In this document: piece after piece, positions 1-64,000 of the stretch
Numbering within the stretch: position 1 is the first letter of the stretch
Layout of the letters: every line of letters begins with the position of its first letter
Source: an uncultured virus (IMG/VR IMGVR_UViG_3300020046_001970)
Lineage: Duplodnaviria > Heunggongvirae > Uroviricota > Caudoviricetes
DNA: 64,000 nucleotides
Reading direction: 5' to 3' (one strand)
IMG/VR virus record: IMGVR_UViG_3300020046_001970
The notes under the pieces: generated by a model
The model's input: the letters and a program-made list of their open reading frames with translations, nothing else
Database searches by the model: none
Told to the model about the DNA's origin: nothing
Made by a program: the position numbers and the translations under genes

Positions 1-22
1 GGTTCGAGTCCAAGGTCCGGCG
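1..22 (+). tRNA. 3' end of a tRNA cut by the window edge (identity unknown)
   Basis: GG-TTCGAGT-CCAAG T-arm followed by acceptor strand GTCCGGC-G. Confidence 0.7.
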
Positions 23-31
23 CTTAATGGC

Positions 32-391
32 CTACCCAAATACTGGGTTGTGTAGCTCAGTGTGGCAATTAGCACACAACAACTGGCACTTCTTAGATTC
101 ACTTACTAAGGTGTCCCAGGTGTGATTTGAGCAGGCTCGTAAATCCAGTCCGAAACTCTTGGTGGCTGGGTCAATATGGTGAAACGATAAAACAGCGTAG
201 TTTTTACTGTATCCACACAACCGACACTTACCACCATGGGAGTTTACCAATCGAACCTTACGTGTTATACCGCGTTGTTGTTGGCATTCGTAGTTCTGGT
301 TCCTCCTGTTTGAGTCTTGGTTCCTACACTTGCTAGAACAGAATCTAGATTGCTTACCGGTTAGTTTGCCAGCACAAACGATACATGTCAT
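32..391 (-). CDS. HNH endonuclease-like protein with N-terminal Zn finger
   Basis: CxxC..CSxxC, CRLCGY, FHHIDP, LLCANCHTELH. Confidence 0.85.
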   Translation of the reverse strand: MTCIVCAGKLTGKQSRFCSSKCRNQDSNRRNQNYECQQQRGITRKVRLVNSHGGKCRLCGYSKNYAVLSFHHIDPATKSFGLDLRACSNHTWDTLVSESKKCQLLCANCHTELHNPVFG

Positions 392-428
392 GCCTCTAGT
401 GTACCGTAACTTGAGATTAAGTTCAACT

Positions 429-513
429 GGAATGAAAACCTATCGGGGATAGGCTTGGTTTTGAAAACCAAAGGAGCGAGAAATCGCCTGGGGGTCGGGA
501 CCTCTTCATTCCT
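429..513 (+). tRNA. tRNA-Ser(TGA), 8/4 fold
   Basis: GGAATGAA/TTCATTCC 8-bp acceptor, 6-bp D stem, TTGGT-TTTGAAA-ACCAA, long V arm, 4-bp T stem with GTCGGGA loop. Confidence 0.85.
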
Positions 514-518
514 CTCTT

Positions 519-602
519 GCGTGGGTGGCGAAACTGGCAGACGCAGTAGATTCAAAATCTACCACCCTTAGAAGTGTACGGGTTCAAGTCCCGTCCCACG
601 CA
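519..602 (+). tRNA. tRNA-Leu(CAA)
   Basis: canonical type II cloverleaf, GTAGA-TTCAAAA-TCTAC. Confidence 0.95.
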
Positions 603-615
603 CTGAGGTGACTTC

Positions 616-861
616 ATGGAGCCTGTAAAGAAGGTACACGGTATCGGGTACGCCTCTCAACCTGATCATCAATTCCGATGTGACGGTAAATGGGGACAGC
701 CTGCGTGGGCTGGGGTTAATCAGAGCATGGGGTCGGATGGTCGTATCCGAGATGGCTCAGGGGAGCCTCTTACTCCAGAGCGTGTGTATCTATCAGACGA
801 GGACGACCGGCTTTTCTCCTTTGATGAGTCACTCATCACTTGTGAGGCGTGTCGTGTCTAG
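616..861 (+). CDS. hypothetical protein
   Basis: GAGG RBS, fills an inter-tRNA space. Confidence 0.6.
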   Translation: MEPVKKVHGIGYASQPDHQFRCDGKWGQPAWAGVNQSMGSDGRIRDGSGEPLTPERVYLSDEDDRLFSFDESLITCEACRV

Positions 862-885
862 GTAAGTAGTGTTTGATTGTGTAAT

Positions 886-968
886 GCGAACGTGGTGGAA
901 TTGGCAGACACGCAGGACTAAGGATCCTGTGCCGTAAAGGTGTGAGAGTTCAAGTCTCTCCGTTCGCA
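886..968 (+). tRNA. tRNA-Leu(AAG)
   Basis: GCGAACG/CGTTCGC, CAGGA-CTAAGGA-TCCTG, long V arm, TTCAAGT loop. Confidence 0.92.
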
Positions 969-980
969 CTAGGGGTTTCA

Positions 981-1166
981 ATGAAGCTGATAGCTGCTAT
1001 GGTTTTGAGTGACGAAGGAAAACTGCTTCCATATACGTGCCAGAGTTCCATGTCTGCTTGTGAAGAGGAAGCAGCTGTAACTCTTCCTTGGCACAGGATG
1101 AAAGCACTCGGGGCTAAGGTGGTGCAAGTTGAAATCCGCACCTTAGACTCAACAGAAACCGAGTAA
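981..1166 (+). CDS. hypothetical protein
   Basis: AGGGG RBS before ATG 981; the longer track ORF overlaps the tRNA. Confidence 0.55.
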   Translation: MKLIAAMVLSDEGKLLPYTCQSSMSACEEEAAVTLPWHRMKALGAKVVQVEIRTLDSTETE

Positions 1167-1168
1167 TT

Positions 1169-1255
1169 GGGTTGGTAATCAGTTAGGAACTGAGCCTGTT
1201 TCGAAAACAGTGCAGGTCCCGAAAGGGGCCAGGGGTTCGAGTCCTCACCTTCCCG
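1169..1255 (+). tRNA. tRNA-Ser(CGA), 8/4 fold
   Basis: GGGTTGGT/ACCTTCCC (two U-U), TCAGTT-AGG-AACTGA, TTCGAAA loop, GGGG-TTCGAGT-CCTC. Confidence 0.8.
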
Positions 1256-1335
1256 CTGGTTGTCCGAGAACCTCATCTCGGAATTAGGCTCCGCCAGTAA
1301 GCCTATAGGGATAAGATCCTTGAAACCTGGCCCAT
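1256..1335 (+). ncRNA. structured inter-tRNA spacer RNA, copy 1 (three hairpins plus pseudoknot)
   Basis: TCCGAGA/TCTCGGA; TAGGCT/AGCCTA whose loop GCCAG is complementary to CTGGC at 1327-1331; ends GAAAC-CTGGC-CCA. Confidence 0.4.
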
Positions 1336-1420
1336 GGAAGGTGAATCGATCAGGGATCGGCGCGACTTGGAAAGTCGTTGGGGCTCGAAAGGGTCTGGAG
1401 GTCGGGACTTCCTCCTTCCG
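1336..1420 (+). tRNA. tRNA-Ser(GGA), 8/4 fold
   Basis: GGAAGGTG/CTCCTTCC, TCGATC-AGG-GATCGG, GCGAC-TTGGAAA-GTCGT, GGAG-GTCGGGA-CTTC. Confidence 0.85.
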
Positions 1421-2048
1421 CTTTAGACTTTACGCGCCTATCAGGCCTTCCTCGGCCTCTATTCAGTACTCCATATGTCGGAGTCAGTGAGTGGCAATTA
1501 GGACATAGGAGGCGTAAGTTCTGTTCCGAACTATTGCTCCAATCTCCGTCTATGTGGTCAACATGTAGCGGTACTCTTTTGGTGGTTGGATTCACCTTAG
1601 ACCAACTACACTCAGAGCACTTCGAACCGTACTTCTCGAAAAGGTAATGTCGTACACGGTACGAGACTGAGGCCCCTTTTATACTCCCTGAGACACTACC
1701 GTTCCTCCAAAGCGCAATGAACTCTCTGGACTTACCCTCCCAATGGGCGGGTATACACTTTTTGGAGCAGTACTGCCGGTCCTCTTTGAAGCATGTATTA
1801 CAAGTAGGGCACTTCTTCTCTTTAGTTCTACCCTTACCTTGGTCCTTGACTCCTCCCTTAGGTTTTAGTTGTCGACATAATTTGCAGTATGTCCAGTAAG
1901 ACCGAATGGGTACGTCACATACCTTGCATTTGTTCTTGAGCTTTATCTTAGGGCTTATTGAGTTGTTGTGTCTGTTGGCACAGCTTCTAGAGCAGAACTT
2001 GAGGTTACTCGAAAGTGAACCACATACGGGGCATACTATTTGACTCAT
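1350..2048 (-). CDS. HNH endonuclease with repeated Zn-finger motifs
   Basis: several CxxC/CSxxC, LHVDHIDGDWSNSSEQNLRLLCPNCH; 3' end runs antisense into tRNA-Ser(GGA). Confidence 0.9.
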   Translation of the reverse strand: MSQIVCPVCGSLSSNLKFCSRSCANRHNNSISPKIKLKNKCKVCDVPIRSYWTYCKLCRQLKPKGGVKDQGKGRTKEKKCPTCNTCFKEDRQYCSKKCIPAHWEGKSREFIALWRNGSVSGSIKGASVSYRVRHYLFEKYGSKCSECSWSKVNPTTKRVPLHVDHIDGDWSNSSEQNLRLLCPNCHSLTPTYGVLNRGRGRPDRRVKSKAEGGSPDLQTLSSPNDFPSRADP

Positions 2049-2108
2049 CCCCTACAGTGCGGTATAAGTTGAATCTCCAACCCCGCACCGCAGTATGTAA
2101 ATTTGATT

Positions 2109-2191
2109 GGGGAGAAAATCGGGCAGGGCCCGGACTTGTTTGCTGAACAAAGTGGCGGTAACACGCTGGGGATCAAGACCTCTTCTCTCCG
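2109..2191 (+). tRNA. tRNA-Ser(GCT), 8/4 fold
   Basis: GGGGAGAA/TTCTCTCC, TCGGGC-AGG-GCCCGG, TTGCTGA loop, GGGG-ATCAAGA-CCTC. Confidence 0.82.
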
Positions 2192-2418
2192 CTAGTGGTT
2201 GTGTTAGTTACGCTAGAGGAAGTCCATGAAGTCTTTTCTACGTAAGCGAGATCTGCTCGGTCAAGTTATGAGTGCTCACATCAGGCTCTCCAGGGCCATT
2301 GAGCTAGAGGTACGTCGTCGAACACCCGTCCCGCAGATCTCCGATGAGATGCTTGCCCAGGTTGAGGTCAACCGACAAAACGAGATTAAGTAGTGGGGGA
2401 TAGTGGTTGGTGTTCTCT

Positions 2419-2501
2419 GGTAGATGAATCAGTCGGGGACTGAACCGGTTTACTAAACCGAGGGACGGTAATACGTTGGGGTTCGAGCCCTCCATCTACC
2501 T
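2419..2501 (+). tRNA. tRNA-Ser(ACT), 8/4 fold
   Basis: GGTAGATG/CATCTACC, TCAGTC-GGG-GACTGA, TTACTAA loop, GGGG-TTCGAGC-CCTC. Confidence 0.85.
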
Positions 2502-2511
2502 CTTGTGTTAT

Positions 2512-2588
2512 GGTGACATGATGGAGCTAGTGAACCAGGCTGACTGTGAATCAGTCATCGACGGGAGCAAAACCCGTATGTCACCCCA
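2512..2588 (+). tRNA. tRNA-His(GTG)
   Basis: G-1:C73, GCTGA-CTGTGAA-TCAGT, atypical T loop AGCAAAA, encoded CCA. Confidence 0.88.
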
Positions 2589-2589
2589 T

Positions 2590-2662
2590 GCCCTTGTAGC
2601 CTAGTGGATCAGGCGACACTTTCCTAAAGTGTTTTACGTAGGTTCGAATCCTACCAAGGGTG
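2590..2662 (+). tRNA. tRNA-Arg(CCT)
   Basis: canonical cloverleaf, ACACT-TTCCTAA-AGTGT. Confidence 0.95.
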
Positions 2663-2688
2663 CTAAGTTAGCGGTGTAGTAACAGGCA

Positions 2689-3006
2689 ATGCTGCAATCT
2701 AATCCTGAAGAGCCTATCCCTGAAGAACCTAGTCGAGATGAGCCGGGGTCTCAGCTCCCCCTCACCAGAAGTGAGTGTCTACCCGATGGGTCCAACAGCA
2801 GTAGACCTTGCGGGTACGTCAAATGTAGGCACCACTTGAACAACTCGAAGCACTCCTGCTCCCTAGACCTAGCTGAGCTTGGGGGAATGACTTTAGACGA
2901 GGTAGGGCAGGTGATGGGGGTAACCCGAGAGCGTGTCCGCCAGATGGAGGTCGCTGCCCTTCGTAAGTTTCGACTTCGGGTAAATTGGGACCCCTCCGAT
3001 TTCTAG
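2689..3006 (+). CDS. sigma-70 region-4-like HTH protein with Cys/His motif
   Basis: MTLDEVGQVMGVTRERVRQMEVAALRK preceded by RPCGYVKCRHHL. Confidence 0.85.
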   Translation: MLQSNPEEPIPEEPSRDEPGSQLPLTRSECLPDGSNSSRPCGYVKCRHHLNNSKHSCSLDLAELGGMTLDEVGQVMGVTRERVRQMEVAALRKFRLRVNWDPSDF

Positions 3007-3207
3007 TTAAGCCTCTCGGTTGAAGTTTCGTAGGTTCAAGTGTAGGGCGTAGATTACCTACACATTATTCGGGTATGGTGGCTAATTGCCACAGAGTTCG
3101 CACTCACACTCAAGTTCAAACTTTGAGTGGGATGGGTAGGCATAGAAAGTCTAGTAAGAAGTACACTTAAGGGTAGGGTGAGAGTCACATATTCGGGTAT
3201 CGTCTAC

Positions 3208-3310
3208 GGGCACTTAGCTCAGATTCTCATATACGGTGGCGCCGCTTGTATGTGGGTGGTAGAGCAAGGGACGAAATCCCTGGGCGCTGGTTCGATCCCA
3301 GTAGTGTCCA
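3208..3310 (+). tRNA. atypical tRNA-Phe-like gene (hairpin in D loop, 5-nt anticodon loop)
   Basis: GGGCACT/AGTGTCC, GCTC/GAGC, AGGGA-CGAAA-TCCCT, GCTGG-TTCGATC-CCAGT. Confidence 0.65.
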
Positions 3311-3323
3311 CAAATGAAATTAA

Positions 3324-3394
3324 GCCCCTAAAGCATTATGGCGATGCACCGCACTTGTAATGCGGAGATGAGAGTTCGATTCTCTCTTGGGGCT
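3324..3394 (+). tRNA. tRNA-Thr(TGT)
   Basis: CCGCA-CTTGTAA-TGCGG, GAGAG-TTCGATT-CTCTC. Confidence 0.9.
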
Positions 3395-3586
3395 CTAGGT
3401 TGCGGAGGTTCGCGTGGCTAAAAAGAAGAAGCTTCAACCCAAGTTAACTCCGGAACCGCTTGATGTGTCTATGGGGTGTCATTCGGTCACTCAGTGTGAC
3501 CACTGCGGTCACGGAAAACATACGGTGGGTCGTTGCCCAGATGAGACTATGAACGGGTACTCGTGTCGGTGTAAGCTGTAAGACTT

Positions 3587-3657
3587 GCGGACGTAGCTCT
3601 AAGGCAGAGCAGAGGGTTTCCAACCCTAGGGAACGAGTTCGATTCTCGTCGTCCGCT
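3587..3657 (+). tRNA. tRNA-Gly(TCC)
   Basis: GCGGACG/CGTCCGC, TTTCCAA loop. Confidence 0.92.
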
Positions 3658-3681
3658 CTGGTGTATTCAACACCTGGAGAG

Positions 3682-4014
3682 ATGAAAATGAAGCTGAATC
3701 AGATTATCGCGGTTGAGAAGGGTGTTCGTGGTCGAGGAGTGGAGCGCCTCACTGGAGTGTACAAGACCCTCCAGCGACAGGACGTTTTTACTGGTCTTCA
3801 ACGTCGGTATACTCCGATGAACGATGACGTGGCAACTCCTCAAGGGGAGATGCTCCCTCCGGAAACCAAGAACATCCAGGAGGATGTTCACCTGCTTCTT
3901 CAGCAAGTGGCTGAGGCGTCGAGTGAGATCATCGACGTTACCTGGCAGCGGGACTTGACGAATTGTGTCGCAAAGGCGGATGTGGTTGTGGATGGGAACG
4001 TCCTGATCAGGTAG
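3682..4014 (+). CDS. conserved hypothetical protein (KLNQIIAVEKG family), probably C-terminally truncated
   Basis: GGAG RBS; KLNQIIAVEKGV...GEMLPPE...NCVAKADVVVDG resembles the N-terminal half of a bacterial/phage family (from recall). Confidence 0.65.
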   Translation: MKMKLNQIIAVEKGVRGRGVERLTGVYKTLQRQDVFTGLQRRYTPMNDDVATPQGEMLPPETKNIQEDVHLLLQQVAEASSEIIDVTWQRDLTNCVAKADVVVDGNVLIR

Positions 4015-4019
4015 GTTAA

Positions 4020-4161
4020 GCAGGAAGGACCTGCAAAAGTTTAAGCGCCTAGTTAGGCGTAGGTCTTCTCGACTCACAATTCGGTGGGTTGTGAAGTGGT
4101 GGAGGGTGGCCGGGAACGGTCGCCCCTACGGGGCTCAGGTAGACCCTGAGCCCCAATTTTT
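4020..4161 (+). ncRNA. five-hairpin structured element ending in a terminator-like hairpin
   Basis: GCAGG/CCTGC, GCGCCT/AGGCGT, TCACAA/TTGTGA, GGGTGGCCG/CGGTCGCCC, GGGGCTCAGG/CCTGAGCCCC then TTTTT. Confidence 0.45.
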
Positions 4162-4176
4162 CTCCTTGAGGTAGTT

Positions 4177-4455
4177 GTGTGGATTCGATTCTGGTACAAG
4201 GTAAACTGCTCATCTTCAAGGGATAACCCAGAGGAGGTGGACTACACCTGGTACACCATCAGGCCTTCTGACGCGACCCTAAAGGATACCGCAGAGGAGA
4301 ACGTCCCCTCCTGGTGTAGAGAGTCTGAGCGTGGTTACAAGTACGGGTACGATGACGTTGAGGCTCTACCTGACCTAGATAGAGCTAGACTTGTTGCCAG
4401 GTATACGAGGCAAAAGGCTTATGCGGAAGAGATGCTACGAGTCCTGGGACAATAG
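4177..4455 (+). CDS. hypothetical protein
   Basis: GAGG RBS; stop codon lies inside the 5' end of the next tRNA. Confidence 0.65.
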   Translation: MWIRFWYKVNCSSSRDNPEEVDYTWYTIRPSDATLKDTAEENVPSWCRESERGYKYGYDDVEALPDLDRARLVARYTRQKAYAEEMLRVLGQ

Positions 4456-4519
4456 ATCAATTGGTTAGATCCCCCGGCTCATAACCGGGCTCGTCTCGGT
4501 TCGAATCCGAGTTGTCCTA
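4446..4519 (+). tRNA. tRNA with CAT anticodon (Ile2 or elongator Met)
   Basis: GGGACAA/TTGTCCT, CCCGG-CTCATAA-CCGGG. Confidence 0.9.
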
Positions 4520-4535
4520 CGAGTGTGTTTACTTT

Positions 4536-4607
4536 GCGGGTGTAACTCAGTGGTAGAGTTCTTGCTTGCCAAGCAAGTTGTCGAGGGTTCGAATCCCTTC
4601 GCCCGCT
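4536..4607 (+). tRNA. tRNA-Gly(GCC)
   Basis: canonical, CTTGC-TTGCCAA-GCAAG. Confidence 0.95.
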
Positions 4608-4696
4608 CTAGTGTATCGACCATGCACTATAACATGAGTATAGGTTGGCAGTGTAACCTACATGTGAACCGAATCTAGATCGGAAACTGCCCCAAT
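4608..4696 (+). ncRNA. structured inter-tRNA spacer RNA, copy 2 (three hairpins plus pseudoknot)
   Basis: GTGTAT/ATGCAC; TAGGTT/AACCTA whose loop GGCAGT is complementary to ACTGCC at 4686-4691; CCGA/TCGG; ends GAAAC-TGCC-CCA. Confidence 0.4.
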
Positions 4697-4768
4697 GCGG
4701 GTGTAACTCAGTGGTAGAGTGCTGCCTTCCCAAGGCAGTTGTCGAGGGTTCGACCCCCTTCGCCCGCT
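4697..4768 (+). tRNA. tRNA-Gly(CCC)
   Basis: CTGCC-TTCCCAA-GGCAG; close paralogue of the Gly(GCC) gene. Confidence 0.95.
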
Positions 4769-4786
4769 CGAATGAAACAGGAACCC

Positions 4787-4981
4787 ATGAAGACACCAGA
4801 CCCTCAACGGTACGAAAAGTTTAAGTCCAGACTCGACTGGTGGTTCACCCTTTCGAGGCATGCTTCAATCATCATCGTGGTGCTAGGTACCCTATACATA
4901 GCTCACGCTTTGGCCGATGGCCGGTTGGAAGTGATCAGGCTTACGAGGGAAAATCAACAACTACGCGAAAAGTGTCACTGA
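4787..4981 (+). CDS. small membrane protein
   Basis: AGGA RBS, hydrophobic segment IIIVVLGTLYIAHALA. Confidence 0.55.
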   Translation: MKTPDPQRYEKFKSRLDWWFTLSRHASIIIVVLGTLYIAHALADGRLEVIRLTRENQQLREKCH

Positions 4982-4986
4982 TACCT

Positions 4987-5058
4987 GTCGAGATGGCTGA
5001 ATGGTAAAGCGTGGAGCTGCAACCTCCATTTTCATCGGTTCGATTCCGATTCTCGACT
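4987..5058 (+). tRNA. tRNA-Cys(GCA)
   Basis: GTCGAGA/TCTCGAC, TGGAG-CTGCAAC-CTCCA, U73. Confidence 0.93.
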
Positions 5059-5064
5059 CTCTTT

Positions 5065-5138
5065 GCCCTTGTGGTCTAACGGATTAAGGCACGACACTTC
5101 TAATGTCGAAGATGGGAGTTCGATTCTCTCCAAGGGTG
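5065..5138 (+). tRNA. tRNA-Arg(TCT)
   Basis: CGACA-CTTCTAA-TGTCG. Confidence 0.93.
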
Positions 5139-5160
5139 CTAGTTGGTTTCTTTTATGTTT

Positions 5161-5236
5161 ACCCTTGTAGCTCAACAGACAGAGCAGGTGGCTTCGAACC
5201 ACAAGGTTGTAGGTGCAATTCCTACCAAGGGTGCCA
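5161..5236 (+). tRNA. tRNA-Arg(TCG)
   Basis: ACCCTTG/CAAGGGT, CTTCGAA loop, encoded CCA. Confidence 0.9.
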
Positions 5237-5259
5237 AGTGTTGTTATCAGGTCTTGGAG

Positions 5260-5550
5260 TTAGCCGTTAACGGAGCTTGACCGGACTTCACGTTGGCCCT
5301 CCGGAATTTTATGCGTGCGTAGACGATGACAAACAGCGCAACGCACCTCACACTTAGAGATCTCCTCTCGAATTACCTGTTCTGGACGGCGCTCGCTGAG
5401 CATTATACTTACGGTTTGAATCTTCACGCCTCGTACATGGTCAAAATCCATCGCGCATGGGTGGTATTGCCTACCGCAGTCTACACAAGGTTGACTTTTC
5501 GCTGCATTGACGACATCCCTTAGTCGCTTCACCGTAGCTCTGTTGGACAA
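5260..5550 (-). CDS. HNH endonuclease-like protein
   Basis: PCVDCG..MDFDHVRG..EISKCEVRCAVCHRLRT. Confidence 0.85.
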   Translation of the reverse strand: MSNRATVKRLRDVVNAAKSQPCVDCGRQYHPCAMDFDHVRGVKIQTVSIMLSERRPEQVIREEISKCEVRCAVCHRLRTHKIPEGQREVRSSSVNG

Positions 5551-5627
5551 ATTAGCACGAGTAGTCGAAGTATAAGTGAAATTTCGATTCCAGGAGCTAA
5601 GGTTCTACTTGTCAACGGGCGGTTAGT

Positions 5628-6029
5628 ATGGCCTACTCCTATGACCGTCGTGTTGCTGCTGGTCGTGTGACCTTTAAGCCGTTTAGTCGAATAGACCCCA
5701 ACGGTGGTATGGGCTCATCTAAGGTCCTACTGGATGGCGTTGTTGTGGCTTACATCGAACGCGATGTGGTTATGGAGTCTGTTGGAGTGATGCAGAAGAA
5801 GTACACGGTTAGAGCGTACGTTCCTACCTTGCAGGGGCCAATAGGTTACTTACCAGGGTCAGATCTGTTCGAGGATAAAGAGTACCCAGACCTCTCGGAA
5901 GTGAAGCGACTCCTTACTGCGTTCCTCAGTAAGATTCCTGAGGTGGTCCCAGAGATCTACACCCTCTACTGGGCCAAGAAGATTAACTCCACTGAGTGGA
6001 AAGACCGTGTCCTGGATGCCTGTAAATGA
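5628..6029 (+). CDS. hypothetical protein
   Basis: 133-aa ORF coupled to the next gene. Confidence 0.7.
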   Translation: MAYSYDRRVAAGRVTFKPFSRIDPNGGMGSSKVLLDGVVVAYIERDVVMESVGVMQKKYTVRAYVPTLQGPIGYLPGSDLFEDKEYPDLSEVKRLLTAFLSKIPEVVPEIYTLYWAKKINSTEWKDRVLDACK

Positions 6030-6541
6030 CCACGAAGCCATTTGACCCGAAGCTAGACCCGAAAGTCACCTTAGCTCAAGCTCAAGAGATTCTCCGAGAG
6101 CATGCCATGAGGGGGAAGGGGGCGGTCTGCCCTTGTTGCCGCCAAGTGGTGCAGGTTGACAGGAAGTCAATTACGTCTTCGATGGCGTACGCTCTCATGG
6201 TTCTCTTTCGAGAGAAGACCTTGGAGTGGGTAAACGTAGCGAAGTACCTGGATGACATGCAAAAGTTAGGCTCCATGAGTAAGGGGGGCGACTGGGCCAG
6301 GCTCTGCTATTGGGGCCTCCTCAAGGAGCAAGATGGTAAGTCTGCTAAAAGGGGCTACTACCAGCTGACTGAGAAGGGTAAGCTCTTTGCGAGGGGTCAG
6401 GTCAAGGTACCTAAAACAGCCCTCTTCTATGACGGTCGCCTACTAGGCTTTACCCCAGGCGACACCTCTATCCAAGAGTGCCTCGGGGATCTTGACTACG
6501 CGAGTTTATTGGAAGGTAAGTTCTCGCAATTTGCGGTGTGA
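6026..6541 (+). CDS. hypothetical protein, possible winged-helix DNA-binding
   Basis: CPCC, GYYQLTEKGKLF wing-like motif. Confidence 0.7.
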   Translation: MTTKPFDPKLDPKVTLAQAQEILREHAMRGKGAVCPCCRQVVQVDRKSITSSMAYALMVLFREKTLEWVNVAKYLDDMQKLGSMSKGGDWARLCYWGLLKEQDGKSAKRGYYQLTEKGKLFARGQVKVPKTALFYDGRLLGFTPGDTSIQECLGDLDYASLLEGKFSQFAV

Positions 6542-6606
6542 CTTTTTCGAGGGTGCTTGTCGATTGTGGTTGAAGAAGTTCCCGCTACTACGTACTAGTT
6601 GTAGAG

Positions 6607-6936
6607 GTGAATTTTATGACTCGAAAGACAATTGCATTCTTGGTTGCTGTACTCGTGGTTGCGTGCTCTTCCAACCCTGTTGTTGAGGGTCAGGTAGGTG
6701 GAGGTCAGGACCCACCCCTGAAATTAGACCCTGTTGAGGGTTCAGTACCTCCTCAGGATGCGGGGAGGGACTCACGGACTTCGGACGCCAACCCAGAAGA
6801 CTCAAGCGTTGACAGCTCTTTGGATGCAGCTACCGATAGCCCCTCCTCAGATTCGTCTACCGATAGCTCTTCAGACGCTGCGGACAGCGCTTCAGATTCA
6901 GATGGGGGTGCTGACTCACTGTGTCATAGGACATAA
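6607..6936 (+). CDS. putative lipoprotein with Asp/Ser-rich tail
   Basis: signal peptide and lipobox VVAC, DS/DA-rich low complexity. Confidence 0.6.
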   Translation: MNFMTRKTIAFLVAVLVVACSSNPVVEGQVGGGQDPPLKLDPVEGSVPPQDAGRDSRTSDANPEDSSVDSSLDAATDSPSSDSSTDSSSDAADSASDSDGGADSLCHRT

Positions 6937-7145
6937 GTCTACGTCAGATGCTGTAGCCCAAGTTCAAGCCAGTAAAACAAATCGAGCAGATGCCGCTACA
7001 CCACTCAGCCATGCGCCAGCTTCAAAGCCCGCAGCCCCAGCCCAAGCACAAAGCTCCGGCTGTACCTGTCGCGATGGATCAGCAGGTTGTTGCGGTCGAG
7101 GTTGTTGCTCGCGTCATGGGGGTGTTCGTTAGTAGCGAATGGTTG

Positions 7146-7409
7146 CTACCTACTTGGTGAGTTTGGGTGATCGTGCTCCCAATGGTGATTAGGGCACAGG
7201 CTCATCAAGTTCTCAAGATTGTTTATCTCCCCCACCGTGGCGGTAACTGGGAAGTCAGCTACCGCCCTTTTATGGGCTATCTCTACGTGTTTTGAGTACC
7301 CGCACACATGGCAACTAGTGGTCTTGAAGGCAGAGAAGAATACACGTCTAGCGTGCCCTTGAAGAACCCCCGCAGCGACAATTGTCTCTAGGGTGACTGT
7401 GAGCATCAA
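7146..7409 (-). pseudogene. HNH endonuclease fragment, likely 5'-truncated
   Basis: CHVCGYSKHVEIAH...NLMSLCPNHHWE without a convincing N-terminus. Confidence 0.6.
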
Positions 7410-7611
7410 AGTTGGAGATAAGGTCTGTCGTAAGTCTCACCCAGGGATGACTGTTACGAGAATCGTGGATTTCGGGGTGCTTATGGCGGAGTGTACGTGG
7501 TTCCGAAGTCTCGTCCACCCACCTCACCGTGCGTTGTTCGACATTACCACTCTACAAGTCGTTGTAGAGCCTGAGACCTCGATTATCCGAGGGTTACGCC
7601 CTCTGCGATAA
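7393..7611 (+). CDS. YodC/DUF2158-like small protein
   Basis: IKVGDKV..KS.PGMTV...AECTWF. Confidence 0.55.
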   Translation: MTVSIKVGDKVCRKSHPGMTVTRIVDFGVLMAECTWFRSLVHPPHRALFDITTLQVVVEPETSIIRGLRPLR

Positions 7612-7651
7612 ATTCTGGTTAAGCTTCTCAGCCGGTGTACGTAGGTAGGGC

Positions 7652-7885
7652 ATGGACATCACTAAGGTAACTTGCAGTGAAGCAGCAGAACTCACCTGGA
7701 CGACAAAGGAGCGGGTTGAGACGCTTCGTCGCTACATCGCGGAACGTCGCCGTCTGGCTTCAGCTGCGCGAGCACGGGCCATCGGTAACTCCATCGAGCG
7801 GGCGGAACATGCGCTAAGGGAAGCTGAGATGTGTGATAACCTCGCGGAGGGTATGGAACGTGCCCTCTCAATCCTTTTCCCATAG
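7652..7885 (+). CDS. hypothetical protein
   Basis: ORF with purine-rich leader, helical. Confidence 0.6.
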   Translation: MDITKVTCSEAAELTWTTKERVETLRRYIAERRRLASAARARAIGNSIERAEHALREAEMCDNLAEGMERALSILFP

Positions 7886-7909
7886 TCAGTGTTACGTAGG
7901 GGGTAGACC

Positions 7910-8140
7910 ATGAGCATCCGAGTTGAAGTGGGTGGTTGCGTAGTTCGGTTGTTTACAACTGTACAAGAAGCTACGAAGGAGGCGACTGTACGTGAAAGTG
8001 CTCGTAACGAGCCTCACGTAGTTGTGGCGGTAAGGCTGGGGTTCTTGGTGAGGAACCAAGTAACTGGAACTTACGTTGACGTGGACGGCACCTTCTCTAA
8101 GGCAGCTCTTGAGCTTCTTCTTTCAGAGGATTGTGGTTAA
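7910..8140 (+). CDS. hypothetical protein
   Basis: AGGGGG RBS. Confidence 0.6.
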   Translation: MSIRVEVGGCVVRLFTTVQEATKEATVRESARNEPHVVVAVRLGFLVRNQVTGTYVDVDGTFSKAALELLLSEDCG

Positions 8141-8209
8141 AGAGTAGGAGGTCTGAGACGTAGTAGAGGTGAGAGAGGCTTAGGGTATTGAAGAGTGAGA
8201 CTTACCTAC

Positions 8210-8238
8210 TTGCGTAGACTTGTAAGTTGTGTTATGCT
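8210..8238 (+). promoter_or_regulatory. sigma70-type promoter for tRNA-Val
   Basis: TTGCGT-17 bp-TATGCT. Confidence 0.5.
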
Positions 8239-8266
8239 CCTGTAGATCGTTATGCTCCTGTAGATC
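8231..8266 (+). repeat. 18-bp tandem duplication GTTATGCTCCTGTAGATC
   Basis: two exact adjacent copies; the second contains the tRNA-Val 5' end. Confidence 0.95.
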
Positions 8267-8325
8267 AATGGTAGATTGCCGCTTTTACAAGGCGGATGTT
8301 GGGGGTTCGATTCCCTCCGGGAGTA
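8254..8325 (+). tRNA. tRNA-Val(TAC)
   Basis: GCTCCTG/CGGGAGT, CCGCT-TTTACAA-GGCGG. Confidence 0.92.
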
Positions 8326-8331
8326 CTGAAG

Positions 8332-8769
8332 TTGGAAAAAATCTGCCCTAAGTGTAAGCTTTCCAAGGCGTTAGCTGAGTTCCACTGGAGGAATAAAGCT
8401 AAGGGTACTCGACAAGTGTGGTGTAAGCCTTGTGCAATTGGGGCTCGTGTTAACCACTACAAGAAAAATAAGCCTCGTTACCACACCTACAACATCGAAC
8501 GTCGTCGAGACCTTCTTACTAAGGTGTACTCCTACTTGGAGGGGAAAAGCTGTCAGGATTGCCCAGAATCTAACCCTATTGTGCTGGAATTCGATCATGT
8601 TCGAGGGGTGAAGCTTGCTGGGGTAACTGTACTGGCTAACCGAAATTCCAGTTGGGAAAAGATCCAGAAGGAGATACAGAAGTGCGAGGTAGTTTGCGCT
8701 AACTGTCATCGTAAACGTACTGCGGAGCGTGCTGGGTGGACTAGGTCTGTCCCAAAGATTGAAGTGTAA
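8332..8769 (+). CDS. HNH endonuclease-like protein
   Basis: KICPKC..WCKPC, CQDC..LEFDHVRG..KCEVVCANCHRKRT; start moved to TTG 8332 to avoid the tRNA. Confidence 0.85.
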   Translation: MEKICPKCKLSKALAEFHWRNKAKGTRQVWCKPCAIGARVNHYKKNKPRYHTYNIERRRDLLTKVYSYLEGKSCQDCPESNPIVLEFDHVRGVKLAGVTVLANRNSSWEKIQKEIQKCEVVCANCHRKRTAERAGWTRSVPKIEV

Positions 8770-8777
8770 GTGTGTTT

Positions 8778-8860
8778 GGCCTAGTGAGGGTAATGACGAA
8801 TGGCATAGTCTGCGGCCTTAAACCCCGTCCCTTTTGAGGGTTCAATTCCCTCCTGGGCTA
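8778..8860 (+). tRNA. atypical tRNA-Leu(TAA)-like gene
   Basis: GGCCTAG/CTGGGCT, GAGGG-TTCAATT-CCCTC, CTTAAAC loop; extra nt before the D arm and no V stem. Confidence 0.55.
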
Positions 8861-8889
8861 CTACCTCATTCTGAGCTACTGAGGATTAA

Positions 8890-9084
8890 ATGAGTGCGCG
8901 TAAAATCAAGGTTGAGACTTCACGTCAAGTTCAAACTCCCCCCTCGCATCGACAACATCTGTGTGATATGTGCGATGAAGCAGATAATGACTACTGCTTT
9001 AAGTGTGGTACACCTCACGGTACCATGCGAGAGTTAGTTGAGGGTGAGTGGTCGGACCAACTCGACAGGATGTACATGGGGTGA
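8890..9084 (+). CDS. small Zn-finger protein
   Basis: GAGGA RBS, CDMC..CFKC. Confidence 0.6.
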   Translation: MSARKIKVETSRQVQTPPSHRQHLCDMCDEADNDYCFKCGTPHGTMRELVEGEWSDQLDRMYMG

Positions 9085-9261
9085 GACGTGGAAGTCTGGA
9101 AGAAGCTTGCAAATAGGAAGCGTAACGAAGGTGCTCGCGAGTTGCGCCTCTCCTCTAGGATTGGGTACAACGCGCTACGCGGGCGTAAGCGAAAGTTCAA
9201 TCGGGCGGCTTTACGGAAAGACGCTAAGTTGGACCTCCAGTTGGGTTTGAGCTAGAGACTT

Positions 9262-9352
9262 GGGACTGTAGCCTAACGGTTAAGGCACCCGGTTTATAAC
9301 CGGTTTAGCGTCTGATAAGCGCGAGATGGGGGTTCAAATCCCTCCAGTCCTA
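9262..9352 (+). tRNA. tRNA-Ile(TAT) with long variable arm
   Basis: GGGACTG/CAGTCCT, CCGG-TTTATAA-CCGG, extended V region, TTCAAAT loop. Confidence 0.85.
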
Positions 9353-9436
9353 CTAAGGTGCAGGAATCCCCAAAGGGTTCCTCAGAAAGGTAAGCCGTAA
9401 ACTTACCAGGTTGGAAGTAACCAAGCACCTCGATCC

Positions 9437-9465
9437 TTGACATAGTGTGACTTAGACTGTACTTA
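9437..9465 (+). promoter_or_regulatory. sigma70-type promoter upstream of tmRNA
   Basis: TTGACA-17 bp-TACTTA. Confidence 0.5.
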
Positions 9466-9484
9466 ACTTGTGTTTTTGAGAAAC

Positions 9485-9818
9485 GGGGCTGAAATAGATT
9501 CGACATTGGAGAGAAGTAGTGCCTGCATGTAGGCGGTCCTTGACCCGCCTTGACCAATCAAGGAACGTTAATTGCGAACGATAACGCATACGCTACTCCC
9601 GCTCTCGCAGCGGCTTGAGTAGCTGTCCCCCAGGAAGATCGTCCTGGTACCTGAACGGGGGCATCAATCACTAGGGCTGGTCGAAGAGCTGGGCTAACCG
9701 AGCACGAGACGAGATAAACAGGGTAGATAGGTCCTAGCCGAATCGAGGAACTCAGTTGACGGGGATACGTCAACCAATCATGTGGAAGAAGGCACTTACG
9801 TATTTCTGATGGACCCGA
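9485..9818 (+). ncRNA. ssrA: tmRNA (3' end lost in gap); tag frame ANDNAYATPALAAA*
   Basis: 5' GGGGCTGAAATAGATTCGAC; resume codon GCG at 9574, stop 9616-9618; GGACCCGA begins the 3' tRNA-like domain. Confidence 0.95.
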
Positions 9819-10286
9819 NNNNNNNNNNNNNNNNNNNNNNNNNNNNNNNNNNNNNNNNNNNNNNNNNNNNNNNNNNNNNNNNNNNNNNNNNNNNNNNNNN
9901 NNNNNNNNNNNNNNNNNNNNNNNNNNNNNNNNNNNNNNNNNNNNNNNNNNNNNNNNNNNNNNNNNNNNNNNNNNNNNNNNNNNNNNNNNNNNNNNNNNNN
10001 NNNNNNNNNNNNNNNNNNNNNNNNNNNNNNNNNNNNNNNNNNNNNNNNNNNNNNNNNNNNNNNNNNNNNNNNNNNNNNNNNNNNNNNNNNNNNNNNNNNN
10101 NNNNNNNNNNNNNNNNNNNNNNNNNNNNNNNNNNNNNNNNNNNNNNNNNNNNNNNNNNNNNNNNNNNNNNNNNNNNNNNNNNNNNNNNNNNNNNNNNNNN
10201 NNNNNNNNNNNNNNNNNNNNNNNNNNNNNNNNNNNNNNNNNNNNNNNNNNNNNNNNNNNNNNNNNNNNNNNNNNNNNNNNNNNNNN
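9819..10286. other. assembly gap (468 N)
   Basis: run of N. Confidence 1.
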
Positions 10287-10287
10287 T

Positions 10288-10452
10288 ATAGACAGCGCTA
10301 GTCTAGACCGTATCGACAACACCAAAGGTTACTTGCAAGGCAACGTAAGATTTGTGGCAGTGATCGCGAACTATGCTCGTAACGTCTTCACTGACGCCGA
10401 CGTGGTTAAGTTCGCTTCCGCAGTCGTTCAGAGGCAGACTCTAGCAGGTTGA
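10288..10452 (+). CDS. C-terminal part of an HNH-like endonuclease (start inside gap)
   Basis: manual translation IDSASLDRIDNTKGYLQGNVRFVAVIANYARN...*. Confidence 0.75.
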   Translation: MDSASLDRIDNTKGYLQGNVRFVAVIANYARNVFTDADVVKFASAVVQRQTLAG

Positions 10453-10567
10453 ATTTGTAGCAGGCGGTTAAATTGGTTCGATACTTTTACGTAGAAGAGA
10501 GGGACTAGAAGTTCTAGCCCCTCGAAAGAGGGTACGGACATGAGGAAGAGGCAAAGGTAGGTGTAAC

Positions 10568-11134
10568 ATGAGCGGAATCAGAACGTTACTTCTGAATACG
10601 TGGGGTCTCCCCCACGCCATCCTTAGTTGGGAGGAGGCGATTTGTCTCCTCTACCAAGAGAAGGCAATAGTCTTGGAGGATTACGAGGAGACGGTAAGTT
10701 CACCGTCAACAGCGTACTTCATCCCAGCTGTTATGCAGCTCAAGGTACCAGTAAAGGGGTACAAGAAGGGCGTTAAGTTCTCGCGCATCAACGTGTTCAC
10801 ACGAGACTCGTTCTCCTGTCAGTACTGCGGGGAGCGGAAGTCGATGAAGGACCTGAACTATGACCATGTGCTTCCTCGGAAGCAGGGTGGTCGTACGAAC
10901 TGGGAGAACATCGTCACTTCTTGCTACAAGTGCAACGAGAAGAAGGGTGGTCGTACTCCTGAGGAGGCTAGAATGAAGCTCCTCAAGCGGCCAGCAAAGC
11001 CCCACTCTCTGCCACTCCATGCCGTGTTCATCCACTCTATGGACGTTCCTGCTCCTTGGGTGCCGTACCTAGACTTCTCCAAGGCCTACAAGCATGGAGA
11101 TGGGTTCTACATGCTGGGTGGGGTAGCTGCGTAG
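10568..11134 (+). CDS. HNH endonuclease (McrA-like)
   Basis: FSRINVFTRDSFSCQYCG..DHVLPRKQGGRTNWENIVTSCYKCNEKKG. Confidence 0.93.
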   Translation: MSGIRTLLLNTWGLPHAILSWEEAICLLYQEKAIVLEDYEETVSSPSTAYFIPAVMQLKVPVKGYKKGVKFSRINVFTRDSFSCQYCGERKSMKDLNYDHVLPRKQGGRTNWENIVTSCYKCNEKKGGRTPEEARMKLLKRPAKPHSLPLHAVFIHSMDVPAPWVPYLDFSKAYKHGDGFYMLGGVAA

Positions 11135-11147
11135 CTAGTCTGAGACC

Positions 11148-11191
11148 GAAAAGGGCGAAGTGGGGAAACCTGCTTCGCCCTTTCTCGTTTT
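11148..11191 (+). terminator. intrinsic terminator
   Basis: AAAGGGCGAAG/CTTCGCCCTTT hairpin with T-rich tail. Confidence 0.7.
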
Positions 11192-11216
11192 GTGGTGTAT
11201 AAAGTTACGGTACTCG

Positions 11217-11654
11217 ATGCACCCTTTTGACCACTCCTCTAACCATACTCTTCGACCTTCTAGCGCCAGAGTAAGTATCACCCCTCCTGTAGGGGGGTGT
11301 GTATTGGCTCTTCAAGCTGAGATTAAGTCTGCTCTCGATCGCGCTTACGACCTAACTAAGGCTGGTAAGCCAATCCTAGCTACCGACCTTACCCTAGGTG
11401 TTGTAGACCGATGGATTTGGAATCGTAAGTTCGATCAAGTGTCGCTCTTTCTTCAAGAGGCCGATCCGTTTCGACTTCCTCCTGCGAGTATCACTGGGCT
11501 CCTGTGTTTAACCTTACCTAAGAATCTTGGAGCCGATGCTGAGGTGCTGGGAAAAGCTAGGGTTGACTTCTTTGACCGCTCCATGTTAGCCTTGACGGAA
11601 GTCTCACACTGGTCTGAGGAGTCCATCCAGCTCGTTACGTTGAGGTTGAGGTAG
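11217..11654 (+). CDS. hypothetical protein
   Basis: first ATG after the terminator. Confidence 0.6.
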   Translation: MHPFDHSSNHTLRPSSARVSITPPVGGCVLALQAEIKSALDRAYDLTKAGKPILATDLTLGVVDRWIWNRKFDQVSLFLQEADPFRLPPASITGLLCLTLPKNLGADAEVLGKARVDFFDRSMLALTEVSHWSEESIQLVTLRLR

Positions 11655-11658
11655 GTAC

Positions 11659-11841
11659 ATGACAACTCGCTATGACGTCTCCAACCGTGCTCTTGAGAAG
11701 CAGCGTTCTCGCGAAGAGGATGAGCGCGCTCTAGCGTCCGGAGAGATTGACCGCGATACGCTCAGGGCCCGGAACGGAGCGTTTGCGTTCCCTCGCCATC
11801 GAGCTAGGCCTAGGTTTGACTTGATCAAGCGCTTCGGTTGA
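11659..11841 (+). CDS. hypothetical protein
   Basis: GAGG RBS, tight packing. Confidence 0.55.
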
Positions 11842-11848
11842 GGCGTGT

Positions 11849-12409
11849 ATGGAGATGACTGTGGAAGAAATCTACGTAAGTACGGATATTGAGACGGACG
11901 GCCCAATTCCTGGACCGAACTCGATGTTGTCGTTTGGCTCAGCTGCTTTCACGTTGAGTGGTGGTTTGGGGTCTACGTTTGAGGCTAACCTTGAAACCCT
12001 ACCTGGGGCGACAATGGACCCGATAACAAAGTCTGAGTTCTGGGACAAGAACCCAGAGGCTTGGGCTGCTTGTCGGAAGGACCCTAAGCCTATCGCTGAG
12101 ACGATGAGGCAGTATGTCCTGTGGGTTAAGTCCCTACCTGGAAAGCCTGTGTTTGTAGGATACCCAGCAACTTTTGACCACGCCTTCATGCATTGGTACC
12201 TCGTGTACTTCACTGGAGGTGACCCCTTTAGCTTCTCAGCCCTAGATATGAAGTCCTACGCGATGGCGAAGTTGGGGACTTCATTCAAAGGAACTACAAA
12301 GCGAAGTATGCCAAGAAGTTGGTTCAACTCGAAGGCTAGGCATACGCATGTAGCGTTAGAGGACGCTATCGAGCAAGGGCATCTCTTCCTAGAGATGCTT
12401 AACTACTAA
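11849..12409 (+). CDS. DEDDh 3'-5' exonuclease
   Basis: [26 protein letters not shown]. Confidence 0.9.
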
Positions 12410-12430
12410 GCCATTTGTAGCAGGAGAGGC

Positions 12431-14450
<2,020 letters not shown>

Positions 14451-14451
<1 letters not shown>

Positions 14452-15343
14452 TGGAGGATCCTGAATTAGGTTCAACTAACTACGGGCGTGCAACACTGGT
14501 GAACGGGGATTGTCTTAGGTGGATGCGTGATCGTGCTCCTAATTCGATTCATGCGGTGGTTACTGATCCGCCATACGGCCTGCGCGAGTTCAGTGAGATC
14601 GAGAAGGTTAAGCTCCGCACGGGTCGCGGTGGAGTCTGGCGCATTCCACCTGAGTTCGATGGTTGCAAGCGCATGCCTTTACCAAGATTTACCACCCTCA
14701 CGGCGAAGGAGCAGCTCGTGATGAGGGACTTTTTTGCAGAGTGGGCTAGGCATGTTCTGCGTATTTTGGTTCCTGGTGGGCATGTAATCATTGCTGGTAA
14801 TCCGCTCGTATCCCATCTCGTCTACATTCCCATGTTGGAGGCTGGATTCGAGAAGCGTGGGGAGATTATTCGACTTGTTCAGACATTGAGAGGTGAGGTG
14901 GGGACCGTCCCAAGAACGCACATGAAGAGTTCTCAAATGTGACGGTCATGCCACGATCAGCTTGGGAGCCTTGGGGACTCTTCAGAAAGCCCTGCGAGGG
15001 ACTTGTCCAAGATAATCTTAGGAAGTGGAAGACCGGGGGTCTCCGTCGTGAGTCGAAGGAGCGCCCCTTCACTGATGTGATTCAATGCTCTCCGACAAGA
15101 CCAGCGGAGCGTAAGATCTCCAACCATCCGTCACTCAAGCCGCAGAGTTATATGAGACAGGTTGTGAGGGCATCCCTTCCACTTGGTGAGGGTGTAGTGC
15201 TCGATCCATTCATGGGAGGTGGTTCCACCATCGCTGCCGCAGAGTTCAATGGTTACCAGAGTGTTGGTATCGAACTTGATTCAATCTACTTTGACCTTGC
15301 GACAAGAGCGATACCTCGTCTTGCACAATACACTAGGCCGTAA
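14451..15343 (+). pseudogene. N6/N4 DNA methyltransferase (beta class) frameshifted by a 5-bp duplication
   Basis: DPPY in the first ORF, HPSLKP and DPFMGGGST in the second; removing one GAGGT (14890-14899) fuses the frames. Confidence 0.9.
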
Positions 15344-15351
15344 GGATCAAA

Positions 15352-15660
15352 GTGCAACCTAAGATCAAAGTTACCAAGGACTCTCAGGGCAAACGAGACC
15401 TCATGTTTTGGTGCCCTGGGTGTAAAGGGAGAGTTCACTGTGTTGACGATAAGTGGTCGTTCAATGAGGACTTGGTACTGCCTACAATTCGTGCAAGTAT
15501 CCTAGTGACCTATGATGGGTCGGATGCGGGCGTGGACGGATCACCTCCGGCAAGGTGTCACTCTTTTGTGACGGACGGGAAGATAGCTTTCTGTAGTGAC
15601 TCTACCCACGAACTTGCAGGTCAAACAGTGGACCTCCCTCCTTGGGAGAAGATTCCTTGA
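15352..15660 (+). CDS. DUF6527-like Cys/His metal-binding protein
   Basis: FWCPGC..H, RCHSFVTDGKIAFCSDSTHELAG. Confidence 0.75.
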   Translation: MQPKIKVTKDSQGKRDLMFWCPGCKGRVHCVDDKWSFNEDLVLPTIRASILVTYDGSDAGVDGSPPARCHSFVTDGKIAFCSDSTHELAGQTVDLPPWEKIP

Positions 15661-15692
15661 AGCTCAGGATGTAGTTATGCTCCCACGTAAGA

Positions 15693-16079
15693 GTGGACCA
15701 AAGACTACTCGGGAAGCCCAGGCCTCATGCGTTACGTAAGAACGATACTCCAGCCCTAGCGAGAGCTATCGTTGCAGTCCAACGAGGTAGGGCCATCGTT
15801 GGACGGTGTGCCGTACAGGGAACGGATTGCATCCTCTTTGAGGATAAGCGTACCCACATAAAGCTGCTAGTGCTTGCACAGGATTGGTTGAAGGTGGTAC
15901 CGTACTTGAGGGACGGCACCTTCGACCCACTAGTGATTCCGACTTACCATTGGGTCACGGTAAATCAAGACCACTTTGACTCTGCGGTTACGGATATTAG
16001 AGACCAAGAGCTGTACTCAAGAGTCCTTACGGTACTAGAGCGACTTTTCCCCGTTGAGTTCCCAACCACCAAGATTTAA
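15693..16079 (+). CDS. hypothetical protein
   Basis: ORF in operon. Confidence 0.6.
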   Translation: MDQRLLGKPRPHALRKNDTPALARAIVAVQRGRAIVGRCAVQGTDCILFEDKRTHIKLLVLAQDWLKVVPYLRDGTFDPLVIPTYHWVTVNQDHFDSAVTDIRDQELYSRVLTVLERLFPVEFPTTKI

Positions 16080-16093
16080 GGAGTGCAGGCAAG

Positions 16094-16315
16094 ATGAGTT
16101 TTGACCAAACAGGTACGAACCCAGGCGTAGAGTCTCCAATCCCTGAGCCGAAGACTCTGAGTCTGAAGTGTATGAATAATGGGTGCAAGTCCATTCAGGC
16201 AATTGAGATTGTAGCCGCAGGTACGGACTCAGCGGCTACGCACAGTAGACTCTACCAGTGCGTGAAGTGTAAACACTCATGGGCTGTCCCCGTGGGAGGT
16301 AGCTTCAACTTCTGA
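16094..16315 (+). CDS. Zn-ribbon protein
   Basis: CMNNGC..YQCVKCKHSW, AGGAG RBS. Confidence 0.7.
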   Translation: MSFDQTGTNPGVESPIPEPKTLSLKCMNNGCKSIQAIEIVAAGTDSAATHSRLYQCVKCKHSWAVPVGGSFNF

Positions 16316-16345
16316 TCGCTAGTTCACTTCTGAACTCCCCTTGGT

Positions 16346-17029
16346 ATGTACTTGCAAGATTTAAGGGCGTTCGAGGCAGACACGTCTAATGCGATTCCAG
16401 GGTTCAAGGTATGTTGGAAGAGCACCTCTAGGTTACAACGTGTACTGGGTTGGCTGGTCAAACCATTCAACCCAGACTACCTAACGAGGTACACCACAAC
16501 TTTGCATCCTAACGTGTGGTTCCCCTCAAGGGAATTTTACGATAGGGACCCGACCCAATCCTTTCTCGTGCTGGCGCATGAGCGGGTCCACTTGTCGGAT
16601 ACGCTGAAGCATTCCGTGTGGTTTAGGGTGTCCTACTTACTACCTCAAGTCTTGGCTATCCCTGCTCTGGTTCTGACTCTAGCTCTAATTCCGGTCGTTG
16701 GCTGGAAGGCATTGGGGTTGCTAGGGTTGGTTGCCCTGTGTTTGGCTCCCTGGGGATCTCCATGGCGAACACATTGGGAGCAACGAGGGTATGCCATGAC
16801 TCTCGCCTGTGCCTATTGGATTAAGGGTGAGTTCAGTCAGGCGACAAAGGATTCGGTCCGTAGGCAGTTTCTGGGTTGGAGTTACTACCGCATGGCCTGG
16901 AGATCTAGCTCTATCGATGCCTGGTTTGTGCAGGTTGAGAAGGATATCCGGAGTGGGGACATCCTAAAGGAAGACGTTTACAACCAAGTCCACGAGTTCC
17001 TTAAAAATAGGGGTATGGCCCGCAAGTGA
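16346..17029 (+). CDS. membrane-associated HExxH putative metallopeptidase
   Basis: LAHERVH, two hydrophobic segments, WEQRGY. Confidence 0.65.
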   Translation: MYLQDLRAFEADTSNAIPGFKVCWKSTSRLQRVLGWLVKPFNPDYLTRYTTTLHPNVWFPSREFYDRDPTQSFLVLAHERVHLSDTLKHSVWFRVSYLLPQVLAIPALVLTLALIPVVGWKALGLLGLVALCLAPWGSPWRTHWEQRGYAMTLACAYWIKGEFSQATKDSVRRQFLGWSYYRMAWRSSSIDAWFVQVEKDIRSGDILKEDVYNQVHEFLKNRGMARK

Positions 17030-17182
17030 TGACCATGCGGTGTATACGAGAGGGTTGTTCTGGCTACCTTTGCACAAGCGGGCAGGAAGTGTATCGAATG
17101 ATTTGCGATAAGTGCGGTCAAAACTACATCGTACGACTCACGTTAGACCCCGTAGAGCCTAAACTACAACCCTTGGTGCTCC

Positions 17183-18127
17183 TTGCTAAGTGACGTCCTG
17201 CATCAAGAATATGGCGTACAGAGTCTACAACGTGTAATCACCGGCCAATCCAAGTCCCCTCTACTATGCGTAGGGGCTGAGGGGGTAGGGAAGAGGTTTG
17301 CAGTGATCGAGGCCTTCAAGGAGGCGCTTCAACTCTCGGGGGGCACTGACTCGGACATCTTTCAGGTGGAGCATGGGGTCCATCCGGACCTGTTGATCGT
17401 TGCACCTGAGAGTAAGGGTAAGAGTCTTGGGGTAGATGAGGTACGAAGAGTCGTCACCCAAGCTCTGATGTACCCTACAAGGGCCCCCTATCGTTTTTTT
17501 GTGCTCGATGATGTCGACCAAATGACCGAAGCAGCCTCGAACGCGCTGCTGAAAACCTTGGAGGAGTTGACGGCCAAGTCTCGGTTCTTCCTGTTAACTA
17601 AGGACTACAATCGAATCCTCCCAACAGTTCGGTCAAGGTGCCATCGTATCGACTTTCAACGACTACCTGAAGCCTTTGTCGTGGATTACCTAGTTAAGGC
17701 TGGCACCCTCAACGCAAGTGATGCTCTAGTGTATGCTCGTATGAGCGATGGGTCTATTGGGAAGGCGATTCGATACCATGCCTCCAACCACCTTACCCAT
17801 AGGGATAGGGCTATTGAGGTTTGCCAATGGGTGGGTAAGGACCTCGTCAAGGCCTTCTCAATTGTAGACGAAGAGGAAGACCTTTCGACCTTTCTAGAGC
17901 TACTTTGCATTGTCGTACACGATTGCCTAGTGTATAAGGTAGCCTCGAAACGAGTCGTCAATCAGGATCGGTTGGCATCCATCTCAGAGTTACATGGGCA
18001 AGTAGGTTTTGAGGTGTGGGTTGCCCTTTGGTTAGGTCTCAAGAAGCTGACTGCCCAGTTGGTTCAAACTCCATTGAACGTGTCGTTTCAGCTCAAGACA
18101 GTGCTAGCTTCATCTAGGCTTCAATGA
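17183..18127 (+). CDS. holB: DNA polymerase III delta-prime-like clamp-loader subunit
   Basis: GAEGVGK, HPDL, MTEAASNALLKTLEE, ILPTVRSRC. Confidence 0.88.
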   Translation: MLSDVLHQEYGVQSLQRVITGQSKSPLLCVGAEGVGKRFAVIEAFKEALQLSGGTDSDIFQVEHGVHPDLLIVAPESKGKSLGVDEVRRVVTQALMYPTRAPYRFFVLDDVDQMTEAASNALLKTLEELTAKSRFFLLTKDYNRILPTVRSRCHRIDFQRLPEAFVVDYLVKAGTLNASDALVYARMSDGSIGKAIRYHASNHLTHRDRAIEVCQWVGKDLVKAFSIVDEEEDLSTFLELLCIVVHDCLVYKVASKRVVNQDRLASISELHGQVGFEVWVALWLGLKKLTAQLVQTPLNVSFQLKTVLASSRLQ

Positions 18128-18285
18128 AGGCCTACGGTTTTTGCCATCGCTTGTACCGTCAAATCGAAGATCGTAAGCGAGGTAAGACTCTTCGTAGGCC
18201 TAACGCTCTATCTATCGCACCCTTCGTAAGAGGGAGCGGCGTGCTTCAAACTTAGAGACAAAGACCCTCACCGAAGACGCAAAGT

Positions 18286-19269
18286 GTGCCTAAGCCTCAA
18301 CTCAAAACTCCAATCACCGTATCATTCGGAGCCGAGAGCTTCTTTGTAACTCAGGACCTACTCCAGTTCCGCAGCCAACCAGGTAGGACGGCTATTCTCT
18401 TGGAGGGCTCGGACCTTACGGACCAGAGCTTAGTGAATCTCTGCTCAAGCCCCCCTATGGACTTTCTGGACCCTGCTACAACGAAGCCTTGTGTAGTTGT
18501 GGTAGACAATGCCCATAAGTTCAAGCCTGGGAAGGCGTTGAAGGCTTACTTGGAGGAGAAGGAAGACCTAAGCTGCATCTTAGCTTTGGCAGTGTACGGT
18601 AAACTCCCAACGTTTTGGGCTAAGTTGCCAGAGAAAAAGGTAACTCTGATTGAGCATCCAAAACTCAAGACCTGGGGTGCCAATGAGGTTGTGAGCTGGA
18701 TTGAGGTCACAGCGAGAGAGTTGGGGCTAACCCTAGACTCCACAGTCGCAAAGGCGATCTTTCACCTTACGAGTGGAGATCTATACCGCATAAATAGTGA
18801 ACTACGCAAGTTGCTCCTACTCGTAGGGGGGTCCACTCCAGTAACCGTCGAACACCTGCAATTGGTCCTATCTCCAGGCACTACAACTACGCCTTGGGAT
18901 GTTTCGGATGCAACCTTCAGTAAGAAGCCAAAATCGGCTCTCAACCTAGCGTCTTCGCTCTACCAACATGCCCCTGAGGATCCTTCTATGGTCATCCTAG
19001 GAGCACTCATGAGTCAGGCGGAAAGGCTTTTGATTGTAAGGTCTATGTTGGACTCGGGGGTTGAGTCAGAGGCCATAGCCTCACGACTGGGTATGCACCC
19101 CTATCGATTCAAGATGTCTCAGCTTCCGGCACAGGCAACCTTGTTTACACGGCATAGCTTGATAGCTGGGATGCAGTTGTTGTGCAATTTAGACGCCAAC
19201 CTAAAAGGCGGTAGCGGTTGCCAACGGCAAACGAATGTGGAATTAGCGATTCTTACTCTCTCAAGTTGA
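18286..19269 (+). CDS. holA: DNA polymerase III delta-like subunit
   Basis: FGAESFF, GDLYRINSELRKL, LGMHPYR, LDANLKGG. Confidence 0.8.
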   Translation: MPKPQLKTPITVSFGAESFFVTQDLLQFRSQPGRTAILLEGSDLTDQSLVNLCSSPPMDFLDPATTKPCVVVVDNAHKFKPGKALKAYLEEKEDLSCILALAVYGKLPTFWAKLPEKKVTLIEHPKLKTWGANEVVSWIEVTARELGLTLDSTVAKAIFHLTSGDLYRINSELRKLLLLVGGSTPVTVEHLQLVLSPGTTTTPWDVSDATFSKKPKSALNLASSLYQHAPEDPSMVILGALMSQAERLLIVRSMLDSGVESEAIASRLGMHPYRFKMSQLPAQATLFTRHSLIAGMQLLCNLDANLKGGSGCQRQTNVELAILTLSS

Positions 19270-19280
19270 AATAGGAAGCC

Positions 19281-22163
19281 ATGCCAAGCACTGAATCTAC
19301 TGCACCTCAGACAAAATCCGAACGGCTAATCACCCGACGCTTCACTCAAGATGGAGTTCCTTGGGATTGTGTTTGGGAGAAGAGAGAGGCAAAGATCACG
19401 GACCCAGACGGTACCGTGGTTTTCCAGTCTGATGCTGAGGTGCCATCCACCTTCTCTCAGCTAGCTACAGATATTGCAGCTAGTAAGTACTTCCGCAAGG
19501 CTGGTGTTGCTGGGGGCGGAGAGGTGTCGTTCAAGCAGGTCGTGTACCGTATAGCTAATACGATACGCAAAGCTGGAGAGAGTAGGGGTTACTTTTCTGA
19601 CCTTGAGGAGGCAAACGCTTTCGAGGCAGAGTTGTCCTACATGCTAACGACTCAAATGGGTGCGTTCAACTCGCCAGTATGGTTCAACTGTGGCCTATGG
19701 CAGCGGTATGGGATTAAGGGTGGGGCAGGTTTGTGGGCTTACAACGAAAGCTACAACCCAAGCCTTAACGGTCAAAACGAGCACCCAGAGATCATGGGGA
19801 TGGAGAATGCTTACGAGCGTCCCCAATCCTCAGCGTGCTTTATCCAGAGTGTGGATGACGACCTACGGAGCATCTACGACCTAGCCAAGAATGAGGCAAT
19901 GCTCTTCAAGTACGGGTCTGGTACAGGCTCAAACATGAGCTACCTTCGTAGTAAGTACGAGAAGTTGTCCGGAGGCGGACTATCTAGCGGTTTGATTAGC
20001 TTCCTAGAGATGCTTGACCGGGTAGCGGGCTCCACCAAGTCTGGTGGTACGACTAGGCGAGCTGCCGTTATGCGCTGCCTAGACATGGACCACCCTGAGA
20101 TCGTGGACTTCATCGAGTGGAAGTCTAGGGAGGAAAAGAAGGCTAAGGCTCTTATTGCTGCTGGTTGGCCTAGTGACTTCAACGGGGAGGCCTATCGAAC
20201 CGTATCAGGTCAAAACTCAAACAACTCTGTTCGGGTTACTGACGAGTTCATGCGTAACGTTCAATCGGACGGTGACTGGTCTACTGTGAGTCGTACTACT
20301 GGAGAGGTTTTACACACCTACAAGGCTAGAGACTTGTGGAGTAAGATTGCTGAGGCGGCTTGGCAGTGTGCAGACCCAGGATTGCAGTTCGACACCACCA
20401 TCAACGAGTGGCATACTTGCTCAAATACAGCGAAGATTAGGGCAAGTAACCCCTGCTCTGAGTTCATGTTCCTTGACGAGTCAGCTTGCAACCTGGCCAG
20501 CCTAAATCTGACCAAGTTCTTGCAGGAGGATGGGACATTTGATGTCGAGGCTTACCGCCACGCTATCCGAGTGTTTCTACTGGCTCAAGAGATCCTGGTA
20601 GACTTCTCGTCTTACCCAACAGAGCGTCTTTGTAAGACGAGTCATGACTATAGGCCTCTAGGTCTGGGGTACGCTAACCTAGGCACGTTATTGATGGTAT
20701 CTGGTATCCCTTACGACTCAGATAAGGGTCGAGCTATCGCAGGGTCTTTGACGGCCATACTCACGGGTCATGCCTACAAGGTAAGCGCTCAGATTGCTGC
20801 TAAGCGAGGCCCCTTCGCTGGCTACCTTAAGAACAAGGAGCCCATGCTCCAGGTTATTGGTAAGCATCGCTCAGCAGTGGCAGCCATCAACGATGGACTC
20901 ACTGGAGTTCTTTTCTCTGAACGGGCGCCAAACTACTTGATCCAAGCAGCCCAGCAAGACTGGGATGATGCCCTACGGCTAGGGGAGCAGTTCGGTTATC
21001 GGAACTCTCAGACCACTGTTCTTGCCCCTACAGGGACAATCGGGCTGTTGATGGATTGCGATACCACGGGCATCGAACCCGACTTCTCGCTGGTAAAGTA
21101 CAAGAAGCTGGCGGGTGGGGGTACGATCAAGATCGTAAACCAGTCCGTCACTAAAGCCCTCAAGAACTTGAAGTTCAGTGAGGACGATATTCGGTCGGTA
21201 CTCGCCTACGTAGAGCAGTACGATACGGTTGAAGGTTGCCCGCTTATTACTCCGAGCATGCTTCCAATCTTCGACTGTGCGAATAGGTGTGGAAAGAATG
21301 GTACAAGGTACCTAGCTCCGATGTCGCATGTGCTCATGATGGCTGCGGCTCAACCGTTCCTATCGGGAGCAATTAGCAAGACAGTCAACCTGCCCAACGA
21401 GTCTACGGTCGAGGAAATTAAGGACATTTACGAGCGTAGTTGGAGTCTAGGTCTGAAGGCCGTTGCGTTGTATCGCGATGGTTGCAAGTCCAGTCAACCT
21501 CTGAACTCCCAGGCAGACAAGACTAAGGAAGTCGAGGTAGCTCCTAGCAAGCCTTCAGAGGTGGCCGTCAAGACTCCAGAGGTGAAAGCCAAGGAGCCTG
21601 CTCAGAGGCCTACAGGGTCAAGGGTGCGGCTACCTACACGCAGGTCTGGGATAACCCAGGAGGCCAGGGTTGGTGGTCACAAGGTGTTCCTACGCACTGG
21701 AGAGTACGAGGATGGTTCGATAGGTGAGATCTTCATCGACATGCACAAGGAAGGAGCCACCTTCCGTAGCATCATGAATTGCCTAGCCATGTCTGTAAGT
21801 CTGGGGCTACAGCATGGGGTGCCTCTAGCGTCCTATGTGAGGCAGTTCACCTTCACTAAGTTTGAGCCGTCTGGCCCAGTCCTTGGACACGCTAAGGTGA
21901 AGCTGGCAACAAGTGTTGTTGACTATGTCTTTCGAAGCTTGGCTGTTGAGTACCTAGGTCGTGAGGACTTAGCTCACGTCAAGTCCGAGGCTTATGCTGA
22001 CGAAACCCCCAAGGGACCTTTGACCGAGTCAATCTCAGCTGACCAGCACCATGCGGAGATGATGGGGGACGCTCCTGCTTGTGACGGTTGTGGGCACATT
22101 ACAGTCCGCAATGGTACCTGCTATAGGTGCTTGAATTGCGGGAATAGTATGGGATGCTCCTAA
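19281..22163 (+). CDS. nrdJ: class II (B12-dependent) ribonucleotide reductase
   Basis: FNSPVWFN, SACFI, SNPCSE, ACNLASLNL, LAPTGT, C-terminal CxxC..CYRCLNCG. Confidence 0.95.
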   Translation: MPSTESTAPQTKSERLITRRFTQDGVPWDCVWEKREAKITDPDGTVVFQSDAEVPSTFSQLATDIAASKYFRKAGVAGGGEVSFKQVVYRIANTIRKAGESRGYFSDLEEANAFEAELSYMLTTQMGAFNSPVWFNCGLWQRYGIKGGAGLWAYNESYNPSLNGQNEHPEIMGMENAYERPQSSACFIQSVDDDLRSIYDLAKNEAMLFKYGSGTGSNMSYLRSKYEKLSGGGLSSGLISFLEMLDRVAGSTKSGGTTRRAAVMRCLDMDHPEIVDFIEWKSREEKKAKALIAAGWPSDFNGEAYRTVSGQNSNNSVRVTDEFMRNVQSDGDWSTVSRTTGEVLHTYKARDLWSKIAEAAWQCADPGLQFDTTINEWHTCSNTAKIRASNPCSEFMFLDESACNLASLNLTKFLQEDGTFDVEAYRHAIRVFLLAQEILVDFSSYPTERLCKTSHDYRPLGLGYANLGTLLMVSGIPYDSDKGRAIAGSLTAILTGHAYKVSAQIAAKRGPFAGYLKNKEPMLQVIGKHRSAVAAINDGLTGVLFSERAPNYLIQAAQQDWDDALRLGEQFGYRNSQTTVLAPTGTIGLLMDCDTTGIEPDFSLVKYKKLAGGGTIKIVNQSVTKALKNLKFSEDDIRSVLAYVEQYDTVEGCPLITPSMLPIFDCANRCGKNGTRYLAPMSHVLMMAAAQPFLSGAISKTVNLPNESTVEEIKDIYERSWSLGLKAVALYRDGCKSSQPLNSQADKTKEVEVAPSKPSEVAVKTPEVKAKEPAQRPTGSRVRLPTRRSGITQEARVGGHKVFLRTGEYEDGSIGEIFIDMHKEGATFRSIMNCLAMSVSLGLQHGVPLASYVRQFTFTKFEPSGPVLGHAKVKLATSVVDYVFRSLAVEYLGREDLAHVKSEAYADETPKGPLTESISADQHHAEMMGDAPACDGCGHITVRNGTCYRCLNCGNSMGCS

Positions 22164-22182
22164 CCTAGTCTCGTAGGTCGAA

Positions 22183-22227
22183 AAAGAGGAGAGGTGCCCT
22201 GAATTTTGAGGGGCACCTCTCCTCTTT
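22183..22227 (+). terminator. intrinsic (possibly bidirectional) terminator
   Basis: AAAGAGGAGAGGTGCCC/GGGCACCTCTCCTCTTT. Confidence 0.75.
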
Positions 22228-22241
22228 GGTGTATAGGAGGT

Positions 22242-22505
22242 ATGTCAGATTCCTACCTAACTAAGGACACTTTCATTGTAGAAGGCATCGTGGAGCTAGA
22301 CCCTATGTCGGGGCGTTACGTTATCCGACAAGTAGAGGAGGAGTTCGAGTCTCAATCCAAGATGGTAGGTGTATTCGATCCTCAAGCTGCCCTGGCCACC
22401 CTACATGGGCAGGAGGTACGAGTTATTGTCGTACCTTTGGCAACCGTTCAGGCTGTGGAGAAAACCCTTCAAGCCCTTGAGGCTTCTTCCAAAGAAGGGT
22501 CCTAG
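22242..22505 (+). CDS. hypothetical protein
   Basis: AGGAGG upstream of ATG 22242. Confidence 0.7.
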   Translation: MSDSYLTKDTFIVEGIVELDPMSGRYVIRQVEEEFESQSKMVGVFDPQAALATLHGQEVRVIVVPLATVQAVEKTLQALEASSKEGS

Positions 22506-22506
22506 T

Positions 22507-24678
22507 GTGGATACGATTACCGGTATAGTTAGCGCTGTAACCTACGTTAGCGGAGATTTTTTCATCTTCTCAGTGGAGCTTGACAGTGGGAAGGTGTGTA
22601 CCTGTAAGGGTAATCTACTAGGGGTTAAGGGGTTATCTGCTGGAGTCCCATTAGAGCTTACCGGTAAGTGGGTAAATCACCCGAAGTATGGGAGACAGTT
22701 GGAGCTACACAGCTGGGATGTTTACCCACTGTCTGAGTCTGGGGCAGACAAATTCCTAACTTGCTGCTTAGGTCTGGACTACACCTTAGTTGGTGTGTTG
22801 TTATCCACGTTTGGTGTAGGCGTCATTCAAGTAATTCGGGAGACCCCAGAAAAGCTTAACAGTATTGACGGACTAGAGGAGGGTCAAGTCGAGAGTGTGG
22901 TAGAGGCTTGGGCCCTTGTACAAGCAGCAAAAGACCTAGCAGGGTTCTTCTCAGATCACACGGTGACTTCTAGTCAGGTTCGAGCTATCTTTTCTTTGTT
23001 CGGAGCCGACTCGAAGGCAGTTATCACGGAGAATCCATATCGCCTCCTGGAAGCGGACGGGTTTTCCTTCAATCAGGTAGACTCCATTGCCTCGAACTTG
23101 AAAGTCTCTCGTCAGGACTCTCGTAGGTTGGAGGGTGCTGTACTGTGGCTACTACGAGAGTCTGCCCTTTCGGGGCACCTTTGCTTGAAGTTGGACTCAT
23201 TAGCTACACACCTAAAAGAACTACTGAGGCAGTACCCCGAAGTTGACTCGTTTAGAGAGCTTGGTTTGGGGGCGGATTTACTCGTAGCTGTCCAACGCTT
23301 AGAGTCTCGTGATGTCGTGAAGGTGGATGAGGTTGGGGTTTACCTAGGCGTCCATTACAAACACGAGAGGGACTCCGCTTCCCACCTAGCTAAGTTCCTG
23401 ACTCCGCTCAAACTAGAAGTGGATGCTGAGGACTTCCTTAACAACTACGAGATGACGCACCAGATAAAGCTTTCAGATGCTCAGCGAGTTGCAGTAGAGC
23501 AGCTGACAAAGCATCGAGTGTTGGTCCTTACAGGATTGCCTGGTACGGGTAAAACTACGGTGATTAAGGCCATCGTAAGTCTATTCGAGAGAGCTGCGAT
23601 TCAGTTTACTCTGATGGCCCCTACCGGTATTGCGGCAAAACGACTGGCGTCTGTGACGGGGCATCCAGCGGCTACGATTCACAGGACACTACGGTACGAT
23701 GGGGACACCTGGGGTTACGACCACCTCAACAAGTACCCTATTGGAGCTGTAATTGTAGATGAGCTGTCCATGGTCAGCATGGAGTTGTTCTACCGAGTCC
23801 TTACGTCCCTAGATGAGAGTACCATCCTTGTGCTTGTTGGAGATGACGCTCAGCTCCCCTCGGTAGGTCCAGGTAATGTGCTGCGAGAGCTGGCAAATTG
23901 CCCAGCGTTACCTACAGTGAGGTTGACTCAGATCTTTAGGCAAGCTGAGCAAAGCTCTATCGTCGTCAACTCCCACAGGGTAAATAGGGGGGAGTCGATC
24001 CTTGCTGGCGGTGTAGACTCTGACCTCAGGTTCGTACCCATTGCGGAGGAACCTCAAATTGCAGAGTTGATTGTCCAGATGGCCGTTAAGCTGAAGCATC
24101 GGGACGCCAACTTCCAGGTTCTTACGCCAAAGTATGATGGGGTGGTGGGGGTAAATTCCTTGAATGACCTCCTACGAGAGGCCTTAAATCCAGAGTCCTC
24201 TTACAAGAAAGAATGGTCAAGCGGCTCCCTGAGGTTTCGCGAGGGGGACCGTTTGATGATCATCAAAAACGACTACAAGCTTGGGGTGTACAACGGGGAC
24301 ATGGGTAAGTTGATGGCGGTAAAGACCGACCACTTTATTGTCCGTATTCACGGGATTGGGGAGGGCGGCTTGGACGTGTACGTAGAGTTCCCCAAAAAGG
24401 ATGTGCTGCAAAAGCTACGTTTGGCCTATGCGATTACGGTACACAAGAGTCAAGGGTCTGAATTTGACACGGTCATCCTACCCGTTGTTAGCAGCCAAGG
24501 TAGGATGTTGCAGCGCAACCTGTTCTACACGGCCATAACGAGAGCCAAGCGTAAAGTTTGGCTCTTGGGTGGAAGTGATGCCGTACGCAGAGCAATAGCC
24601 AATGACCAGGTAGTTCAACGAAATACTGGGTTGTCTTTGGCAGTCGAGAACTCCTTTAAGCAGTTGACAGGAAACTAA
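22507..24678 (+). CDS. recD2: RecD2-like SF1B helicase
   Basis: HPKYGRQ, GLPGTGKTT, APTGIAA, DELSM, GDDAQLPSVGPG, AYAITVHKSQGSEF. Confidence 0.95.
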   Translation: MDTITGIVSAVTYVSGDFFIFSVELDSGKVCTCKGNLLGVKGLSAGVPLELTGKWVNHPKYGRQLELHSWDVYPLSESGADKFLTCCLGLDYTLVGVLLSTFGVGVIQVIRETPEKLNSIDGLEEGQVESVVEAWALVQAAKDLAGFFSDHTVTSSQVRAIFSLFGADSKAVITENPYRLLEADGFSFNQVDSIASNLKVSRQDSRRLEGAVLWLLRESALSGHLCLKLDSLATHLKELLRQYPEVDSFRELGLGADLLVAVQRLESRDVVKVDEVGVYLGVHYKHERDSASHLAKFLTPLKLEVDAEDFLNNYEMTHQIKLSDAQRVAVEQLTKHRVLVLTGLPGTGKTTVIKAIVSLFERAAIQFTLMAPTGIAAKRLASVTGHPAATIHRTLRYDGDTWGYDHLNKYPIGAVIVDELSMVSMELFYRVLTSLDESTILVLVGDDAQLPSVGPGNVLRELANCPALPTVRLTQIFRQAEQSSIVVNSHRVNRGESILAGGVDSDLRFVPIAEEPQIAELIVQMAVKLKHRDANFQVLTPKYDGVVGVNSLNDLLREALNPESSYKKEWSSGSLRFREGDRLMIIKNDYKLGVYNGDMGKLMAVKTDHFIVRIHGIGEGGLDVYVEFPKKDVLQKLRLAYAITVHKSQGSEFDTVILPVVSSQGRMLQRNLFYTAITRAKRKVWLLGGSDAVRRAIANDQVVQRNTGLSLAVENSFKQLTGN

Positions 24679-24681
24679 CCC

Positions 24682-25890
24682 ATGGACTCTGATCGTATTG
24701 AGCAGGTATACACTGAGCTATTTAGTATGGGTATTGAGCTAGACTCAGACCCTACAATCTCTGGCCCTCGGTACCTGAATGAGGTTGTGGCTAGGTGCCG
24801 CAACTACATGAATAGGGTAACGATGATGCTGCTGGAGTTGCAACGAGAGAATCGTGCGCTTTCTAAGGCGGTTGCTGGTCTGAAGCTGGAGTTCAAGATC
24901 GAGTTTGACCAGCTGATAGCAGAGAATGACTCCATTAAGCGGCTACCCAACATCAAAGATAGGGAGTCTACTGCGAATGTGATGCTGGCTGCGAAAAGGA
25001 GGGAGATTGCAGATCTGGAGCTACAGATCTCAGACCTAGATACAATCGAGAAGACGGTTCGCCTTAGGCACCAAGAGTTAGTGCGAACCAGCGATAACAT
25101 CAAAACTCAACGCTCCTTGTTGCAGACCGATCGTAATACCGGTGCAGGGTACGGAGATGAGAGTAGGGGCGACTCTAGGGATACTACCGCTAGCTCTATC
25201 GACGAGAGTGAGCTAGATAGGCTACTCCAGGAGTTGAGTCCTGGGGCTGCCCCTGCCCCTGCTCCTGCTCCTGTTGAACCAGAGGCACTCACAGAGGCAC
25301 TCCCAGAGGCCTCTGTGAGGTTCTACGAGACCACCAGAAACGACCTTCTAGGTTACGAGCGGACTAGTGCCGATGCTCTAGCCGACGAAGAGGGTAAGGT
25401 CATCGCGGCTATAGTGAAGGAGGCTCCAACTCCTGAGGCCTCTCCTACCCTCCTTGAGGAGGTTGTCACTGAGGCCTCCTCGCGCCTGATTCAGAGGAGG
25501 TCATTGACCTCGACAAGCTCTTCTACCCCTGAGGCTCCTACCCCTGAGGTCTCTCCTATCCCTGAGGCTCCTACCCCTGAGGTCTCTCCTATCCCTGAGG
25601 CTCCTACTCCTGAGGCTCCTACCCCTGAGGCTCCTACCCCTGAGGCTCCTACCCCTGAGGCTCCTACTCCTCCTGCCTCTGAGGCGACCGAAGACTTTGA
25701 ACTCTCCAGGTTCCTAGATGATGTGGGGCGCGACACTCCTAACCTTATCGCAACCCCCAAGGACTCCCCCAAGGAGGCGACTACAAGCAGCAAGGCCAAG
25801 GCCTCTAAGCCTACTAGTAAGGAGGTAACGAAGCCAAATATCGACGACTTCTCAGACTTCGACTTTGCGGAAATCTTAAGTAAGATGTAG
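24682..25890 (+). CDS. hypothetical coiled-coil protein with PEAPT repeats and acidic tail
   Basis: 402-aa ORF. Confidence 0.8.
   Translation: MDSDRIEQVYTELFSMGIELDSDPTISGPRYLNEVVARCRNYMNRVTMMLLELQRENRALSKAVAGLKLEFKIEFDQLIAENDSIKRLPNIKDRESTANVMLAAKRREIADLELQISDLDTIEKTVRLRHQELVRTSDNIKTQRSLLQTDRNTGAGYGDESRGDSRDTTASSIDESELDRLLQELSPGAAPAPAPAPVEPEALTEALPEASVRFYETTRNDLLGYERTSADALADEEGKVIAAIVKEAPTPEASPTLLEEVVTEASSRLIQRRSLTSTSSSTPEAPTPEVSPIPEAPTPEVSPIPEAPTPEAPTPEAPTPEAPTPEAPTPPASEATEDFELSRFLDDVGRDTPNLIATPKDSPKEATTSSKAKASKPTSKEVTKPNIDDFSDFDFAEILSKM
25528..25680 (+). repeat. coding 15-bp minisatellite (CCTGAGGCTCCTACC; PEAPT/PEVSPI)
   Basis: about nine in-frame tandem units. Confidence 0.9.
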
Positions 25891-26044
25891 TGGACAAAAT
25901 GTGACTCGTGTGGTAACCTTCGTGTAGAGAGTTAACTGGATAGGAAGCTCGTTCTTCTGCCTTAGTAAGCTCTCAACTAACCAGCCTGTTCCTGGCAATA
26001 TCCTTTGGAATATCCAGGCGGCACGTTTAATCAGCAAAAGGAAA

Positions 26045-26914
26045 ATGATCATGGGCGATTACGATCTTGAGGATGATGACATTGGTCTTGGCGATGAGGA
26101 CCGTCATCGTGTCAATAGTACCAAGACTGACTGGTACAAGGGTGAAAAGGGTAGAACGGATCGTGTAGCGATCGTCTACTTCAACTCAGTGGAGATGACC
26201 TCTCTACGTCGGGCCCTTCGCGCAGACCCCAAACTAGCGGATGCTCAAAAACGAGAAGTAGTTGAGCAGGCAAAGCTTTCGGTCGCCAAGAAGTTGAACA
26301 AGTCCGCTGACCTCTTGGATGAGGTGGACTTGTTGGACCTTACCGAGGCACGCTTTAAGCCGGTATCTGGGTACTACTCTAAGACCCCTGGGTTGGGTTA
26401 CATTGCAGCGCCAAAGGGTACCCTAAGCGCAGAGGACGCGAAAGTGTTCGAGAAGTTGGGGGAGCGTAAGGATTACCTATGCACTCTCCTTGTGGTTTAC
26501 CCCACTGACCGAGAGGGTGAGCTTACGAGCAAGGAAGACTTGATCCGTAAGTTCAAGATCATGCCTTGGCGATTCCCAGCCGAGAAGTATGAGGTAATCC
26601 GCAAGATCAACAAGGGTCTCGTGGAGAGCAATAGTACGGTATCCTCAGTAGACCTCAGTATCTCTTGTACGGATACCGGGTTCCAGAAGATGACCATTAC
26701 TCAGTGCGGTCCTGCACTGTACCAGAGAAACGATAACTTCCGTAGGCTGGTCCTAACGAAGGCGATTGCTTCCTACAAGAAGCTATCCCCCTTCCGTGAG
26801 ATGAGCGTGGACGACCTACGAGAGAAGCTTGGGATGTCTTCCGGAGGAGGGGTTGTGTCCCCTGGTTCGGACCTCTCTACAGAAGACTTCACCAACATTC
26901 TGAACAACGTCTGA
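26045..26914 (+). CDS. putative ssDNA-binding protein
   Basis: position in the recombination cluster, aromatic-rich core, acidic C-terminus; no diagnostic motif. Confidence 0.4.
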   Translation: MIMGDYDLEDDDIGLGDEDRHRVNSTKTDWYKGEKGRTDRVAIVYFNSVEMTSLRRALRADPKLADAQKREVVEQAKLSVAKKLNKSADLLDEVDLLDLTEARFKPVSGYYSKTPGLGYIAAPKGTLSAEDAKVFEKLGERKDYLCTLLVVYPTDREGELTSKEDLIRKFKIMPWRFPAEKYEVIRKINKGLVESNSTVSSVDLSISCTDTGFQKMTITQCGPALYQRNDNFRRLVLTKAIASYKKLSPFREMSVDDLREKLGMSSGGGVVSPGSDLSTEDFTNILNNV

Positions 26915-26925
26915 CGTTACCCCCT

Positions 26926-26961
26926 AAGGGGAAGGGGCTTTAATGTAGCTCCTTCCCCTTT
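26926..26961 (+). terminator. intrinsic terminator
   Basis: AAGGGGAAGGGGCT/AGCTCCTTCCCCTT. Confidence 0.65.
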
Positions 26962-26980
26962 CGCCTTTGTTTGAGGGGTA

Positions 26981-27622
26981 ATGCTGTCTATTGGTTTAGA
27001 CCCATCGATGTCTGGGTTTGGTTGGTGCGTCCACGACTCAAACGCCCTAGGTAAGTCTAGGGTTCTGGATAAGGGTAGGTTCGCAAGTCCATCCTCTGCG
27101 GCATTCATTAGTCGCTATATTGGACTTAGGGCTTGCGTTTGTGACTTGCTGGATGGTTGGCCAGAGGTGACTCATGTTGGTGTAGAGTCTCCTCCGTTTG
27201 GGGAGCTGTGGTCAGAGGGTTTGTACGGGCTGTTCTTGTACGTGAATGAGGCTATCTACACGCGTAAGCGGGATGTAGTCTACTTTGATCCTCTCACACT
27301 GAAGTACCTAACTAAGGAGGATCCTACCCTACGACAAGGTAAGATGTTCAAGGCAGACATGATCGCCTTGGCAAAGGCCGACACTGGCATCGTAAAGTGG
27401 AGTGCCGATGAGGCGGATGCTTACCACCTAGCTAGATTTGCAGCTAGGTTTTGGAGTTTGATGGACGGGACAATCACCCAAGACGTCCTGTTACCCACTG
27501 AGCAACGAGTGTTTCTACGTGAGCAAACCTTCACCAAAGGCAAGCATAAGGGGGAGACTCACCAGGACGGGACAATATTTCGTGAGAACGACAGATTCTT
27601 TAGATTCTCGGAGCGCAAATGA
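26981..27622 (+). CDS. RuvC-like Holliday junction resolvase
   Basis: IGLDPSMSGFGW, VGVES, DEADAY. Confidence 0.8.
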   Translation: MLSIGLDPSMSGFGWCVHDSNALGKSRVLDKGRFASPSSAAFISRYIGLRACVCDLLDGWPEVTHVGVESPPFGELWSEGLYGLFLYVNEAIYTRKRDVVYFDPLTLKYLTKEDPTLRQGKMFKADMIALAKADTGIVKWSADEADAYHLARFAARFWSLMDGTITQDVLLPTEQRVFLREQTFTKGKHKGETHQDGTIFRENDRFFRFSERK

Positions 27623-28869
27623 GTAAGATCGCTGCTACTACGGTAAAGTCTCAACCCAAAGACAAGTCTTCAGTGACTAGGGCGAATGTTCTAGGGGCTT
27701 TAGCCGCTATCAAGAAGATAACTGGGGCAACTCCAGTTGGGTCTACTACGGTTACGTTCCCCCATATTCCATCCAACATCATCCAGATAGACAACCTTTT
27801 GGGGGGCAGTCCACTACCAGACGGTAGTGGACTGACATGTCCAGGCTACGCAAGAGGTCGCATTATCGAGGTGTATGGTGCTGAGTCTAGCGGCAAGACT
27901 ACCCTAGCTTTGGGGGCAATAGGGAATGTGCGTAAGATGGGAGGCACGTCCATGTTCCTGGACTTCGAGAACTCCCTGCACCATGGGTACGCTCAGAAAG
28001 TCATTGGAGGCCCCTTCAACGATACGGACACAATCTGCTATGCGCCTGACACGCTTGAAGATGGCTTCAAGATGCTGTACATCGCAATCAAGGCTGGATT
28101 CGACCTGATTGTTGTTGACTCTGTTGCGGCTATGATTCCGAAGAAGGAGCTGGACAAGAAGCTAGGGGATGTTGCGGCTATTGGCGCCCTCGCACGAGCT
28201 ATGTCGGAGAATATCTCTAAGCTCGTTCAGTGGCAGAAGAAGGCCCCAAACACAGTGGTTATGCTGCTGAATCAGATTCGGTCTACGATTACATCCGGAC
28301 CTGGGGACAACGAGACTACAGCTGGTGGAAAGGCAGTGAAGTTCTACGCAACTCACCGTCTCAAGCTCACTCGGATTCGTTCGGACATTATCGAGAGAGT
28401 CGATCTAAACACTGGCAAGAAGAAGAAGGTCCCATTCGGAAACGTCACCCTCGTGAAGGTGGTGAAAAACAAGCTGGATGGTAAGCAGGGACATACGGCC
28501 GAAGTCTTCATTCGGTACGGGTACGGGCTAGACGAGTTCATGTCCCTCATTGAGTGCGGCATCCCAAGGAAAATTATCCACAAGGATGGTGCTACTTACA
28601 CCTACAATGGTGAGAAGTTCAAGGGTAAGGATCGACTGCGCAAGTACCTCATTGAGAACCCTAAAGCTGCTGCGGAGCTTCGCGCAAAGATCCACAAGGC
28701 CCTACTCCAGGAGAAACCTGAGGCGGCATCTCAGGAGGAAGACGTAGAGGATGACGACATCCAGTCTGACTCGACGGCTGGAATCTCTGATGATGACCAA
28801 GCGGATAGTGGTATTGACGAGGAAGCGCTAGATGTAGCTATGTCCGCAGAAGAGCTTCCTGAGGGCTAA
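27619..28869 (+). CDS. recA: RecA recombinase
   Basis: GRIIEVYGAESSGKTTL, IVVDSVAAM, NQIR, GGKAVKFYA, KVVKNK. Confidence 0.95.
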   Translation: MSKIAATTVKSQPKDKSSVTRANVLGALAAIKKITGATPVGSTTVTFPHIPSNIIQIDNLLGGSPLPDGSGLTCPGYARGRIIEVYGAESSGKTTLALGAIGNVRKMGGTSMFLDFENSLHHGYAQKVIGGPFNDTDTICYAPDTLEDGFKMLYIAIKAGFDLIVVDSVAAMIPKKELDKKLGDVAAIGALARAMSENISKLVQWQKKAPNTVVMLLNQIRSTITSGPGDNETTAGGKAVKFYATHRLKLTRIRSDIIERVDLNTGKKKKVPFGNVTLVKVVKNKLDGKQGHTAEVFIRYGYGLDEFMSLIECGIPRKIIHKDGATYTYNGEKFKGKDRLRKYLIENPKAAAELRAKIHKALLQEKPEAASQEEDVEDDDIQSDSTAGISDDDQADSGIDEEALDVAMSAEELPEG

Positions 28870-30090
28870 ATGCTTGAAGTTGAGGTCAGAGGGTTTCAAT
28901 CGATAGAGCATGTAAAGCTCCAGATTGATGGATTTACCGCACTAACGGGTAGGTCTAACATAGGTAAGAGTGCGTTCGTGAGGGCTATGAAAGTGGCCCT
29001 CACGAACTCAGGTGGAGTTGCCTTTGTTCGACACGCTATCGATTGCGCAAGAGCGCTAAGAGGAGCCAAAACCTGTAAGTGTCAATCCTCTGTTCATATC
29101 GTAGGTGAAGGCTTCGACTTACTGTGGGAAAAGGGGGATGCCGTCAACCGGTATGTGTTCAATGGTAACACGTACGATAAACCGGGAGCTGGTACCCCAG
29201 ATTTCCTTATGTCTAGTGGGTTTGCGCCTGTGAAGATAGGGGGTAACTCCGTACTGATTCAGGTGTCGGACCAATTTTACCCCATCTTCATGCTAGATCA
29301 GTCTGGCCCAGCAGCAGCAGAAGCTATCTCTGATGTGGCTAGCCTAGGTAGGGTAAATAGTGCTCTACGACTTGTGGAAAAAGATCGTAGAGAGGCTCTC
29401 GCTACTCAAAAGGTGCGGGATAAGGACCTAAAGGAGACCCAGGAGCACCTTACGCAATATGTCGACTTAGACCTAGGTTTGAGTTGTGTAGATGCTGTAG
29501 TTCAACAGCTCGCTACCGTAAGGGGGAAGCTCCGAGACCTAGATGAGGTGGATGGGTTCATCCTTGCCCTACAGGGCATCTCAGACAGGTTAAGGACCAT
29601 ATGGCGAATCAGCTCAGTGGTAACCCCAGAGTCCGAGTCCATCTCAGGTCCCCACCGTAGGCTGCTACAGATTCAGGAGTTTAACTCGGAGGTTGAGAAG
29701 CGAGAGGGTAGCCTAGCCAAACTCCTTCCCCTTCAGGGGCTACTGAACTCGACTAAGCTGGATGTTGACTTGACCCTTGGGCATAAGCAATTACGTCAAC
29801 TTAGTAACTGGGTACTTCGACTTAAGGACCTCAAGTTGAAGTTTGCTAGTCTTGAGCGAGCTGGAACGACTTGGCAGGGGGTAGGTGCAGCCGACCTTAA
29901 CCTCTCTGCCCTTAAGCAGCTCCAGCAATTTCAAGTGAAGTTGGCCAGCCTACAGAAGACTATTGCAGACATCGAAGCTCAAGTGTCTAACCTCGATCAA
30001 GTGGAGGTCGGGTTGCAGGCTGAGTTGGATGAAATAGGGGCGTGCCCAACCTGCCTACAAGCTATTCACGGAGAGCACCACCATGCCTAG
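28870..30090 (+). CDS. SbcC/Rad50-like ATPase, N-terminal half (Walker A to Zn hook)
   Basis: GFQS, GRSNIGKS, coiled coil, terminal CPTC. Confidence 0.85.
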   Translation: MLEVEVRGFQSIEHVKLQIDGFTALTGRSNIGKSAFVRAMKVALTNSGGVAFVRHAIDCARALRGAKTCKCQSSVHIVGEGFDLLWEKGDAVNRYVFNGNTYDKPGAGTPDFLMSSGFAPVKIGGNSVLIQVSDQFYPIFMLDQSGPAAAEAISDVASLGRVNSALRLVEKDRREALATQKVRDKDLKETQEHLTQYVDLDLGLSCVDAVVQQLATVRGKLRDLDEVDGFILALQGISDRLRTIWRISSVVTPESESISGPHRRLLQIQEFNSEVEKREGSLAKLLPLQGLLNSTKLDVDLTLGHKQLRQLSNWVLRLKDLKLKFASLERAGTTWQGVGAADLNLSALKQLQQFQVKLASLQKTIADIEAQVSNLDQVEVGLQAELDEIGACPTCLQAIHGEHHHA

Positions 30091-31060
30091 GGTTGCATTT
30101 GTATGTAGGACTGACACTCACTTGTCAGATCGAAGCCCCATTTCCTGGAAGGCCGACTACCCAATGGAGGTGTGGTCTAGCCTAGAGCAGGTAGGAGCCC
30201 TGGCTAAGAAGTGGGAAGCTAACGCTGTCCTGGATGCAGGGGATTACTTCCACGTAAAGGCTGCTACAAAGAATCCGCATCGACTAGTGGAGCGCTCTGC
30301 CAGGCTGCATCAAGGGTACTCATGTCCTACGTTCTGTGTGGAGGGTAATCACGACATAGCCTACAACAACCTTGATACGCTCGCGGATCAGCCGCTTGGG
30401 GTACTGTACGCCACGAAGGTGTTCCAGCACCTGCGGGAGGAAGTCTTCCGAGATGGGAACTTACAGGTCCGTGTGGTCGGGGTTCCCTACAGTCCGGTTC
30501 GTAAGCTGAGTGAGTTGTTGCAGATCCAAAAAAAGCCTGGAGATACTCACCTTATTGCCGTAGTTCACACGCTAGCATCGAAGACCCCTCCACCTCAAGT
30601 CGAGGACTTCTGGAACGAGCCAGTCTTCTCCTACGAGTCTCTAGTGAGTAGGAATGGGCCAGATTGCTGGGTATTTGGGCATTGGCACAAGGATCAGGGT
30701 GTCGAAGAGATCTCAGGGGTAAAGTTCGTGAACAATGGTGCCCTATCGAGAGGTGCGCTCGTTCGAGAGAACCTAACTAGGATCCCTAAAGCCTCCATCA
30801 TCGAGATCGATAACGGCAAGCTATCTGTCACGTCCTCTCTAATTTCCGTGGCGTCCGCTGAAGACGTGTTCGACTTGGAGCGAAAAGCTACTCAAGAGCG
30901 AGAACGTAAAGATATCGAGCAGTTTGTTCTACAGTTGATGATGAAGGGTGCTATTGACCCTACGTCTAGCATCGAGGAGAACATTCGAACGCTTGGTTTT
31001 GCAGATGAGGTTCGGGATGCTGCTCTACGCTACTTTGAACTTGTTGACACAGTGGGGTAA
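30083..31060 (+). CDS. SbcD/Mre11-like metallophosphoesterase nuclease
   Basis: TDTH, AGDYFH, GNHD, FGHWH. Confidence 0.88.
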   Translation: MPRVAFVCRTDTHLSDRSPISWKADYPMEVWSSLEQVGALAKKWEANAVLDAGDYFHVKAATKNPHRLVERSARLHQGYSCPTFCVEGNHDIAYNNLDTLADQPLGVLYATKVFQHLREEVFRDGNLQVRVVGVPYSPVRKLSELLQIQKKPGDTHLIAVVHTLASKTPPPQVEDFWNEPVFSYESLVSRNGPDCWVFGHWHKDQGVEEISGVKFVNNGALSRGALVRENLTRIPKASIIEIDNGKLSVTSSLISVASAEDVFDLERKATQERERKDIEQFVLQLMMKGAIDPTSSIEENIRTLGFADEVRDAALRYFELVDTVG

Positions 31061-31062
31061 TC

Positions 31063-32028
31063 GTGTACATTTCATACTCTGGTTACAAGTCTAACGAGCA
31101 GTGCCCGTTGTCCTACTGGCATCGGTATGTAAACAAGACGGTGCTAACTGCCCCAGATAACGGTGTGAATGCCCTCTACGGGATAATCATTGGCACGGTT
31201 TTCGAGATCTTCTATCGAGATCGAATTTGGAAGCACGTCAACTACGTAGATAAGTTGCAGGATCTCGTTGAGCCCGTCTACCTTGAGTCCACAAAACCTC
31301 AAAAGGGTAGGGTTATTGACTGGGGGGACGAGAGGTCGAACTATGCAAGTAAAGAGGCCTTACTAGTCGATGTTCGAGACTCTATCCCACGGGGCATAGA
31401 CACTATCCGACGAAATAGGCTCGTTGGTAGGTATGCGGAGGCTGAGGTAAAGCTTGACACGAAGTTTGGGGAGCATCTTATTGGAGGTAGAGCTGACTTC
31501 CTAATCCAGAGGGTGGCTCCTGACGGTGACCTCGTGTTGCTTGACGGTAAGGGGTCAAAGCACAGAGATAAGTATGTCGATGGGCACGCTAAGAAAGCTG
31601 GAAAGCAAGTAGAGGGTGTGCAGCTCAAGTGGTACGCCTTCCTGCATAGAGCTAAGCTAAATAAGGTCCCTGACCAGCTAGGCTATGTCTTCTGGAGATT
31701 TGAGGGGGACGCTGCTATGGAGTGGATCCCGTTCACCAAGTTCGATCTAGACCAGCTTCAACACGAGGTGTTGTCAACGGTCGACAGGGTGTCCGGGTCA
31801 ATCCAGAAGCTTGCTAAGGTGAGCGGTAAGGCTCAAGAGCACTCGGAGTTGCTACAGGAGTTGTTCCCAGCTCAGCCAGGTTGGCACTGTTCGTTGTGTT
31901 CGTACCTTCCGGTGTGTGAGGAGGGTAAGAAAAAAGTAGCTTCCATTCAAAATCAACAACGAAAACCTAGGCCTACCCTACCCCAGAGTGGTGTACTAGA
32001 GGATGGCCTGTCTCTAGATGAGGAGTGA
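31063..32028 (+). CDS. PD-(D/E)XK nuclease, Cas4/AddB-like with Fe-S-type Cys
   Basis: ISYS..CP, GRAD, LLDGK, QLKWY, CSLC..C. Confidence 0.8.
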   Translation: MYISYSGYKSNEQCPLSYWHRYVNKTVLTAPDNGVNALYGIIIGTVFEIFYRDRIWKHVNYVDKLQDLVEPVYLESTKPQKGRVIDWGDERSNYASKEALLVDVRDSIPRGIDTIRRNRLVGRYAEAEVKLDTKFGEHLIGGRADFLIQRVAPDGDLVLLDGKGSKHRDKYVDGHAKKAGKQVEGVQLKWYAFLHRAKLNKVPDQLGYVFWRFEGDAAMEWIPFTKFDLDQLQHEVLSTVDRVSGSIQKLAKVSGKAQEHSELLQELFPAQPGWHCSLCSYLPVCEEGKKKVASIQNQQRKPRPTLPQSGVLEDGLSLDEE

Positions 32029-32031
32029 GTC

Positions 32032-32310
32032 ATGTTAGCACCCGATGAACTTGAGCGTAAAATTGCAGACCTTATCTCCAGGAACCAGCGGGTTCTTAAG
32101 CGTAAAACTGAGCTAGGGGGAGAGCTGAAGTCTAAGAAGGAGGAGCTGGCGAATCTCGTTGCAGAAATCAAAGCAGCTGGATACAACCCCAAGACTTTGG
32201 TGGAGGACCGAGACAAAACGCAGCAGGAGCTAGAGACCCTAATGCTCTCCTTTGAAAAGGGGCTGGTTGAAGCTGAGACCACAATCGAGGATTACGACAA
32301 GAAGAAGTAG
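32032..32310 (+). CDS. coiled-coil protein
   Basis: GAGGAG RBS, heptad pattern. Confidence 0.7.
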   Translation: MLAPDELERKIADLISRNQRVLKRKTELGGELKSKKEELANLVAEIKAAGYNPKTLVEDRDKTQQELETLMLSFEKGLVEAETTIEDYDKKK

Positions 32311-32314
32311 TCCG

Positions 32315-33511
32315 ATGAAATTTGCAGCAAACATTGCAGACTTACTGGAAGCCGTTAGTCTCGTTGGCATTGTCACCCCAGCGAAGGACTCTGGCTATCT
32401 ATTCAAGGTAGTGGGCGAGCGTTGCTACGTCTACTCCAGTGATAGCCTGTGTGTGGCAAGAGCTGAGTTCGCTGTAAGCTCTGACGCGGATGGGGAGTTT
32501 ATCTACCCCGTTGCGAACATCGACGCCTTGCGTTTCCTCGGTAAGCATACCGTTAGGTTTGAGACCGTGGAGGAGGAGGGGAAGTTCGTTGTACGCTACC
32601 AAGCGTCGAATGGGGCCAAGTCTGAGCGCACCACAAGGAACCCTAAGTCTCTATCCACTTGCGACCAGGAGCTGCAAAAAGCAGAGGAGGCTTACACTGT
32701 CCCAGCCAAGGTGCTCCAAAAAGCCCTTGTACTCAGCAAGCCCTTCATGGGTAAGGACGCCCCACAGGAGAAGTTCAGGTCCATACGGTTGCATACAGAC
32801 CTGGGTGACGGATACCTTTGCGCCTCAGATGGGCAGAAGGCCTCCTTCTTTTGGTCTGAGGCCTTTCAGGGTAAGGCCTTCTCCGTCCACCAGCTCCACC
32901 TAGACAACCTGATAGGGTTTCTGGCAAAGAGTCCTGGGGAGATTCAGGTCCTCTTTGGGGCCCAGTTTACCTTTGTTCGAAACACGAAAGGTCAAGTGTT
33001 TGGCTGGCCAAAGTACGCAAATGCGGATGGTATTTTCAGCACTTACGCCCTAGATGTCGACTACTTTGTTCTTGGGGTTGATCGGCAGCAACTGTACGGG
33101 ACTCTTCAGTATCTGAAAAAAGAGCTGGAATCCAATTACGAGAAGGTGCGGATAGTCTACTCTCACGAGCAATGTAGCCTTGAGTTTGTGATTGCAGATG
33201 GGTCCTCTAAGGTCAAGAGCCCACCTACAGCCGTGAGGTTAAAGGCAAAACCGGACGGTGAGGTTTGGGCGTTGCCCGAAAGTTGGTCTTTCGATATCAG
33301 TTTAGACCATCTCATGTCCTTGGTTAAGGATAACCTCAGCCCTGAAGTGGAGCTGCGAGTGTGGTGGTGCCAAGTAGCTGAAGCTCGAAAACCAACTGGG
33401 GTTTTTCGCACTATAGATGAGTTTCGATTGGACTCCAATGGAGAGTCAGTCCCTGACTCGGAAGGTTCCGTGCTATGTCGAGTCATACGATTCATGTCCT
33501 CCCGAATGTAG
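32315..33511 (+). CDS. putative DnaN-like sliding clamp
   Basis: about 400 aa, three alpha/beta repeats, LCASDG motif, clamp-loader genes nearby. Confidence 0.5.
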   Translation: MKFAANIADLLEAVSLVGIVTPAKDSGYLFKVVGERCYVYSSDSLCVARAEFAVSSDADGEFIYPVANIDALRFLGKHTVRFETVEEEGKFVVRYQASNGAKSERTTRNPKSLSTCDQELQKAEEAYTVPAKVLQKALVLSKPFMGKDAPQEKFRSIRLHTDLGDGYLCASDGQKASFFWSEAFQGKAFSVHQLHLDNLIGFLAKSPGEIQVLFGAQFTFVRNTKGQVFGWPKYANADGIFSTYALDVDYFVLGVDRQQLYGTLQYLKKELESNYEKVRIVYSHEQCSLEFVIADGSSKVKSPPTAVRLKAKPDGEVWALPESWSFDISLDHLMSLVKDNLSPEVELRVWWCQVAEARKPTGVFRTIDEFRLDSNGESVPDSEGSVLCRVIRFMSSRM

Positions 33512-34173
33512 ACGCTCTAACCTTGCGTGTTCGTGCCCTACAGGACAAGGCGTTACGAGCTAAGACCATTCGAGACCAGCTGGTCACTACCGCGACTGCC
33601 AGAGAACTTGAGATCCTAGAGCTGAAAAAGAAGCAGGACATCCTAGTGAAGGTGTCCGAGCTGTACCGAACCCTTATGGATCGACTCGTCCTGCATCAGG
33701 TGAAGATGACAGAGGACATCGTTACAGAGGGGTTGAAGGCTATCTTTTTCGATCAAGACCTCAAGTTTAAGGCCGAAGTAACGTCCAAGTACAACAAGAT
33801 AAGCGTTGAGTTCCTTATCTGTATCGGGGATCCGGACAATGGTGGGTTTGTAGGTGCCCCATTGGAGTCCTTTGGGGGTGGTCCTGCTACGGTTGCCAGT
33901 CTCATTCTCCGTATCTTGACGCTTTTACGTCTCAAACGACAGAAGTTACTGTTACTAGATGAGACGCTTGCTGCGATATCGGATGAGTACATAGAGCCGA
34001 CTGCTCAGTTCCTATCTAAGCTTGCAGGTGCAAGTGGATTGAATCTACTCTTAATTGCACACAAAGCTGCTTGGTCGGACTATGCCAATAGCAGCTACCA
34101 CGGGGATCTTAAGGCTGAGGTTGGCTCTAAGCCGAAACTCCACCTCAAAAAAGTACGAGGCCCTACGTGTTAA
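33475..34173 (+). CDS. SbcC/Rad50-like ATPase, C-terminal half
   Basis: coiled coil, signature-like SFGGG, Walker B LLLLDE, LIAH. Confidence 0.82.
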   Translation: MSSHTIHVLPNVDALTLRVRALQDKALRAKTIRDQLVTTATARELEILELKKKQDILVKVSELYRTLMDRLVLHQVKMTEDIVTEGLKAIFFDQDLKFKAEVTSKYNKISVEFLICIGDPDNGGFVGAPLESFGGGPATVASLILRILTLLRLKRQKLLLLDETLAAISDEYIEPTAQFLSKLAGASGLNLLLIAHKAAWSDYANSSYHGDLKAEVGSKPKLHLKKVRGPTC

Positions 34174-34841
34174 AGGTGCAGGTCGAACATAGGTTGAGTG
34201 AGCTACTAGCTAGTGCTCGTAATAGCTACATTGCAGAGTTTACCGAGTGCTTACCTCACCACTGTGTGCACAACTACAGGCACTCCTTAGATCAACGAAA
34301 GCTGATTGGGTCAGAGGCTAACCCTGATTACAATCGGGTTACGTCATCGAAGCGCAGCTTGCCCGTCCTCCAAACAATTGGGCTGTGCATGTTAGGGTCC
34401 GACGATCCTGAGAGTTGGAGTGGGACTATCTGTGAGGAGCCTCTTGACGCCAAGCGTTGTGGTGACTTCACTTTAGCTCGCTCAGAGAGTGAACTTTTAG
34501 GTGAATTCGAGGCGTTGCTTCAGGACGATTCTTGGGTGGAGTTGAATCTCCCTCAGGTTCATACCCTACGTTGGGTCCTCTCACTGGAGGGTGGTGCCGA
34601 CCCTAGCCCGATCCTCGTAGAGGCGCCACAGGCCACAGTAGAAGCGTCACAGGCCTCAGTTCTGTTCCCTTGTTGCCACTGTGGGGTACCCCTTGAAAAC
34701 GAGTGGTCCCCTACCTCCTGCTGTCCCTCCTGCGACAAGACCCCAGAAGCGCTGCCGACTCTTGTAGAGACGTTGCCCCTCGTACCAGTAAGGGTCACCC
34801 TATGGGGTCGAATACTTCAATGGTTTCGGAGCTTTCGCTAG
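34167..34841 (+). CDS. Cys-rich hypothetical protein
   Basis: ORF in operon. Confidence 0.7.
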   Translation: MLKVQVEHRLSELLASARNSYIAEFTECLPHHCVHNYRHSLDQRKLIGSEANPDYNRVTSSKRSLPVLQTIGLCMLGSDDPESWSGTICEEPLDAKRCGDFTLARSESELLGEFEALLQDDSWVELNLPQVHTLRWVLSLEGGADPSPILVEAPQATVEASQASVLFPCCHCGVPLENEWSPTSCCPSCDKTPEALPTLVETLPLVPVRVTLWGRILQWFRSFR

Positions 34842-35426
34842 ATGCTATCTATCCTATCGCAGTTACTCGTTCCTGATCGACATCGACCTAAGTCTGCAAA
34901 GGTGGGCTTAGCAGTGCCGATGATGATTGAGTTGCCAGGGGTAAGTACAGCCAAACAGGCGCTTGCTACGAATACGAGGGGGGACTTCGTTCAAACTCGT
35001 AGGACGGCAGATGGTACTTTACGTCTAGGGTTGTTCGATTGCCCCTTGGAGGACGAACCCAAGGTACTAGCTAAGCTTTTCCGAACCCTTCAGAGGGAGG
35101 CTAAGTTAGAGGGATGGAAGACGTGCCACCCTGACTTGGTTTCAGCTCTGAGTAAGATGCGGGAGGTTGGTACGACCCCTAAGTCCGTGGTACTGGCTAG
35201 TGATCTAGCGAAAGCTGTCACAAACCATGAGCTAAAGGAGGGGGAGACTTTGACCTTGAGTGGGTTGAATGTAATCACCACGAACGGATTAGTGGACGGT
35301 CAGGCTATGGTGGCAGCTAACCCTACAGCTCTTGGGGTTTATGTGCGCATTGGAGACCAGCTTGGTATCCAATTGTACGATGTTCAACATAACCTCTACC
35401 TTGTTGACCCTAGCTATGTGGGTTGA
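34842..35426 (+). CDS. hypothetical protein
   Basis: ORF in operon. Confidence 0.7.
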   Translation: MLSILSQLLVPDRHRPKSAKVGLAVPMMIELPGVSTAKQALATNTRGDFVQTRRTADGTLRLGLFDCPLEDEPKVLAKLFRTLQREAKLEGWKTCHPDLVSALSKMREVGTTPKSVVLASDLAKAVTNHELKEGETLTLSGLNVITTNGLVDGQAMVAANPTALGVYVRIGDQLGIQLYDVQHNLYLVDPSYVG

Positions 35427-36111
35427 TACGTTTACAGCTCACACTCACGAGCTACTCCTTACCTCAGAGCCTGTTCTGGAGTTTCTTTGGGGTAGAGGAG
35501 TCTCTAACGATCAGATTGAATCGTTCAATCTCGGGTACTTTGATGGAGAGTTACCTCCAGCTCAGTACTCCAGCGAGTTCCTAGATTGGGCTAAGGGTGG
35601 CCTAAAGCTCAGGCAGACCCTCGTTTTCCCTTTGACGAATGCGCTAGGCAGTGTAAGAGGAGTTCAAGTACGAGCCTTGGACCGTAGCAAGTACTCTGAC
35701 TTCTTCTTGACTAGCTCTGAGCCGGTACTATTCGGACTGGGGCAGGCAATGCCCCATATTTGGAAGGACGAGTCTACGATAGTCGTAGAGGGGGTGTTCG
35801 ATTTATTCCCTGTCCAAAGAGTCAACCCCACGGTTGTATCCACCTTAACTGCAAAAGTCAGTGAGTCTTTTGCTCGCACGCTAAAACGAGTCGCTCACAC
35901 CATTTACCCGTTCTACGATTCGGACGCGAAGGGTAGACATGGTGTAGAGGCTATACGCACCAAGTACGGTAGAGACCTTACTGTACGCCCTATCGAATAC
36001 CCACTAGGCCTAAAGCTAATTGATGGTACCCCCATCAAAGATCCTGGTAACCTGTGGGAAGCCTTGGGTGATGAACGTTTCGCTCAATTTTTGACCCAAC
36101 AACTGGAGTAA
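35416..36111 (+). CDS. DnaG-type primase catalytic core without Zn-binding domain
   Basis: FLWGRGV..FNLGY, VVEGVFD, YDSDAKG, KDPG. Confidence 0.85.
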   Translation: MWVDTFTAHTHELLLTSEPVLEFLWGRGVSNDQIESFNLGYFDGELPPAQYSSEFLDWAKGGLKLRQTLVFPLTNALGSVRGVQVRALDRSKYSDFFLTSSEPVLFGLGQAMPHIWKDESTIVVEGVFDLFPVQRVNPTVVSTLTAKVSESFARTLKRVAHTIYPFYDSDAKGRHGVEAIRTKYGRDLTVRPIEYPLGLKLIDGTPIKDPGNLWEALGDERFAQFLTQQLE

Positions 36112-36114
36112 GTT

Positions 36115-36600
36115 ATGCAAGTGTACGCTGAGGCTGAGGCTGTTCAGGCCATCGCAAACGACCTAATCGCCACCTACCATCCAACCCTGGCTACGGCCAA
36201 GTTCAGGTTCCTCTTCAAGGAGAAGGCCTCGAAGAAGGGTGGTAAGGTTCAACCTGGGTCAGTGAAAAAACTCTCTGACCAGATGCTCTTCCTGATTGAC
36301 GCCAACTTCCTAATGGAGATCCCTCTTGAGACATGGAATGAGATGGATGCCACGAAGCGAGTAGCTCTCATCGACCACCTACTGGAGCGCTGCGTAGGTG
36401 AGGAGGATGAAGATGGCGGTGGGGATATGAAGTGGTCTGTTCGAGAGCCAGACGTAAATGAGTTTGCTACAATCCTTCGTAGGTATGGGGCTTGGCACGA
36501 TGACCTTGCCGCCTTTGTGTCTGTTGGGCAATCCATTGACTTGGGGTACCTAACTGAAGTAGAGTCAAGTACTGAGACCGTGCAAACCACCACAAACTAA
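36115..36600 (+). CDS. putative phage metallopeptidase-like protein
   Basis: ALIDHLLERC..PDVNEFATILRRYGAW. Confidence 0.6.
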   Translation: MQVYAEAEAVQAIANDLIATYHPTLATAKFRFLFKEKASKKGGKVQPGSVKKLSDQMLFLIDANFLMEIPLETWNEMDATKRVALIDHLLERCVGEEDEDGGGDMKWSVREPDVNEFATILRRYGAWHDDLAAFVSVGQSIDLGYLTEVESSTETVQTTTN

Positions 36601-36623
36601 AGTTTGCTGGGTAAGCTCGCTAA

Positions 36624-36659
36624 GACAGGAGAGGGAAAGACTACTTCCCCTCTCCTGTC
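36624..36659 (+). terminator. hairpin, possible terminator
   Basis: GACAGGAGAGGGAA/TTCCCCTCTCCTGTC; weak U tract. Confidence 0.45.
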
Positions 36660-36691
36660 GTCTATGGTAGTAAAGACTTGAGGGGTGAATT

Positions 36692-38143
36692 GTGTGGGAT
36701 ACTCGATATCGTCCACTAGTATTCTCTGATGTGCTGGGCCAGCAAGGCACAGTGCAGGTGCTTAGAGCTAGGTTAGCCAATGATACAGCTTTGGATACGA
36801 GTTACCTCTTCTCCGGGGCTTCTGGTCAGGGGAAAACCACTCTTGGTCGTATCTTAGCTCGGGCGTTACTTTGCACCCACCTGGACAAGTCTCTCCCAGA
36901 CCCCTGCAATGCTTGCCCTAATTGCGTAGCTTGCCTCGAAGACACCTCGTCTGCGTTTGTCGAGAAAGACGCTGCGAACCAGGGCACCACTGAGCACATT
37001 CGAAAAATTGTCGAGGACCTACCCTTCGCTGTGTTCGGCGCCAGAAAGAGGGTTTACCTCTTTGATGAGTGTCATCGCATGAGTCTAGCTGCCCAAGACG
37101 GCCTATTGAAGCCTATTGAGGAGAAGCAGCTTGTAAGTATTCTTTGCACTACCGAGCCTGAAAAGGTTCGACACGCCATTCGTGCTAGGTGTGAAGAGTA
37201 TGCGATTCGGAGAATCACCAGAGAAGACATCCTAGGTAGGATGGTGTCTATCCTTCAATCGGAGAAGGTGGACTACGAGGAAGATGCAGTTCTTACCGTG
37301 ATCGACTTCGCTGGGGGACACGTTCGAGATGTGTTGAATCGTCTAGAGATGCTAGCGCAAGTTGGGGCAATCACTGTAAGCAGTGCTCGGGCCCATTTGA
37401 ACTTGTCAGCAGTCACTACCTACTACAAGATCCTACTTAGCTTGGTCTCCAATACGCAAGAAGCTCTGGATCTACTAGACTCGCTAGGTGATACAAGTAC
37501 TCCGGACGAGGTTGCTTCAGGTTTGACCGAAGCCGCAATGAACTCCTATCGTTTGGCTATGGGGATGTGTGCTAACTTTAGGTACGCTGACAAGAATCTT
37601 GGCTCACGGGTATTCGAAAGTTATGGTGGTAGTGGGTTAATTGAGTTGGTTAGGGTGCTCACCTCCACGAAGTACTCGACACAAAATGGGCTTGTTTGCG
37701 ACCTAGTGATCCTCGCTGATAAGTTGAGTTCGACCGCTCAAGCGCCTGTCCAGGTTCAGATTCAGAGTCCAATCCCGGCCCCTCCTCAGGTCCAGGCGGC
37801 CCCTCAGGTCACTGTTCCTGTTGCTGCCCCTCAGACCCCTACCCCTGCTCCTCAGGTCACTGCTCCTACTCCTGCTCCCGCCCCTCAGGTCCAGGCTCCT
37901 GTCACCCAGGATAAAGCCCCTACTCTGAGCTTCGTACCTCAACCCCCCTTAGGGGATTTAGGGTCTAACGACGTTTGCGCATTGACAGAAGTAGATTCTA
38001 AGGCAATGCCTACCGAGAAACCTGGAGTGGGTCGGATACGAAAACCACTCATCTTTGAAAAGCGAGGTGACAACAATGCCCCTATCCCTCCTAGTACATG
38101 GAGAAAGCACTTTGAGGCTCTTTGGGGCAGGAGACCTAAGTGA
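36692..38143 (+). CDS. dnaX: DNA polymerase III gamma/tau-like clamp-loader ATPase
   Basis: RYRPLVFSDVLGQ, GQGKTT, PCNACPNC, FDECH, GGHVRD; Pro/Gln-rich linker. Confidence 0.9.
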   Translation: MWDTRYRPLVFSDVLGQQGTVQVLRARLANDTALDTSYLFSGASGQGKTTLGRILARALLCTHLDKSLPDPCNACPNCVACLEDTSSAFVEKDAANQGTTEHIRKIVEDLPFAVFGARKRVYLFDECHRMSLAAQDGLLKPIEEKQLVSILCTTEPEKVRHAIRARCEEYAIRRITREDILGRMVSILQSEKVDYEEDAVLTVIDFAGGHVRDVLNRLEMLAQVGAITVSSARAHLNLSAVTTYYKILLSLVSNTQEALDLLDSLGDTSTPDEVASGLTEAAMNSYRLAMGMCANFRYADKNLGSRVFESYGGSGLIELVRVLTSTKYSTQNGLVCDLVILADKLSSTAQAPVQVQIQSPIPAPPQVQAAPQVTVPVAAPQTPTPAPQVTAPTPAPAPQVQAPVTQDKAPTLSFVPQPPLGDLGSNDVCALTEVDSKAMPTEKPGVGRIRKPLIFEKRGDNNAPIPPSTWRKHFEALWGRRPK

Positions 38144-40011
38144 CTGCTAGTCCCCTAGATGAGTGGGTTGTCATCGAGCTAAGTGCTCAAGGGGAAGAGG
38201 AGGACCCGGATACTATCCTACAGGCCATACGACGGCTCCTAAAGAGGGAGGTAGAGATTTTCCTTCCGGTGTCTATACGTACTTCCGGAGACAGTAGGGT
38301 CGTTCACAAGCTAATTGACAATTATGTCTTCGTTCGACGAACTCTACCCGATACAGCGTACCTGAGGTTGGAGGGGACACGGTATATCGACTCAGTCCTC
38401 ACTAGCAACAAGTCGACTGGCACATCAAGAAAAATTACTGGAGTGCGCAACTCTGACATAGAGAAGATGCGACGTCAGATCCATGTGGAGTGCGAACAGG
38501 GGATCAATGTTGGGGATGAGGTCCAGATTACTGGGGGCGCTTACCGCAATATTGTAGGTAAGGTGATAGAGGACATCCCAGAAACAGAGTCCGTTCAAGT
38601 TCACATTCAGCTAAGGTCAAAGGAGGCGATTGTCACACTCCCTCGATCGTTCCTAAGATTTGTCGCTAAGGGTCAGCAGCAAGCAAGCTCAGACTTTGCC
38701 CCTTTCGCCAACAAATTGACCCGCATTAGGGACTGGATTGAAGGGCTAAGGCCACTTGCTATCGTGCCCGGTAAAGTCTCACCTTTACTTGAGTGCTACG
38801 TAAGATGGCGGAGGCTAACTCAATGGTGGACCTCCCACCAGAGCCTGAAGTTCGATCCAAACCAGCTCCTACGTGGTACCAATCTCTTAGAGACTCAAAT
38901 CCTATCTAAGTTGGAGGTACTTAGGCAGCAAGTAGCACTTACGCGCAGTCGTCCTTTCTTTGAGCTTGTGGCTATTAGCAAGGGCTTAGAGCGCGCAGAC
39001 AACGTGAGGAGTAAGTTGTCCGCTACCTTAGGTAAGGTGCGGCAACTCCAGCGACTGCACCAAAGATTGGCTGCGATTAACAGTGAAGTTCGATGGCTAG
39101 AGGCTAGCCTGTTGGGTAAAGGTAGACATATGGTACAGAATGTAGTCGTAGATGGACTTAACTTGGCGTATCGAGTTTACTATGCGTACGCAGCTTCCCG
39201 AGGATATATGGCCCCTGCAACTGAGGGTACAGTCCTGGCTCAAACCTTCCTCAAGAGTCTAGCTAGCCTTAGAAAGAAGTTCGATCGCGCCAATATCTAT
39301 GTCGTGTGGGATGGCTCTTCTCAGTACCGAAGAGGGTTGTTCTCGGACTACAAGAAGGGTAGATCCTCCCCACCATGGAAAGAATCCGAGATGCAAAGTC
39401 TCAGAGAGGTTCTGTCCGGACTAAAGGTGCAACAAGTCTGTAACCCTACAGAGGAGGCGGATGACGTGATTGCTTGCCTGGTAAGAGGTCCTCTCAAAGG
39501 TCAAGCAAACGTCATTGTGTCCACAGACCGAGACTTCCTACAGCTTGTCACTCACTCCGACTTGTTGCTGGTCCCAAAGCAAGGAGCACGAGCAGAGCTT
39601 TTGTACGACCGGGATAAGGTAGTGTCGGAATTTGGCCTGGCCCCAGAGAGACTTAATCAGTACAAGGCGTTCTGTGGGGACAAATCCGACAACCTTCCTG
39701 GAGTTCCACGCGTACCGAAGAAGGTATTCGTCGACCTAATCAATACGTTCCACGACGTCGAAAGTATCTTCGCATCTAGCCTGTCCAACTTGACTGTCAA
39801 ACAGTGCGCGCAAATGCGAGGTTCCGAGGCTCAGGTGAAGTTGAACCTACACCTGGTCACGCTACGCTCTGACCTAACCTTTGAATATTTCCCTGAGTTG
39901 ACGCCAGATGAGACTGAGGGCGTACTAACGCGACATGGTGTCTCTACTACATTAGCAAGTAGTGTGAGGCGTAAGTCAGGGTTCGAAAAGGTCGGTACTT
40001 CTAACTCATAG
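38140..40011 (+). CDS. NusG/RfaH-like (NGN+KOW) domain fused to a 5'-3' exonuclease
   Basis: IFLP..LIDNYVFV, VGDEVQITGGAYRNIVGKV; then VVDGLNLAYR, YKKGR, EADDVIA, STDRDFLQL, GDKSDNLPGV. Confidence 0.85.
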   Translation: MTASPLDEWVVIELSAQGEEEDPDTILQAIRRLLKREVEIFLPVSIRTSGDSRVVHKLIDNYVFVRRTLPDTAYLRLEGTRYIDSVLTSNKSTGTSRKITGVRNSDIEKMRRQIHVECEQGINVGDEVQITGGAYRNIVGKVIEDIPETESVQVHIQLRSKEAIVTLPRSFLRFVAKGQQQASSDFAPFANKLTRIRDWIEGLRPLAIVPGKVSPLLECYVRWRRLTQWWTSHQSLKFDPNQLLRGTNLLETQILSKLEVLRQQVALTRSRPFFELVAISKGLERADNVRSKLSATLGKVRQLQRLHQRLAAINSEVRWLEASLLGKGRHMVQNVVVDGLNLAYRVYYAYAASRGYMAPATEGTVLAQTFLKSLASLRKKFDRANIYVVWDGSSQYRRGLFSDYKKGRSSPPWKESEMQSLREVLSGLKVQQVCNPTEEADDVIACLVRGPLKGQANVIVSTDRDFLQLVTHSDLLLVPKQGARAELLYDRDKVVSEFGLAPERLNQYKAFCGDKSDNLPGVPRVPKKVFVDLINTFHDVESIFASSLSNLTVKQCAQMRGSEAQVKLNLHLVTLRSDLTFEYFPELTPDETEGVLTRHGVSTTLASSVRRKSGFEKVGTSNS

Positions 40012-40158
40012 CATTCCACGTAGATTGAGGGGGTATCTGGAGATTATAGACGATTAGCTAATTTTGGTTGGATCTTTTGGGTGTGTTGTGGCAGAGTTAC
40101 CTCTAGTAGCTTTGAGTGGGTACTTTTGTGCCTTGCTCGTTACAAGAGGTCTAAAGCC

Positions 40159-40773
40159 ATGGCAGACGGGTACCTTATCCTTGTAGACCCAACTGAGTTA
40201 GCAAATCGATTCTCCACTCAACCCAAAGAATTTGAGGAGGAGGAACCTGAAGTAAGTACGAGTATGGCTCTGAGCTATGAGAGCCAGATTCAACCTCTAT
40301 TAGACCGGATCCCTAAAAGGGAGGCGGATCTCATGGAGTTGTACTACATGCAAAAGAAACGTCAGGCAGACCTTGCCGAGATCTTTGGGGTGACCCAAGC
40401 TGCAATCAGCTACAGGTTGAACCGAGGACTCCAGCGAATTAGGTTCCTGCTGTCGATCCCAACCCTCAGTGAAGATGGGTTACGTCAGGACCTCCCAGAG
40501 GTGCCATTTAAGCCGACTGACGTTAACATTCTTGTGGGTATGTGGCAAACAACTTGCCAGTCTGAAGTAGCTTCCAAGTTAGGCCTAACTCAAGGTAGAG
40601 TTAGGCATCGTTTTTTTGGGGCTGTAGTAGTCCTAGAGAAGAGGGCTGCGGAGGACCCTAAGTTCGTCCCCTACTCCAAGGTCTTCAGTTCCATTGCGAA
40701 CAAAAATTTCAACGTTTTACGCGAAGTTAAATTGCCACAATGGCAGGGACGAGGCGGAGACGGCTGTTTTTAG
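40159..40773 (+). CDS. sigma region-4-like double-HTH protein
   Basis: QADLAEIFGVTQAAISYRL and QSEVASKLGLTQGRVRHR. Confidence 0.75.
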   Translation: MADGYLILVDPTELANRFSTQPKEFEEEEPEVSTSMALSYESQIQPLLDRIPKREADLMELYYMQKKRQADLAEIFGVTQAAISYRLNRGLQRIRFLLSIPTLSEDGLRQDLPEVPFKPTDVNILVGMWQTTCQSEVASKLGLTQGRVRHRFFGAVVVLEKRAAEDPKFVPYSKVFSSIANKNFNVLREVKLPQWQGRGGDGCF

Positions 40774-40812
40774 TTGGGTTTGTGTGTCACCTAAAGACAA
40801 CCTCGAAAAGGT

Positions 40813-40840
40813 TTGACTCAGTGGTCGCGAGAGCTATACT
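40813..40840 (+). promoter_or_regulatory. sigma70-type promoter, probably leaderless transcript
   Basis: TTGACT-16 bp-TATACT, ATG six nt later (40847). Confidence 0.6.
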
Positions 40841-40846
40841 GAGCCC

Positions 40847-40960
40847 ATGTACCTGAAACATGGACTCAGTAACACGCCAGAGTATAAGTGTTGGCAGCAA
40901 ATAAAGGCTCGCTGTATGAACTCCAACCACCGAGCGCGCCTCGCGGGGCTGCCATGTTGA
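40847..40960 (+). pseudogene. 5' fragment of the interrupted HNH gene
   Basis: MYLKHGLSNTPEYKCWQQIKARCMNSNHRA matches the HG..TPE(Y/F)..W..K.RC.N unit repeated in 41662..42717. Confidence 0.88.
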
Positions 40961-41693
40961 AGCCGTTTTTCCCGTTCTACGGGTCCAAGTGGCGCGATGC
41001 AAAGCGCTACCCTGCGCCTCGCGAGATGGTCATCGAGCCTTTTGCTGGGTCGGCCGGATACGCGACATTTCACGAGCCTGCGCGCGTGATTCTGAACGAC
41101 TTCGATCCCATCCTCGTTGGAGTGTGGGACTACCTGATCCACGTCTCGCCGGCAGAGGTGCTCGCGCTCCCCGACCTCGACGTCGGGCAGAACGTGGATA
41201 GCCTTTCGCTCCCGCAGGAGGCACGATGGCTCATCGGCTTCTGGCTCAACCGTGGATCGTCGCAACCCAAGAAGACGAAAACGGCGTTTTCTGCGCGTAC
41301 CGAGCGAGCGCAACTTGTGTGGTCCCAGCGGGCGCGCGAGCGAATCGCCTCGCAGGTGGGCCGCATTCGTCACTGGGAGATCCGATACGGCGGTTACGAA
41401 TCGGTCCCGATGGCCGAAGCCACATACTTCGTTGACCCGCCGTACCTCGGCAAGGGGCGATTCTATCGCTTCCACGATGTAGACTATCCGCGCCTCGCGG
41501 CATGGTGTCGACGCATGCCAGGCGACGTCATTGCCTGCGAGAACGTCGGCGCGGACTGGCTCCCGTTCGAGCCGCTGGCCGTGATCAAAAGCACGAAGGG
41601 AACATCGGTGGAGGTCGTATTTTCGCGCCTCGCGGGGCTGGAGGTGGCGAAGTGAAGTATCATGCGAACGCCATCGGAAACGGAGAGGCGCGC
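40936..41693 (+). mobile_element. 758-bp GC-rich insertion carrying a DNA adenine methyltransferase
   Basis: removal restores the HNH frame; ends GCGCGCCTC/GAGGCGCGC inverted repeat; abrupt GC shift. Confidence 0.8.
40954..41655 (+). CDS. Dam-like (alpha class) DNA adenine methyltransferase
   Basis: FPFYGSK, IEPFAGSAG, LND, FVDPPY. Confidence 0.9.
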   Translation: MLKPFFPFYGSKWRDAKRYPAPREMVIEPFAGSAGYATFHEPARVILNDFDPILVGVWDYLIHVSPAEVLALPDLDVGQNVDSLSLPQEARWLIGFWLNRGSSQPKKTKTAFSARTERAQLVWSQRARERIASQVGRIRHWEIRYGGYESVPMAEATYFVDPPYLGKGRFYRFHDVDYPRLAAWCRRMPGDVIACENVGADWLPFEPLAVIKSTKGTSVEVVFSRLAGLEVAK

Positions 41694-42717
41694 TTACCTA
41701 GATTATGGTGGTCGTGGGGTAACGATCTTTGATGGGTGGGTTAAAGACTTCAGGGCCTTCTTGGCTCATGTTGGTCCCCGTCCTTCTGATGGTCATTCGT
41801 TGGATAGGTACCCTAACCTCAACGGTAACTATGAGCCTGGTAATGTCCGTTGGGCTACAGATAAGGAACAGAACAACAACCGTCGTCCTCACCGGAAGCA
41901 TGGTGTGAAGCTTTGTTCGAGGCCCGTTCGGACTGACGGTAAGCCTACTAACTTCAAGCACGGTGGAGTTGGGACTCCAGAATATCGGGCGTGGTCTCTG
42001 ATGAAGGACCGTTGTTTGAATCCGAAGAGTGGTAACTATCCATATTGGGGTGGTCGGGGCATCAAGATTCACGAACCATGGATCGTAGACTTTCTGGTTT
42101 TTTACCAATACATTGGTCCCCGCCCCTCGCCTCAGCACTCGCTGGATCGAATCGACAATAATGCGGATTACCAACCTGGGAATGTTCGTTGGGCCACAAA
42201 GTTGGAGCAAACAGAGAACAGGCGTCCGTGTAAGGTAGGACCTACTCACGGCAATTTTGACCACGGTTACACTGGCACTCCAGAGTTCAAGACTTGGACG
42301 AGCATCAAGACTCGATGCTTCAACGAGAAGCATGACCGTTATGTCTCCTACGGTGGAGCTGGCATCACGATGTGTCAGCGATGGAAGAGCAGTTTCCCTG
42401 CCTTCTTTGAGGACCTTGGATCAAAGCCAACCTCAGAGCACACAATCCTTCGAGAGAGTCAAGAGGGGCATTACTCTTGTGGAGGGTGTACGGAGTGTCT
42501 TGAAAAGGGCTGGAAGCTCAATGCACGTTGGGCTACACGAACCGAAGTTAACCGAAACCGCCGCCCTTCTACGAGGTCCGGTAAGCTCACCCTAGAGAAG
42601 GTGCAAGACATCCGTGCTCGTATCCTTAAGGGTGAGACGCACAAGCAACTCGCTGAAGTGTTTATGGTGGGCGTTACCTTGATTGGAAAGATAGCTAGAC
42701 GTGAAATCTGGCTTTAG
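41662..42717 (+). CDS. HNH homing-endonuclease-like protein, three tandem units plus HTH (3' part of the interrupted gene)
   Basis: repeated (Y/W)GG(R/A)G(I/V), SLDR..N..Y.PGNVRWAT; C-terminal HTH. Confidence 0.85.
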   Translation: MRTPSETERRAYLDYGGRGVTIFDGWVKDFRAFLAHVGPRPSDGHSLDRYPNLNGNYEPGNVRWATDKEQNNNRRPHRKHGVKLCSRPVRTDGKPTNFKHGGVGTPEYRAWSLMKDRCLNPKSGNYPYWGGRGIKIHEPWIVDFLVFYQYIGPRPSPQHSLDRIDNNADYQPGNVRWATKLEQTENRRPCKVGPTHGNFDHGYTGTPEFKTWTSIKTRCFNEKHDRYVSYGGAGITMCQRWKSSFPAFFEDLGSKPTSEHTILRESQEGHYSCGGCTECLEKGWKLNARWATRTEVNRNRRPSTRSGKLTLEKVQDIRARILKGETHKQLAEVFMVGVTLIGKIARREIWL

Positions 42718-42728
42718 AGGTAGCGACC

Positions 42729-42851
42729 ATGTCTACAATCTGGCGTATTGTCCACAACGTAGTTGCTCACCCCCTCTTGGAACTTCTACCCGCTCGTTGG
42801 GGGGATTCGTTTCACGATTGGACCGCCCACAAAGCGTGGGGTAAGGAGTGA
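42729..42851 (+). CDS. small hypothetical protein (40 aa)
   Basis: GAGG RBS; MSTIWRIVHNVVAHPLLE..FHDWTA. Confidence 0.5.
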   Translation: MSTIWRIVHNVVAHPLLELLPARWGDSFHDWTAHKAWGKE

Positions 42852-42905
42852 GAGGGTCAGAGGTGTTGAGGTTCCTTTTATGCTATTCTTGTTAAGAGGG
42901 ACCCT

Positions 42906-43811
42906 GTGCCACTTATCTCAAACTTAAGGTACCACGACTACCAGTTTGAATTACCTGTTTCCAGTGGGAAATGGAAGTGGGTAACTCGACTTGACGTGTC
43001 GCAGTCCAGTCCAGCCTTCTACATTAGGGATGTGATCTCTCCCTACGGGTTGCTGCGAGACTCGATTCCTATCCCTGGGGAAGTTGTCCAGTCGATGGCT
43101 CAGTCCATCCAAGACCTTAAGGACAACTTCAAACCGCATATCCTTGTAGGACCTCCAACCTCCTTGACCTTTTTGGTCGATGAAGGTCGAGGGACTTCTT
43201 TGCCCCAGACTCTCATTCTCACCAATGATGGAGTTTACGGTTCGCTACTTGGGATGAGCTTGACGCCGTCAGCTGCTTACGTGAGAGTGACTCCAGGTAG
43301 TGTGGGTAACCTAGCGTTCAACGCGTCAGGTCAGATCTCTGTGGACGTAAATTCCACCAACCTACTATCAGCGAACTCTCCTTATGCCGAGAGCATCACA
43401 ATTCAGGACTCAACGGCAACAAATAGTCCTCGTAATCTTCCGATTACCATTGTGGTTAGACCCAAAGCTACAATCCGGGTAACGCCAAGCCTACTCTTTA
43501 CCTTTACGGTAGCTAAGCCGCTTACTGGAGACTTCCCAGCTATCCCAGCGCAAACCTTTAACGTGGCCAATATCGGCCCTACCGGGTCGGTACTAGAGTA
43601 CACGGTCAAGAAACTCTTAGGTCTCTCGGATTGGCTACCGAGCTTCCTACCCTCTTCTGGTACTCTCACTACCGTAACCTCTGATACAGTAACGGTAACG
43701 GTAGCTCCAGCGAGTACGCTACTAGTTGGCACCTATACCGAGAAGTTGCGCGTTGCTGGGTATAGCTCAAATTCGTACATCGACGTTGAGATTCGTCTTG
43801 TGATTGTGTGA
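42906..43811 (+). CDS. putative virion protein with Ig/BACON-like domains
   Basis: two beta-rich repeats, S/T/V/P-rich, WL....SGTL. Confidence 0.6.
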   Translation: MPLISNLRYHDYQFELPVSSGKWKWVTRLDVSQSSPAFYIRDVISPYGLLRDSIPIPGEVVQSMAQSIQDLKDNFKPHILVGPPTSLTFLVDEGRGTSLPQTLILTNDGVYGSLLGMSLTPSAAYVRVTPGSVGNLAFNASGQISVDVNSTNLLSANSPYAESITIQDSTATNSPRNLPITIVVRPKATIRVTPSLLFTFTVAKPLTGDFPAIPAQTFNVANIGPTGSVLEYTVKKLLGLSDWLPSFLPSSGTLTTVTSDTVTVTVAPASTLLVGTYTEKLRVAGYSSNSYIDVEIRLVIV

Positions 43812-43817
43812 GGAAAT

Positions 43818-44087
43818 ATGGCTAAGAACTTCGACCTAGGTCAATTTCAGGTGCAAGGGGCTACAGGATTCGATGCCTTCTTTTCTCGCGAGGGGGCTCA
43901 GATCGTCACCCCTACTCACCGTCGAAAAGTAGCCTCTATCCAGGATCTCAAAGAGTTCATACGAGTGGGAGCAGACCAGCTGATCCACAAGTCTGAGCGA
44001 GACTTGTGGTCAATCAAAAAAGAGGGGGATGGAAGTCTCTCGATTGAGCGCCAGTTTGACGACAACGGACAACCTCTAAAGTTTTAA
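43818..44087 (+). CDS. hypothetical (head module)
   Basis: GAGG RBS. Confidence 0.7.
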   Translation: MAKNFDLGQFQVQGATGFDAFFSREGAQIVTPTHRRKVASIQDLKEFIRVGADQLIHKSERDLWSIKKEGDGSLSIERQFDDNGQPLKF

Positions 44088-44100
44088 GGTACCTACCAAG

Positions 44101-45429
44101 ATGGATGTCCGCAAGAAAGTTCGAGTAATCCTAGCACGAGAGGAAGCTGAAAACCCGCTTCCTCCAGAGGAGACGTCGTTTGTGGGTGGTGGGAAAAGAG
44201 ATATTCCCCCTAAGCACAAGTTCGACCCCAAGGCTCTTAAGCCCCTCTCTAGGACTCTACTTTCTGCGAGCGTTGCGCTTGGGCACTCTGTTACAGCCTT
44301 CAAAGAGTTTACTCGAATCAAGTCCTCTAGTATCTCCCCAGATGGTAAGCTTGGGGGTCGGGGTTACGTACTAGAAGTGAAGGAGGTACGGGCGAAGTTG
44401 CAACAAGCTTGCGAGCTACTTTCTTCCGTGACAGACACGATGTTCGATGAGATCAACGCCCCACATTGGACTCCGAGCCTTGGGGAGTTGGATGTGAACG
44501 AGGCTGAGGATATCACGGAGCTAGTGGAAGAGGCTGGTGATGTTCTGGAGAACCCTGAGAAAGCTGGGGAGAAGGACATAGACGCCATAGAGAGTAAGAA
44601 TGATGGTCCTGGAGGGTCCTCCAACAGCACCCTGTGGAAAGACACGGAGAAGGGTAAAGCCTCAGAGGTCCCCAATGGGGGAGCCAAAGAGCAGGGGACT
44701 CAAGCAAGGCCGTTCGGTCAAGTAAAGCAAGCCAATAGCTCTCTTCCCGTAGACACTCTTCCTGGCCCTAGGGTGAACCACTTGGACCGTGGAGACCAGT
44801 TGGGGCCAGAGGGGTCCTACAATCTAGATGAACCCCTCGTTGAGGATGCTTGGGGGATGTCTAGCACCCTAGAGCCGATCTACGGGGAGAAGTGGGCTAC
44901 CGGGGATGCCTGGGGAGAGGCTGCCATCCCTGACGGTAACGACGGCGTAGCTACAGACGCAAATGATTTTGGGCTGGGATTTGGAGCCAAAGGTCAAGGT
45001 TCTGGGGGTTACGGAGTTACAGCCCCAGACGGGCGAGGAGTTTGGGGACCTGCTAGCGACCTTCCACACGACCCAGCAGGACCTACAACGGCCCCTCAAG
45101 AGGACCCTTTTGTGAATGGAGTTGGGCGAAACGTTTGGGCATCGAGTGACTCTTGGGGTGTTGCGAAGCTACCCACGGACAGTCCCGTTGCACGGTCTGA
45201 TTACTACGATGGGGACAAAGGTGGTAATCAGTTCAACGTTCTAACGGGGGACTCTCAACTACCTGGACAGGATGTCTCGTTCAAAGTAGATATCAATCTA
45301 CCTAACGTAGGGTACTCATACGAGCGACAAGACGTCCCATACGCTAAGTACGACTCTAGTACGCACTCTCATCGCCACGATCAACAAGACTTGTGGAATG
45401 ACGAAAACTTTGATAGGGTAGGTAAGTAA
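44101..45429 (+). CDS. hypothetical Gly/Asp-rich protein (head module)
   Basis: 442-aa ORF. Confidence 0.8.
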   Translation: MDVRKKVRVILAREEAENPLPPEETSFVGGGKRDIPPKHKFDPKALKPLSRTLLSASVALGHSVTAFKEFTRIKSSSISPDGKLGGRGYVLEVKEVRAKLQQACELLSSVTDTMFDEINAPHWTPSLGELDVNEAEDITELVEEAGDVLENPEKAGEKDIDAIESKNDGPGGSSNSTLWKDTEKGKASEVPNGGAKEQGTQARPFGQVKQANSSLPVDTLPGPRVNHLDRGDQLGPEGSYNLDEPLVEDAWGMSSTLEPIYGEKWATGDAWGEAAIPDGNDGVATDANDFGLGFGAKGQGSGGYGVTAPDGRGVWGPASDLPHDPAGPTTAPQEDPFVNGVGRNVWASSDSWGVAKLPTDSPVARSDYYDGDKGGNQFNVLTGDSQLPGQDVSFKVDINLPNVGYSYERQDVPYAKYDSSTHSHRHDQQDLWNDENFDRVGK

Positions 45430-45430
45430 C

Positions 45431-47440
45431 ATGTCTGATCTAGGTAACATTTCTGACCTCCTTAAGGAGGGTTCGGTAGCGGACCTTGATTGGCTCGACG
45501 TTAACGAAAAAGACTACCGAGCTTTGGACACCCTACCTACGCAGAATCTCGATATAGCTCCTGACTTAGAGGCTATGTGGGCACATGAGGATAAGTCCGC
45601 AACAAACTACCTCGTCCCAAATACTGGAGCACCTCGAACCCTAAGTGACTTGAGCGAAGCTCATACCAAGAGTGCGTCGGTACCTCAAGTTGCCAAGGTG
45701 GCTCGATTTGCAATCATGCAGTCGACAAACTCCAATAAGATTGCACATGCCATCACCTCCAGGTTCGATGCAGGTACAATTCGATCAGCCAAAAGCGCCT
45801 TAGGTCAAGTCCTACAGGAAAAAGGCTTGCTGGGTGGGTACTACATTGCGGCATCTGACTTTGATGGGTGTAACCAAGCCGCTCAGAAGGTAGTCGCCTT
45901 TACTCGTAAGTTTGCAGGTGGGGCTAGATTCGTACTAGCCAAGGACAAGTGCCAAGGCTGCGTACACAATGCTGGCGGGGCTTGCGGTGTTTTCCAGAAG
46001 CAGTTGGTCACTGAGGTTCCCTACACGGAAGAGCTTGCAGTTGCCGTCGAGAACTCTCAGGCGTCTCAAGGGAAGCAGGCCTCTCAAGGTGTCGGATCAC
46101 CTAAGGCTCGTATTCAACGCGCCCTATTGGCGAAGGATGTAAGGGTTGTAGCTGTTGAGACCCCTAAGCCAATCCTAAATCCAGCTCAGCAACTCAGGCC
46201 AGTGAAAGCTACAGGTAGGGTTCACCTACCTGTAGTTGAGAGTCAGAGAGCTAGTCTTGCTGTGGCAGACCAAGTTTGGGTCCCACCTCAACCAAGTGGT
46301 AAAGTGGCAGCTACTTCGGCTCCATCTCACCACCTAAGCAAAACAGCTTTCGAGGTAAAAGCCCTTCTGCAACGAGAGATGCTTAGGGGTCGAGGAGAGC
46401 AGGATTTGCTATCTGCGTTGAAGCTGTCTTTCAGTGTGGCAGACCTCAAGGCAACGAGATCGGACTGGGAGCCCCTCTTCAAAGAAGCTGGCTTCTTTGG
46501 TACTGTGTACTCGACTCAAACTGCCTTTGATGATTGCCACCAGGGGGCAGACTTCCTTGCGAAGCACAATGCTTCTGTCAAGTCGATCGTAGCTGGAGGT
46601 AAGTGCCAAGGGTGCATCTACAACAAGCTAGCTCGTTGTATGCTCTACGGCCGCCCACTCGTAGCTAAGGCAGAGGACGCCCTGACTTCTGAGGTGGTTC
46701 AGAATGTCATTTGGGAGCATAGACTCGCGGGTCGATTGGAGACTGGGGCGGACAAGGTTGTATGGGGAGACACCCCTAAGCAGGCACTGAAGGAGATATA
46801 CCGTCAGGCCTCAACCAAGCCAACGGTTGACACTACAAGGTATGTAGAGCAAGCGTTTAGAGGTAAGGATCACGGTCACGTAACTGCTGGTCTAACCAAG
46901 CGGGAGATCGTTAAGACAGCATCCAAGTACCTAAACGAGGGTTTGTACGGGACCCAGCTAAGAGAGGCCCTTAAGCGTCAATTTGACCCTAGGGATATCG
47001 TAGCTGCAAAGCAGGAACTGAAATCCGTCCTAGCTGAGCAGGGACTACAGGGCATATTCTACGTAGACCCCATGGTCTATGGGGACTATGCCAAAGGGTG
47101 TGATGAGGGTGCTAGGTATCATCGAGCGCGACTTGTCCCCTACGTCAAGTTGGGGTCTGGTTGCGAGAGCTGTGTACTTCAGACTCGTGTAGGCCATTGC
47201 TCGAAGTACAACAAGCCTCTTGTTGTGGAGCCTCCATACACCGATAAGCAGGCCCAGCAGAGAGAGATCCTGGCAACCGGGGAGTCTACAAAGGCAGACC
47301 TTGGTAGCCTCATGCACAATAGCCCGTCTATCTTGGCTCAGTTTGAGATGCAGGCAGGAGTAAATGAGCTGACTCTGAACCCAACTACAAGCAAGTCCAC
47401 TGTAACCGTGGAGCTTGGTGGGATAGAGTTTGACCTATGA
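45431..47440 (+). CDS. hypothetical protein with three Cys-rich repeats
   Basis: three (E.G..G..Y)-(C)-(CxxC-x5/6-C..+.LV) units. Confidence 0.8.
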   Translation: MSDLGNISDLLKEGSVADLDWLDVNEKDYRALDTLPTQNLDIAPDLEAMWAHEDKSATNYLVPNTGAPRTLSDLSEAHTKSASVPQVAKVARFAIMQSTNSNKIAHAITSRFDAGTIRSAKSALGQVLQEKGLLGGYYIAASDFDGCNQAAQKVVAFTRKFAGGARFVLAKDKCQGCVHNAGGACGVFQKQLVTEVPYTEELAVAVENSQASQGKQASQGVGSPKARIQRALLAKDVRVVAVETPKPILNPAQQLRPVKATGRVHLPVVESQRASLAVADQVWVPPQPSGKVAATSAPSHHLSKTAFEVKALLQREMLRGRGEQDLLSALKLSFSVADLKATRSDWEPLFKEAGFFGTVYSTQTAFDDCHQGADFLAKHNASVKSIVAGGKCQGCIYNKLARCMLYGRPLVAKAEDALTSEVVQNVIWEHRLAGRLETGADKVVWGDTPKQALKEIYRQASTKPTVDTTRYVEQAFRGKDHGHVTAGLTKREIVKTASKYLNEGLYGTQLREALKRQFDPRDIVAAKQELKSVLAEQGLQGIFYVDPMVYGDYAKGCDEGARYHRARLVPYVKLGSGCESCVLQTRVGHCSKYNKPLVVEPPYTDKQAQQREILATGESTKADLGSLMHNSPSILAQFEMQAGVNELTLNPTTSKSTVTVELGGIEFDL

Positions 47441-47835
47441 GCGATGACACGCTCCTTCTCAGGGTAGCTGCTAGGTTTCTTCGTGCGGATCAGCCCTCAG
47501 GGCAACGCAAGAAGGACAAGGCCTTAGTAAAGCCCGTGAACAAGCTAAAGGGTATTGGTAAGTCTACCACGAAAGATCATGGTAAGGCTATGTCCGATGG
47601 GCATGACGATACCGTATCGCCAAATCGCAAGGACTTGAGACCCGAAGATCTGTTTATCCCAAAGCCTGATCAGGTCGGAGTGCGAAACTTAGCTGAAACT
47701 GGTAAGGACCTCTCGAAGGCTATCAAAAACCAGATACCTAAGGATAGAGGGTACGCTACGGTGCGAAATCTATCCCAGTACTTGATCGAAACAGCAGGTG
47801 GGGGAGGTACTCCCCCCGTGAACGTAAAGAAGTAG
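47437..47835 (+). CDS. basic hypothetical protein
   Basis: coupled to the previous gene; RVAARF motif. Confidence 0.7.
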   Translation: MSDDTLLLRVAARFLRADQPSGQRKKDKALVKPVNKLKGIGKSTTKDHGKAMSDGHDDTVSPNRKDLRPEDLFIPKPDQVGVRNLAETGKDLSKAIKNQIPKDRGYATVRNLSQYLIETAGGGGTPPVNVKK

Positions 47836-47843
47836 GAGTTCAA

Positions 47844-48425
47844 ATGAGTAACTCAGGCGATAGGGTAGCTTCGGTATTGTCGATCGTACCTGTACATGGG
47901 GCTCCAAGGACAGATAAGAACGACTTGAAGGTCAAGCGAAAGCCTGGACGACCTCGTAAGGTTGAGCGAGCAGCTACGACAAGTGACCTAGAGTATCACG
48001 CTGAATTGGTCACAAAGCGTCAAGAGTTTATCGGTACTGACGAACTCGTCAAAGCCGTTGAGGCAAAAGACGGCCCACTCAACATCCTCTACCTCATCAA
48101 GAAGGAAGTCGCGAAGGAGGCAGCTAGCCTCCACTTCGAGCGAATTGAGACCGAGAAGCACGGTAGGGATACTGGCCAAGTTTCGACACGTCGAATTGAA
48201 GCCCTGAAGAAGATCGCAGACATTGAGCTTAAGATCAAGGAGCTAGACAACGAGTCTATCAACCTATCTAGCGAACGTATGCAGAAGGTCTTCCAGCAAT
48301 GGGTTGAGGCCCTCAGGGAGATTGCTCAAGAGACTATGCCTCCTGAGATGTTGGACTTGTTCTTCAATCGATTCTCCACGGCAATGGAAGGTTGGGAAGA
48401 GCGGGCAACGGGCGCACTCAAGTGA
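47844..48425 (+). CDS. AT-hook protein, candidate terminase small subunit
   Basis: KRKPGRPRK, helical, directly upstream of terL. Confidence 0.5.
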   Translation: MSNSGDRVASVLSIVPVHGAPRTDKNDLKVKRKPGRPRKVERAATTSDLEYHAELVTKRQEFIGTDELVKAVEAKDGPLNILYLIKKEVAKEAASLHFERIETEKHGRDTGQVSTRRIEALKKIADIELKIKELDNESINLSSERMQKVFQQWVEALREIAQETMPPEMLDLFFNRFSTAMEGWEERATGALK

Positions 48426-48428
48426 TCT

Positions 48429-51400
48429 ATGGCTCAAGATAAGAAACAGGTTGGGATTGCCAACCTCATCCGTAGTGCTGGGCACAGATCAAAGTCAACA
48501 GATAAGAACAGCAAAGCGGGGCTTCTCACGACCACCAAAAGTGGTCGTGAGATTCGTATTTTCGACATTCTGACCTACATTGAAGCCCCTTGGGGGCTCA
48601 ATATGACGTTGTACCCAGTACAACGGTTCATCGTCAAGCTCTACTACAACCTACCCCTAGATGAGGTCTTACCTGAGAACGTGAATCGTCAGATTCGGGT
48701 CTCAGACATGTTCAACAGCAAGATACTCTACACCTTCACGGAGAAGGAGTACCTCCACTACCTATTCAACGAGGGTCGCTGCAACATCAAAGAGCAGGAC
48801 CACATGCGGAGGCAACTTACACTTCCGATAGGTAGAAGAGCCGGGAAATGCAAGTCCCCTAAATCGTTAGTGATTACGTCAAATGGTCTCCTAGAGCTTT
48901 CAGAGTTAGGGGATGTTAATGGGCCTGAGTGGCAACCTCTTGCTATCACGGTCGCACAAGCTGGTGGACGTCAAGCGCAATCCTCGCACTTCTACAATAA
49001 CGGAGTAAGTCAAACCCGTAAGATTAAGCTACGCTGTGGTATTGAGGACGAAAGCACCCCCAACCATAGAGTAATGGTGCTGAGTAAAGATGGAGTTGTT
49101 GATTGGAAGTGCATGGGAGATGTCCAAGTAGGGGACTATGTAGCGGTCAATAGACAAACGGATCTTTGGCCGACTGCTATGTTTCCGGTACCTAAGGCTA
49201 AGTCGTGGACTCTCCCAGACGTAGTTGACGAGGACTTTGGATTATTTCTAGGGTACTTGGTAGGAGATGGTACTTGGGGGCAGGCTTCGTACTTAGAGCT
49301 TACCGGTTTGGAAGCTCAGGTTCGTAGATTTGCTCAAATCGCATCAAAAGTTTTAGGGCACCCTGGACGTTGCTACCCAGCAATAGGATCTGAAAATGGC
49401 TGGCGTTGGAGGTTTGATGGTGTGGGCGTAGGGGTTAACGGACCAGCTAGAGAAGTTAGAGGTGTCTTGCATGACCTTGGATTTAACCTCGACGTAGAAC
49501 GAGACAAGAAACGAGTCCCATTCTCTATTCGAAGATCCCCTAAGTCCGTTGTTTGTGCTTTCCTTCGTGGGCTATTTGAGACGGATGGATGTTCGGAAGA
49601 CTCTGGTCGGATTATTACTCTTTCTTCGTCTAGCTTTGAACTCGCCCGTGAAGTCCAACTGTTGTTGTTGAATTTAGGGGTGGTTACGCATATTGGATCG
49701 AAGTGGAACGCTAAGTACAAAAAGCACTACGCCATCCTTTCAATAAGGGGGGCGGAGTCTCGGGCAATTTTCTGCGAGCAGATCGGGTTTGACTCTGACA
49801 GAAAACAAGGACCCCTACTAGAGAAGGTAGCTCAGCAAAAGGTAAGGGCTGACAACAAGTCAGACACCGAAGCTATACCCAACCAATTTGATTGGTTACA
49901 GTCACTACTAGGCCTTATCCCTAAGCGGAATGCTTCTGCTGGCAAACCTGGGTGGGGGCGAAGCCTTCTACGTCAAGAGTTAGGTAATGCCATCAAACCA
50001 GGGTCCTCTGAGGACCTTAGTTACCCCAGATTACGTAAGGCTCTTGTTGTAGCGAGGAACTTAGGCGCTGAGGGTCCAGTTGTAGACCACTTCGAAGAGT
50101 TGCTGCGGCTCAATTACTTTTACGACCCAATTGTCTCGATAGAGGAGGGGGAAGCTCAGGTTTACGACTTGACCGTGCCAGACGGGGAGGCGTTTGTCGC
50201 CAATGGGATGGTCAACCACAATACGACTCTCTCAGCAATTTTCGCTAGTTACGAGCTGTACCGTCTCCTTTCTCTACATGATCCGCAGGAGTACTACGGA
50301 CTCCCGAACGGAAACCGCATACAAATCATTAGCGTTGCTACCGACAAGGACCAAGCAGGGCTGTTGTTCAATGACGTGACCGCGCACATGGCTAAGTGCG
50401 AGTTCTTCAAGCCGTACATTGCCAACAACACGCTATCCTACGTTCAGTTGAGAACCCCTAGTGACATAGAAAAGTACGGACCAACCAACAGGACGACAGA
50501 CGGCAAGTTTACGTCCTTCAACGGCAAGGCTTCAATCCGCGTAACCTTCAAAGCTAGTATCTCAAAGGGCCTTCGTGGAGCTGGTAACGTAGTCATCATC
50601 CTAGACGAGATGGCTCACTTCCAGGCTAATGGGTCTAGCTCTGCGAAGGACATCTACGACGCAATCACTCCCTCCGCAGCTGCCTTCTCTCAGAAGGACT
50701 TGAACACTGGGTTGCCGATCAATGGTTCAGAGACCGAATCTGAGGCTAGGATCATCGGTATCTCCTCCCCCTTGAATAAGGCAGGTAAGTTCTACGAGCT
50801 GTTTCACCTTGGCATGAGTCGAGGGGAAGGTTCGGAGAACATGCTTGTCATTCAAGCTCCGACTTGGGAGGTGAACCCTACCGTACCTACGAGCTACTAT
50901 AGGGCAAAGTACCATGAGGACCCTACGGTTTTCATGACAGAGCATGGGGCTCTATTCTCTGACCGTGTACGAGGTTGGATCGAGCGTGAGCAGGATCTTA
51001 CGTCCTGTATACGCTCAGACCTACGCCCAAGGTCTTACGGGCCGGTCCGCTACCCGCATCAGATGGGTCTTGACGTGGGTATGGTAGGGGACGGGACGAC
51101 TGTAGCCATTACTCACTGCGAGGGTCAAAACGTCATTCTAGACTACCACGAGGCGTGGTACGCAGGAGTGTCGTGGAAGGAATCGAACCCTCACCTCACT
51201 GCCCCTCTAGTAGACTACGCCAAGATGCTAGAGACGGTAGAGCGGTTGGACTTTGATGAGATTGCTAATTGGATCGTCACGTTATCCAAGAAATTCTACC
51301 TGACGTCTGGGATCTTCGATAGGTGGAACGGGCTACCCTTAGAGCAAGCGCTGCACAAAAAGGGGCTCAAGCAATTCAAGAGTGAGTTCTTCACCCGAGA

Positions 51401-51788
51401 CGACCGAAGTCGAATGTTTCAGGCCATGAAGCTCATGTTGTTCGATCATCGTATTGTCCTGTACGATTGGCCGATAACAGCGGATGGGAAGGCTAAGCAC
51501 AGCCCCCTGATTGAAGAGCTGTTGAGTCTGCAAGCCACTCAGATGGCTAAGAACCAGATCCTAGTGGAGGCCCCCAAGATCCTTGGGGCGCACGATGACG
51601 TTTCAGATGCGTTGGTACGTGCCGTGTGGCTCTCGTTAGAGCAAGTCTCCAACCAAAAGTCTACGGCTCGACCTGAGGGAAGTAGTAGCCTCGCTCGTGG
51701 GTCGTCATTACAAGGGTACCAAGTACGCAGGGCCCGTAACCATGGGGTGTTGCTAGATCGTAACGTGCGAGGGTTACGTCGGCGATAA
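48429..51788 (+). CDS. terL: terminase large subunit with intein
   Basis: Walker A GRRAGK|TT, IILDEMAHF, GISSP, GLDVG, HDDVSDA. Confidence 0.93.
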   Translation: MAQDKKQVGIANLIRSAGHRSKSTDKNSKAGLLTTTKSGREIRIFDILTYIEAPWGLNMTLYPVQRFIVKLYYNLPLDEVLPENVNRQIRVSDMFNSKILYTFTEKEYLHYLFNEGRCNIKEQDHMRRQLTLPIGRRAGKCKSPKSLVITSNGLLELSELGDVNGPEWQPLAITVAQAGGRQAQSSHFYNNGVSQTRKIKLRCGIEDESTPNHRVMVLSKDGVVDWKCMGDVQVGDYVAVNRQTDLWPTAMFPVPKAKSWTLPDVVDEDFGLFLGYLVGDGTWGQASYLELTGLEAQVRRFAQIASKVLGHPGRCYPAIGSENGWRWRFDGVGVGVNGPAREVRGVLHDLGFNLDVERDKKRVPFSIRRSPKSVVCAFLRGLFETDGCSEDSGRIITLSSSSFELAREVQLLLLNLGVVTHIGSKWNAKYKKHYAILSIRGAESRAIFCEQIGFDSDRKQGPLLEKVAQQKVRADNKSDTEAIPNQFDWLQSLLGLIPKRNASAGKPGWGRSLLRQELGNAIKPGSSEDLSYPRLRKALVVARNLGAEGPVVDHFEELLRLNYFYDPIVSIEEGEAQVYDLTVPDGEAFVANGMVNHNTTLSAIFASYELYRLLSLHDPQEYYGLPNGNRIQIISVATDKDQAGLLFNDVTAHMAKCEFFKPYIANNTLSYVQLRTPSDIEKYGPTNRTTDGKFTSFNGKASIRVTFKASISKGLRGAGNVVIILDEMAHFQANGSSSAKDIYDAITPSAAAFSQKDLNTGLPINGSETESEARIIGISSPLNKAGKFYELFHLGMSRGEGSENMLVIQAPTWEVNPTVPTSYYRAKYHEDPTVFMTEHGALFSDRVRGWIEREQDLTSCIRSDLRPRSYGPVRYPHQMGLDVGMVGDGTTVAITHCEGQNVILDYHEAWYAGVSWKESNPHLTAPLVDYAKMLETVERLDFDEIANWIVTLSKKFYLTSGIFDRWNGLPLEQALHKKGLKQFKSEFFTRDDRSRMFQAMKLMLFDHRIVLYDWPITADGKAKHSPLIEELLSLQATQMAKNQILVEAPKILGAHDDVSDALVRAVWLSLEQVSNQKSTARPEGSSSLARGSSLQGYQVRRARNHGVLLDRNVRGLRRR
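48849..50222 (+). mobile_element. LAGLIDADG intein (458 aa) in the terminase Walker A
   Basis: starts Cys, TPNH, FLGYLVGDG, FLRGLFETDG, VYDLTV..NGMVNHN|T. Confidence 0.95.
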
Positions 51789-51812
51789 TGTCCCTGTACG
51801 GAAAGCTATACA

Positions 51813-52850
51813 ATGGATCCAGTAGTTCGGGCAGTTGTAGCCAAGTACAAAGAGAAGCTAATCTCTGAGAAGGGGAATACCGTCTACTTGTACAGTGAGC
51901 GTCAAGTCGCTTCTCGCAATCGCCAGAAGGCTGAGCGGGTTGAAAAGCTACGCAACCATATCAGTAAGTTGCGAACGCAGGTCAAGGAGGACCTCAAGAG
52001 TGAGGACCCTAAGAAGAAGCTTACCGCTCTCGCAGTTGCCCTAATCGACCACACCTACGAGCGAGTAGGAAATGACGGGTCTGCGGAAAATGGGCACTAT
52101 GGGGTAACAGGTTGGCAAAAGCAGCATGTTACGTTTGGTAAAGGCTCCGCTACAATCAAGTATGTAGGGAAGTCTGGAGTGAAGCACGAGAAGAAGGTCA
52201 CGGATGCTTCCATTCTCAAAGCATTGAAGGCTGCGTGGGAGTCAGTAGAGTCTGCAAAGTTGGGTATCTTTGATGCAGATGGAGCTAAGGTATCATCTAG
52301 AGACGTGAACTCCTACCTTGAGGCATTTAAGATCACTGCGAAGGATTTACGTGGATTTCACGCGAATCGTGAGATGCAAGAACGACTTAAGGTCTTGCGA
52401 GGTAAGGGCGGCAAGCTACCTGAGGACAAGAAGGCTCGGGAGAAGAAACTCAAAGACGAGTTTCAGGAGGCCTTGGAGGGTACAGCCGAGATTGTAGGGC
52501 ATGAGTCGGCTACTCTACGAAAACAGTATCTAGTCTCCTCTATCGAAGAGGCCTACCTAAAGGACGGTACTGTCGTGGAAAAGCTAACGAAGTCTGCTAT
52601 GGATTGCCAGCCTGACCCGCCTTTGCTTTTCGCGAATAGGATCATACGGCAGCTTGTCGACCACATGGCATCCTCAGACTTGGTCATTGACGAGGCTGAC
52701 TTCAACAACCTGCGTTCTGTCTTTCGTAGGTGCCAGGGCAGTTGGGAGAAGGTGTTGAGTGGGGACCCTGTTCACACTGAACTATTGAAGACCATCGTAA
52801 GTACCTGGACGCAACTACCTGAGCGTAAGCAGGACATGGAGCGTACCTGA
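51813..52850 (+). CDS. type IB DNA topoisomerase
   Basis: ERVGN, YVGKSG, TAKDLRGFHAN, VGH, LRKQY. Confidence 0.88.
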   Translation: MDPVVRAVVAKYKEKLISEKGNTVYLYSERQVASRNRQKAERVEKLRNHISKLRTQVKEDLKSEDPKKKLTALAVALIDHTYERVGNDGSAENGHYGVTGWQKQHVTFGKGSATIKYVGKSGVKHEKKVTDASILKALKAAWESVESAKLGIFDADGAKVSSRDVNSYLEAFKITAKDLRGFHANREMQERLKVLRGKGGKLPEDKKAREKKLKDEFQEALEGTAEIVGHESATLRKQYLVSSIEEAYLKDGTVVEKLTKSAMDCQPDPPLLFANRIIRQLVDHMASSDLVIDEADFNNLRSVFRRCQGSWEKVLSGDPVHTELLKTIVSTWTQLPERKQDMERT

Positions 52851-52851
52851 G

Positions 52852-53370
52852 ATGGATTTGCCTCGCACACGAGACTGCATTGTTTTGGTTAAGGGGGATA
52901 GTTACCCGGTAGCCATTTCAGCTGCATTAGCCACTGGAGGGTGGCAGGGAGGCCAGGGAGTTCAGTGGTCAACTCCTACCCGAGACAACTTCGTGGTAAC
53001 CTACTCGGATGGTCTCTACGCAGGGTTCCTTCTTTGGGGTAGTGATGAGCTAGGGGACAAACACACGGGTATGTCTGGCAACCAGCCCCACTACAGATTT
53101 GCAACCTGTGGTGCTGGGGGGTGGTTGATTACGACTCGTACCTACGAGAAGTACACTTACGCTTCTCGTATTGGAGGTGGTCCGCTTGTTCCAATTGTGT
53201 ATTCCGCAAGTGATCGACTAGTCTTCAGTCTGCGAGGATGGCTGACGAAGGAAGACGAGTGGGCCCTTTCAGGTGACCCTCGTGCCCCAAACACGTACTA
53301 CATAGCTTTCGTATCTCAACCCCCTACGGCAGCGACTGAGTATTACTTAGGGGTTCAGGTGAGCATATGA
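52852..53370 (+). CDS. putative virion protein, paralogue 1 of 3
   Basis: RDC..KGD, GGWQGGQGV.W, YTYASRIGGGPLVP. Confidence 0.8.
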   Translation: MDLPRTRDCIVLVKGDSYPVAISAALATGGWQGGQGVQWSTPTRDNFVVTYSDGLYAGFLLWGSDELGDKHTGMSGNQPHYRFATCGAGGWLITTRTYEKYTYASRIGGGPLVPIVYSASDRLVFSLRGWLTKEDEWALSGDPRAPNTYYIAFVSQPPTAATEYYLGVQVSI

Positions 53371-53897
53371 TTGGCCCACTGTCCTTTCCACGAGAGCGTG
53401 ACTGCTACACCATCTTCAAAGGGGATGCCTACCCAGTAGCCATCTCTCCTGCGATGCGGGCTGGAGGGTGGCAGGGAGGTCAAGGTGTTAAGTGGGTGGA
53501 CTCTCCTAGGGATGAGTTCATGGTGACCTACTCAGATGGCCTATACGGAGGAATTCTTCTCTGGGGGTCAGACGAGAGTTCCGACCGGTTTGCCTCTCTC
53601 ACTGGAACTCAGCCTCAATACGGATTTGGTACCTTTTGTGCGGGTGGTTGGCTCCTTGCCACGAGAACCTTCGAACGATACACCTATGCGTCTCGCATAG
53701 GTGGGGGCCCTCTAGTTCCTCTGACCTACGTAGTCGGTGAACGTCTTGTACTTTCTCTACGGGGCTGGTTGACCAAACAGGACGAGTGGACTCTCACTGC
53801 GGACCCTAGAGGAGCAAACGGCTACTATCTAGCTTCAGTTGTCCAAGCACCGTCTGCGGATAACAACTACTACATTACGGTTCAGACCAGCATCTAA
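53367..53897 (+). CDS. putative virion protein, paralogue 2 of 3
   Basis: same motifs. Confidence 0.8.
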   Translation: MIGPLSFPRERDCYTIFKGDAYPVAISPAMRAGGWQGGQGVKWVDSPRDEFMVTYSDGLYGGILLWGSDESSDRFASLTGTQPQYGFGTFCAGGWLLATRTFERYTYASRIGGGPLVPLTYVVGERLVLSLRGWLTKQDEWTLTADPRGANGYYLASVVQAPSADNNYYITVQTSI

Positions 53898-53908
53898 CTG
53901 TTAAGCCA

Positions 53909-54427
53909 ATGCCTGAAATCCTCCGATTCCGAGACTGCATAGTATTCTTTAAGGGCGACACTCAGACTGTCGCTGTTTCCCCTGCTATGGTTGCTGGAGG
54001 TTGGCCAGGAGGTCAAGGAGTTCAATGGGTAGCCTCAACCTCAGATGAGCGGGTAGTTACTTACTCCGAGGGCCTCTATGGGGGCTTTCTCATTCACGGT
54101 TCGGATGAGGTTGGGGACAGGTTTACAGCGGTCACAAGACAGCAGCCTGTGTACAAGTATGCTACAATGTTCTCAGGAGGTTGTCTAATTTCGACAAGTA
54201 GCTACGAGCGATACACCTACGCGTCTCGCATAGGTGGGGGCCCTCTAGTTCCTCTGACCTACCAGGTGCAAGACATCCTCTACTTGTCGAAAAGAGGGTT
54301 GTGGACCAAAGAGAACGAACTGACTCTGTCGGGTAGTCCTCTGGCCCCTGCATTCTTTACTGGGTTTGTGGCTCAGACCCCCAAAGCTAGCAACCAGCTC
54401 TTTTTGGGCATTCAGACATCAATGTAG
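53909..54427 (+). CDS. putative virion protein, paralogue 3 of 3
   Basis: same motifs. Confidence 0.8.
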   Translation: MPEILRFRDCIVFFKGDTQTVAVSPAMVAGGWPGGQGVQWVASTSDERVVTYSEGLYGGFLIHGSDEVGDRFTAVTRQQPVYKYATMFSGGCLISTSSYERYTYASRIGGGPLVPLTYQVQDILYLSKRGLWTKENELTLSGSPLAPAFFTGFVAQTPKASNQLFLGIQTSM

Positions 54428-54431
54428 GCAA

Positions 54432-54881
54432 ATGAAAACCATAGACAGAATGACAGCTGCTGAGTTGTGCGTAGAGTCAACTCGACTACGAGGTAGTTTG
54501 GTTACCTCCATTGAGCAGTTGCGTGGATTGTACGAGCTTCTCCAACGGAAGGCTAAGTTGGAGCTACGTGAGGTTGCAACCACTACCAGAAGTAAGACCG
54601 CACATGACCCTATGGAGACGGCTAGGGTACATCTTGCGATTGCTTCTGCTGGGCAAAGATTCACGGGTATGGTGCTGCATGCAACTCGTAGGTTAGGGGC
54701 ATTCGACCGAACATTGAAACGCGATGAAGTCGCCCAAGGTCTACACCCACAAGACCGACCAGCCCCTCAAAAAGCTAAAGCTGCCCCTAAGAGTGCAGGG
54801 AAGGACCCAATCCTTCAACAGGTATTGTCCTTACCTACTGTAGTTGACGACTTAGATGAGTTGTATGGAGATGCTACCTAA
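54432..54881 (+). CDS. hypothetical protein
   Basis: ORF between the paralogues and the portal. Confidence 0.65.
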   Translation: MKTIDRMTAAELCVESTRLRGSLVTSIEQLRGLYELLQRKAKLELREVATTTRSKTAHDPMETARVHLAIASAGQRFTGMVLHATRRLGAFDRTLKRDEVAQGLHPQDRPAPQKAKAAPKSAGKDPILQQVLSLPTVVDDLDELYGDAT

Positions 54882-56671
54882 TGTCCACGTTCACCAACAC
54901 TCCTAGCTTTAAGTCCACGACTATAGCCGTTAGCCCGTCTCGTAAGGTGTACAGCCCTTACGTATCGCAGAGTAGTAAGATGTCGAACCTTACTGACAAG
55001 GAACGGGCTGCAAGAAAGCTTACCAAGTTGGGTAGCAGTTTTGGGGGAGGTGGGATGAACACCTCAGTCTCAAGTCAATCCTCTTTCTTTAGTCCCCAGC
55101 TATCGACTGACTTCCTTGAGCTTCCTCAGAGTATACGCGAACGACGCGAACTTTTCCGTCATTTCTATGACTCTGACCCTATTGTAGGTCAGGCCATTGA
55201 TCTACACACGGATCTTCCCCTCTCCAAGATTCGTCTTGCGAAGCCCACTCCTAGGACCTGTCCAAGTCGATTTAAGAGTCCAGAGGACTACGCAAACTAC
55301 ATTCTAGCGTTTTTCAATAGGATGGTAAAGCGGGTCAAGCTATTTCAGCGGTTGATTACGGCTACTCACCACTACCACCTCGATGGGAATGTCTTTATCT
55401 TTGCAGAGGATGGTACCGTAGAGGTTCCAGCTGAGGTGGGGCAGACTACGGTAAAGCAGGCAAGCGCAGTCCTAGCGGATGACGGCACAACCAAAGAGGT
55501 AGTTACCGAGGAATCGGTAGACTATGAGGATAGGGAGGACAGGGAGTTAGCCTACTACCAGCGACACTACAAGGGTTGGGACAAGATCATCATTCTCCCA
55601 ATCGATCAGGTTGCGGTTCGGTCCATGACTTACACGGATAAGGTCAAGTTGAGTCTGATCCCATCCGATAGAGATAGGGCCCTTATTACTCAGGCGAGTG
55701 CTGGGGATGAGGAGGCTATGAGCATGGTGGAGGAGATTCCACCTGAGGTTAGGGACTACATCGAGACCGGCAAACTCATCCCCCTGGGTACAGACCCTGA
55801 TGAGGGTTCGTTTTGTTACCACCTGAAGTCTCGGGCAGGTTCGGGGGAGGAGTTGGGGGCGAGCATCCTAAATCGTTGCCTCCGTGACCTGATGTACAGG
55901 GAGAAGCTTCGACAAGCCCAGACTCAAATCGCATCTAGGGCTATGACACCGAAGCGGCTCGTGTGGGGCGAGAACCTTTCTGAGGGAGACACTGAAGACC
56001 TTCGAGAGCAAGTAGACCTAGCGCTTGTAGACCCAGACTACTCGATTGTCACCAACTACGAAGTGCATTGGGAGGAGATAGGGGCGAGAGATCGACTCCT
56101 AGACCTGTCGGGTGAGTACGAGATCACCGATAAGCACTTGTATGCCGGACTAGGAGTCACGGAAAGTATCCTAACTGGCGAAAGCACCTTCTCTGGAGAC
56201 CGTGTAAAGCTGGAAGTGCTCAACACGAAGTATGTCCTCTTCCGAGAGGTCATTCAAGAGTACGTAGAGGAGAACCTATTCAAGCCAGTTGCTAGACGTA
56301 AGGGGTTCGTTGAACTTGATGAGTGGGGGGAGGAAGAGGTAGTACTGTATCCTCGGCTATCCTTTACTCGCCTAGCGCTACGCGATAGCCAGGATACCTT
56401 TGATGCTCTTCTTAACCTGTACCAGAAGGGGAGCTTGTCCATCGATGTCATTCTGGAGCTGTTCAACATTGACCCAGTAGACACCAAGGAAAAGATTGAG
56501 CGTGACATGTTCACGGTCAACGATGCCCTCTTCAATGAGGTCATTCGAGGAATCTACGGTGAGGTTGGTAGGGGTATTGCAGAGAAGACTGACGTTATGG
56601 CCAAGATTGCGGCATACCTCAAGTTGGAAGTAACCCCAGAGGCTCCTGCTGAAGCTGAGGGTAGGTTCTAA
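54881..56671 (+). CDS. probable portal protein
   Basis: 596 aa, FYDSDPIVGQAIDLH, GASILNRC, YAGLGVTESILTGE; lies between terL and the protease. Confidence 0.75.
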   Translation: MSTFTNTPSFKSTTIAVSPSRKVYSPYVSQSSKMSNLTDKERAARKLTKLGSSFGGGGMNTSVSSQSSFFSPQLSTDFLELPQSIRERRELFRHFYDSDPIVGQAIDLHTDLPLSKIRLAKPTPRTCPSRFKSPEDYANYILAFFNRMVKRVKLFQRLITATHHYHLDGNVFIFAEDGTVEVPAEVGQTTVKQASAVLADDGTTKEVVTEESVDYEDREDRELAYYQRHYKGWDKIIILPIDQVAVRSMTYTDKVKLSLIPSDRDRALITQASAGDEEAMSMVEEIPPEVRDYIETGKLIPLGTDPDEGSFCYHLKSRAGSGEELGASILNRCLRDLMYREKLRQAQTQIASRAMTPKRLVWGENLSEGDTEDLREQVDLALVDPDYSIVTNYEVHWEEIGARDRLLDLSGEYEITDKHLYAGLGVTESILTGESTFSGDRVKLEVLNTKYVLFREVIQEYVEENLFKPVARRKGFVELDEWGEEEVVLYPRLSFTRLALRDSQDTFDALLNLYQKGSLSIDVILELFNIDPVDTKEKIERDMFTVNDALFNEVIRGIYGEVGRGIAEKTDVMAKIAAYLKLEVTPEAPAEAEGRF

Positions 56672-56701
56672 TACTTGGTTTGTTACTTAGGTAAGGCGAC
56701 C

Positions 56702-59700
56702 ATGCGAATCTTTGGCACTAAGACCCATGTAGAGCTGGAGAACGAAGAAGCAGAGCGTCTTGTTCGCCTTACGCCTAAGGTAAAGCCCCCACGTAGAGAT
56801 AAGCGTCGGGAGGATATGCGTACGGAACGCGATCCTGACATCGATGGAGATCCCGACATAAAGCGGGACCAAGATCGATCCCTTAACTACAAGACTGTAG
56901 GTGGTGCGGCGAGAGTGGCGGCTAGGTTCCTCTTGTCAAGAGATGAGTTAGTCTCTGTACGCAACAAGGAGACTGGTCATGTGGTGAATGTCTCGGAAGA
57001 GACACTCAAAGGGGAGGATGCTAGTAAGTACGAGAAGCTAGAGGATGAGGAGTCACAGAAAGATCCTGAGCAAGAGCTTGCAAGCCAAGGAGAGGCCCTT
57101 CGAGACCTAGCGAAGGATAACCCTAAGCTTCAGGGTATGCTTAAGGACCTGATCAATCCAAAATCTGACTTGGGTGGTTTGGCAGCGGCCAACCCGTTAG
57201 TTGCTGCGTCTGCTGTACTGAAAAACGTTAAGATCCCGGAGGGGCTGAAGACCGTTGGAGACCTAGTCAAGGCTTTAAGTGCCCCCAAGGTAAGTCCCCC
57301 CAAGGTAAAGTCGAAAGCTCCAAAAGAGAAGGGCCTTAAGCCAGCAGAGAAGGCCCCTGAGGGTAAGGATCCCCGTTGGGATGAATCAGGTGAGAGTGTA
57401 GAGCCAGAAAAGGCCCCTACCCCTCCTGAGGCTGGTAAGCCTCAGGAGACACCAGAGACTCCAACAGAGGCCCCAGAAACCCCACCAGAGGCACCCTCTG
57501 ACGGAGCGGAGCCCGATCCATTCCCAGAGCCGAAAAAACCTCAGGCTCCAAAGTTCCCTCCGACAGATGCTAGGAGTTACCCACCTCCAAAACGACCACC
57601 TCCAACGAGGCAGGAAGAGTTGGAGGCCATGGATGCTTTGCGGGAGTCAGGGTTGCCTCCAAGTGTACGGAGCACTCTATCCTTACTGCATCCAGCCGAC
57701 CTAAAGACCTTACTGGCAAGTTACTCAAAGTTCCAATCCTTGCCGGTTTACGGTAGTTTGAAGTCTGAGATTCAAAACGCAAGGGGCGGGTACGTCTCTA
57801 AGCCAGAGGATGTTCAAACCTTACCTGACGACTTTGGTTCATCGAAGAAGAAAAAGACTGAGGGGGGACCTGAGGAATCTGAAGAAGACTCTCAGGCTGA
57901 GGCTGTACAGCAGCATCGTATGGCTGTCATGGCAGCCAGCTTAGCTTCCCAGGTTCGAGTTACCAAGATGATGACCTCAAGTGGAGTGCCTTCGTACCTG
58001 GCAGGTAAGTTGGCATACTTCACTCTAACTACGGCCTCAATGCCCCCTGAAAAGCAGATGGAGGTGGCTAGACAGGCTGCGCAAACAGCATTTACGCAAG
58101 CGGCTACAGGGTTCTCAGGCTTGCCTGAAAAGGACGATCGGTTTGGGTCGTTCATCGATAAGGCAAAGAGAAAACTTCTTGGGGACCAGGAGCGCAAAGA
58201 CTTCATCTCCGCCATGGACCATCTAGACCCCTACACTCAGATGGCTGCGGTGGCGCATCTACAAGGAGAGGATTACCGAGCAGCTTCGGATAAGTTTCTA
58301 GGGGACCAAGCAAAGAACCCTATCTCTGGTTACGATCCACCTAAGGTCATCAAAGATAAGCTGCAAGCCGCAACAAAGATGATTCGAGAGGCTGGGAGAG
58401 ATTACCCCTTAGCTGCAAGGGTTGCCCTTGTGGACCCTGCTACCGTTTTTCGGGTTAGGGCTCGTGAGTCCCTTAGCGGCATGCCTCCAGAAAAGAAGGC
58501 GGAGCTTACTGAGGCGCTTTTGGAGTCGGATGCGGATGACTACGAGAAGGCCGATGCGGAGTACACCAAGCACGACCTACCTAAGTTTGAAAAAGCTTAC
58601 GCCAAGTACGAGCAAGAGCTGAAGCGGTGGGAGTCCGACAAAGCAGACTTCGAGTCAGACCTTGACTACAGAGAGTCTGCAAAGCCGTTCGAGAAAGAAC
58701 CTCCCCAACCTCCACTCAAACCAGAGCCACCCAGGAAACCAATTGGGTATGAGAAGGTCCGCCCACCAGCTGAGCATGACCAAAAGGCAATCCAACAGGA
58801 GTTGGACTCTGCAAGAGCTAAGCACACTCCACATGAAGATACTCATGGGGACTCGGAGCACTCGGATGATGAGCATGGCGAGCCAAAGCAAAGCTGGAAG
58901 GAACGAGCTAAGAGCTTGAGTGCAAAGGCAAAGGCCACCCTCCAAGCCTCACCTAAGGCAGTGAAGCAATTCATTGAGGATGATAGCTTCCGTCGTAAGA
59001 CTCTCATGGATGCCCATGCGGCACTACTCAAAGCCCCGGAGAAGATTGCTAAGCGAGCACTTGACACAGCAAAACACGAGGTAAAAGAGTTCAAAGAAGC
59101 TGGGCAAGGGATCGCCTCTGTACTGCGTGGGGGCAAAATGACCTCTCACCAGAAAAAGGCATTTAAGACCGTAGCTACGCACATGGCAATCAGTGTTGCA
59201 GCTGCGGCACTTACAGCTTCAGGTCCACTTGCTATCGCAGGAGCTGTAGGTAAGGGGATGGTAAAGCATGTGGCTATGAAGGCGGTAGCCAACCTCTTTG
59301 GGCACCTCCACATACTAGAGGAGGTAGGTCACATCGGGCATGGGGTGAAGCACCTCATGGAGCACCTAGCCTCCACTGAGAGTCCAGATCCAGAAGAAGT
59401 GCTTAGTAACTTGGTACTTGCTGCTGTGGCAAAAGAAGTGCCTAAGCTGGATCATGATGGAATTCAGAGCGCTCTGGAGGGTGAGCAGGAGAGTACAGAG
59501 AAAGTTGTCGCTAGTATCTATTCTTCTTATCAGTCTTCAAAATGGCAGATGACTTCATCCAATCGCACTGCACTCTACCATGGAGTAGAGCCTAGTCCTC
59601 AAACCCCATACTCAGAGTGGCAGCAAGCTCATCAACGAGACTTAGCCCCTGAGGACTCTGCGCTTATTTTGAGTGCGGCTAGGTCTTGGTTAAGGTCACC

Positions 59701-60292
59701 CGTACTTTCCTCTTCGATTGAGGGGATGGTACCAGACACCAGGTTTCGGGCTGCACTTGATCTTGCAATCCGTGAGGTCAGTGACGGTAGGTACAGTGGA
59801 GCTATTACAGCGAACCTGTACAACCAACTCTTGGCTAAGTTAGCTAACTCAACGGATCAACCGCTGGGTACAATTCGCGAGGCTTCAACCTCAACTAAAG
59901 GAACTAGGACCATGATTAAGTTTGCCAAGTCGGATGCCAACACCATTCTAGCTCGTCTTGACCGCGTTGCGGCTGCCATCCAAGAAAACCATGCAAAGTG
60001 GGGGATGGGCTTCGACGTCGCGAAGGAGTTAGTCAACGACCTCGACAAGACCGCAGACGAGATTGAGAAGGCCTCGTTTGGGGAGGAGTCTCTTGTGACT
60101 CGTCAAGTTGAAGTGCTCAAGCAAGCAAAGGTGCTTCAGCAGGACAAGGACGAGAAGTACATGGGTACTTACAATGCCCCCTCCGCTGTTCATCAGTCGG
60201 ATAGGGACGAGAAGTACATGAGCCTCTATGAGGATGACCAGACTCAAGCAGTTGTGAGTGGTAAGTCCTCTGTTGGTCGCCCTCTTACCTAA
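56702..60292 (+). CDS. large multi-segment head-associated protein
   Basis: about 1200 aa, Pro/Glu/Lys-rich linkers, internal RBS+ATG at 59912. Confidence 0.75.
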   Translation: MRIFGTKTHVELENEEAERLVRLTPKVKPPRRDKRREDMRTERDPDIDGDPDIKRDQDRSLNYKTVGGAARVAARFLLSRDELVSVRNKETGHVVNVSEETLKGEDASKYEKLEDEESQKDPEQELASQGEALRDLAKDNPKLQGMLKDLINPKSDLGGLAAANPLVAASAVLKNVKIPEGLKTVGDLVKALSAPKVSPPKVKSKAPKEKGLKPAEKAPEGKDPRWDESGESVEPEKAPTPPEAGKPQETPETPTEAPETPPEAPSDGAEPDPFPEPKKPQAPKFPPTDARSYPPPKRPPPTRQEELEAMDALRESGLPPSVRSTLSLLHPADLKTLLASYSKFQSLPVYGSLKSEIQNARGGYVSKPEDVQTLPDDFGSSKKKKTEGGPEESEEDSQAEAVQQHRMAVMAASLASQVRVTKMMTSSGVPSYLAGKLAYFTLTTASMPPEKQMEVARQAAQTAFTQAATGFSGLPEKDDRFGSFIDKAKRKLLGDQERKDFISAMDHLDPYTQMAAVAHLQGEDYRAASDKFLGDQAKNPISGYDPPKVIKDKLQAATKMIREAGRDYPLAARVALVDPATVFRVRARESLSGMPPEKKAELTEALLESDADDYEKADAEYTKHDLPKFEKAYAKYEQELKRWESDKADFESDLDYRESAKPFEKEPPQPPLKPEPPRKPIGYEKVRPPAEHDQKAIQQELDSARAKHTPHEDTHGDSEHSDDEHGEPKQSWKERAKSLSAKAKATLQASPKAVKQFIEDDSFRRKTLMDAHAALLKAPEKIAKRALDTAKHEVKEFKEAGQGIASVLRGGKMTSHQKKAFKTVATHMAISVAAAALTASGPLAIAGAVGKGMVKHVAMKAVANLFGHLHILEEVGHIGHGVKHLMEHLASTESPDPEEVLSNLVLAAVAKEVPKLDHDGIQSALEGEQESTEKVVASIYSSYQSSKWQMTSSNRTALYHGVEPSPQTPYSEWQQAHQRDLAPEDSALILSAARSWLRSPVLSSSIEGMVPDTRFRAALDLAIREVSDGRYSGAITANLYNQLLAKLANSTDQPLGTIREASTSTKGTRTMIKFAKSDANTILARLDRVAAAIQENHAKWGMGFDVAKELVNDLDKTADEIEKASFGEESLVTRQVEVLKQAKVLQQDKDEKYMGTYNAPSAVHQSDRDEKYMSLYEDDQTQAVVSGKSSVGRPLT

Positions 60293-60329
60293 TTCAAACT
60301 CGGTCACTAGATCCAAGGGTTGTACCAAA

Positions 60330-61178
60330 ATGGCTATTGACTACTGGCAACTCGTCAAAGACTTCGCCCAAGGGGACGCTGTTCAAAAGATCAATGCCCA
60401 TAATGGGCAGCTATCTCCTTACGTAGGTAAGGTTACGGCTGTCTTTCGTGGGACGGGTTGTTTGGACGTTCAGTGGCCCTTTGGGAACGAGAGAGTCTTC
60501 TCGGATGATGTAGTCAAGGTCAATCCACTATTCCTACGGTACCTACCTCCTACCCTAGATCAGAGCTACAACACGGTTGAGATTGAGAAAGCTAGGGAGG
60601 AGGATGCAAAGCTCCGCAAGGCTTCTACTCCTCTTTGGCAGCACACCAAGTTCCCACCCATGCTCTATGTGAAGCTGGCTCAGTACTGGCACAAGGGAGC
60701 TAGTGAGGTTGTAGCTTACGATGACCTCTATCGTAGCCATGCTCCCAACATCAATGATGACCTACTTAGGTCTGAGGTGTCCAAGTTCTACTTGTTCGCT
60801 TCAAACTCAGGAGAGCTTCGTATCCAGCAAGCTGTAAAGCAAGCTCTCCGCAGTAAGCAGGGAGCTTACTGGGTTGCTCAGAATCGCCAATACCGAGCTA
60901 CGGGCGAAGACATCAAACTAGGTAAGCCCGCTTGCCCTAAGTGTGGATCAAGGATGCGACAAGCTACCTACAAGATGCAGGAGGGGTCTAAGCACAAGAT
61001 TTTTGCCTGTCCCAAGTGCCTTTACCTCATCGACCCAACCTCTATCCTTGGCCCTAAGGGTGAGCCTCACTCTTGGTTTGGGGATGTAGCTAAGGTGACG
61101 GGGCCCCCAGTGCCAGCTACCCCCAAAGAGGTAGTGACCCTAGCCCCTATCCCAATGTTCAAAGGGGATGCATTCTAA
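60330..61178 (+). CDS. hypothetical protein with Zn ribbon
   Basis: LDVQWPFG, CPKC..CPKC. Confidence 0.75.
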   Translation: MAIDYWQLVKDFAQGDAVQKINAHNGQLSPYVGKVTAVFRGTGCLDVQWPFGNERVFSDDVVKVNPLFLRYLPPTLDQSYNTVEIEKAREEDAKLRKASTPLWQHTKFPPMLYVKLAQYWHKGASEVVAYDDLYRSHAPNINDDLLRSEVSKFYLFASNSGELRIQQAVKQALRSKQGAYWVAQNRQYRATGEDIKLGKPACPKCGSRMRQATYKMQEGSKHKIFACPKCLYLIDPTSILGPKGEPHSWFGDVAKVTGPPVPATPKEVVTLAPIPMFKGDAF

Positions 61179-64000
61179 ATGGCCTTCCTAAAGTACGCGA
61201 ATGCGGCTATCGTACAACCAGCTATCAATCAGGAGAGCTGGAGTGAGATCCGTCAGGCTGCCTTACTAGGCTCTAGCTTTGAGGACCGTACAGCTGCGCA
61301 TGTAGTACTACAGAAGTATGACCCCGCACAGTACCTGCTCTCACACTGCTCCATTGTAGCGTCCGTAGATACGGAGAACTCTGGCCTCCCTACGGGGGCT
61401 CAGATGTTTGATGGAGTCCAAATCGAACGGAAGTTCCCAGACCACTACATTACGGTTGAGACTCAGAAGTACATCAATAACAACTGTTTTGTCCCAGGGA
61501 CAATGGTCCTAATGTCAGATGGGACTGAAAAGCCTATTGAGCAGATCTGTATTGGAGACCAAGTTATCACTCACACAGGAATGTGTAGGGTGGTGACAGA
61601 AACCTTCAAGAGGCCTTACAGTGGAACTCTTACTGTAATCAAGCGACTTGGGGATCAGCGGACACTTGAGGTTACCCCAGAACATCCAATTTTCGCCAAG
61701 GTGCCAGCTACAGTATGTGCTTGTGGGTGCGGCACCCCTCTAAAACGTCGTCACTATAAGGCGGCCGTTCATAGATTCAAACAGTTTTCTCAAGGTCACG
61801 GCCAAAAGAGAAACCAAGCACCACTTCCTTACAATTGGGTATCTGCTGGGTTTTTGGAGAAGGGCGACTTCTTGTCGTTGCCTCGTCTCAAAGGGGAGGA
61901 GCAAACGGAGGTCACTCCTGGGAAAGCTCGCCTTCTAGGGTACTACTTAGCTGAGGGCTTCTTTTCTAGGTTGAAGCCAACCCGTAAGACTAACGGTAAA
62001 GTTACTGGCCAGGTATCTCAACTATTTTTGGATAACCTTGGGGTCAACGATAAAGGCAATATCCCTGTAGCTGCTGTCTTCGCATTGAACTTAGATGAAA
62101 CTGGAACTCTGGCTGCCGAGATTCAGAAGCTTCTCATGTCTGAGTTTGGAGTAGGGTCCAATATTCAGAGGGTGTCTGAAAACGGAATTTCAGTTACTAG
62201 TCATCAGTCGCTAGAGCTGGTGCAATTCATTCAAGAGTATGCAACGTCGTACTCCAAAACCAAAAAAGTAAATGAAAAAGTCCTCCATTGGCCACTGGCT
62301 CTTCAAAGAGAGTTGGTTCAAGCTTGGATTGAGGGGGATGGTTGTGTAGAAGGTACAGCTGGGGGTTGGGTAACTGCTGTCTCTGCGTCACCTGACTTAA
62401 TCTCCCAGATGCATTTGATTCTTGGGCGTCTTGGGGTATTTGCTACTCGGGGAGTGAGCATAACTTGTGGGCGGAAGCGAGTTAAGGTAGCTAATGGAGG
62501 GATTCAAATTGTAAGTGATCCTACCAAAACTTGCACTGCGTACAAGCTTCAAATTGGAGCTTACTTCGCCTCTAAGCTTATGGGTGGGTCTTTTTTGGGT
62601 CCCTTGTTTAGTAGAGCTACCTCCAACCTTCGAAAGTGGGGGTTGTCAAATAGGGTTGAATCCGAACGGACAACTTTTCCAATCCGCTCTGTTACTAAGC
62701 GGAACTACGATGGGTTTGTCTACAATTTCGAGACAGATATCGACCACTCTTACGTAGCTAACGGGGTTGCGGTCCATAATTGCGATGCTTTTGAACGTAA
62801 GTTGCTGCTAGCGACGTATAAAACGTTCATTGGTGCCGAAAACTACATGGAGCACGTCCAAATCCCCGAGCTGAGTAAGGGGAAGATCATCGATGCAGCG
62901 GCTAGAGACATTGGAGACTCTATCTACATTGACATCCTGGTAGCTACTGACCTGAAGCACAAGTCCCTGATAGAGGCGATTAGTAGCCAGAAGCTCAGTA
63001 CCCTATCGATGGGTTGTCAGGTCACCTACACCCAGTGTACGAAGTGTGGCAACATTGCTGAGGACGAGCTTCAGATTTGCCGCCACATCAAGTACGAAAA
63101 GGGTAACTGGTTTATTGATGCCAGTGGTAAGCGTCGTAAGATCGCAGAGCTATGTGGGCACCACTCTGACCCTGGGACGGTAAAGTTCATTGAGGGCTCT
63201 TGGGTAGGTACTCCAGCATTCACTGGAGCTGTACTAAGGAATATTCTAGACCCAGCTAATGCGATGGCGGGAGTGCTTGGTAAGCGAATTCAAGTTGCCT
63301 TCTCTCAGCCAGCTAGGACGGCAGACCCAGGCTCCCTTCAGAGAGCGGCTAAGTTAGCCCCTATTGGGGTTGGGGCAAAAGCGGTCAATGCTGACCATCT
63401 TGTCTCTCAGTACGAGGGCCCCTCGATTGGTAAGCTCCACGCGACTACTCCATACTCAAAGGACCTTCAAGCCGCTGCTACCTTGTCTGCAAGACAGCAG
63501 ACCGTTCAGGGTTGGCGCCCAAGTAACTACGGCGTACAGGTGTTCTCCGCAGCACAGCAAGGGGAGGAGCCTACCCCTCCTGCTCCTGTAGAGGATGTTG
63601 ACCCCCTTAAGAAGGTTGAAGACGAACTCTACAACACTCTTAAGAAGAAGGTCGAGAGGCGGGTCCGAGACGACCTCAATAAGGAAGAGTCGTCCAATGT
63701 CCGTCAGGTCCTTGACGAGAATTCTTCCAACGAGTCAATCATCAAGTCAGCTCTTCGATACCCTAAGTGGCAACGAAGGGCAAAGACTATTCTAGCTTCG
63801 ATTCCAGCCTCAAAGGCAAAAGTGATTTTGGCAGGTTGGATCCTCTATGATCGTGGGGGATGGGAAGCTGTCGTAGAAGCTAATCGATTTAAGGGACGAG
63901 ACTTCCTTGCAGTCGCTCACATTGTTGATCGGTCAACAAGGAAGTCTAACTTGTCCGGAGGTGGTAGAATCTACTCTACAGTTATCGCTGTAGGGGGTAT
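61179..64000 (+). CDS. putative prohead (capsid maturation) protease with intein; runs past the window end
   Basis: manual translation MAFLKYANA..INNN|intein|CDAF..NYMEH..KGKIIDA..LSMGC..CTKCG..C.H..FIEGSWVGTPAF; absent from the track because no stop is in the window. Confidence 0.75.
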   Translation, partial: MAFLKYANAAIVQPAINQESWSEIRQAALLGSSFEDRTAAHVVLQKYDPAQYLLSHCSIVASVDTENSGLPTGAQMFDGVQIERKFPDHYITVETQKYINNNCFVPGTMVLMSDGTEKPIEQICIGDQVITHTGMCRVVTETFKRPYSGTLTVIKRLGDQRTLEVTPEHPIFAKVPATVCACGCGTPLKRRHYKAAVHRFKQFSQGHGQKRNQAPLPYNWVSAGFLEKGDFLSLPRLKGEEQTEVTPGKARLLGYYLAEGFFSRLKPTRKTNGKVTGQVSQLFLDNLGVNDKGNIPVAAVFALNLDETGTLAAEIQKLLMSEFGVGSNIQRVSENGISVTSHQSLELVQFIQEYATSYSKTKKVNEKVLHWPLALQRELVQAWIEGDGCVEGTAGGWVTAVSASPDLISQMHLILGRLGVFATRGVSITCGRKRVKVANGGIQIVSDPTKTCTAYKLQIGAYFASKLMGGSFLGPLFSRATSNLRKWGLSNRVESERTTFPIRSVTKRNYDGFVYNFETDIDHSYVANGVAVHNCDAFERKLLLATYKTFIGAENYMEHVQIPELSKGKIIDAAARDIGDSIYIDILVATDLKHKSLIEAISSQKLSTLSMGCQVTYTQCTKCGNIAEDELQICRHIKYEKGNWFIDASGKRRKIAELCGHHSDPGTVKFIEGSWVGTPAFTGAVLRNILDPANAMAGVLGKRIQVAFSQPARTADPGSLQRAAKLAPIGVGAKAVNADHLVSQYEGPSIGKLHATTPYSKDLQAAATLSARQQTVQGWRPSNYGVQVFSAAQQGEEPTPPAPVEDVDPLKKVEDELYNTLKKKVERRVRDDLNKEESSNVRQVLDENSSNESIIKSALRYPKWQRRAKTILASIPASKAKVILAGWILYDRGGWEAVVEANRFKGRDFLAVAHIVDRSTRKSNLSGGGRIYSTVIAVGG
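61485..62780 (+). mobile_element. LAGLIDADG intein (432 aa) in the putative prohead protease
   Basis: CFVPGT, VTPEHP, LLGYYLAEG, AWIEGDG, VYNFET..HSYVANGVAVHN|C. Confidence 0.93.

What the first reader, a model, noticed from the sequence alone, without database searches (positions are those of the whole stretch)
429..2501. A whole serine isoacceptor set built on the non-canonical 8/4, tRNA-Sec-like scaffold
Seen: five tRNA-Ser genes (TGA, CGA, GGA, GCT, ACT) share an 8-bp acceptor stem, an AA linker, a 6-bp D stem with a 3-nt RGG loop, a long V arm and a 4-bp T stem. Three lack the TTC T-loop start (GTCGGGA twice, ATCAAGA). Two have U73 rather than the G73 usual for Ser. The sequences diverge while the pairing is kept, which implies selection on structure. 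Known: 8/4 tRNA-Ser has been reported in some bacteria and phages (Mukai et al. 2017), so the fold is not new. Inference: a set of five with no canonical tRNA-Ser in the window suggests a parallel serine decoding system, perhaps resistant to host tRNA nucleases or needing little modification.
Basis: partly seen in the sequence, partly recalled or inferred. Interest (0 to 1): 0.7.

Follow-up and report, generated by a model that had tools for sequence, protein, structure and literature searches.

The report
Phage serine tRNAs with 8/4 fold
A giant phage carries five serine tRNA genes that all use an unusual but already described "8/4" cloverleaf, a design that turns out to be common and mostly unannotated in large phages of Proteobacteria.

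Summary
Window 429-2501 holds five tRNA-Ser genes (UGA, CGA, GGA, GCU, ACU). Each has an 8-bp acceptor stem, an AA linker, a 6-bp D stem with a 3-nt RGG loop, a long V arm and a 4-bp T stem. The 7/5 refolding fails: across 45 distinct relatives the eighth acceptor pair forms in 45 of 45, with 25 double-sided changes, while the alternative fifth T-stem pair forms in 7 of 45. The nearest whole record (G001, 380 kb) has exactly these five. It has no convincing canonical tRNA-Ser and no SerRS, EF-Tu, CCA-adding enzyme or deaminase domain.

The architecture is the "(8/4, delta20) tRNA-Ser" of Mukai et al. 2017, already reported from phages. Sets of three or four such isoacceptors occur in related jumbo phages, in 17 further IMG/VR contigs, and unannotated in five cultured phages checked by fold. 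They were found in 0 of 151 and 1 of 151 sampled proteobacterial genomes.

So this is a new member of a known kind. These are ordinary Ser decoders that depend on host enzymes, not a parallel system. The ACU isoacceptor is specific to this lineage. The non-U54 T loops recur across the family. Nuclease evasion remains untested.

The parts
429..513 (+). tRNA-Ser(UGA), 85 nt, 8/4 fold. Acceptor GGAATGAA/TTCATTCC (8 of 8 pairs), AA linker, D stem CCTATC/GATAGG with loop GGG, V region of 18 nt with a GAAA-capped stem, T stem GGGG/CCTC, T loop GTCGGGA, discriminator U. No CCA encoded.
   Evidence: (91.8 bits). Rfam tRNA-Sec model 34 bits, below the gathering score of 47. Not called by ARAGORN.
1169..1255 (+). 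tRNA-Ser(CGA), 87 nt, 8/4 fold. Acceptor GGGTTGGT/ACCTTCCC with two U.U mismatches (6 of 8 pairs), AA linker, D stem TCAGTT/AACTGA with loop AGG, 6-bp V stem with GAAA loop, T stem GGGG/CCTC, T loop TTCGAGT, discriminator G.
   Evidence: ARAGORN draws it as 8/4 itself. (81.7 bits). Compensatory changes against G003 in the D stem and the anticodon stem.
1336..1420 (+). tRNA-Ser(GGA), 85 nt, 8/4 fold. Acceptor GGAAGGTG/CTCCTTCC (7 of 8 pairs, one U.U), AA linker, D stem TCGATC/GATCGG with loop AGG, T stem GGAG/CTTC, T loop GTCGGGA, discriminator G. Its 3' part is overlapped on the other strand by the end of an HNH-like ORF (1350-2048).
   Evidence: (89.2 bits). Not called by ARAGORN or by Rfam at E<=1.
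2109..2191 (+). tRNA-Ser(GCU), 83 nt, 8/4 fold. Acceptor GGGGAGAA/TTCTCTCC (8 of 8 pairs), AA linker, D stem TCGGGC/GCCCGG with loop AGG, T stem GGGG/CCTC, T loop ATCAAGA, discriminator G. The anticodon loop TTGCTGA has G at position 37, which is unusual.
   Evidence: (85.8 bits). The minimum-free-energy fold equals the 8/4 cloverleaf. Not called by ARAGORN or by Rfam at E<=1.
2419..2501 (+). tRNA-Ser(ACU), 83 nt, 8/4 fold. Acceptor GGTAGATG/CATCTACC (8 of 8 pairs), AA linker, D stem TCAGTC/GACTGA with loop GGG, T stem GGGG/CCTC, T loop TTCGAGC, discriminator U. Its V arm resembles that of the GCU gene, so it is probably a duplicate of the GCU type (inference).
   Evidence: (89.1 bits). It is the only ACU among the 45 distinct 8/4 sequences. 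Also present in G003 and in a contig of run X19.

Best explanation
These are five working serine tRNA genes of a jumbo phage. All belong to the known (8/4, delta20) tRNA-Ser class.

Inferred mechanism:
1. They are transcribed within the phage's large tRNA array and trimmed by host RNase P and 3' processing enzymes.
2. The host enzyme adds CCA, since none is encoded.
3. Host SerRS charges them. SerRS reads the long V arm, the acceptor stem and G73/U73, not the anticodon.
4. Host EF-Tu delivers them, because 8+4 keeps the normal 12-bp acceptor/T branch.

Together the five anticodons read all six Ser codons. ACU adds capacity for AGU.

The scaffold is a heritable trait of a tRNA-Ser lineage that circulates among large phages of Proteobacteria and is rare in the bacterial genomes sampled. 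Why phages keep it is not shown. Inheritance within that lineage is enough to account for it here.
For: Fold:
- Pair 8:88 forms in 45 of 45 sequences, with pair types AU 19, GC 16, UA 8, CG 1, GU 1.
- The 7/5 pair 72:88 forms in 7 of 45.
- The whole 8/4 structure is 95.0% paired against 68.4% in shuffles, and 22 of 23 pairs show double-sided changes.
- U55, C56 and the two D-loop Gs are invariant or at least 90% conserved. This fits a normal elbow.

Identity: all 45 carry Ser anticodons (TGA 12, GCT 14, CGA 10, GGA 8, ACT 1). N73 is G in 31, U in 13 and A in 1.

Selection: between the window and G003 there are compensatory changes A-T to C-G and T-A to A-T in Ser(CGA) and T-A to C-G in Ser(GCU), plus A-T to G.T in Ser(UGA).

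Completeness:
- G001 holds exactly five hits.
- The only other ARAGORN 'Ser' call has no Rfam support.
- All six Ser codons are used, each at 12-22% of Ser codons.

Host dependence: G001 has no PF00587, PF01743, PF00009 or PF00383.

Interchangeability with canonical tRNA-Ser: relative G005 has 8/4 CGA, GGA and GCU plus a canonical 7/5 Ser(UGA) side by side.

Published function: allo-tRNAs of 8/4 and 9/3 shape inserted Ser efficiently in E. coli (PMC5389517, abstract and section 13; PMC7609411, passages).

Weak expression hint: contigs of relatives in two libraries recorded as RNA cover Ser(UGA), Ser(GCU), Ser(ACU) and the 5' half of Ser(CGA). The tool warns that DNA can be present in such libraries.
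Against: - No direct evidence here of transcription, processing, charging or ribosomal use.
- Two acceptor stems carry U.U mismatches.
- Ser(GCU) has G37.
- Two T loops (GTCGGGA) can also fold into a 6-bp stem with a tetraloop at nearly equal energy, within 0.3-0.5 kcal/mol.
- The host is unknown, so compatibility with its SerRS is inferred only.
- The 45-sequence set was collected with a pattern and a model built from the window's own genes, and was chosen for a perfect 6-bp D stem. The D-stem pairing figures are therefore circular, and the set leans slightly towards 8/4.
- G001 is rated 79% complete by CheckV, although it has terminal repeats. A missing gene cannot be fully excluded.
Confidence: 0.8

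Rival explanations
1. Counter-defence scaffold. The 8/4 body has a remodelled D arm, position 8 paired rather than free, and often no U54. The idea is that it lets a complete phage Ser-tRNA set escape host effectors that disable canonical tRNA-Ser, while SerRS identity is kept. This adds a purpose to the best explanation rather than replacing it.
For: - Only Ser among the phage's tRNAs uses the odd scaffold. All other ARAGORN-drawn tRNAs in the window are 7/5.
- 8/4 Ser was found in 0 of 151 and 1 of 151 sampled proteobacterial genomes, yet in many phages, including phages of Caulobacter, Ruegeria and Stenotrophomonas.
- A type I-A retron HNH nuclease depletes all four E. coli tRNA-Ser and also cleaves the canonical T5 phage tRNA-Ser. 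Differences between phage and host tRNAs cluster around the D loop (PMC12475279, passages).
- The MenT3 toxin prefers tRNA-Ser (PMC11541572, title and start of abstract only).
Against: - No test of cleavage or resistance exists for any 8/4 tRNA.
- Some phages mix 8/4 and canonical Ser tRNAs (G005, L092, L102, L108). That is not expected if canonical ones were useless.
- The host and its defence systems are unknown.
- The rarity in bacteria comes from samples searched with strict filters.
Confidence: 0.2
2. Non-translational RNAs. The genes would be decaying pseudogenes, decoys or regulatory tRNA-like RNAs, as was proposed for allo-tRNA(UAU).
For: - U.U mismatches in two acceptor stems, non-canonical T loops in three, and G37 in Ser(GCU).
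- Mukai et al. found that many allo-tRNA(UAU) species were inactive in E. coli (PMC5389517, section 16 passages).
Against: - 45 of 45 relatives keep Ser anticodons.
- T33 is invariant and A37 is at least 90% conserved in the alignment.
- Compensatory substitutions occur in all four helices and between near-identical phages.
- The five anticodons exactly cover the six Ser codons, and the phage has no other Ser tRNA.
Confidence: 0.07
3. Misread canonical 7/5 tRNA-Ser.
For: ARAGORN draws Ser(ACU) with a 7-bp stem and a 5-position T stem that contains a mismatch.
Against: - The 49:65 pair is mismatched in 5 of 5 window genes and in 38 of 45 relatives. The 8:66 pair forms in 45 of 45, with five pair types.
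- The 7/5 constraint costs 1.2-3.8 kcal/mol in 5 of 5.
Confidence: 0.01
4. Selenocysteine-type or recoding tRNAs.
For: Two of the five score best against Rfam tRNA-Sec (34 and 32 bits). They also have the long D stem typical of tRNA-Sec.
Against: - Scores are below the gathering score of 47.
- The acceptor/T branch is 12 bp, not 13.
- There is no UCA anticodon.
- G001 has no EF-Tu/SelB-type GTPase.
- All anticodons are Ser sense anticodons.
Confidence: 0.01

Closest known systems
(8/4, delta20) tRNA-Ser and (8/4) allo-tRNA-Ser of Mukai et al., Nucleic Acids Res 2017 (PMC5389517)
   Same: - 8-bp acceptor and 4-bp T stem, 12 bp in all.
- AA-type linker.
- 6-bp D stem with a 3-nt xGG loop.
- Long V arm.
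- A GGGG/CCTC T stem in many members.
- Ser anticodons.
- Found in phage tRNA clusters.
Rows of their supplementary table show the same layout, for example a soil UGA entry with an AA linker and an AGG loop.
   Different: - All 24 Ser-labelled 8/4 rows I saw in their table have G73. Here 2 of 5 have U73.
- Their Ser rows carry GCU, UGA, GGA, CGA and AGA anticodons. ACU is not among them.
- Many of their sequences end in CCA. The window's five do not.
- I could not see their Figure S2 (phage clusters), so how many isoacceptors per phage they showed is unknown to me.
allo-tRNAs with non-Ser anticodons (Acidobacteria, Clostridia, Proteobacteria; same paper)
   Same: The same 8/4 body and Ser identity elements. 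Similar genes turned up here in Actinomycetes and Chloroflexota MAGs.
   Different: Those carry missense or nonsense anticodons and are linked to toxin-antitoxin loci. The window's five all carry Ser anticodons and sit in a phage tRNA array.
Bacterial tRNA-Sec (Rfam RF01852)
   Same: 8-bp acceptor stem, long D stem with a small loop, long V arm, and charging by SerRS.
   Different: tRNA-Sec has a 13-bp branch (8/5) and a UCA anticodon, and it needs SelA and SelB. The window genes have 12 bp and sense anticodons and score below the family threshold. An 8/5, UCA-anticodon tRNA-Sec-like gene seen in a sampled bacterium shows the contrast.
Canonical phage-encoded class II tRNA-Ser (for example phage T5; 7/5 Ser genes in IMG/VR contigs)
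   Same: Phage-borne Ser isoacceptors within tRNA arrays. They can sit beside 8/4 genes (G005).
   Different: They have a 7/5 branch, a free position 8, a 3-4-bp D stem with a large GG-containing loop, and a TTC T loop.

Membership tests
(8/4) tRNA-Ser, delta20 type (Mukai et al. 2017) | 12-bp acceptor/T branch split into 8 + 4 | tested here: met
   The 8th pair is present in 5 of 5 window genes and in 45 of 45 relatives. The 7/5 alternative pair is absent in 5 of 5 and in 38 of 45.
(8/4) tRNA-Ser, delta20 type (Mukai et al. 2017) | Long D stem with a 3-nt loop (nucleotide 20 missing) | tested here: met
   6 of 6 D-stem pairs with loop GGG or AGG in 5 of 5. All six pairs show double-sided changes across relatives. 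Those relatives were chosen for this stem, so the pairing percentage is circular.
(8/4) tRNA-Ser, delta20 type (Mukai et al. 2017) | Long variable arm | tested here: met
   V regions of 16-20 nt with 4-6-bp stems in all five.
(8/4) tRNA-Ser, delta20 type (Mukai et al. 2017) | Discriminator G73 or U73 | tested here: met
   G in 3 and U in 2. The paper names G73 or U73 as compatible with SerRS (section 13).
(8/4) tRNA-Ser, delta20 type (Mukai et al. 2017) | Serine anticodon | tested here: met
   UGA, CGA, GGA, GCU and ACU.
(8/4) tRNA-Ser, delta20 type (Mukai et al. 2017) | Serylation by SerRS and use in translation | not testable with these tools
   Only indirect evidence: published activity of related allo-tRNAs in E. 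coli (PMC5389517, PMC7609411) and RNA-library contigs of relatives.
tRNA-Sec (RF01852) | Score at or above the Rfam gathering score | tested here: not met
   34.0 and 32.2 bits against 47 for two genes. The other three get no hit at E<=1.
tRNA-Sec (RF01852) | 13-bp branch (8/5 or 9/4) and UCA anticodon | tested here: not met
   The T stem has 4 pairs, the fifth position is mismatched in 5 of 5, and no gene has a UCA anticodon.
Canonical bacterial class II tRNA-Ser (RF00005 type, 7/5) | 7-bp acceptor, free position 8, 5-bp T stem | tested here: not met
   No RF00005 hit is listed for any of the five at E<=1. For two of them a lower-scoring overlapping hit of the same clan may have been hidden.

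The most novel reading that the evidence does not exclude
The 8/4 serine scaffold is a phage counter-defence device. Large phages of Proteobacteria would bring a full set of Ser tRNAs whose D arm, position 8 and often T loop are rebuilt, so that host effectors that disable every canonical tRNA-Ser no longer recognise them, while host SerRS still charges them. Examples of such effectors are the retron I-A HNH nuclease and MenT-type nucleotidyltransferases. The coupled change of T-loop positions 54 and 60 would belong to the same redesign.
Probability: 0.2. Interest if true: 0.75.

Novelty: new member of a known kind. Interest (0 to 1): 0.3.

Why it matters
The fold itself is published, so the find does not change what is known about tRNA architecture. 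It still yields three practical points.

1. **Annotation gap.** Standard annotation misses these genes. ARAGORN finds 2 of 5 here. The 18 model hits in five cultured-phage GenBank records lie where no tRNA is annotated. Phage tRNA repertoires, and codon-usage arguments built on them, therefore undercount serine.

2. **A phage-typical trait.** The scaffold was common in phages and rare in the bacterial genomes sampled. That makes the open question of why phages keep it worth asking, now that defence systems aimed at tRNA-Ser are known.

3. **Testable systems.** Cultured, harmless systems exist in which expression, charging and nuclease sensitivity can be tested directly. Examples are Caulobacter phage BL57 on strain CB15 and Roseobacter phage DSS3P8 on Ruegeria pomeroyi.

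Tried and rejected
- **Named relatives by DNA or marker protein.** Megablast of window 1-6000 against GenBank phages gave no match. tblastn of the 1205-aa marker protein against the same set also gave none.

- **Genome-contig scan wasted.** I set the gap in the pattern too long (45-65 where about 36-50 was needed). The single scan could therefore only find tRNAs of 89 nt or more. It gave 38 stretches, of which 8 were 8/4-like. Most of those carried non-Ser anticodons, in Actinomycetes, Chloroflexota and one Pseudomonadota MAG. It says nothing about how common 8/4 Ser is in bacteria, so I used two class-level samples instead.

- **Sixth Ser gene rejected.** ARAGORN's 'tRNA-Ser(aga)' in G001 (138287-138366) has no Rfam hit at E<=0.1 and no model hit.

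- **(8/4) tRNA-His of Mukai's type not found.** The His-like gene at 2513-2585 is of the G-1:C73 type instead.

- **Host identity not established.** The RNR protein's best named hits, to Bradyrhizobium and Geobacillus phages at 44-45%, are too distant to use.

- **Earlier notes of this scan.** There were none for this genome.

- **Literature after 2017.** Three searches found nothing on phage 8/4 tRNA-Ser beyond Mukai et al. and reviews of it. Subscription journals are not covered.

- **Runs with no cover.** RNA and DNA runs gave no cover over 1401-2093. No conclusion is drawn from that.
Full report
**What is there.** The window lies in a jumbo phage. The nearest record held, G001, is a 379,936-bp IMG/VR virus contig with direct terminal repeats. 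It is identical to the window over 429-2502. Elsewhere it differs by a few replaced segments. ARAGORN finds 15 tRNAs in the window and 41 plus a tmRNA in G001, nearly all within a region of about 26 kb.

Within 429-2501 there are five genes with Ser anticodons: UGA 429-513, CGA 1169-1255, GGA 1336-1420, GCU 2109-2191 and ACU 2419-2501. Two canonical tRNA-Leu genes, small ORFs and an HNH-like ORF on the other strand lie between them.

**The fold.** I parsed each gene from its two ends, so no alignment was involved.
- All five have an AA linker after nucleotide 8.
- All five have a 6-bp D stem closed by GGG or AGG, and a 4-bp T stem.
- All five have a Watson-Crick eighth acceptor pair.
- Acceptor pairing is 8, 6, 7, 8 and 8 of 8. 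Ser(CGA) carries two U.U mismatches and Ser(GGA) one.
- The pair that a 7/5 fold would need instead (49:65) is a mismatch in 5 of 5.
- Folding constrained to 8/4 is 1.2-3.8 kcal/mol better than folding constrained to 7/5 in 5 of 5. These are rough values, since non-standard pairs had to be enforced.
- The other ARAGORN-called tRNAs of the window (Leu, Arg, Thr, Gly, Met, Cys, Val and a 92-nt UAU species) are drawn as ordinary 7/5 cloverleaves. The odd body is specific to Ser.

**Standard tools versus a custom model.**
- ARAGORN of the 5.
- Rfam at E<=1 places two on the tRNA-Sec model, at 34.0 and 32.2 bits against a gathering score of 47. It places three on nothing.
- I built a covariance model from the five with the 8/4 structure (R1). 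It recovers them at 82-92 bits. The next best hit in G001 plus the window (444 kb) is 19 bits.
- G001 therefore has exactly five such genes. Its only other ARAGORN 'Ser' call (aga, 138287-138366) has neither an Rfam hit nor a model hit. I take it as false.

**Relatives and covariation.** A 1205-aa protein of the window finds four other large viral contigs. Three of them carry model hits.
- G003 (98% protein identity) has the same five, including ACU.
- G004 (65%) has 8/4 UGA, CGA, GCU and GGA.
- G005 (43%) has 8/4 CGA, GGA and GCU next to a canonical 7/5 Ser(UGA).

Between the window and G003 there are already compensatory changes. In Ser(CGA), A-T becomes C-G in the D stem and T-A becomes A-T in the anticodon stem. 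In Ser(GCU), T-A becomes C-G. In Ser(UGA), A-T becomes G.T in the acceptor stem.

The model found 118 matches in those loci. From all 141 rows (A2 plus A3) I kept the distinct sequences of 80 nt or more that have a perfect 6-bp D stem starting at nucleotide 11 and a 3-4-nt loop. This criterion does not look at the acceptor or T arms. It left 45 sequences: the window's 5, 8 from G003-G005, and 32 from 17 further contigs. The dropped rows were duplicates, canonical 7/5 tRNAs, non-Ser tRNAs, and 8/4-like genes with shorter D stems.

On a MAFFT alignment of the 45 (A4):
- The 8/4 structure is 95.0% paired, against 68.4% in shuffles and 37-52% when the partners are slid.
- 22 of 23 pairs show double-sided changes.
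- The deciding pair 8:88 forms in 45 of 45, as AU 19, GC 16, UA 8, CG 1 and GU 1, with 25 double-sided changes.
- The 7/5 pair 72:88 forms in 7 of 45.

Caveats: the set was gathered with a pattern and a model derived from the window, and the D-stem pairing percentage is circular by selection. Neither caveat can create the contrast of 45 of 45 against 7 of 45 at one position.

**Family traits.**
- All 45 have Ser anticodons.
- N73 is G in 31, U in 13 and A in 1, so U73 is a normal variant.
- Sixteen of 45 lack T at the first T-loop position. Examples are GTCGGGA, ATCAAGA and ATCGAGA. Of these, 15 of 16 end in A, against 2 of 29 loops that start with T (counted).
- The second and third T-loop positions (U55, C56) and the two D-loop Gs are invariant or at least 90% conserved. 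This fits a normal D/T elbow in all variants.
- The three 'non-TTC' loops of the window are thus a recurrent subtype and not decay.
- For GTCGGGA, a slipped 6-bp stem with a tetraloop is energetically almost equal. It cannot be excluded without probing.
- ACU is the only anticodon confined to this lineage: the window and G001, G003, and a contig in run X19.
- Its V arm resembles that of the GCU gene, so I infer a duplication of that type.
- An unmodified A34 would read AGU. Whether it is deaminated cannot be told, and G001 has no deaminase domain.

**What the phage lacks.** G001 has no class II synthetase core of the SerRS type (PF00587) and no CCA-adding enzyme (PF01743). It has no EF-Tu/SelB-type GTPase (PF00009) and no cytidine/adenosine deaminase domain (PF00383). 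The same searches found each family in 10 to 14 of the 14 control genomes.
- None of the five genes encodes CCA.
- The tRNAs must therefore rely on host enzymes. 'Parallel decoding system' is not the right description.
- The phage uses all six Ser codons: TCT 22%, TCC 18%, AGT 18%, AGC 16%, TCG 14% and TCA 12% of Ser codons in 289 ORFs of 150 aa or more. The five anticodons cover them.
- With 41 tRNAs called in the genome, a full Ser set is simply part of a near-complete complement.

**Known or new.** Mukai et al. (PMC5389517) describe exactly this body. I read the abstract, sections 5 and 13, passages of section 16, and the supplementary table rows labelled tRNASer.
- They name '(8/4) tRNA-Ser', including a 'delta20' form with a 3-nt D loop.
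- They found it in bacteriophages, Proteobacteria and rumen Clostridia.
- They found it in tRNA clusters of alpha-proteobacterial phages, together with (8/4) tRNA-His.
- Their table lists GCU, UGA, GGA, CGA and AGA members. All those I saw have G73.
- Their Figure S2 is a picture that I could not read.
- A 2020 review (PMC7609411, passages) repeats the bacterial distribution and the activity in E. coli and does not mention phages.
- Three further literature searches found no later work on phage 8/4 tRNA-Ser in the library searched.

**Spread found here.**
- blastn with one 8/4 gene hit nine GenBank phage records, every time at a place with no annotated feature.
- I folded the hits in five of those records. 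Stenotrophomonas phage DLP_6 has four 8/4 Ser genes, Caulobacter phage BL57 three, Xanthomonas phage BUDD four, Roseobacter phage DSS3P8 four and Rhodobacter phage RcXuper three.
- One DSS3P8 hit and the DLP_6 UGA hit did not parse cleanly as 8/4 in my end-anchored check.
- None of the 18 hits has a tRNA annotated at its place. One in DLP_6 overlaps the end of an annotated CDS.
- The seven DLP_6 and BL57 genes are each followed by CCA.
- The four other records (Ruegeria V10 and RpAliso, Phaeobacter MD18, Xanthomonas X1) were seen by blastn only.

**Rarity in bacteria.**
- The first sample was 151 genomes of the class of a Sphingomonadaceae genome. It gave 29 weak hits in 27 genomes, the best at 37.7 bits.
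- I parsed 27 of those 29 hits. All are canonical tRNAs, apart from one 8/5 gene with a UCA anticodon that looks like tRNA-Sec.
- The two unparsed hits are a 74-nt hit in the unpublished genome G051 and a second, 73-nt hit in G141.
- The second sample was 151 genomes of the class of an Alcaligenaceae genome. It gave one 8/4 Ser(UGA)-like gene (46.6 bits) and one canonical hit.
- These are samples, scored with strict filters. The correct wording is 'not found in those searched'.

**Expression.** Contigs from two libraries recorded as metatranscriptomes (X17, X19) and one guessed RNA run (X15) come from relatives, with several differences. They cover Ser(UGA), Ser(GCU), Ser(ACU) and the 5' half of Ser(CGA). 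One contig joins GCU directly to ACU and lacks the small ORF between them. A G-to-A difference at 491 turns a G.U pair of the 4-bp T stem into A-U. The tool warns that DNA may be present in such libraries and that contigs show neither ends nor strand. This is a weak hint only.

**Why phages keep the scaffold.** This is not shown.
- The minimal reading is inheritance within a phage tRNA-Ser lineage. SerRS ignores the anticodon and the D arm, and the 12-bp branch length that EF-Tu and RNase P need is preserved. This last point rests on established knowledge and on Mukai et al.
- The bolder reading is escape from effectors directed at tRNA-Ser. A type I-A retron HNH nuclease depletes all four E. 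coli tRNA-Ser and also cuts the canonical T5 tRNA-Ser, and differences between phage and host tRNAs cluster at the D loop (PMC12475279, passages).
- That reading would explain why the whole Ser family, and only Ser, is rebuilt. Against it, some phages mix 8/4 and canonical Ser genes, and nothing has been tested. I put it at about 0.2.

**Verdict.** The thing is a new member of a published class, with a lineage-specific ACU isoacceptor. Interest is modest. The useful by-products are the evidence that such sets are widespread and unannotated, and the list of cultured systems in which the open question can be tested.

Noticed in passing
window 2513-2585 (CCA follows to 2589): A weak tRNA hit (RF00005, 30.8 bits) that ARAGORN misses. 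By eye it is a tRNA-His(GUG) with an encoded G-1 paired to C73 and an encoded CCA. Its D loop lacks GG and its T loop is AGCAAAA, without TTC. The anticodon stem has two possible registers, and only one of them gives GUG.
   Followed up: partly
window 9262-9353: A 92-nt class II tRNA (long V arm, 7/5 fold, A73) with a UAU anticodon, scoring 61 bits on RF00005. A 92-nt homologue is annotated tRNA-Ile-TAT in Stenotrophomonas phage DLP_6, and part of the V arm is conserved between the two. Which amino acid a long-armed, A73, UAU tRNA carries is unclear.
   Followed up: partly
L010 15593-15664 (G001 135593-135664, upstream of the window): A tRNA-Val(GAC)-like gene with a 7/5 branch but a 6-bp D stem and a 4-nt loop. 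It scores 33 bits on the tRNA-Sec model and is missed by ARAGORN. The long D arm is therefore not wholly confined to Ser in this phage.
   Followed up: partly
L011 12619-12976 (G001); matching part of the window: G001 carries a tmRNA: RF00023 at 83 bits, with an ARAGORN tag peptide ending in ALAAA. It is not called in the window, because the window holds a run of N there.
   Followed up: partly
window 32-391 (-) and 1350-2048 (-): Two HNH-endonuclease-like ORFs on the opposite strand inside the tRNA array. Their Pfam HNH scores are 16.3 and 21.2 bits, at or below the cut-offs. The end of the second overlaps the Ser(GGA) gene. They are likely homing endonucleases.
   Followed up: partly
window 886-969 and 2419-2501: Two tRNAs with A at the wobble position, Leu(AAG) and Ser(ACU). 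CTT is the phage's most used Leu codon (24%), and AGT slightly exceeds AGC. G001 has no deaminase domain.
   Followed up: partly
alignment A4 (45 8/4 tRNA-Ser from the window and L028-L117): T-loop positions 54 and 60 are coupled. Loops that do not start with T end in A in 15 of 16 cases. Loops that start with T end in A in 2 of 29. From memory, A54 with A60 also marks eukaryotic initiator tRNAs. I did not check that here.
   Followed up: no
L173, L160, L191, L196, L162, L184 (Actinomycetes, Chloroflexota, Solirubrobacterales and Conexibacter MAGs): 8/4 tRNAs with the same GGAAGGTG-AA-6-bp-AGG body but with non-Ser anticodon loops, so allo-tRNA-like. They sit in bacterial chromosomes.
   Followed up: no
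window 48429-51788: A 1119-aa ORF with an intein splicing domain and a LAGLIDADG domain. The host protein of the intein was not identified.
   Followed up: no
window about 4008-4310 versus G001 146751-147444: The window and the nearest record differ here by a replaced segment. G001 has about 390 more bases at this point. Elsewhere the two are identical at nearly all of the points sampled.
   Followed up: no
L011 2374-2435 (G001 142374-142435, just upstream of the window): A partial tRNA match (46 bits, model positions 5-66) with no acceptor stem that I could find by eye. Possibly a tRNA remnant.
   Followed up: no

Follow-up and report, generated by a model that had tools for sequence, protein, structure and literature searches.

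The 64,000-nucleotide stretch of viral DNA analysed here (IMG/VR record IMGVR_UViG_3300020046_001970, an uncultured member of Caudoviricetes; hereafter the window) carries, at 38140–40011 on the (+) strand, a gene whose 623-aa product joins a NusG-type NGN-KOW part to a helical arm and a PolI-type 5′ (flap) nuclease, as judged from the ORF, Pfam and predicted structure. The frame is free of stops from end to end. Its GTG start overlaps the stop codon of dnaX (GTGA) and follows a Shine-Dalgarno-like AGGAG (38129–38133, +); the equivalent Shine-Dalgarno site of locus L003 has a duplex energy of −7.4 kcal/mol. A dnaX-like clamp-loader subunit recognized by Pfam lies upstream (36692–38143, +), and a conserved 204-aa sigma-region-4 protein recognized by profiles lies downstream (40159–40773, +). 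Both are fixed neighbours: dnaX precedes the NusG-nuclease genes in 46 of the 51 fused and all 27 split loci having enough flank, and the sigma-region-4 gene follows them at every split locus (27 of 27) and at 58 of the 59 fused ones. As terminase and portal genes come further downstream, the original prediction was right to place the fusion between these two genes, ahead of the structural region. Complete relatives are phages of 390–510 kb.

The same open frame is present in two IMG/VR records, and the junction is crossed by a single contig from each of the DNA runs X1, X4 and X8, whose listed differences include no indel at that point. There is thus no missed stop, and as independent contigs agree, an assembly or stop-loss artefact is refuted. 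The single 623-aa frame with NGN, KOW, helical linker and PolA-type 5′ nuclease, first described from the letters alone, was confirmed by ORF, Pfam, TIGR00922, the solved NusG structure 2lq8 and Foldseek. Fragmentary contigs of a related strain in an RNA run (X15) cover most of the fused gene, one of them spanning the junction; because strand and starts cannot be read from these contigs and the library may contain DNA, we draw no inference on expression. Programmed frameshifting at the junction was considered and rejected: the only slippery-type heptamer in the gene is at 38700, and none lies at the junction.

The N-terminal part has the succession of folds that marks the NusG/Spt5 family, an NGN domain (aa 8–118; 38161–38493, +; profiles, structure and conserved residues) and then a KOW domain (aa 119–175; 38494–38664, +; profile). 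Its Pfam matches are under cut-off (NusG, aa 29–111, E 7e-4; KOW, aa 124–155, E 9e-4); it also matches TIGR00922 (E 6e-9) and 2lq8 (E 1e-7), and an AlphaFold model of the fusion, with KOW as a beta-barrel, retrieved the NusG chains 9a56_B and 6gov_G in Foldseek. KOW is the most conserved region of the protein (mean pairwise identity 0.67, compared with 0.57 for the nuclease, 0.53 for NGN and 0.25 for the linker). Within NGN, W9, P43, L58, Y62 and F64 are conserved in 45–46 of 46 rows, and they and F41 are nearly invariant; some of these residues may belong to the hydrophobic patch by which NGN contacts the beta′ clamp helices of RNA polymerase. Position 59 is I, V or M and position 60 D or E, in contrast to the F and P of solved NusG, and LIDNY stands in place of FPGY. 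Like the specialized NusG paralogues (RfaH, LoaP, UpxY, ActX; PHROG 6386, 'transcription antiterminator'), the fusion combines NGN with KOW as a second copy on a mobile element, and it has weak profile matches to NusG, UpxY and LoaP. Unlike them, it falls under every curated NCBIfam cut-off (NusG 35.9 versus 135.7, UpxY 34.4 versus 100 and LoaP 24.1 versus 125 bits), has the altered NGN motif and bears an SbcC-like arm and a nuclease; the RfaH profile gave no match to it at E 0.01. Searches for RNA polymerase beta in 16 records (9 of them at least 90% complete) and for beta′ in 5 found neither. Since these searches turned up no phage-encoded RNA polymerase, the target of the NusG part would be the host enzyme.

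The nuclease domain (39130–40011, +) has Pfam matches to 5_3_exonuc_N (aa 335–499, E 7e-27) and 5_3_exonuc (aa 501–583, E 2e-15). PF02739 and PF01367 are above cut-off, the AlphaFold model matches bacterial flap nucleases in Foldseek, and the domain is thereby a PolI-type 5′ nuclease (FEN) rather than of beta-CASP or Xrn fold. It carries D338, D391, E439, D441, D442, D463, D465, D514 and D517, presumably metal ligands, and R397, Y404, K405 and R408, presumably of the arch. Eight of the acids (D338, E439, D441, D442, D463, D465, D514 and D517), Y404 and K405 are kept in all 92 locus clusters, in every one of which position 391 is D or E. Of 98 fused proteins, 93 retain all nine acidic positions and three others are incomplete; two fusions (P0118 and P0145) have a decayed nuclease. 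Each of nine records has exactly one PF02739 match, at the fusion locus. Judged by its active-site acids, the nuclease is intact, and it is the sole 5′ nuclease found per genome. PolA occurred in 5 of 5 records and was devoid of a 5′ nuclease domain, whereas searches for PolB (5 records), DnaE (9 records) and RNase H (5 records) were negative. The fold and the full set of active-site acids are shared with the PolI 5′ nuclease, T5 D15, ExoIX (Xni), mycobacterial FenA and T4 RNase H; unlike these enzymes, the fusion nuclease is joined at its N terminus to NusG via the arm. The pairing of a separate 5′ nuclease with a PolA lacking that domain resembles T5, with its D15 and Klenow-like polymerase (excerpts of PMC3632103).

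An AAGGT ribosome-binding site inside the gene and an in-frame ATG (39119–39132, +) mark the predicted start of a free nuclease of 293 aa at Met331, and the ATG indeed lies at 39130, as had been proposed. Of 60 fused lineages, 59 have an ATG or GTG no more than nine codons ahead of the nuclease, compared with 32% of 3721 control windows, and where the Met331 column holds a valine codon it is GTG in 11 of 14 cases versus 30% elsewhere (p 3e-4). The median Shine-Dalgarno energy at the internal start (−4.55) is close to that of true NusG starts (−4.45; other internal ATG/GTG codons, −2.40), and the site is stronger than synonymous recoding gives in 199 of 200 sets. This conservation makes two products likely: the gene probably yields the full fusion and, from Met331, the free nuclease.

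The helical arm (aa 186–326, 141 residues; 38695–39117, +) has a counterpart in the same window. The N-half of a phage SbcC/Rad50 protein (28870–30090, +; profile and sequence) has a Walker A motif, a helical arm with a period of ~41 aa and a C-terminal CxxC, and its residues 227–373 align with the linker. An SbcD-like phosphoesterase (30083–31060) follows, and a probable C-half (33475–34173, +), read from sequence, has a short coil and what we take to be the ATPase signature and Walker B. HHalign scored linker against SbcC-N arm at 97% (E 7e-11; 94% with whole alignments), and the linker profile matched 16 of 16 SbcC-N proteins at 7.5–39.6 bits (local shuffles, n = 304, at most 8.2; reversed sequences, n = 16, at most 15.8). 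In three of five whole genomes, the fusion profile had a second match at the SbcC-N arm and nowhere else. The linker is, on this comparison, a homologue of the SbcC/Rad50 arm and more than a plain spacer. Unlike SbcC/Rad50, which in this phage is itself split over two genes, the fusion has no ABC ATPase head and no CxxC zinc hook, the alignment ending at SbcC-N residue 373, before C392/C395. Autocorrelation gives the linker just a weak repeat period (36 and 39 being the best long lags), compared with the clear 41 of the SbcC arm; linkers and SbcC arms do not vary in length together, and an ESM Atlas search with the linker gave no usable match.

To place the fusion among its relatives, we scanned 152 loci, retaining the best-scoring loci of a fused-protein profile, which favours fused forms. 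The search for the NusG + 5_3_exonuc architecture called for by the original prediction showed a clade-wide fusion: of 136 loci having both domains, 101 are fused, as are 61 of the 92 clusters formed at 90% identity. Among 57 matches there were 47 full or near-full fusion proteins, and among the 150 representatives listed at 50% identity there were 53 fusions. A one-off stop loss among relatives with two genes, which would have undone the proposal, is therefore not what is seen, as most have one gene. In quick trees, from which 2 of 92 rows were left out as too short, one branch splits 26 short split rows from 60 fused and 4 re-split rows (SH-aLRT 98 and 96 under two models). These trees trace the gene to one ancestral fusion of adjacent nusG-like and 5′-nuclease genes, which in the 26 outgroup rows are separate and already adjacent. 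Re-splits occurred in 4 of 64 lineages, in at least two events (AU p 5e-9), with junctions in differing frames (1, 1, 1 and 2). A further 25 arm-bearing rows, some possibly cut by contig ends, lack the nuclease, representing about seven changes on a FastTree tree, three of them forced by strong branches; a 485-kb relative has dnaX, NusG and sigma-region-4 genes in succession with no nuclease between them. The covalent link is thus dispensable in several lineages. The arm stayed with NusG in all four re-split loci and is longest (~205–210 aa) in two re-split rows, indicating that it has a job beyond tethering the nuclease.

Junction length took 14 different values in 56 fused rows, every one in frame. 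The frame was kept along a tree 24.6 substitutions per site long; a rough neutral estimate predicts ~16 stop-gains, compared with 2 re-splits seen. The frame across the junction is thus depleted of stops, which indicates that attachment of the nuclease is itself selected and argues against use of the internal start only, a second outcome that would have counted against the original prediction. The GenBank phage collection contains 162 matching records, none of which spans 80% of the protein, and no cultured phage in it has the fusion. Among the best 80 GTDB loci, one (L076) covers both domains, on a contig with phage gene order whose bin label is not evidence of a host.

Our tentative reading, to which we give a little less than an even chance, is that the free enzyme removes primers for phage PolA and that the long form rides host RNA polymerase, processes DNA flaps, nicks or hybrids, and couples late transcription to replication. 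The short product would remove RNA primers and flaps in the manner of T5 D15. In the long product, NGN would bind the clamp of host RNA polymerase, and the arm, if its 141 helical residues are extended, could hold the nuclease up to ~20 nm away, where it would process 5′ flaps, nicks, primer ends or RNA-DNA hybrids beside transcription complexes on replicating phage DNA; the arm may also dimerize or dock on SbcCD. With the phage clamp, clamp loader and sigma-region-4 protein, late transcription could thereby be coupled to replication and recombination, comparable to the nicks and clamp of T4 and to T5 D15. In the available parts of the respective papers, D15 is required for T5 late genes (PMC12673091), and T4 late transcription is linked to nicks, the gene 46 nuclease and the clamp (PMC2988020). 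T4 late transcription (gp55, gp33, gp45; PMC2988020) and Mu C-beta clamp coupling (PMC12867686), in the excerpts of both, share with the system proposed here a host polymerase, a phage clamp and loader, a sigma-4-like protein and coupling that depends on nicks and a nuclease. Unlike in T4 and Mu, where coupling is clamp-mediated and at initiation, here an elongation-factor homologue would bear the nuclease. Of the three functions first suggested, coupling has the best precedent, clearing of R-loops or conflicts would also fit, and nucleases of the PolI/FEN family are unlikely RNA torpedoes. The original interpretation is thus partly supported.

No transcription factor other than NusG/Spt5 is universal, and the bacterial partners of NusG known to us work on the RNA side. 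Linking it covalently to a DNA flap nuclease via a Rad50-like arm would be a new way of joining transcription to DNA processing. It would also make directly testable the old puzzle of why phage late transcription needs a 5′ nuclease, as with T5 D15, and the clade offers natural variants in unfused ancestors, re-splits, arms of 102–193 aa and decayed nucleases. A bolder version, which we regard as speculative and rather doubtful, has the NusG homologue on host RNA polymerase both carrying the flap nuclease on its Rad50-derived arm and docking on the split SbcCD, so that transcription complexes would make or trim the DNA breaks licensing late transcription and recombination-driven replication, with the second start supplying the fork with free nuclease. 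As a lead only, a candidate phage late-promoter motif, TTYYWYTTRT (42872–42881, +), precedes the first gene after the sigma-region-4 gene in most relatives; it occurs 10 times in the window versus 3.5, and just 17 times versus 12.0 (maximum 18) in a 233-kb relative. A sigma-70 promoter and terminator scan of 36000–43000 stayed at chance level.

That NusG plus arm is the functional invention is possible, although we would not bet on it: the arm would pair with SbcC-N or with itself, linking host RNA polymerase to phage SbcCD and recombination, the nuclease would be a mildly useful passenger, and the internal start would supply the important enzyme. Linker profile, HHalign and the second match of the fusion profile all point to the SbcC-N arm, which is modelled, with low confidence, as long unpaired helices, and every re-split locus retains the arm. 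However, stop depletion across the junction speaks for selection on nuclease attachment, linker identity is just 0.25, and linker length, 102 to 193 aa across relatives, is not matched to that of the SbcC arm. Linker similarity to the SbcC arm of the same genome is slightly above that to others (p 0.01), but this excess is small (rank 1 in only 2 of 15) and may be compositional.

It is improbable that the NusG part has lost its binding to RNA polymerase and that NGN-KOW is a scaffold taking the nuclease to the phage replisome in place of a clamp-binding tail. The fusion gene does lie within a replication operon, KOW is under tighter constraint in fused than in split pairs compared at 30–60% nuclease identity, and a C-terminal [ST][LM]F tail, which we liken to a clamp motif, occurs in 19 of the 20 nucleases of the outgroup and in none of the 61 fused proteins. 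Nonetheless, the five unfused sister rows also lack this tail, and a Q[LF]x[LFI] tail is present in 7 of the 61 fusions. The near-invariance of the NGN core residues, the sigma-region-4 gene as a fixed neighbour and the fusion of related phage NusG domains to sigma or HTH domains, both transcription contexts, likewise argue for the polymerase-bound reading.

Neutral packing of neighbouring genes without joint function, or an artefact, is very improbable: the genes were adjacent already in the outgroup, the internal start is retained and re-splits are tolerated, but insertion of a 100–190-aa arm is not packing, the frame was maintained over the whole tree and independent contigs agree. Least credible is a polymerase-tethered torpedo or host shut-off nuclease that dislodges polymerase by 5′–3′ decay of nascent RNA, since, although T5 D15-type enzymes are strong nucleases and Spt5 bridges FttA and the archaeal elongation complex (excerpts of PMC11616081), the nuclease is neither beta-CASP nor Xrn, D15 cleaved single- and double-stranded DNA and no single-stranded RNA (accessible part of PMC12673091), and no other candidate for primer removal was found in these genomes. 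In archaeal Spt5-FttA (same excerpts, PMC11616081) and eukaryotic Spt5-Xrn2/Rat1 termination, a NusG/Spt5 protein likewise brings a 5′–3′ nuclease to polymerase; unlike the fusion, these pairings are non-covalent and involve RNA-specific nucleases of other folds.

Literature searches found no description of a NusG-nuclease fusion, in line with the original statement that none had been described; the huge-phage supplement, partly covered, could list the gene. The words 'fusion' and 'fused' do not occur in the accessible text of two NusG-family papers (PMC7819879 and PMC7593976), nor does NusG in PMC12619734 and the text of bioRxiv 10.1101/2025.02.27.640493, a preprint whose supplements could list the gene. 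In the available portion of the huge-phage annotation table (PMC7162821, supplement file 7), at least seven rows are labelled NusG (TIGR00922).

The fused NusG-arm-nuclease gene (38140-40011, + strand) stays open for 623 codons; its GTG start codon and the dnaX stop codon overlap, with AGGAG ahead of the start. As foreseen in the original prediction, this single frame holds NusG, KOW and 5' nuclease parts: Pfam placed two 5'-3' exonuclease domains at aa 335-583 and gave sub-threshold matches to NusG (aa 29-111) and KOW (aa 124-155), TIGR00922 matched the NusG part (E 6e-9), and solved NusG also backed its identity. In the AlphaFold model (mean pLDDT 81.6, pTM 0.54), NGN, KOW and nuclease were confident and the helical linker was of lower confidence. 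No missed stop was found: the identical frame is present in two IMG/VR records, and three DNA runs each yielded one contig that crosses the junction, no indel appearing among the differences listed. The fusion is real and conserved, not an artefact. The original prediction knew of no described NusG-nuclease fusion, and full-text searches of a largely open-access literature found none either. Stand-alone phage NusG is already on record as an annotation (PHROG 6386), and at least seven rows of a huge-phage supplement are annotated NusG, a name with no mention in its paper's main text (PMC7162821). Each part of the fusion comes from a known family, and the combination appears undescribed.

A search with residues 1-330 matched 57 proteins, between 342 and 1091 aa long. 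Of these, 46 (the query included) were full fusions, one lacked a start, one was cut short and nine had NusG and linker without nuclease. JGI's automated annotation names some of the matches '5'-3' exonuclease/transcription antitermination factor NusG'. Among the matches listed, 53 of 150 representatives at 50% identity had the nuclease domain and 13 had the linker without it. We scanned 152 loci (73 viral, 78 metagenomic and one of the best 80 GTDB loci). Rather than a one-off stop loss among relatives that always encode two genes, the architecture recurs: both domains occurred in 136 loci, 101 of them fused and 35 split (at 90% identity, 61 fused and 31 split clusters), a ratio that leans to fused because the scan profile was built on fused proteins and best scores were kept. 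The predicted placement between dnaX and the sigma-r4 gene proved rigid in relatives too, with dnaX upstream in 46/51 fused and 27/27 split loci and sigma-r4 downstream in 58/59 and 27/27. Complete records span 393-513 kb; the fusion was absent from cultured phages in the GenBank phage collection. A 485-kb phage (L250, LR745208.1, ~2100-5200) has dnaX-NusG-sigma-r4 with no nuclease gene between. Several outgroup loci, where NusG and nuclease genes are separate (L198, L202, L204-L206, L213, L215, L220, L224, L229), have gaps of 180-790 nt between the two, room for small inserted genes. Elsewhere, the same NusG type is joined to sigma-70 (P0140), HTH domains (P0125, P0131) or uncharacterised ~220-aa tails (P0128, P0130, P0156, P0167, P0172).

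In trees built on the two conserved domains (90 rows, two dropped), a single branch set the 60 fused and four long-tailed split rows apart from another 26, in which a short NusG gene lies upstream of a distinct nuclease gene (SH-aLRT 98 under a mixture model, 96 under LG+G4). As the arm is present in all fused rows and absent from the more diverse split rows (the tree root is not fixed), a single fusion event is the simplest reading. The four long-tailed rows do not form one clade (AU p 5e-9), so at least two secondary re-splits took place; a FastTree phylogeny built from 222 NusG domains needed about seven such changes, three forced by strong branches. The 56 rows showed 14 different junction lengths, every one of them in frame. 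Under a rough neutral estimate (24.6 substitutions per site), the final ten codons of the linker would have gained ~16 stops, against two re-splits seen. Judged from these patterns, the open frame across the junction is under selection despite the re-splits.

Within the fusion, an ATG or GTG lies at most nine codons ahead of the nuclease's first strand in 59/60 fused lineages, compared with 32% of 3721 control windows. The column of Met331 (39130) holds 24 ATG, 11 GTG, 1 TTG and only three other Val codons, a GTG excess of p 3e-4 with lineages not independent. Using what we take to be the anti-SD core, median pairing energy at the internal start was -4.55 kcal/mol, against -4.45 at true NusG starts, -4.8 at split-nuclease starts and -2.40 at other internal ATG/GTG. 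This pairing beat synonymous recoding in 199/200 sets, and the same test at 300 control codons showed no excess. As start codon and SD signal are kept though the flanking residues are not conserved, the gene likely makes two products, the full fusion and a free nuclease.

The acidic ligands of the nuclease are intact in 92/92 locus clusters and 93/98 fused proteins; of the other five, three are truncated and two decayed (P0118, P0145), the latter possible pseudo-nucleases with most ligands lost. Each of nine records had exactly one 5'-nuclease match, always at the fusion locus, and the nuclease profile found no match in the PolA frames of four loci (one frame cut by the locus edge), so the fusion's nuclease would be the natural primer remover in these phages. 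D15 is reported to serve T5's Klenow-like polymerase in this way (PMC3632103). PolA was found in 5/5 records, PolB in 0/5, DnaE in 0/9 and RNase H in 0/5; the window also encodes clamp-loader subunits, a clamp-like gene, primase, RecA, RecD2, a RuvC-like protein and split SbcCD. NGN core residues are nearly invariant, but FPGY of solved NusG becomes L-[IVM]-[DE]-[NG]-Y. Contacts to the gate loop and clamp helices are reported for all NGN domains (PMC7819879), made through a hydrophobic patch (PMC7593976), and we infer that the fusion's NGN would bind polymerase. RNA polymerase beta was found in 0/16 records (nine of them 90% complete or better) and beta' in 0/5, so the NusG part could address only the host enzyme.

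Among the functions originally offered, we tentatively favour, at somewhat less than even chances, coupling of late transcription to replication. The free nuclease would take off primers, and the polymerase-borne form would, wherever transcription complexes sit on replicating DNA, act on flaps, nicks, primer ends or hybrids and thereby couple the two processes. There are precedents: T5 late gene expression is reported to require D15 (PMC12673091), and T4 late transcription to need nicks, the nuclease of gene 46, the clamp and a mimic of sigma-4 (PMC2988020); Mu C reportedly uses the beta clamp (PMC12867686), and in archaea Spt5 connects FttA with the polymerase (PMC11616081).

The arm suggests another role. 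Its profile (aa 186-326) had one other clear match among window frames, the SbcC/Rad50 N-half (28870-30090; E 2e-4), a protein found in 16/16 records. In the window it has a repeat arm of 41-residue period and then a terminal CxxC. SbcC/Rad50 occurs in the window as two genes, with an SbcD-like gene (30083-31060) and a small coiled-coil gene (32032-32310) before the probable, short-coiled C-half (33475-34173). All 16 SbcC-N relatives scored (7.5-39.6 bits), against at most 8.2 bits for 304 locally shuffled and 15.8 for 16 reversed controls. HHalign paired linker and SbcC arm at 97% (E 7e-11; whole alignments 94%), and the SbcC arm was the fusion profile's sole second match in 3/5 whole genomes. 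Linker lengths group near 102, 138, 154 and 183, and in every re-split locus the arm remains on NusG. NusG plus arm as the real unit, one that docks on SbcCD or dimerises is a rather unlikely reading, compatible with coupling; both may hold. A replisome scaffold without a polymerase role is improbable: a clamp-motif-like tail occurs in 19/20 outgroup nucleases and 0/61 fused, but likewise in 0/5 unfused sisters. A neutral fusion, set beside the in-frame junctions, is very improbable, and an RNA torpedo, also in the original prediction, is the least probable, as D15 cleaves DNA, not ssRNA (PMC12673091).

The sigma-r4 protein (40159-40773) is highly conserved, sharing 59-77% identity with 29 relatives, and its C-terminal half contains a further helix-turn-helix-like segment. 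A divergent sigma-like protein with a weak region-2 match and Cys-rich insert (L268:849-2009, +; L269:369-1523, -), its family in 7/8 further records, is a candidate partner, as late or split sigma. A variable insertion between sigma-r4 and Ig-like genes (40888-42717), where the near-identical record L002 differs, encodes an adenine methyltransferase-like gene and a repeat-containing HNH-like gene, the HNH label being read from sequence with no Pfam match. The terminase large subunit (48429-51788) carries an intein/LAGLIDADG insert and is followed by a type IB topoisomerase (51813-52850). In most of the relatives listed, TTYYWYTTRT (42872-42881 in the window) stands ahead of the Ig-like gene, with further window sites at 5147, 5603, 56927, 59521 and 60786 (+), often 10-45 nt before a start codon; with 10 copies in the window against 3.5 expected, and only 17 against 12 in a 233-kb relative (G002), it is a candidate -10-only late promoter.
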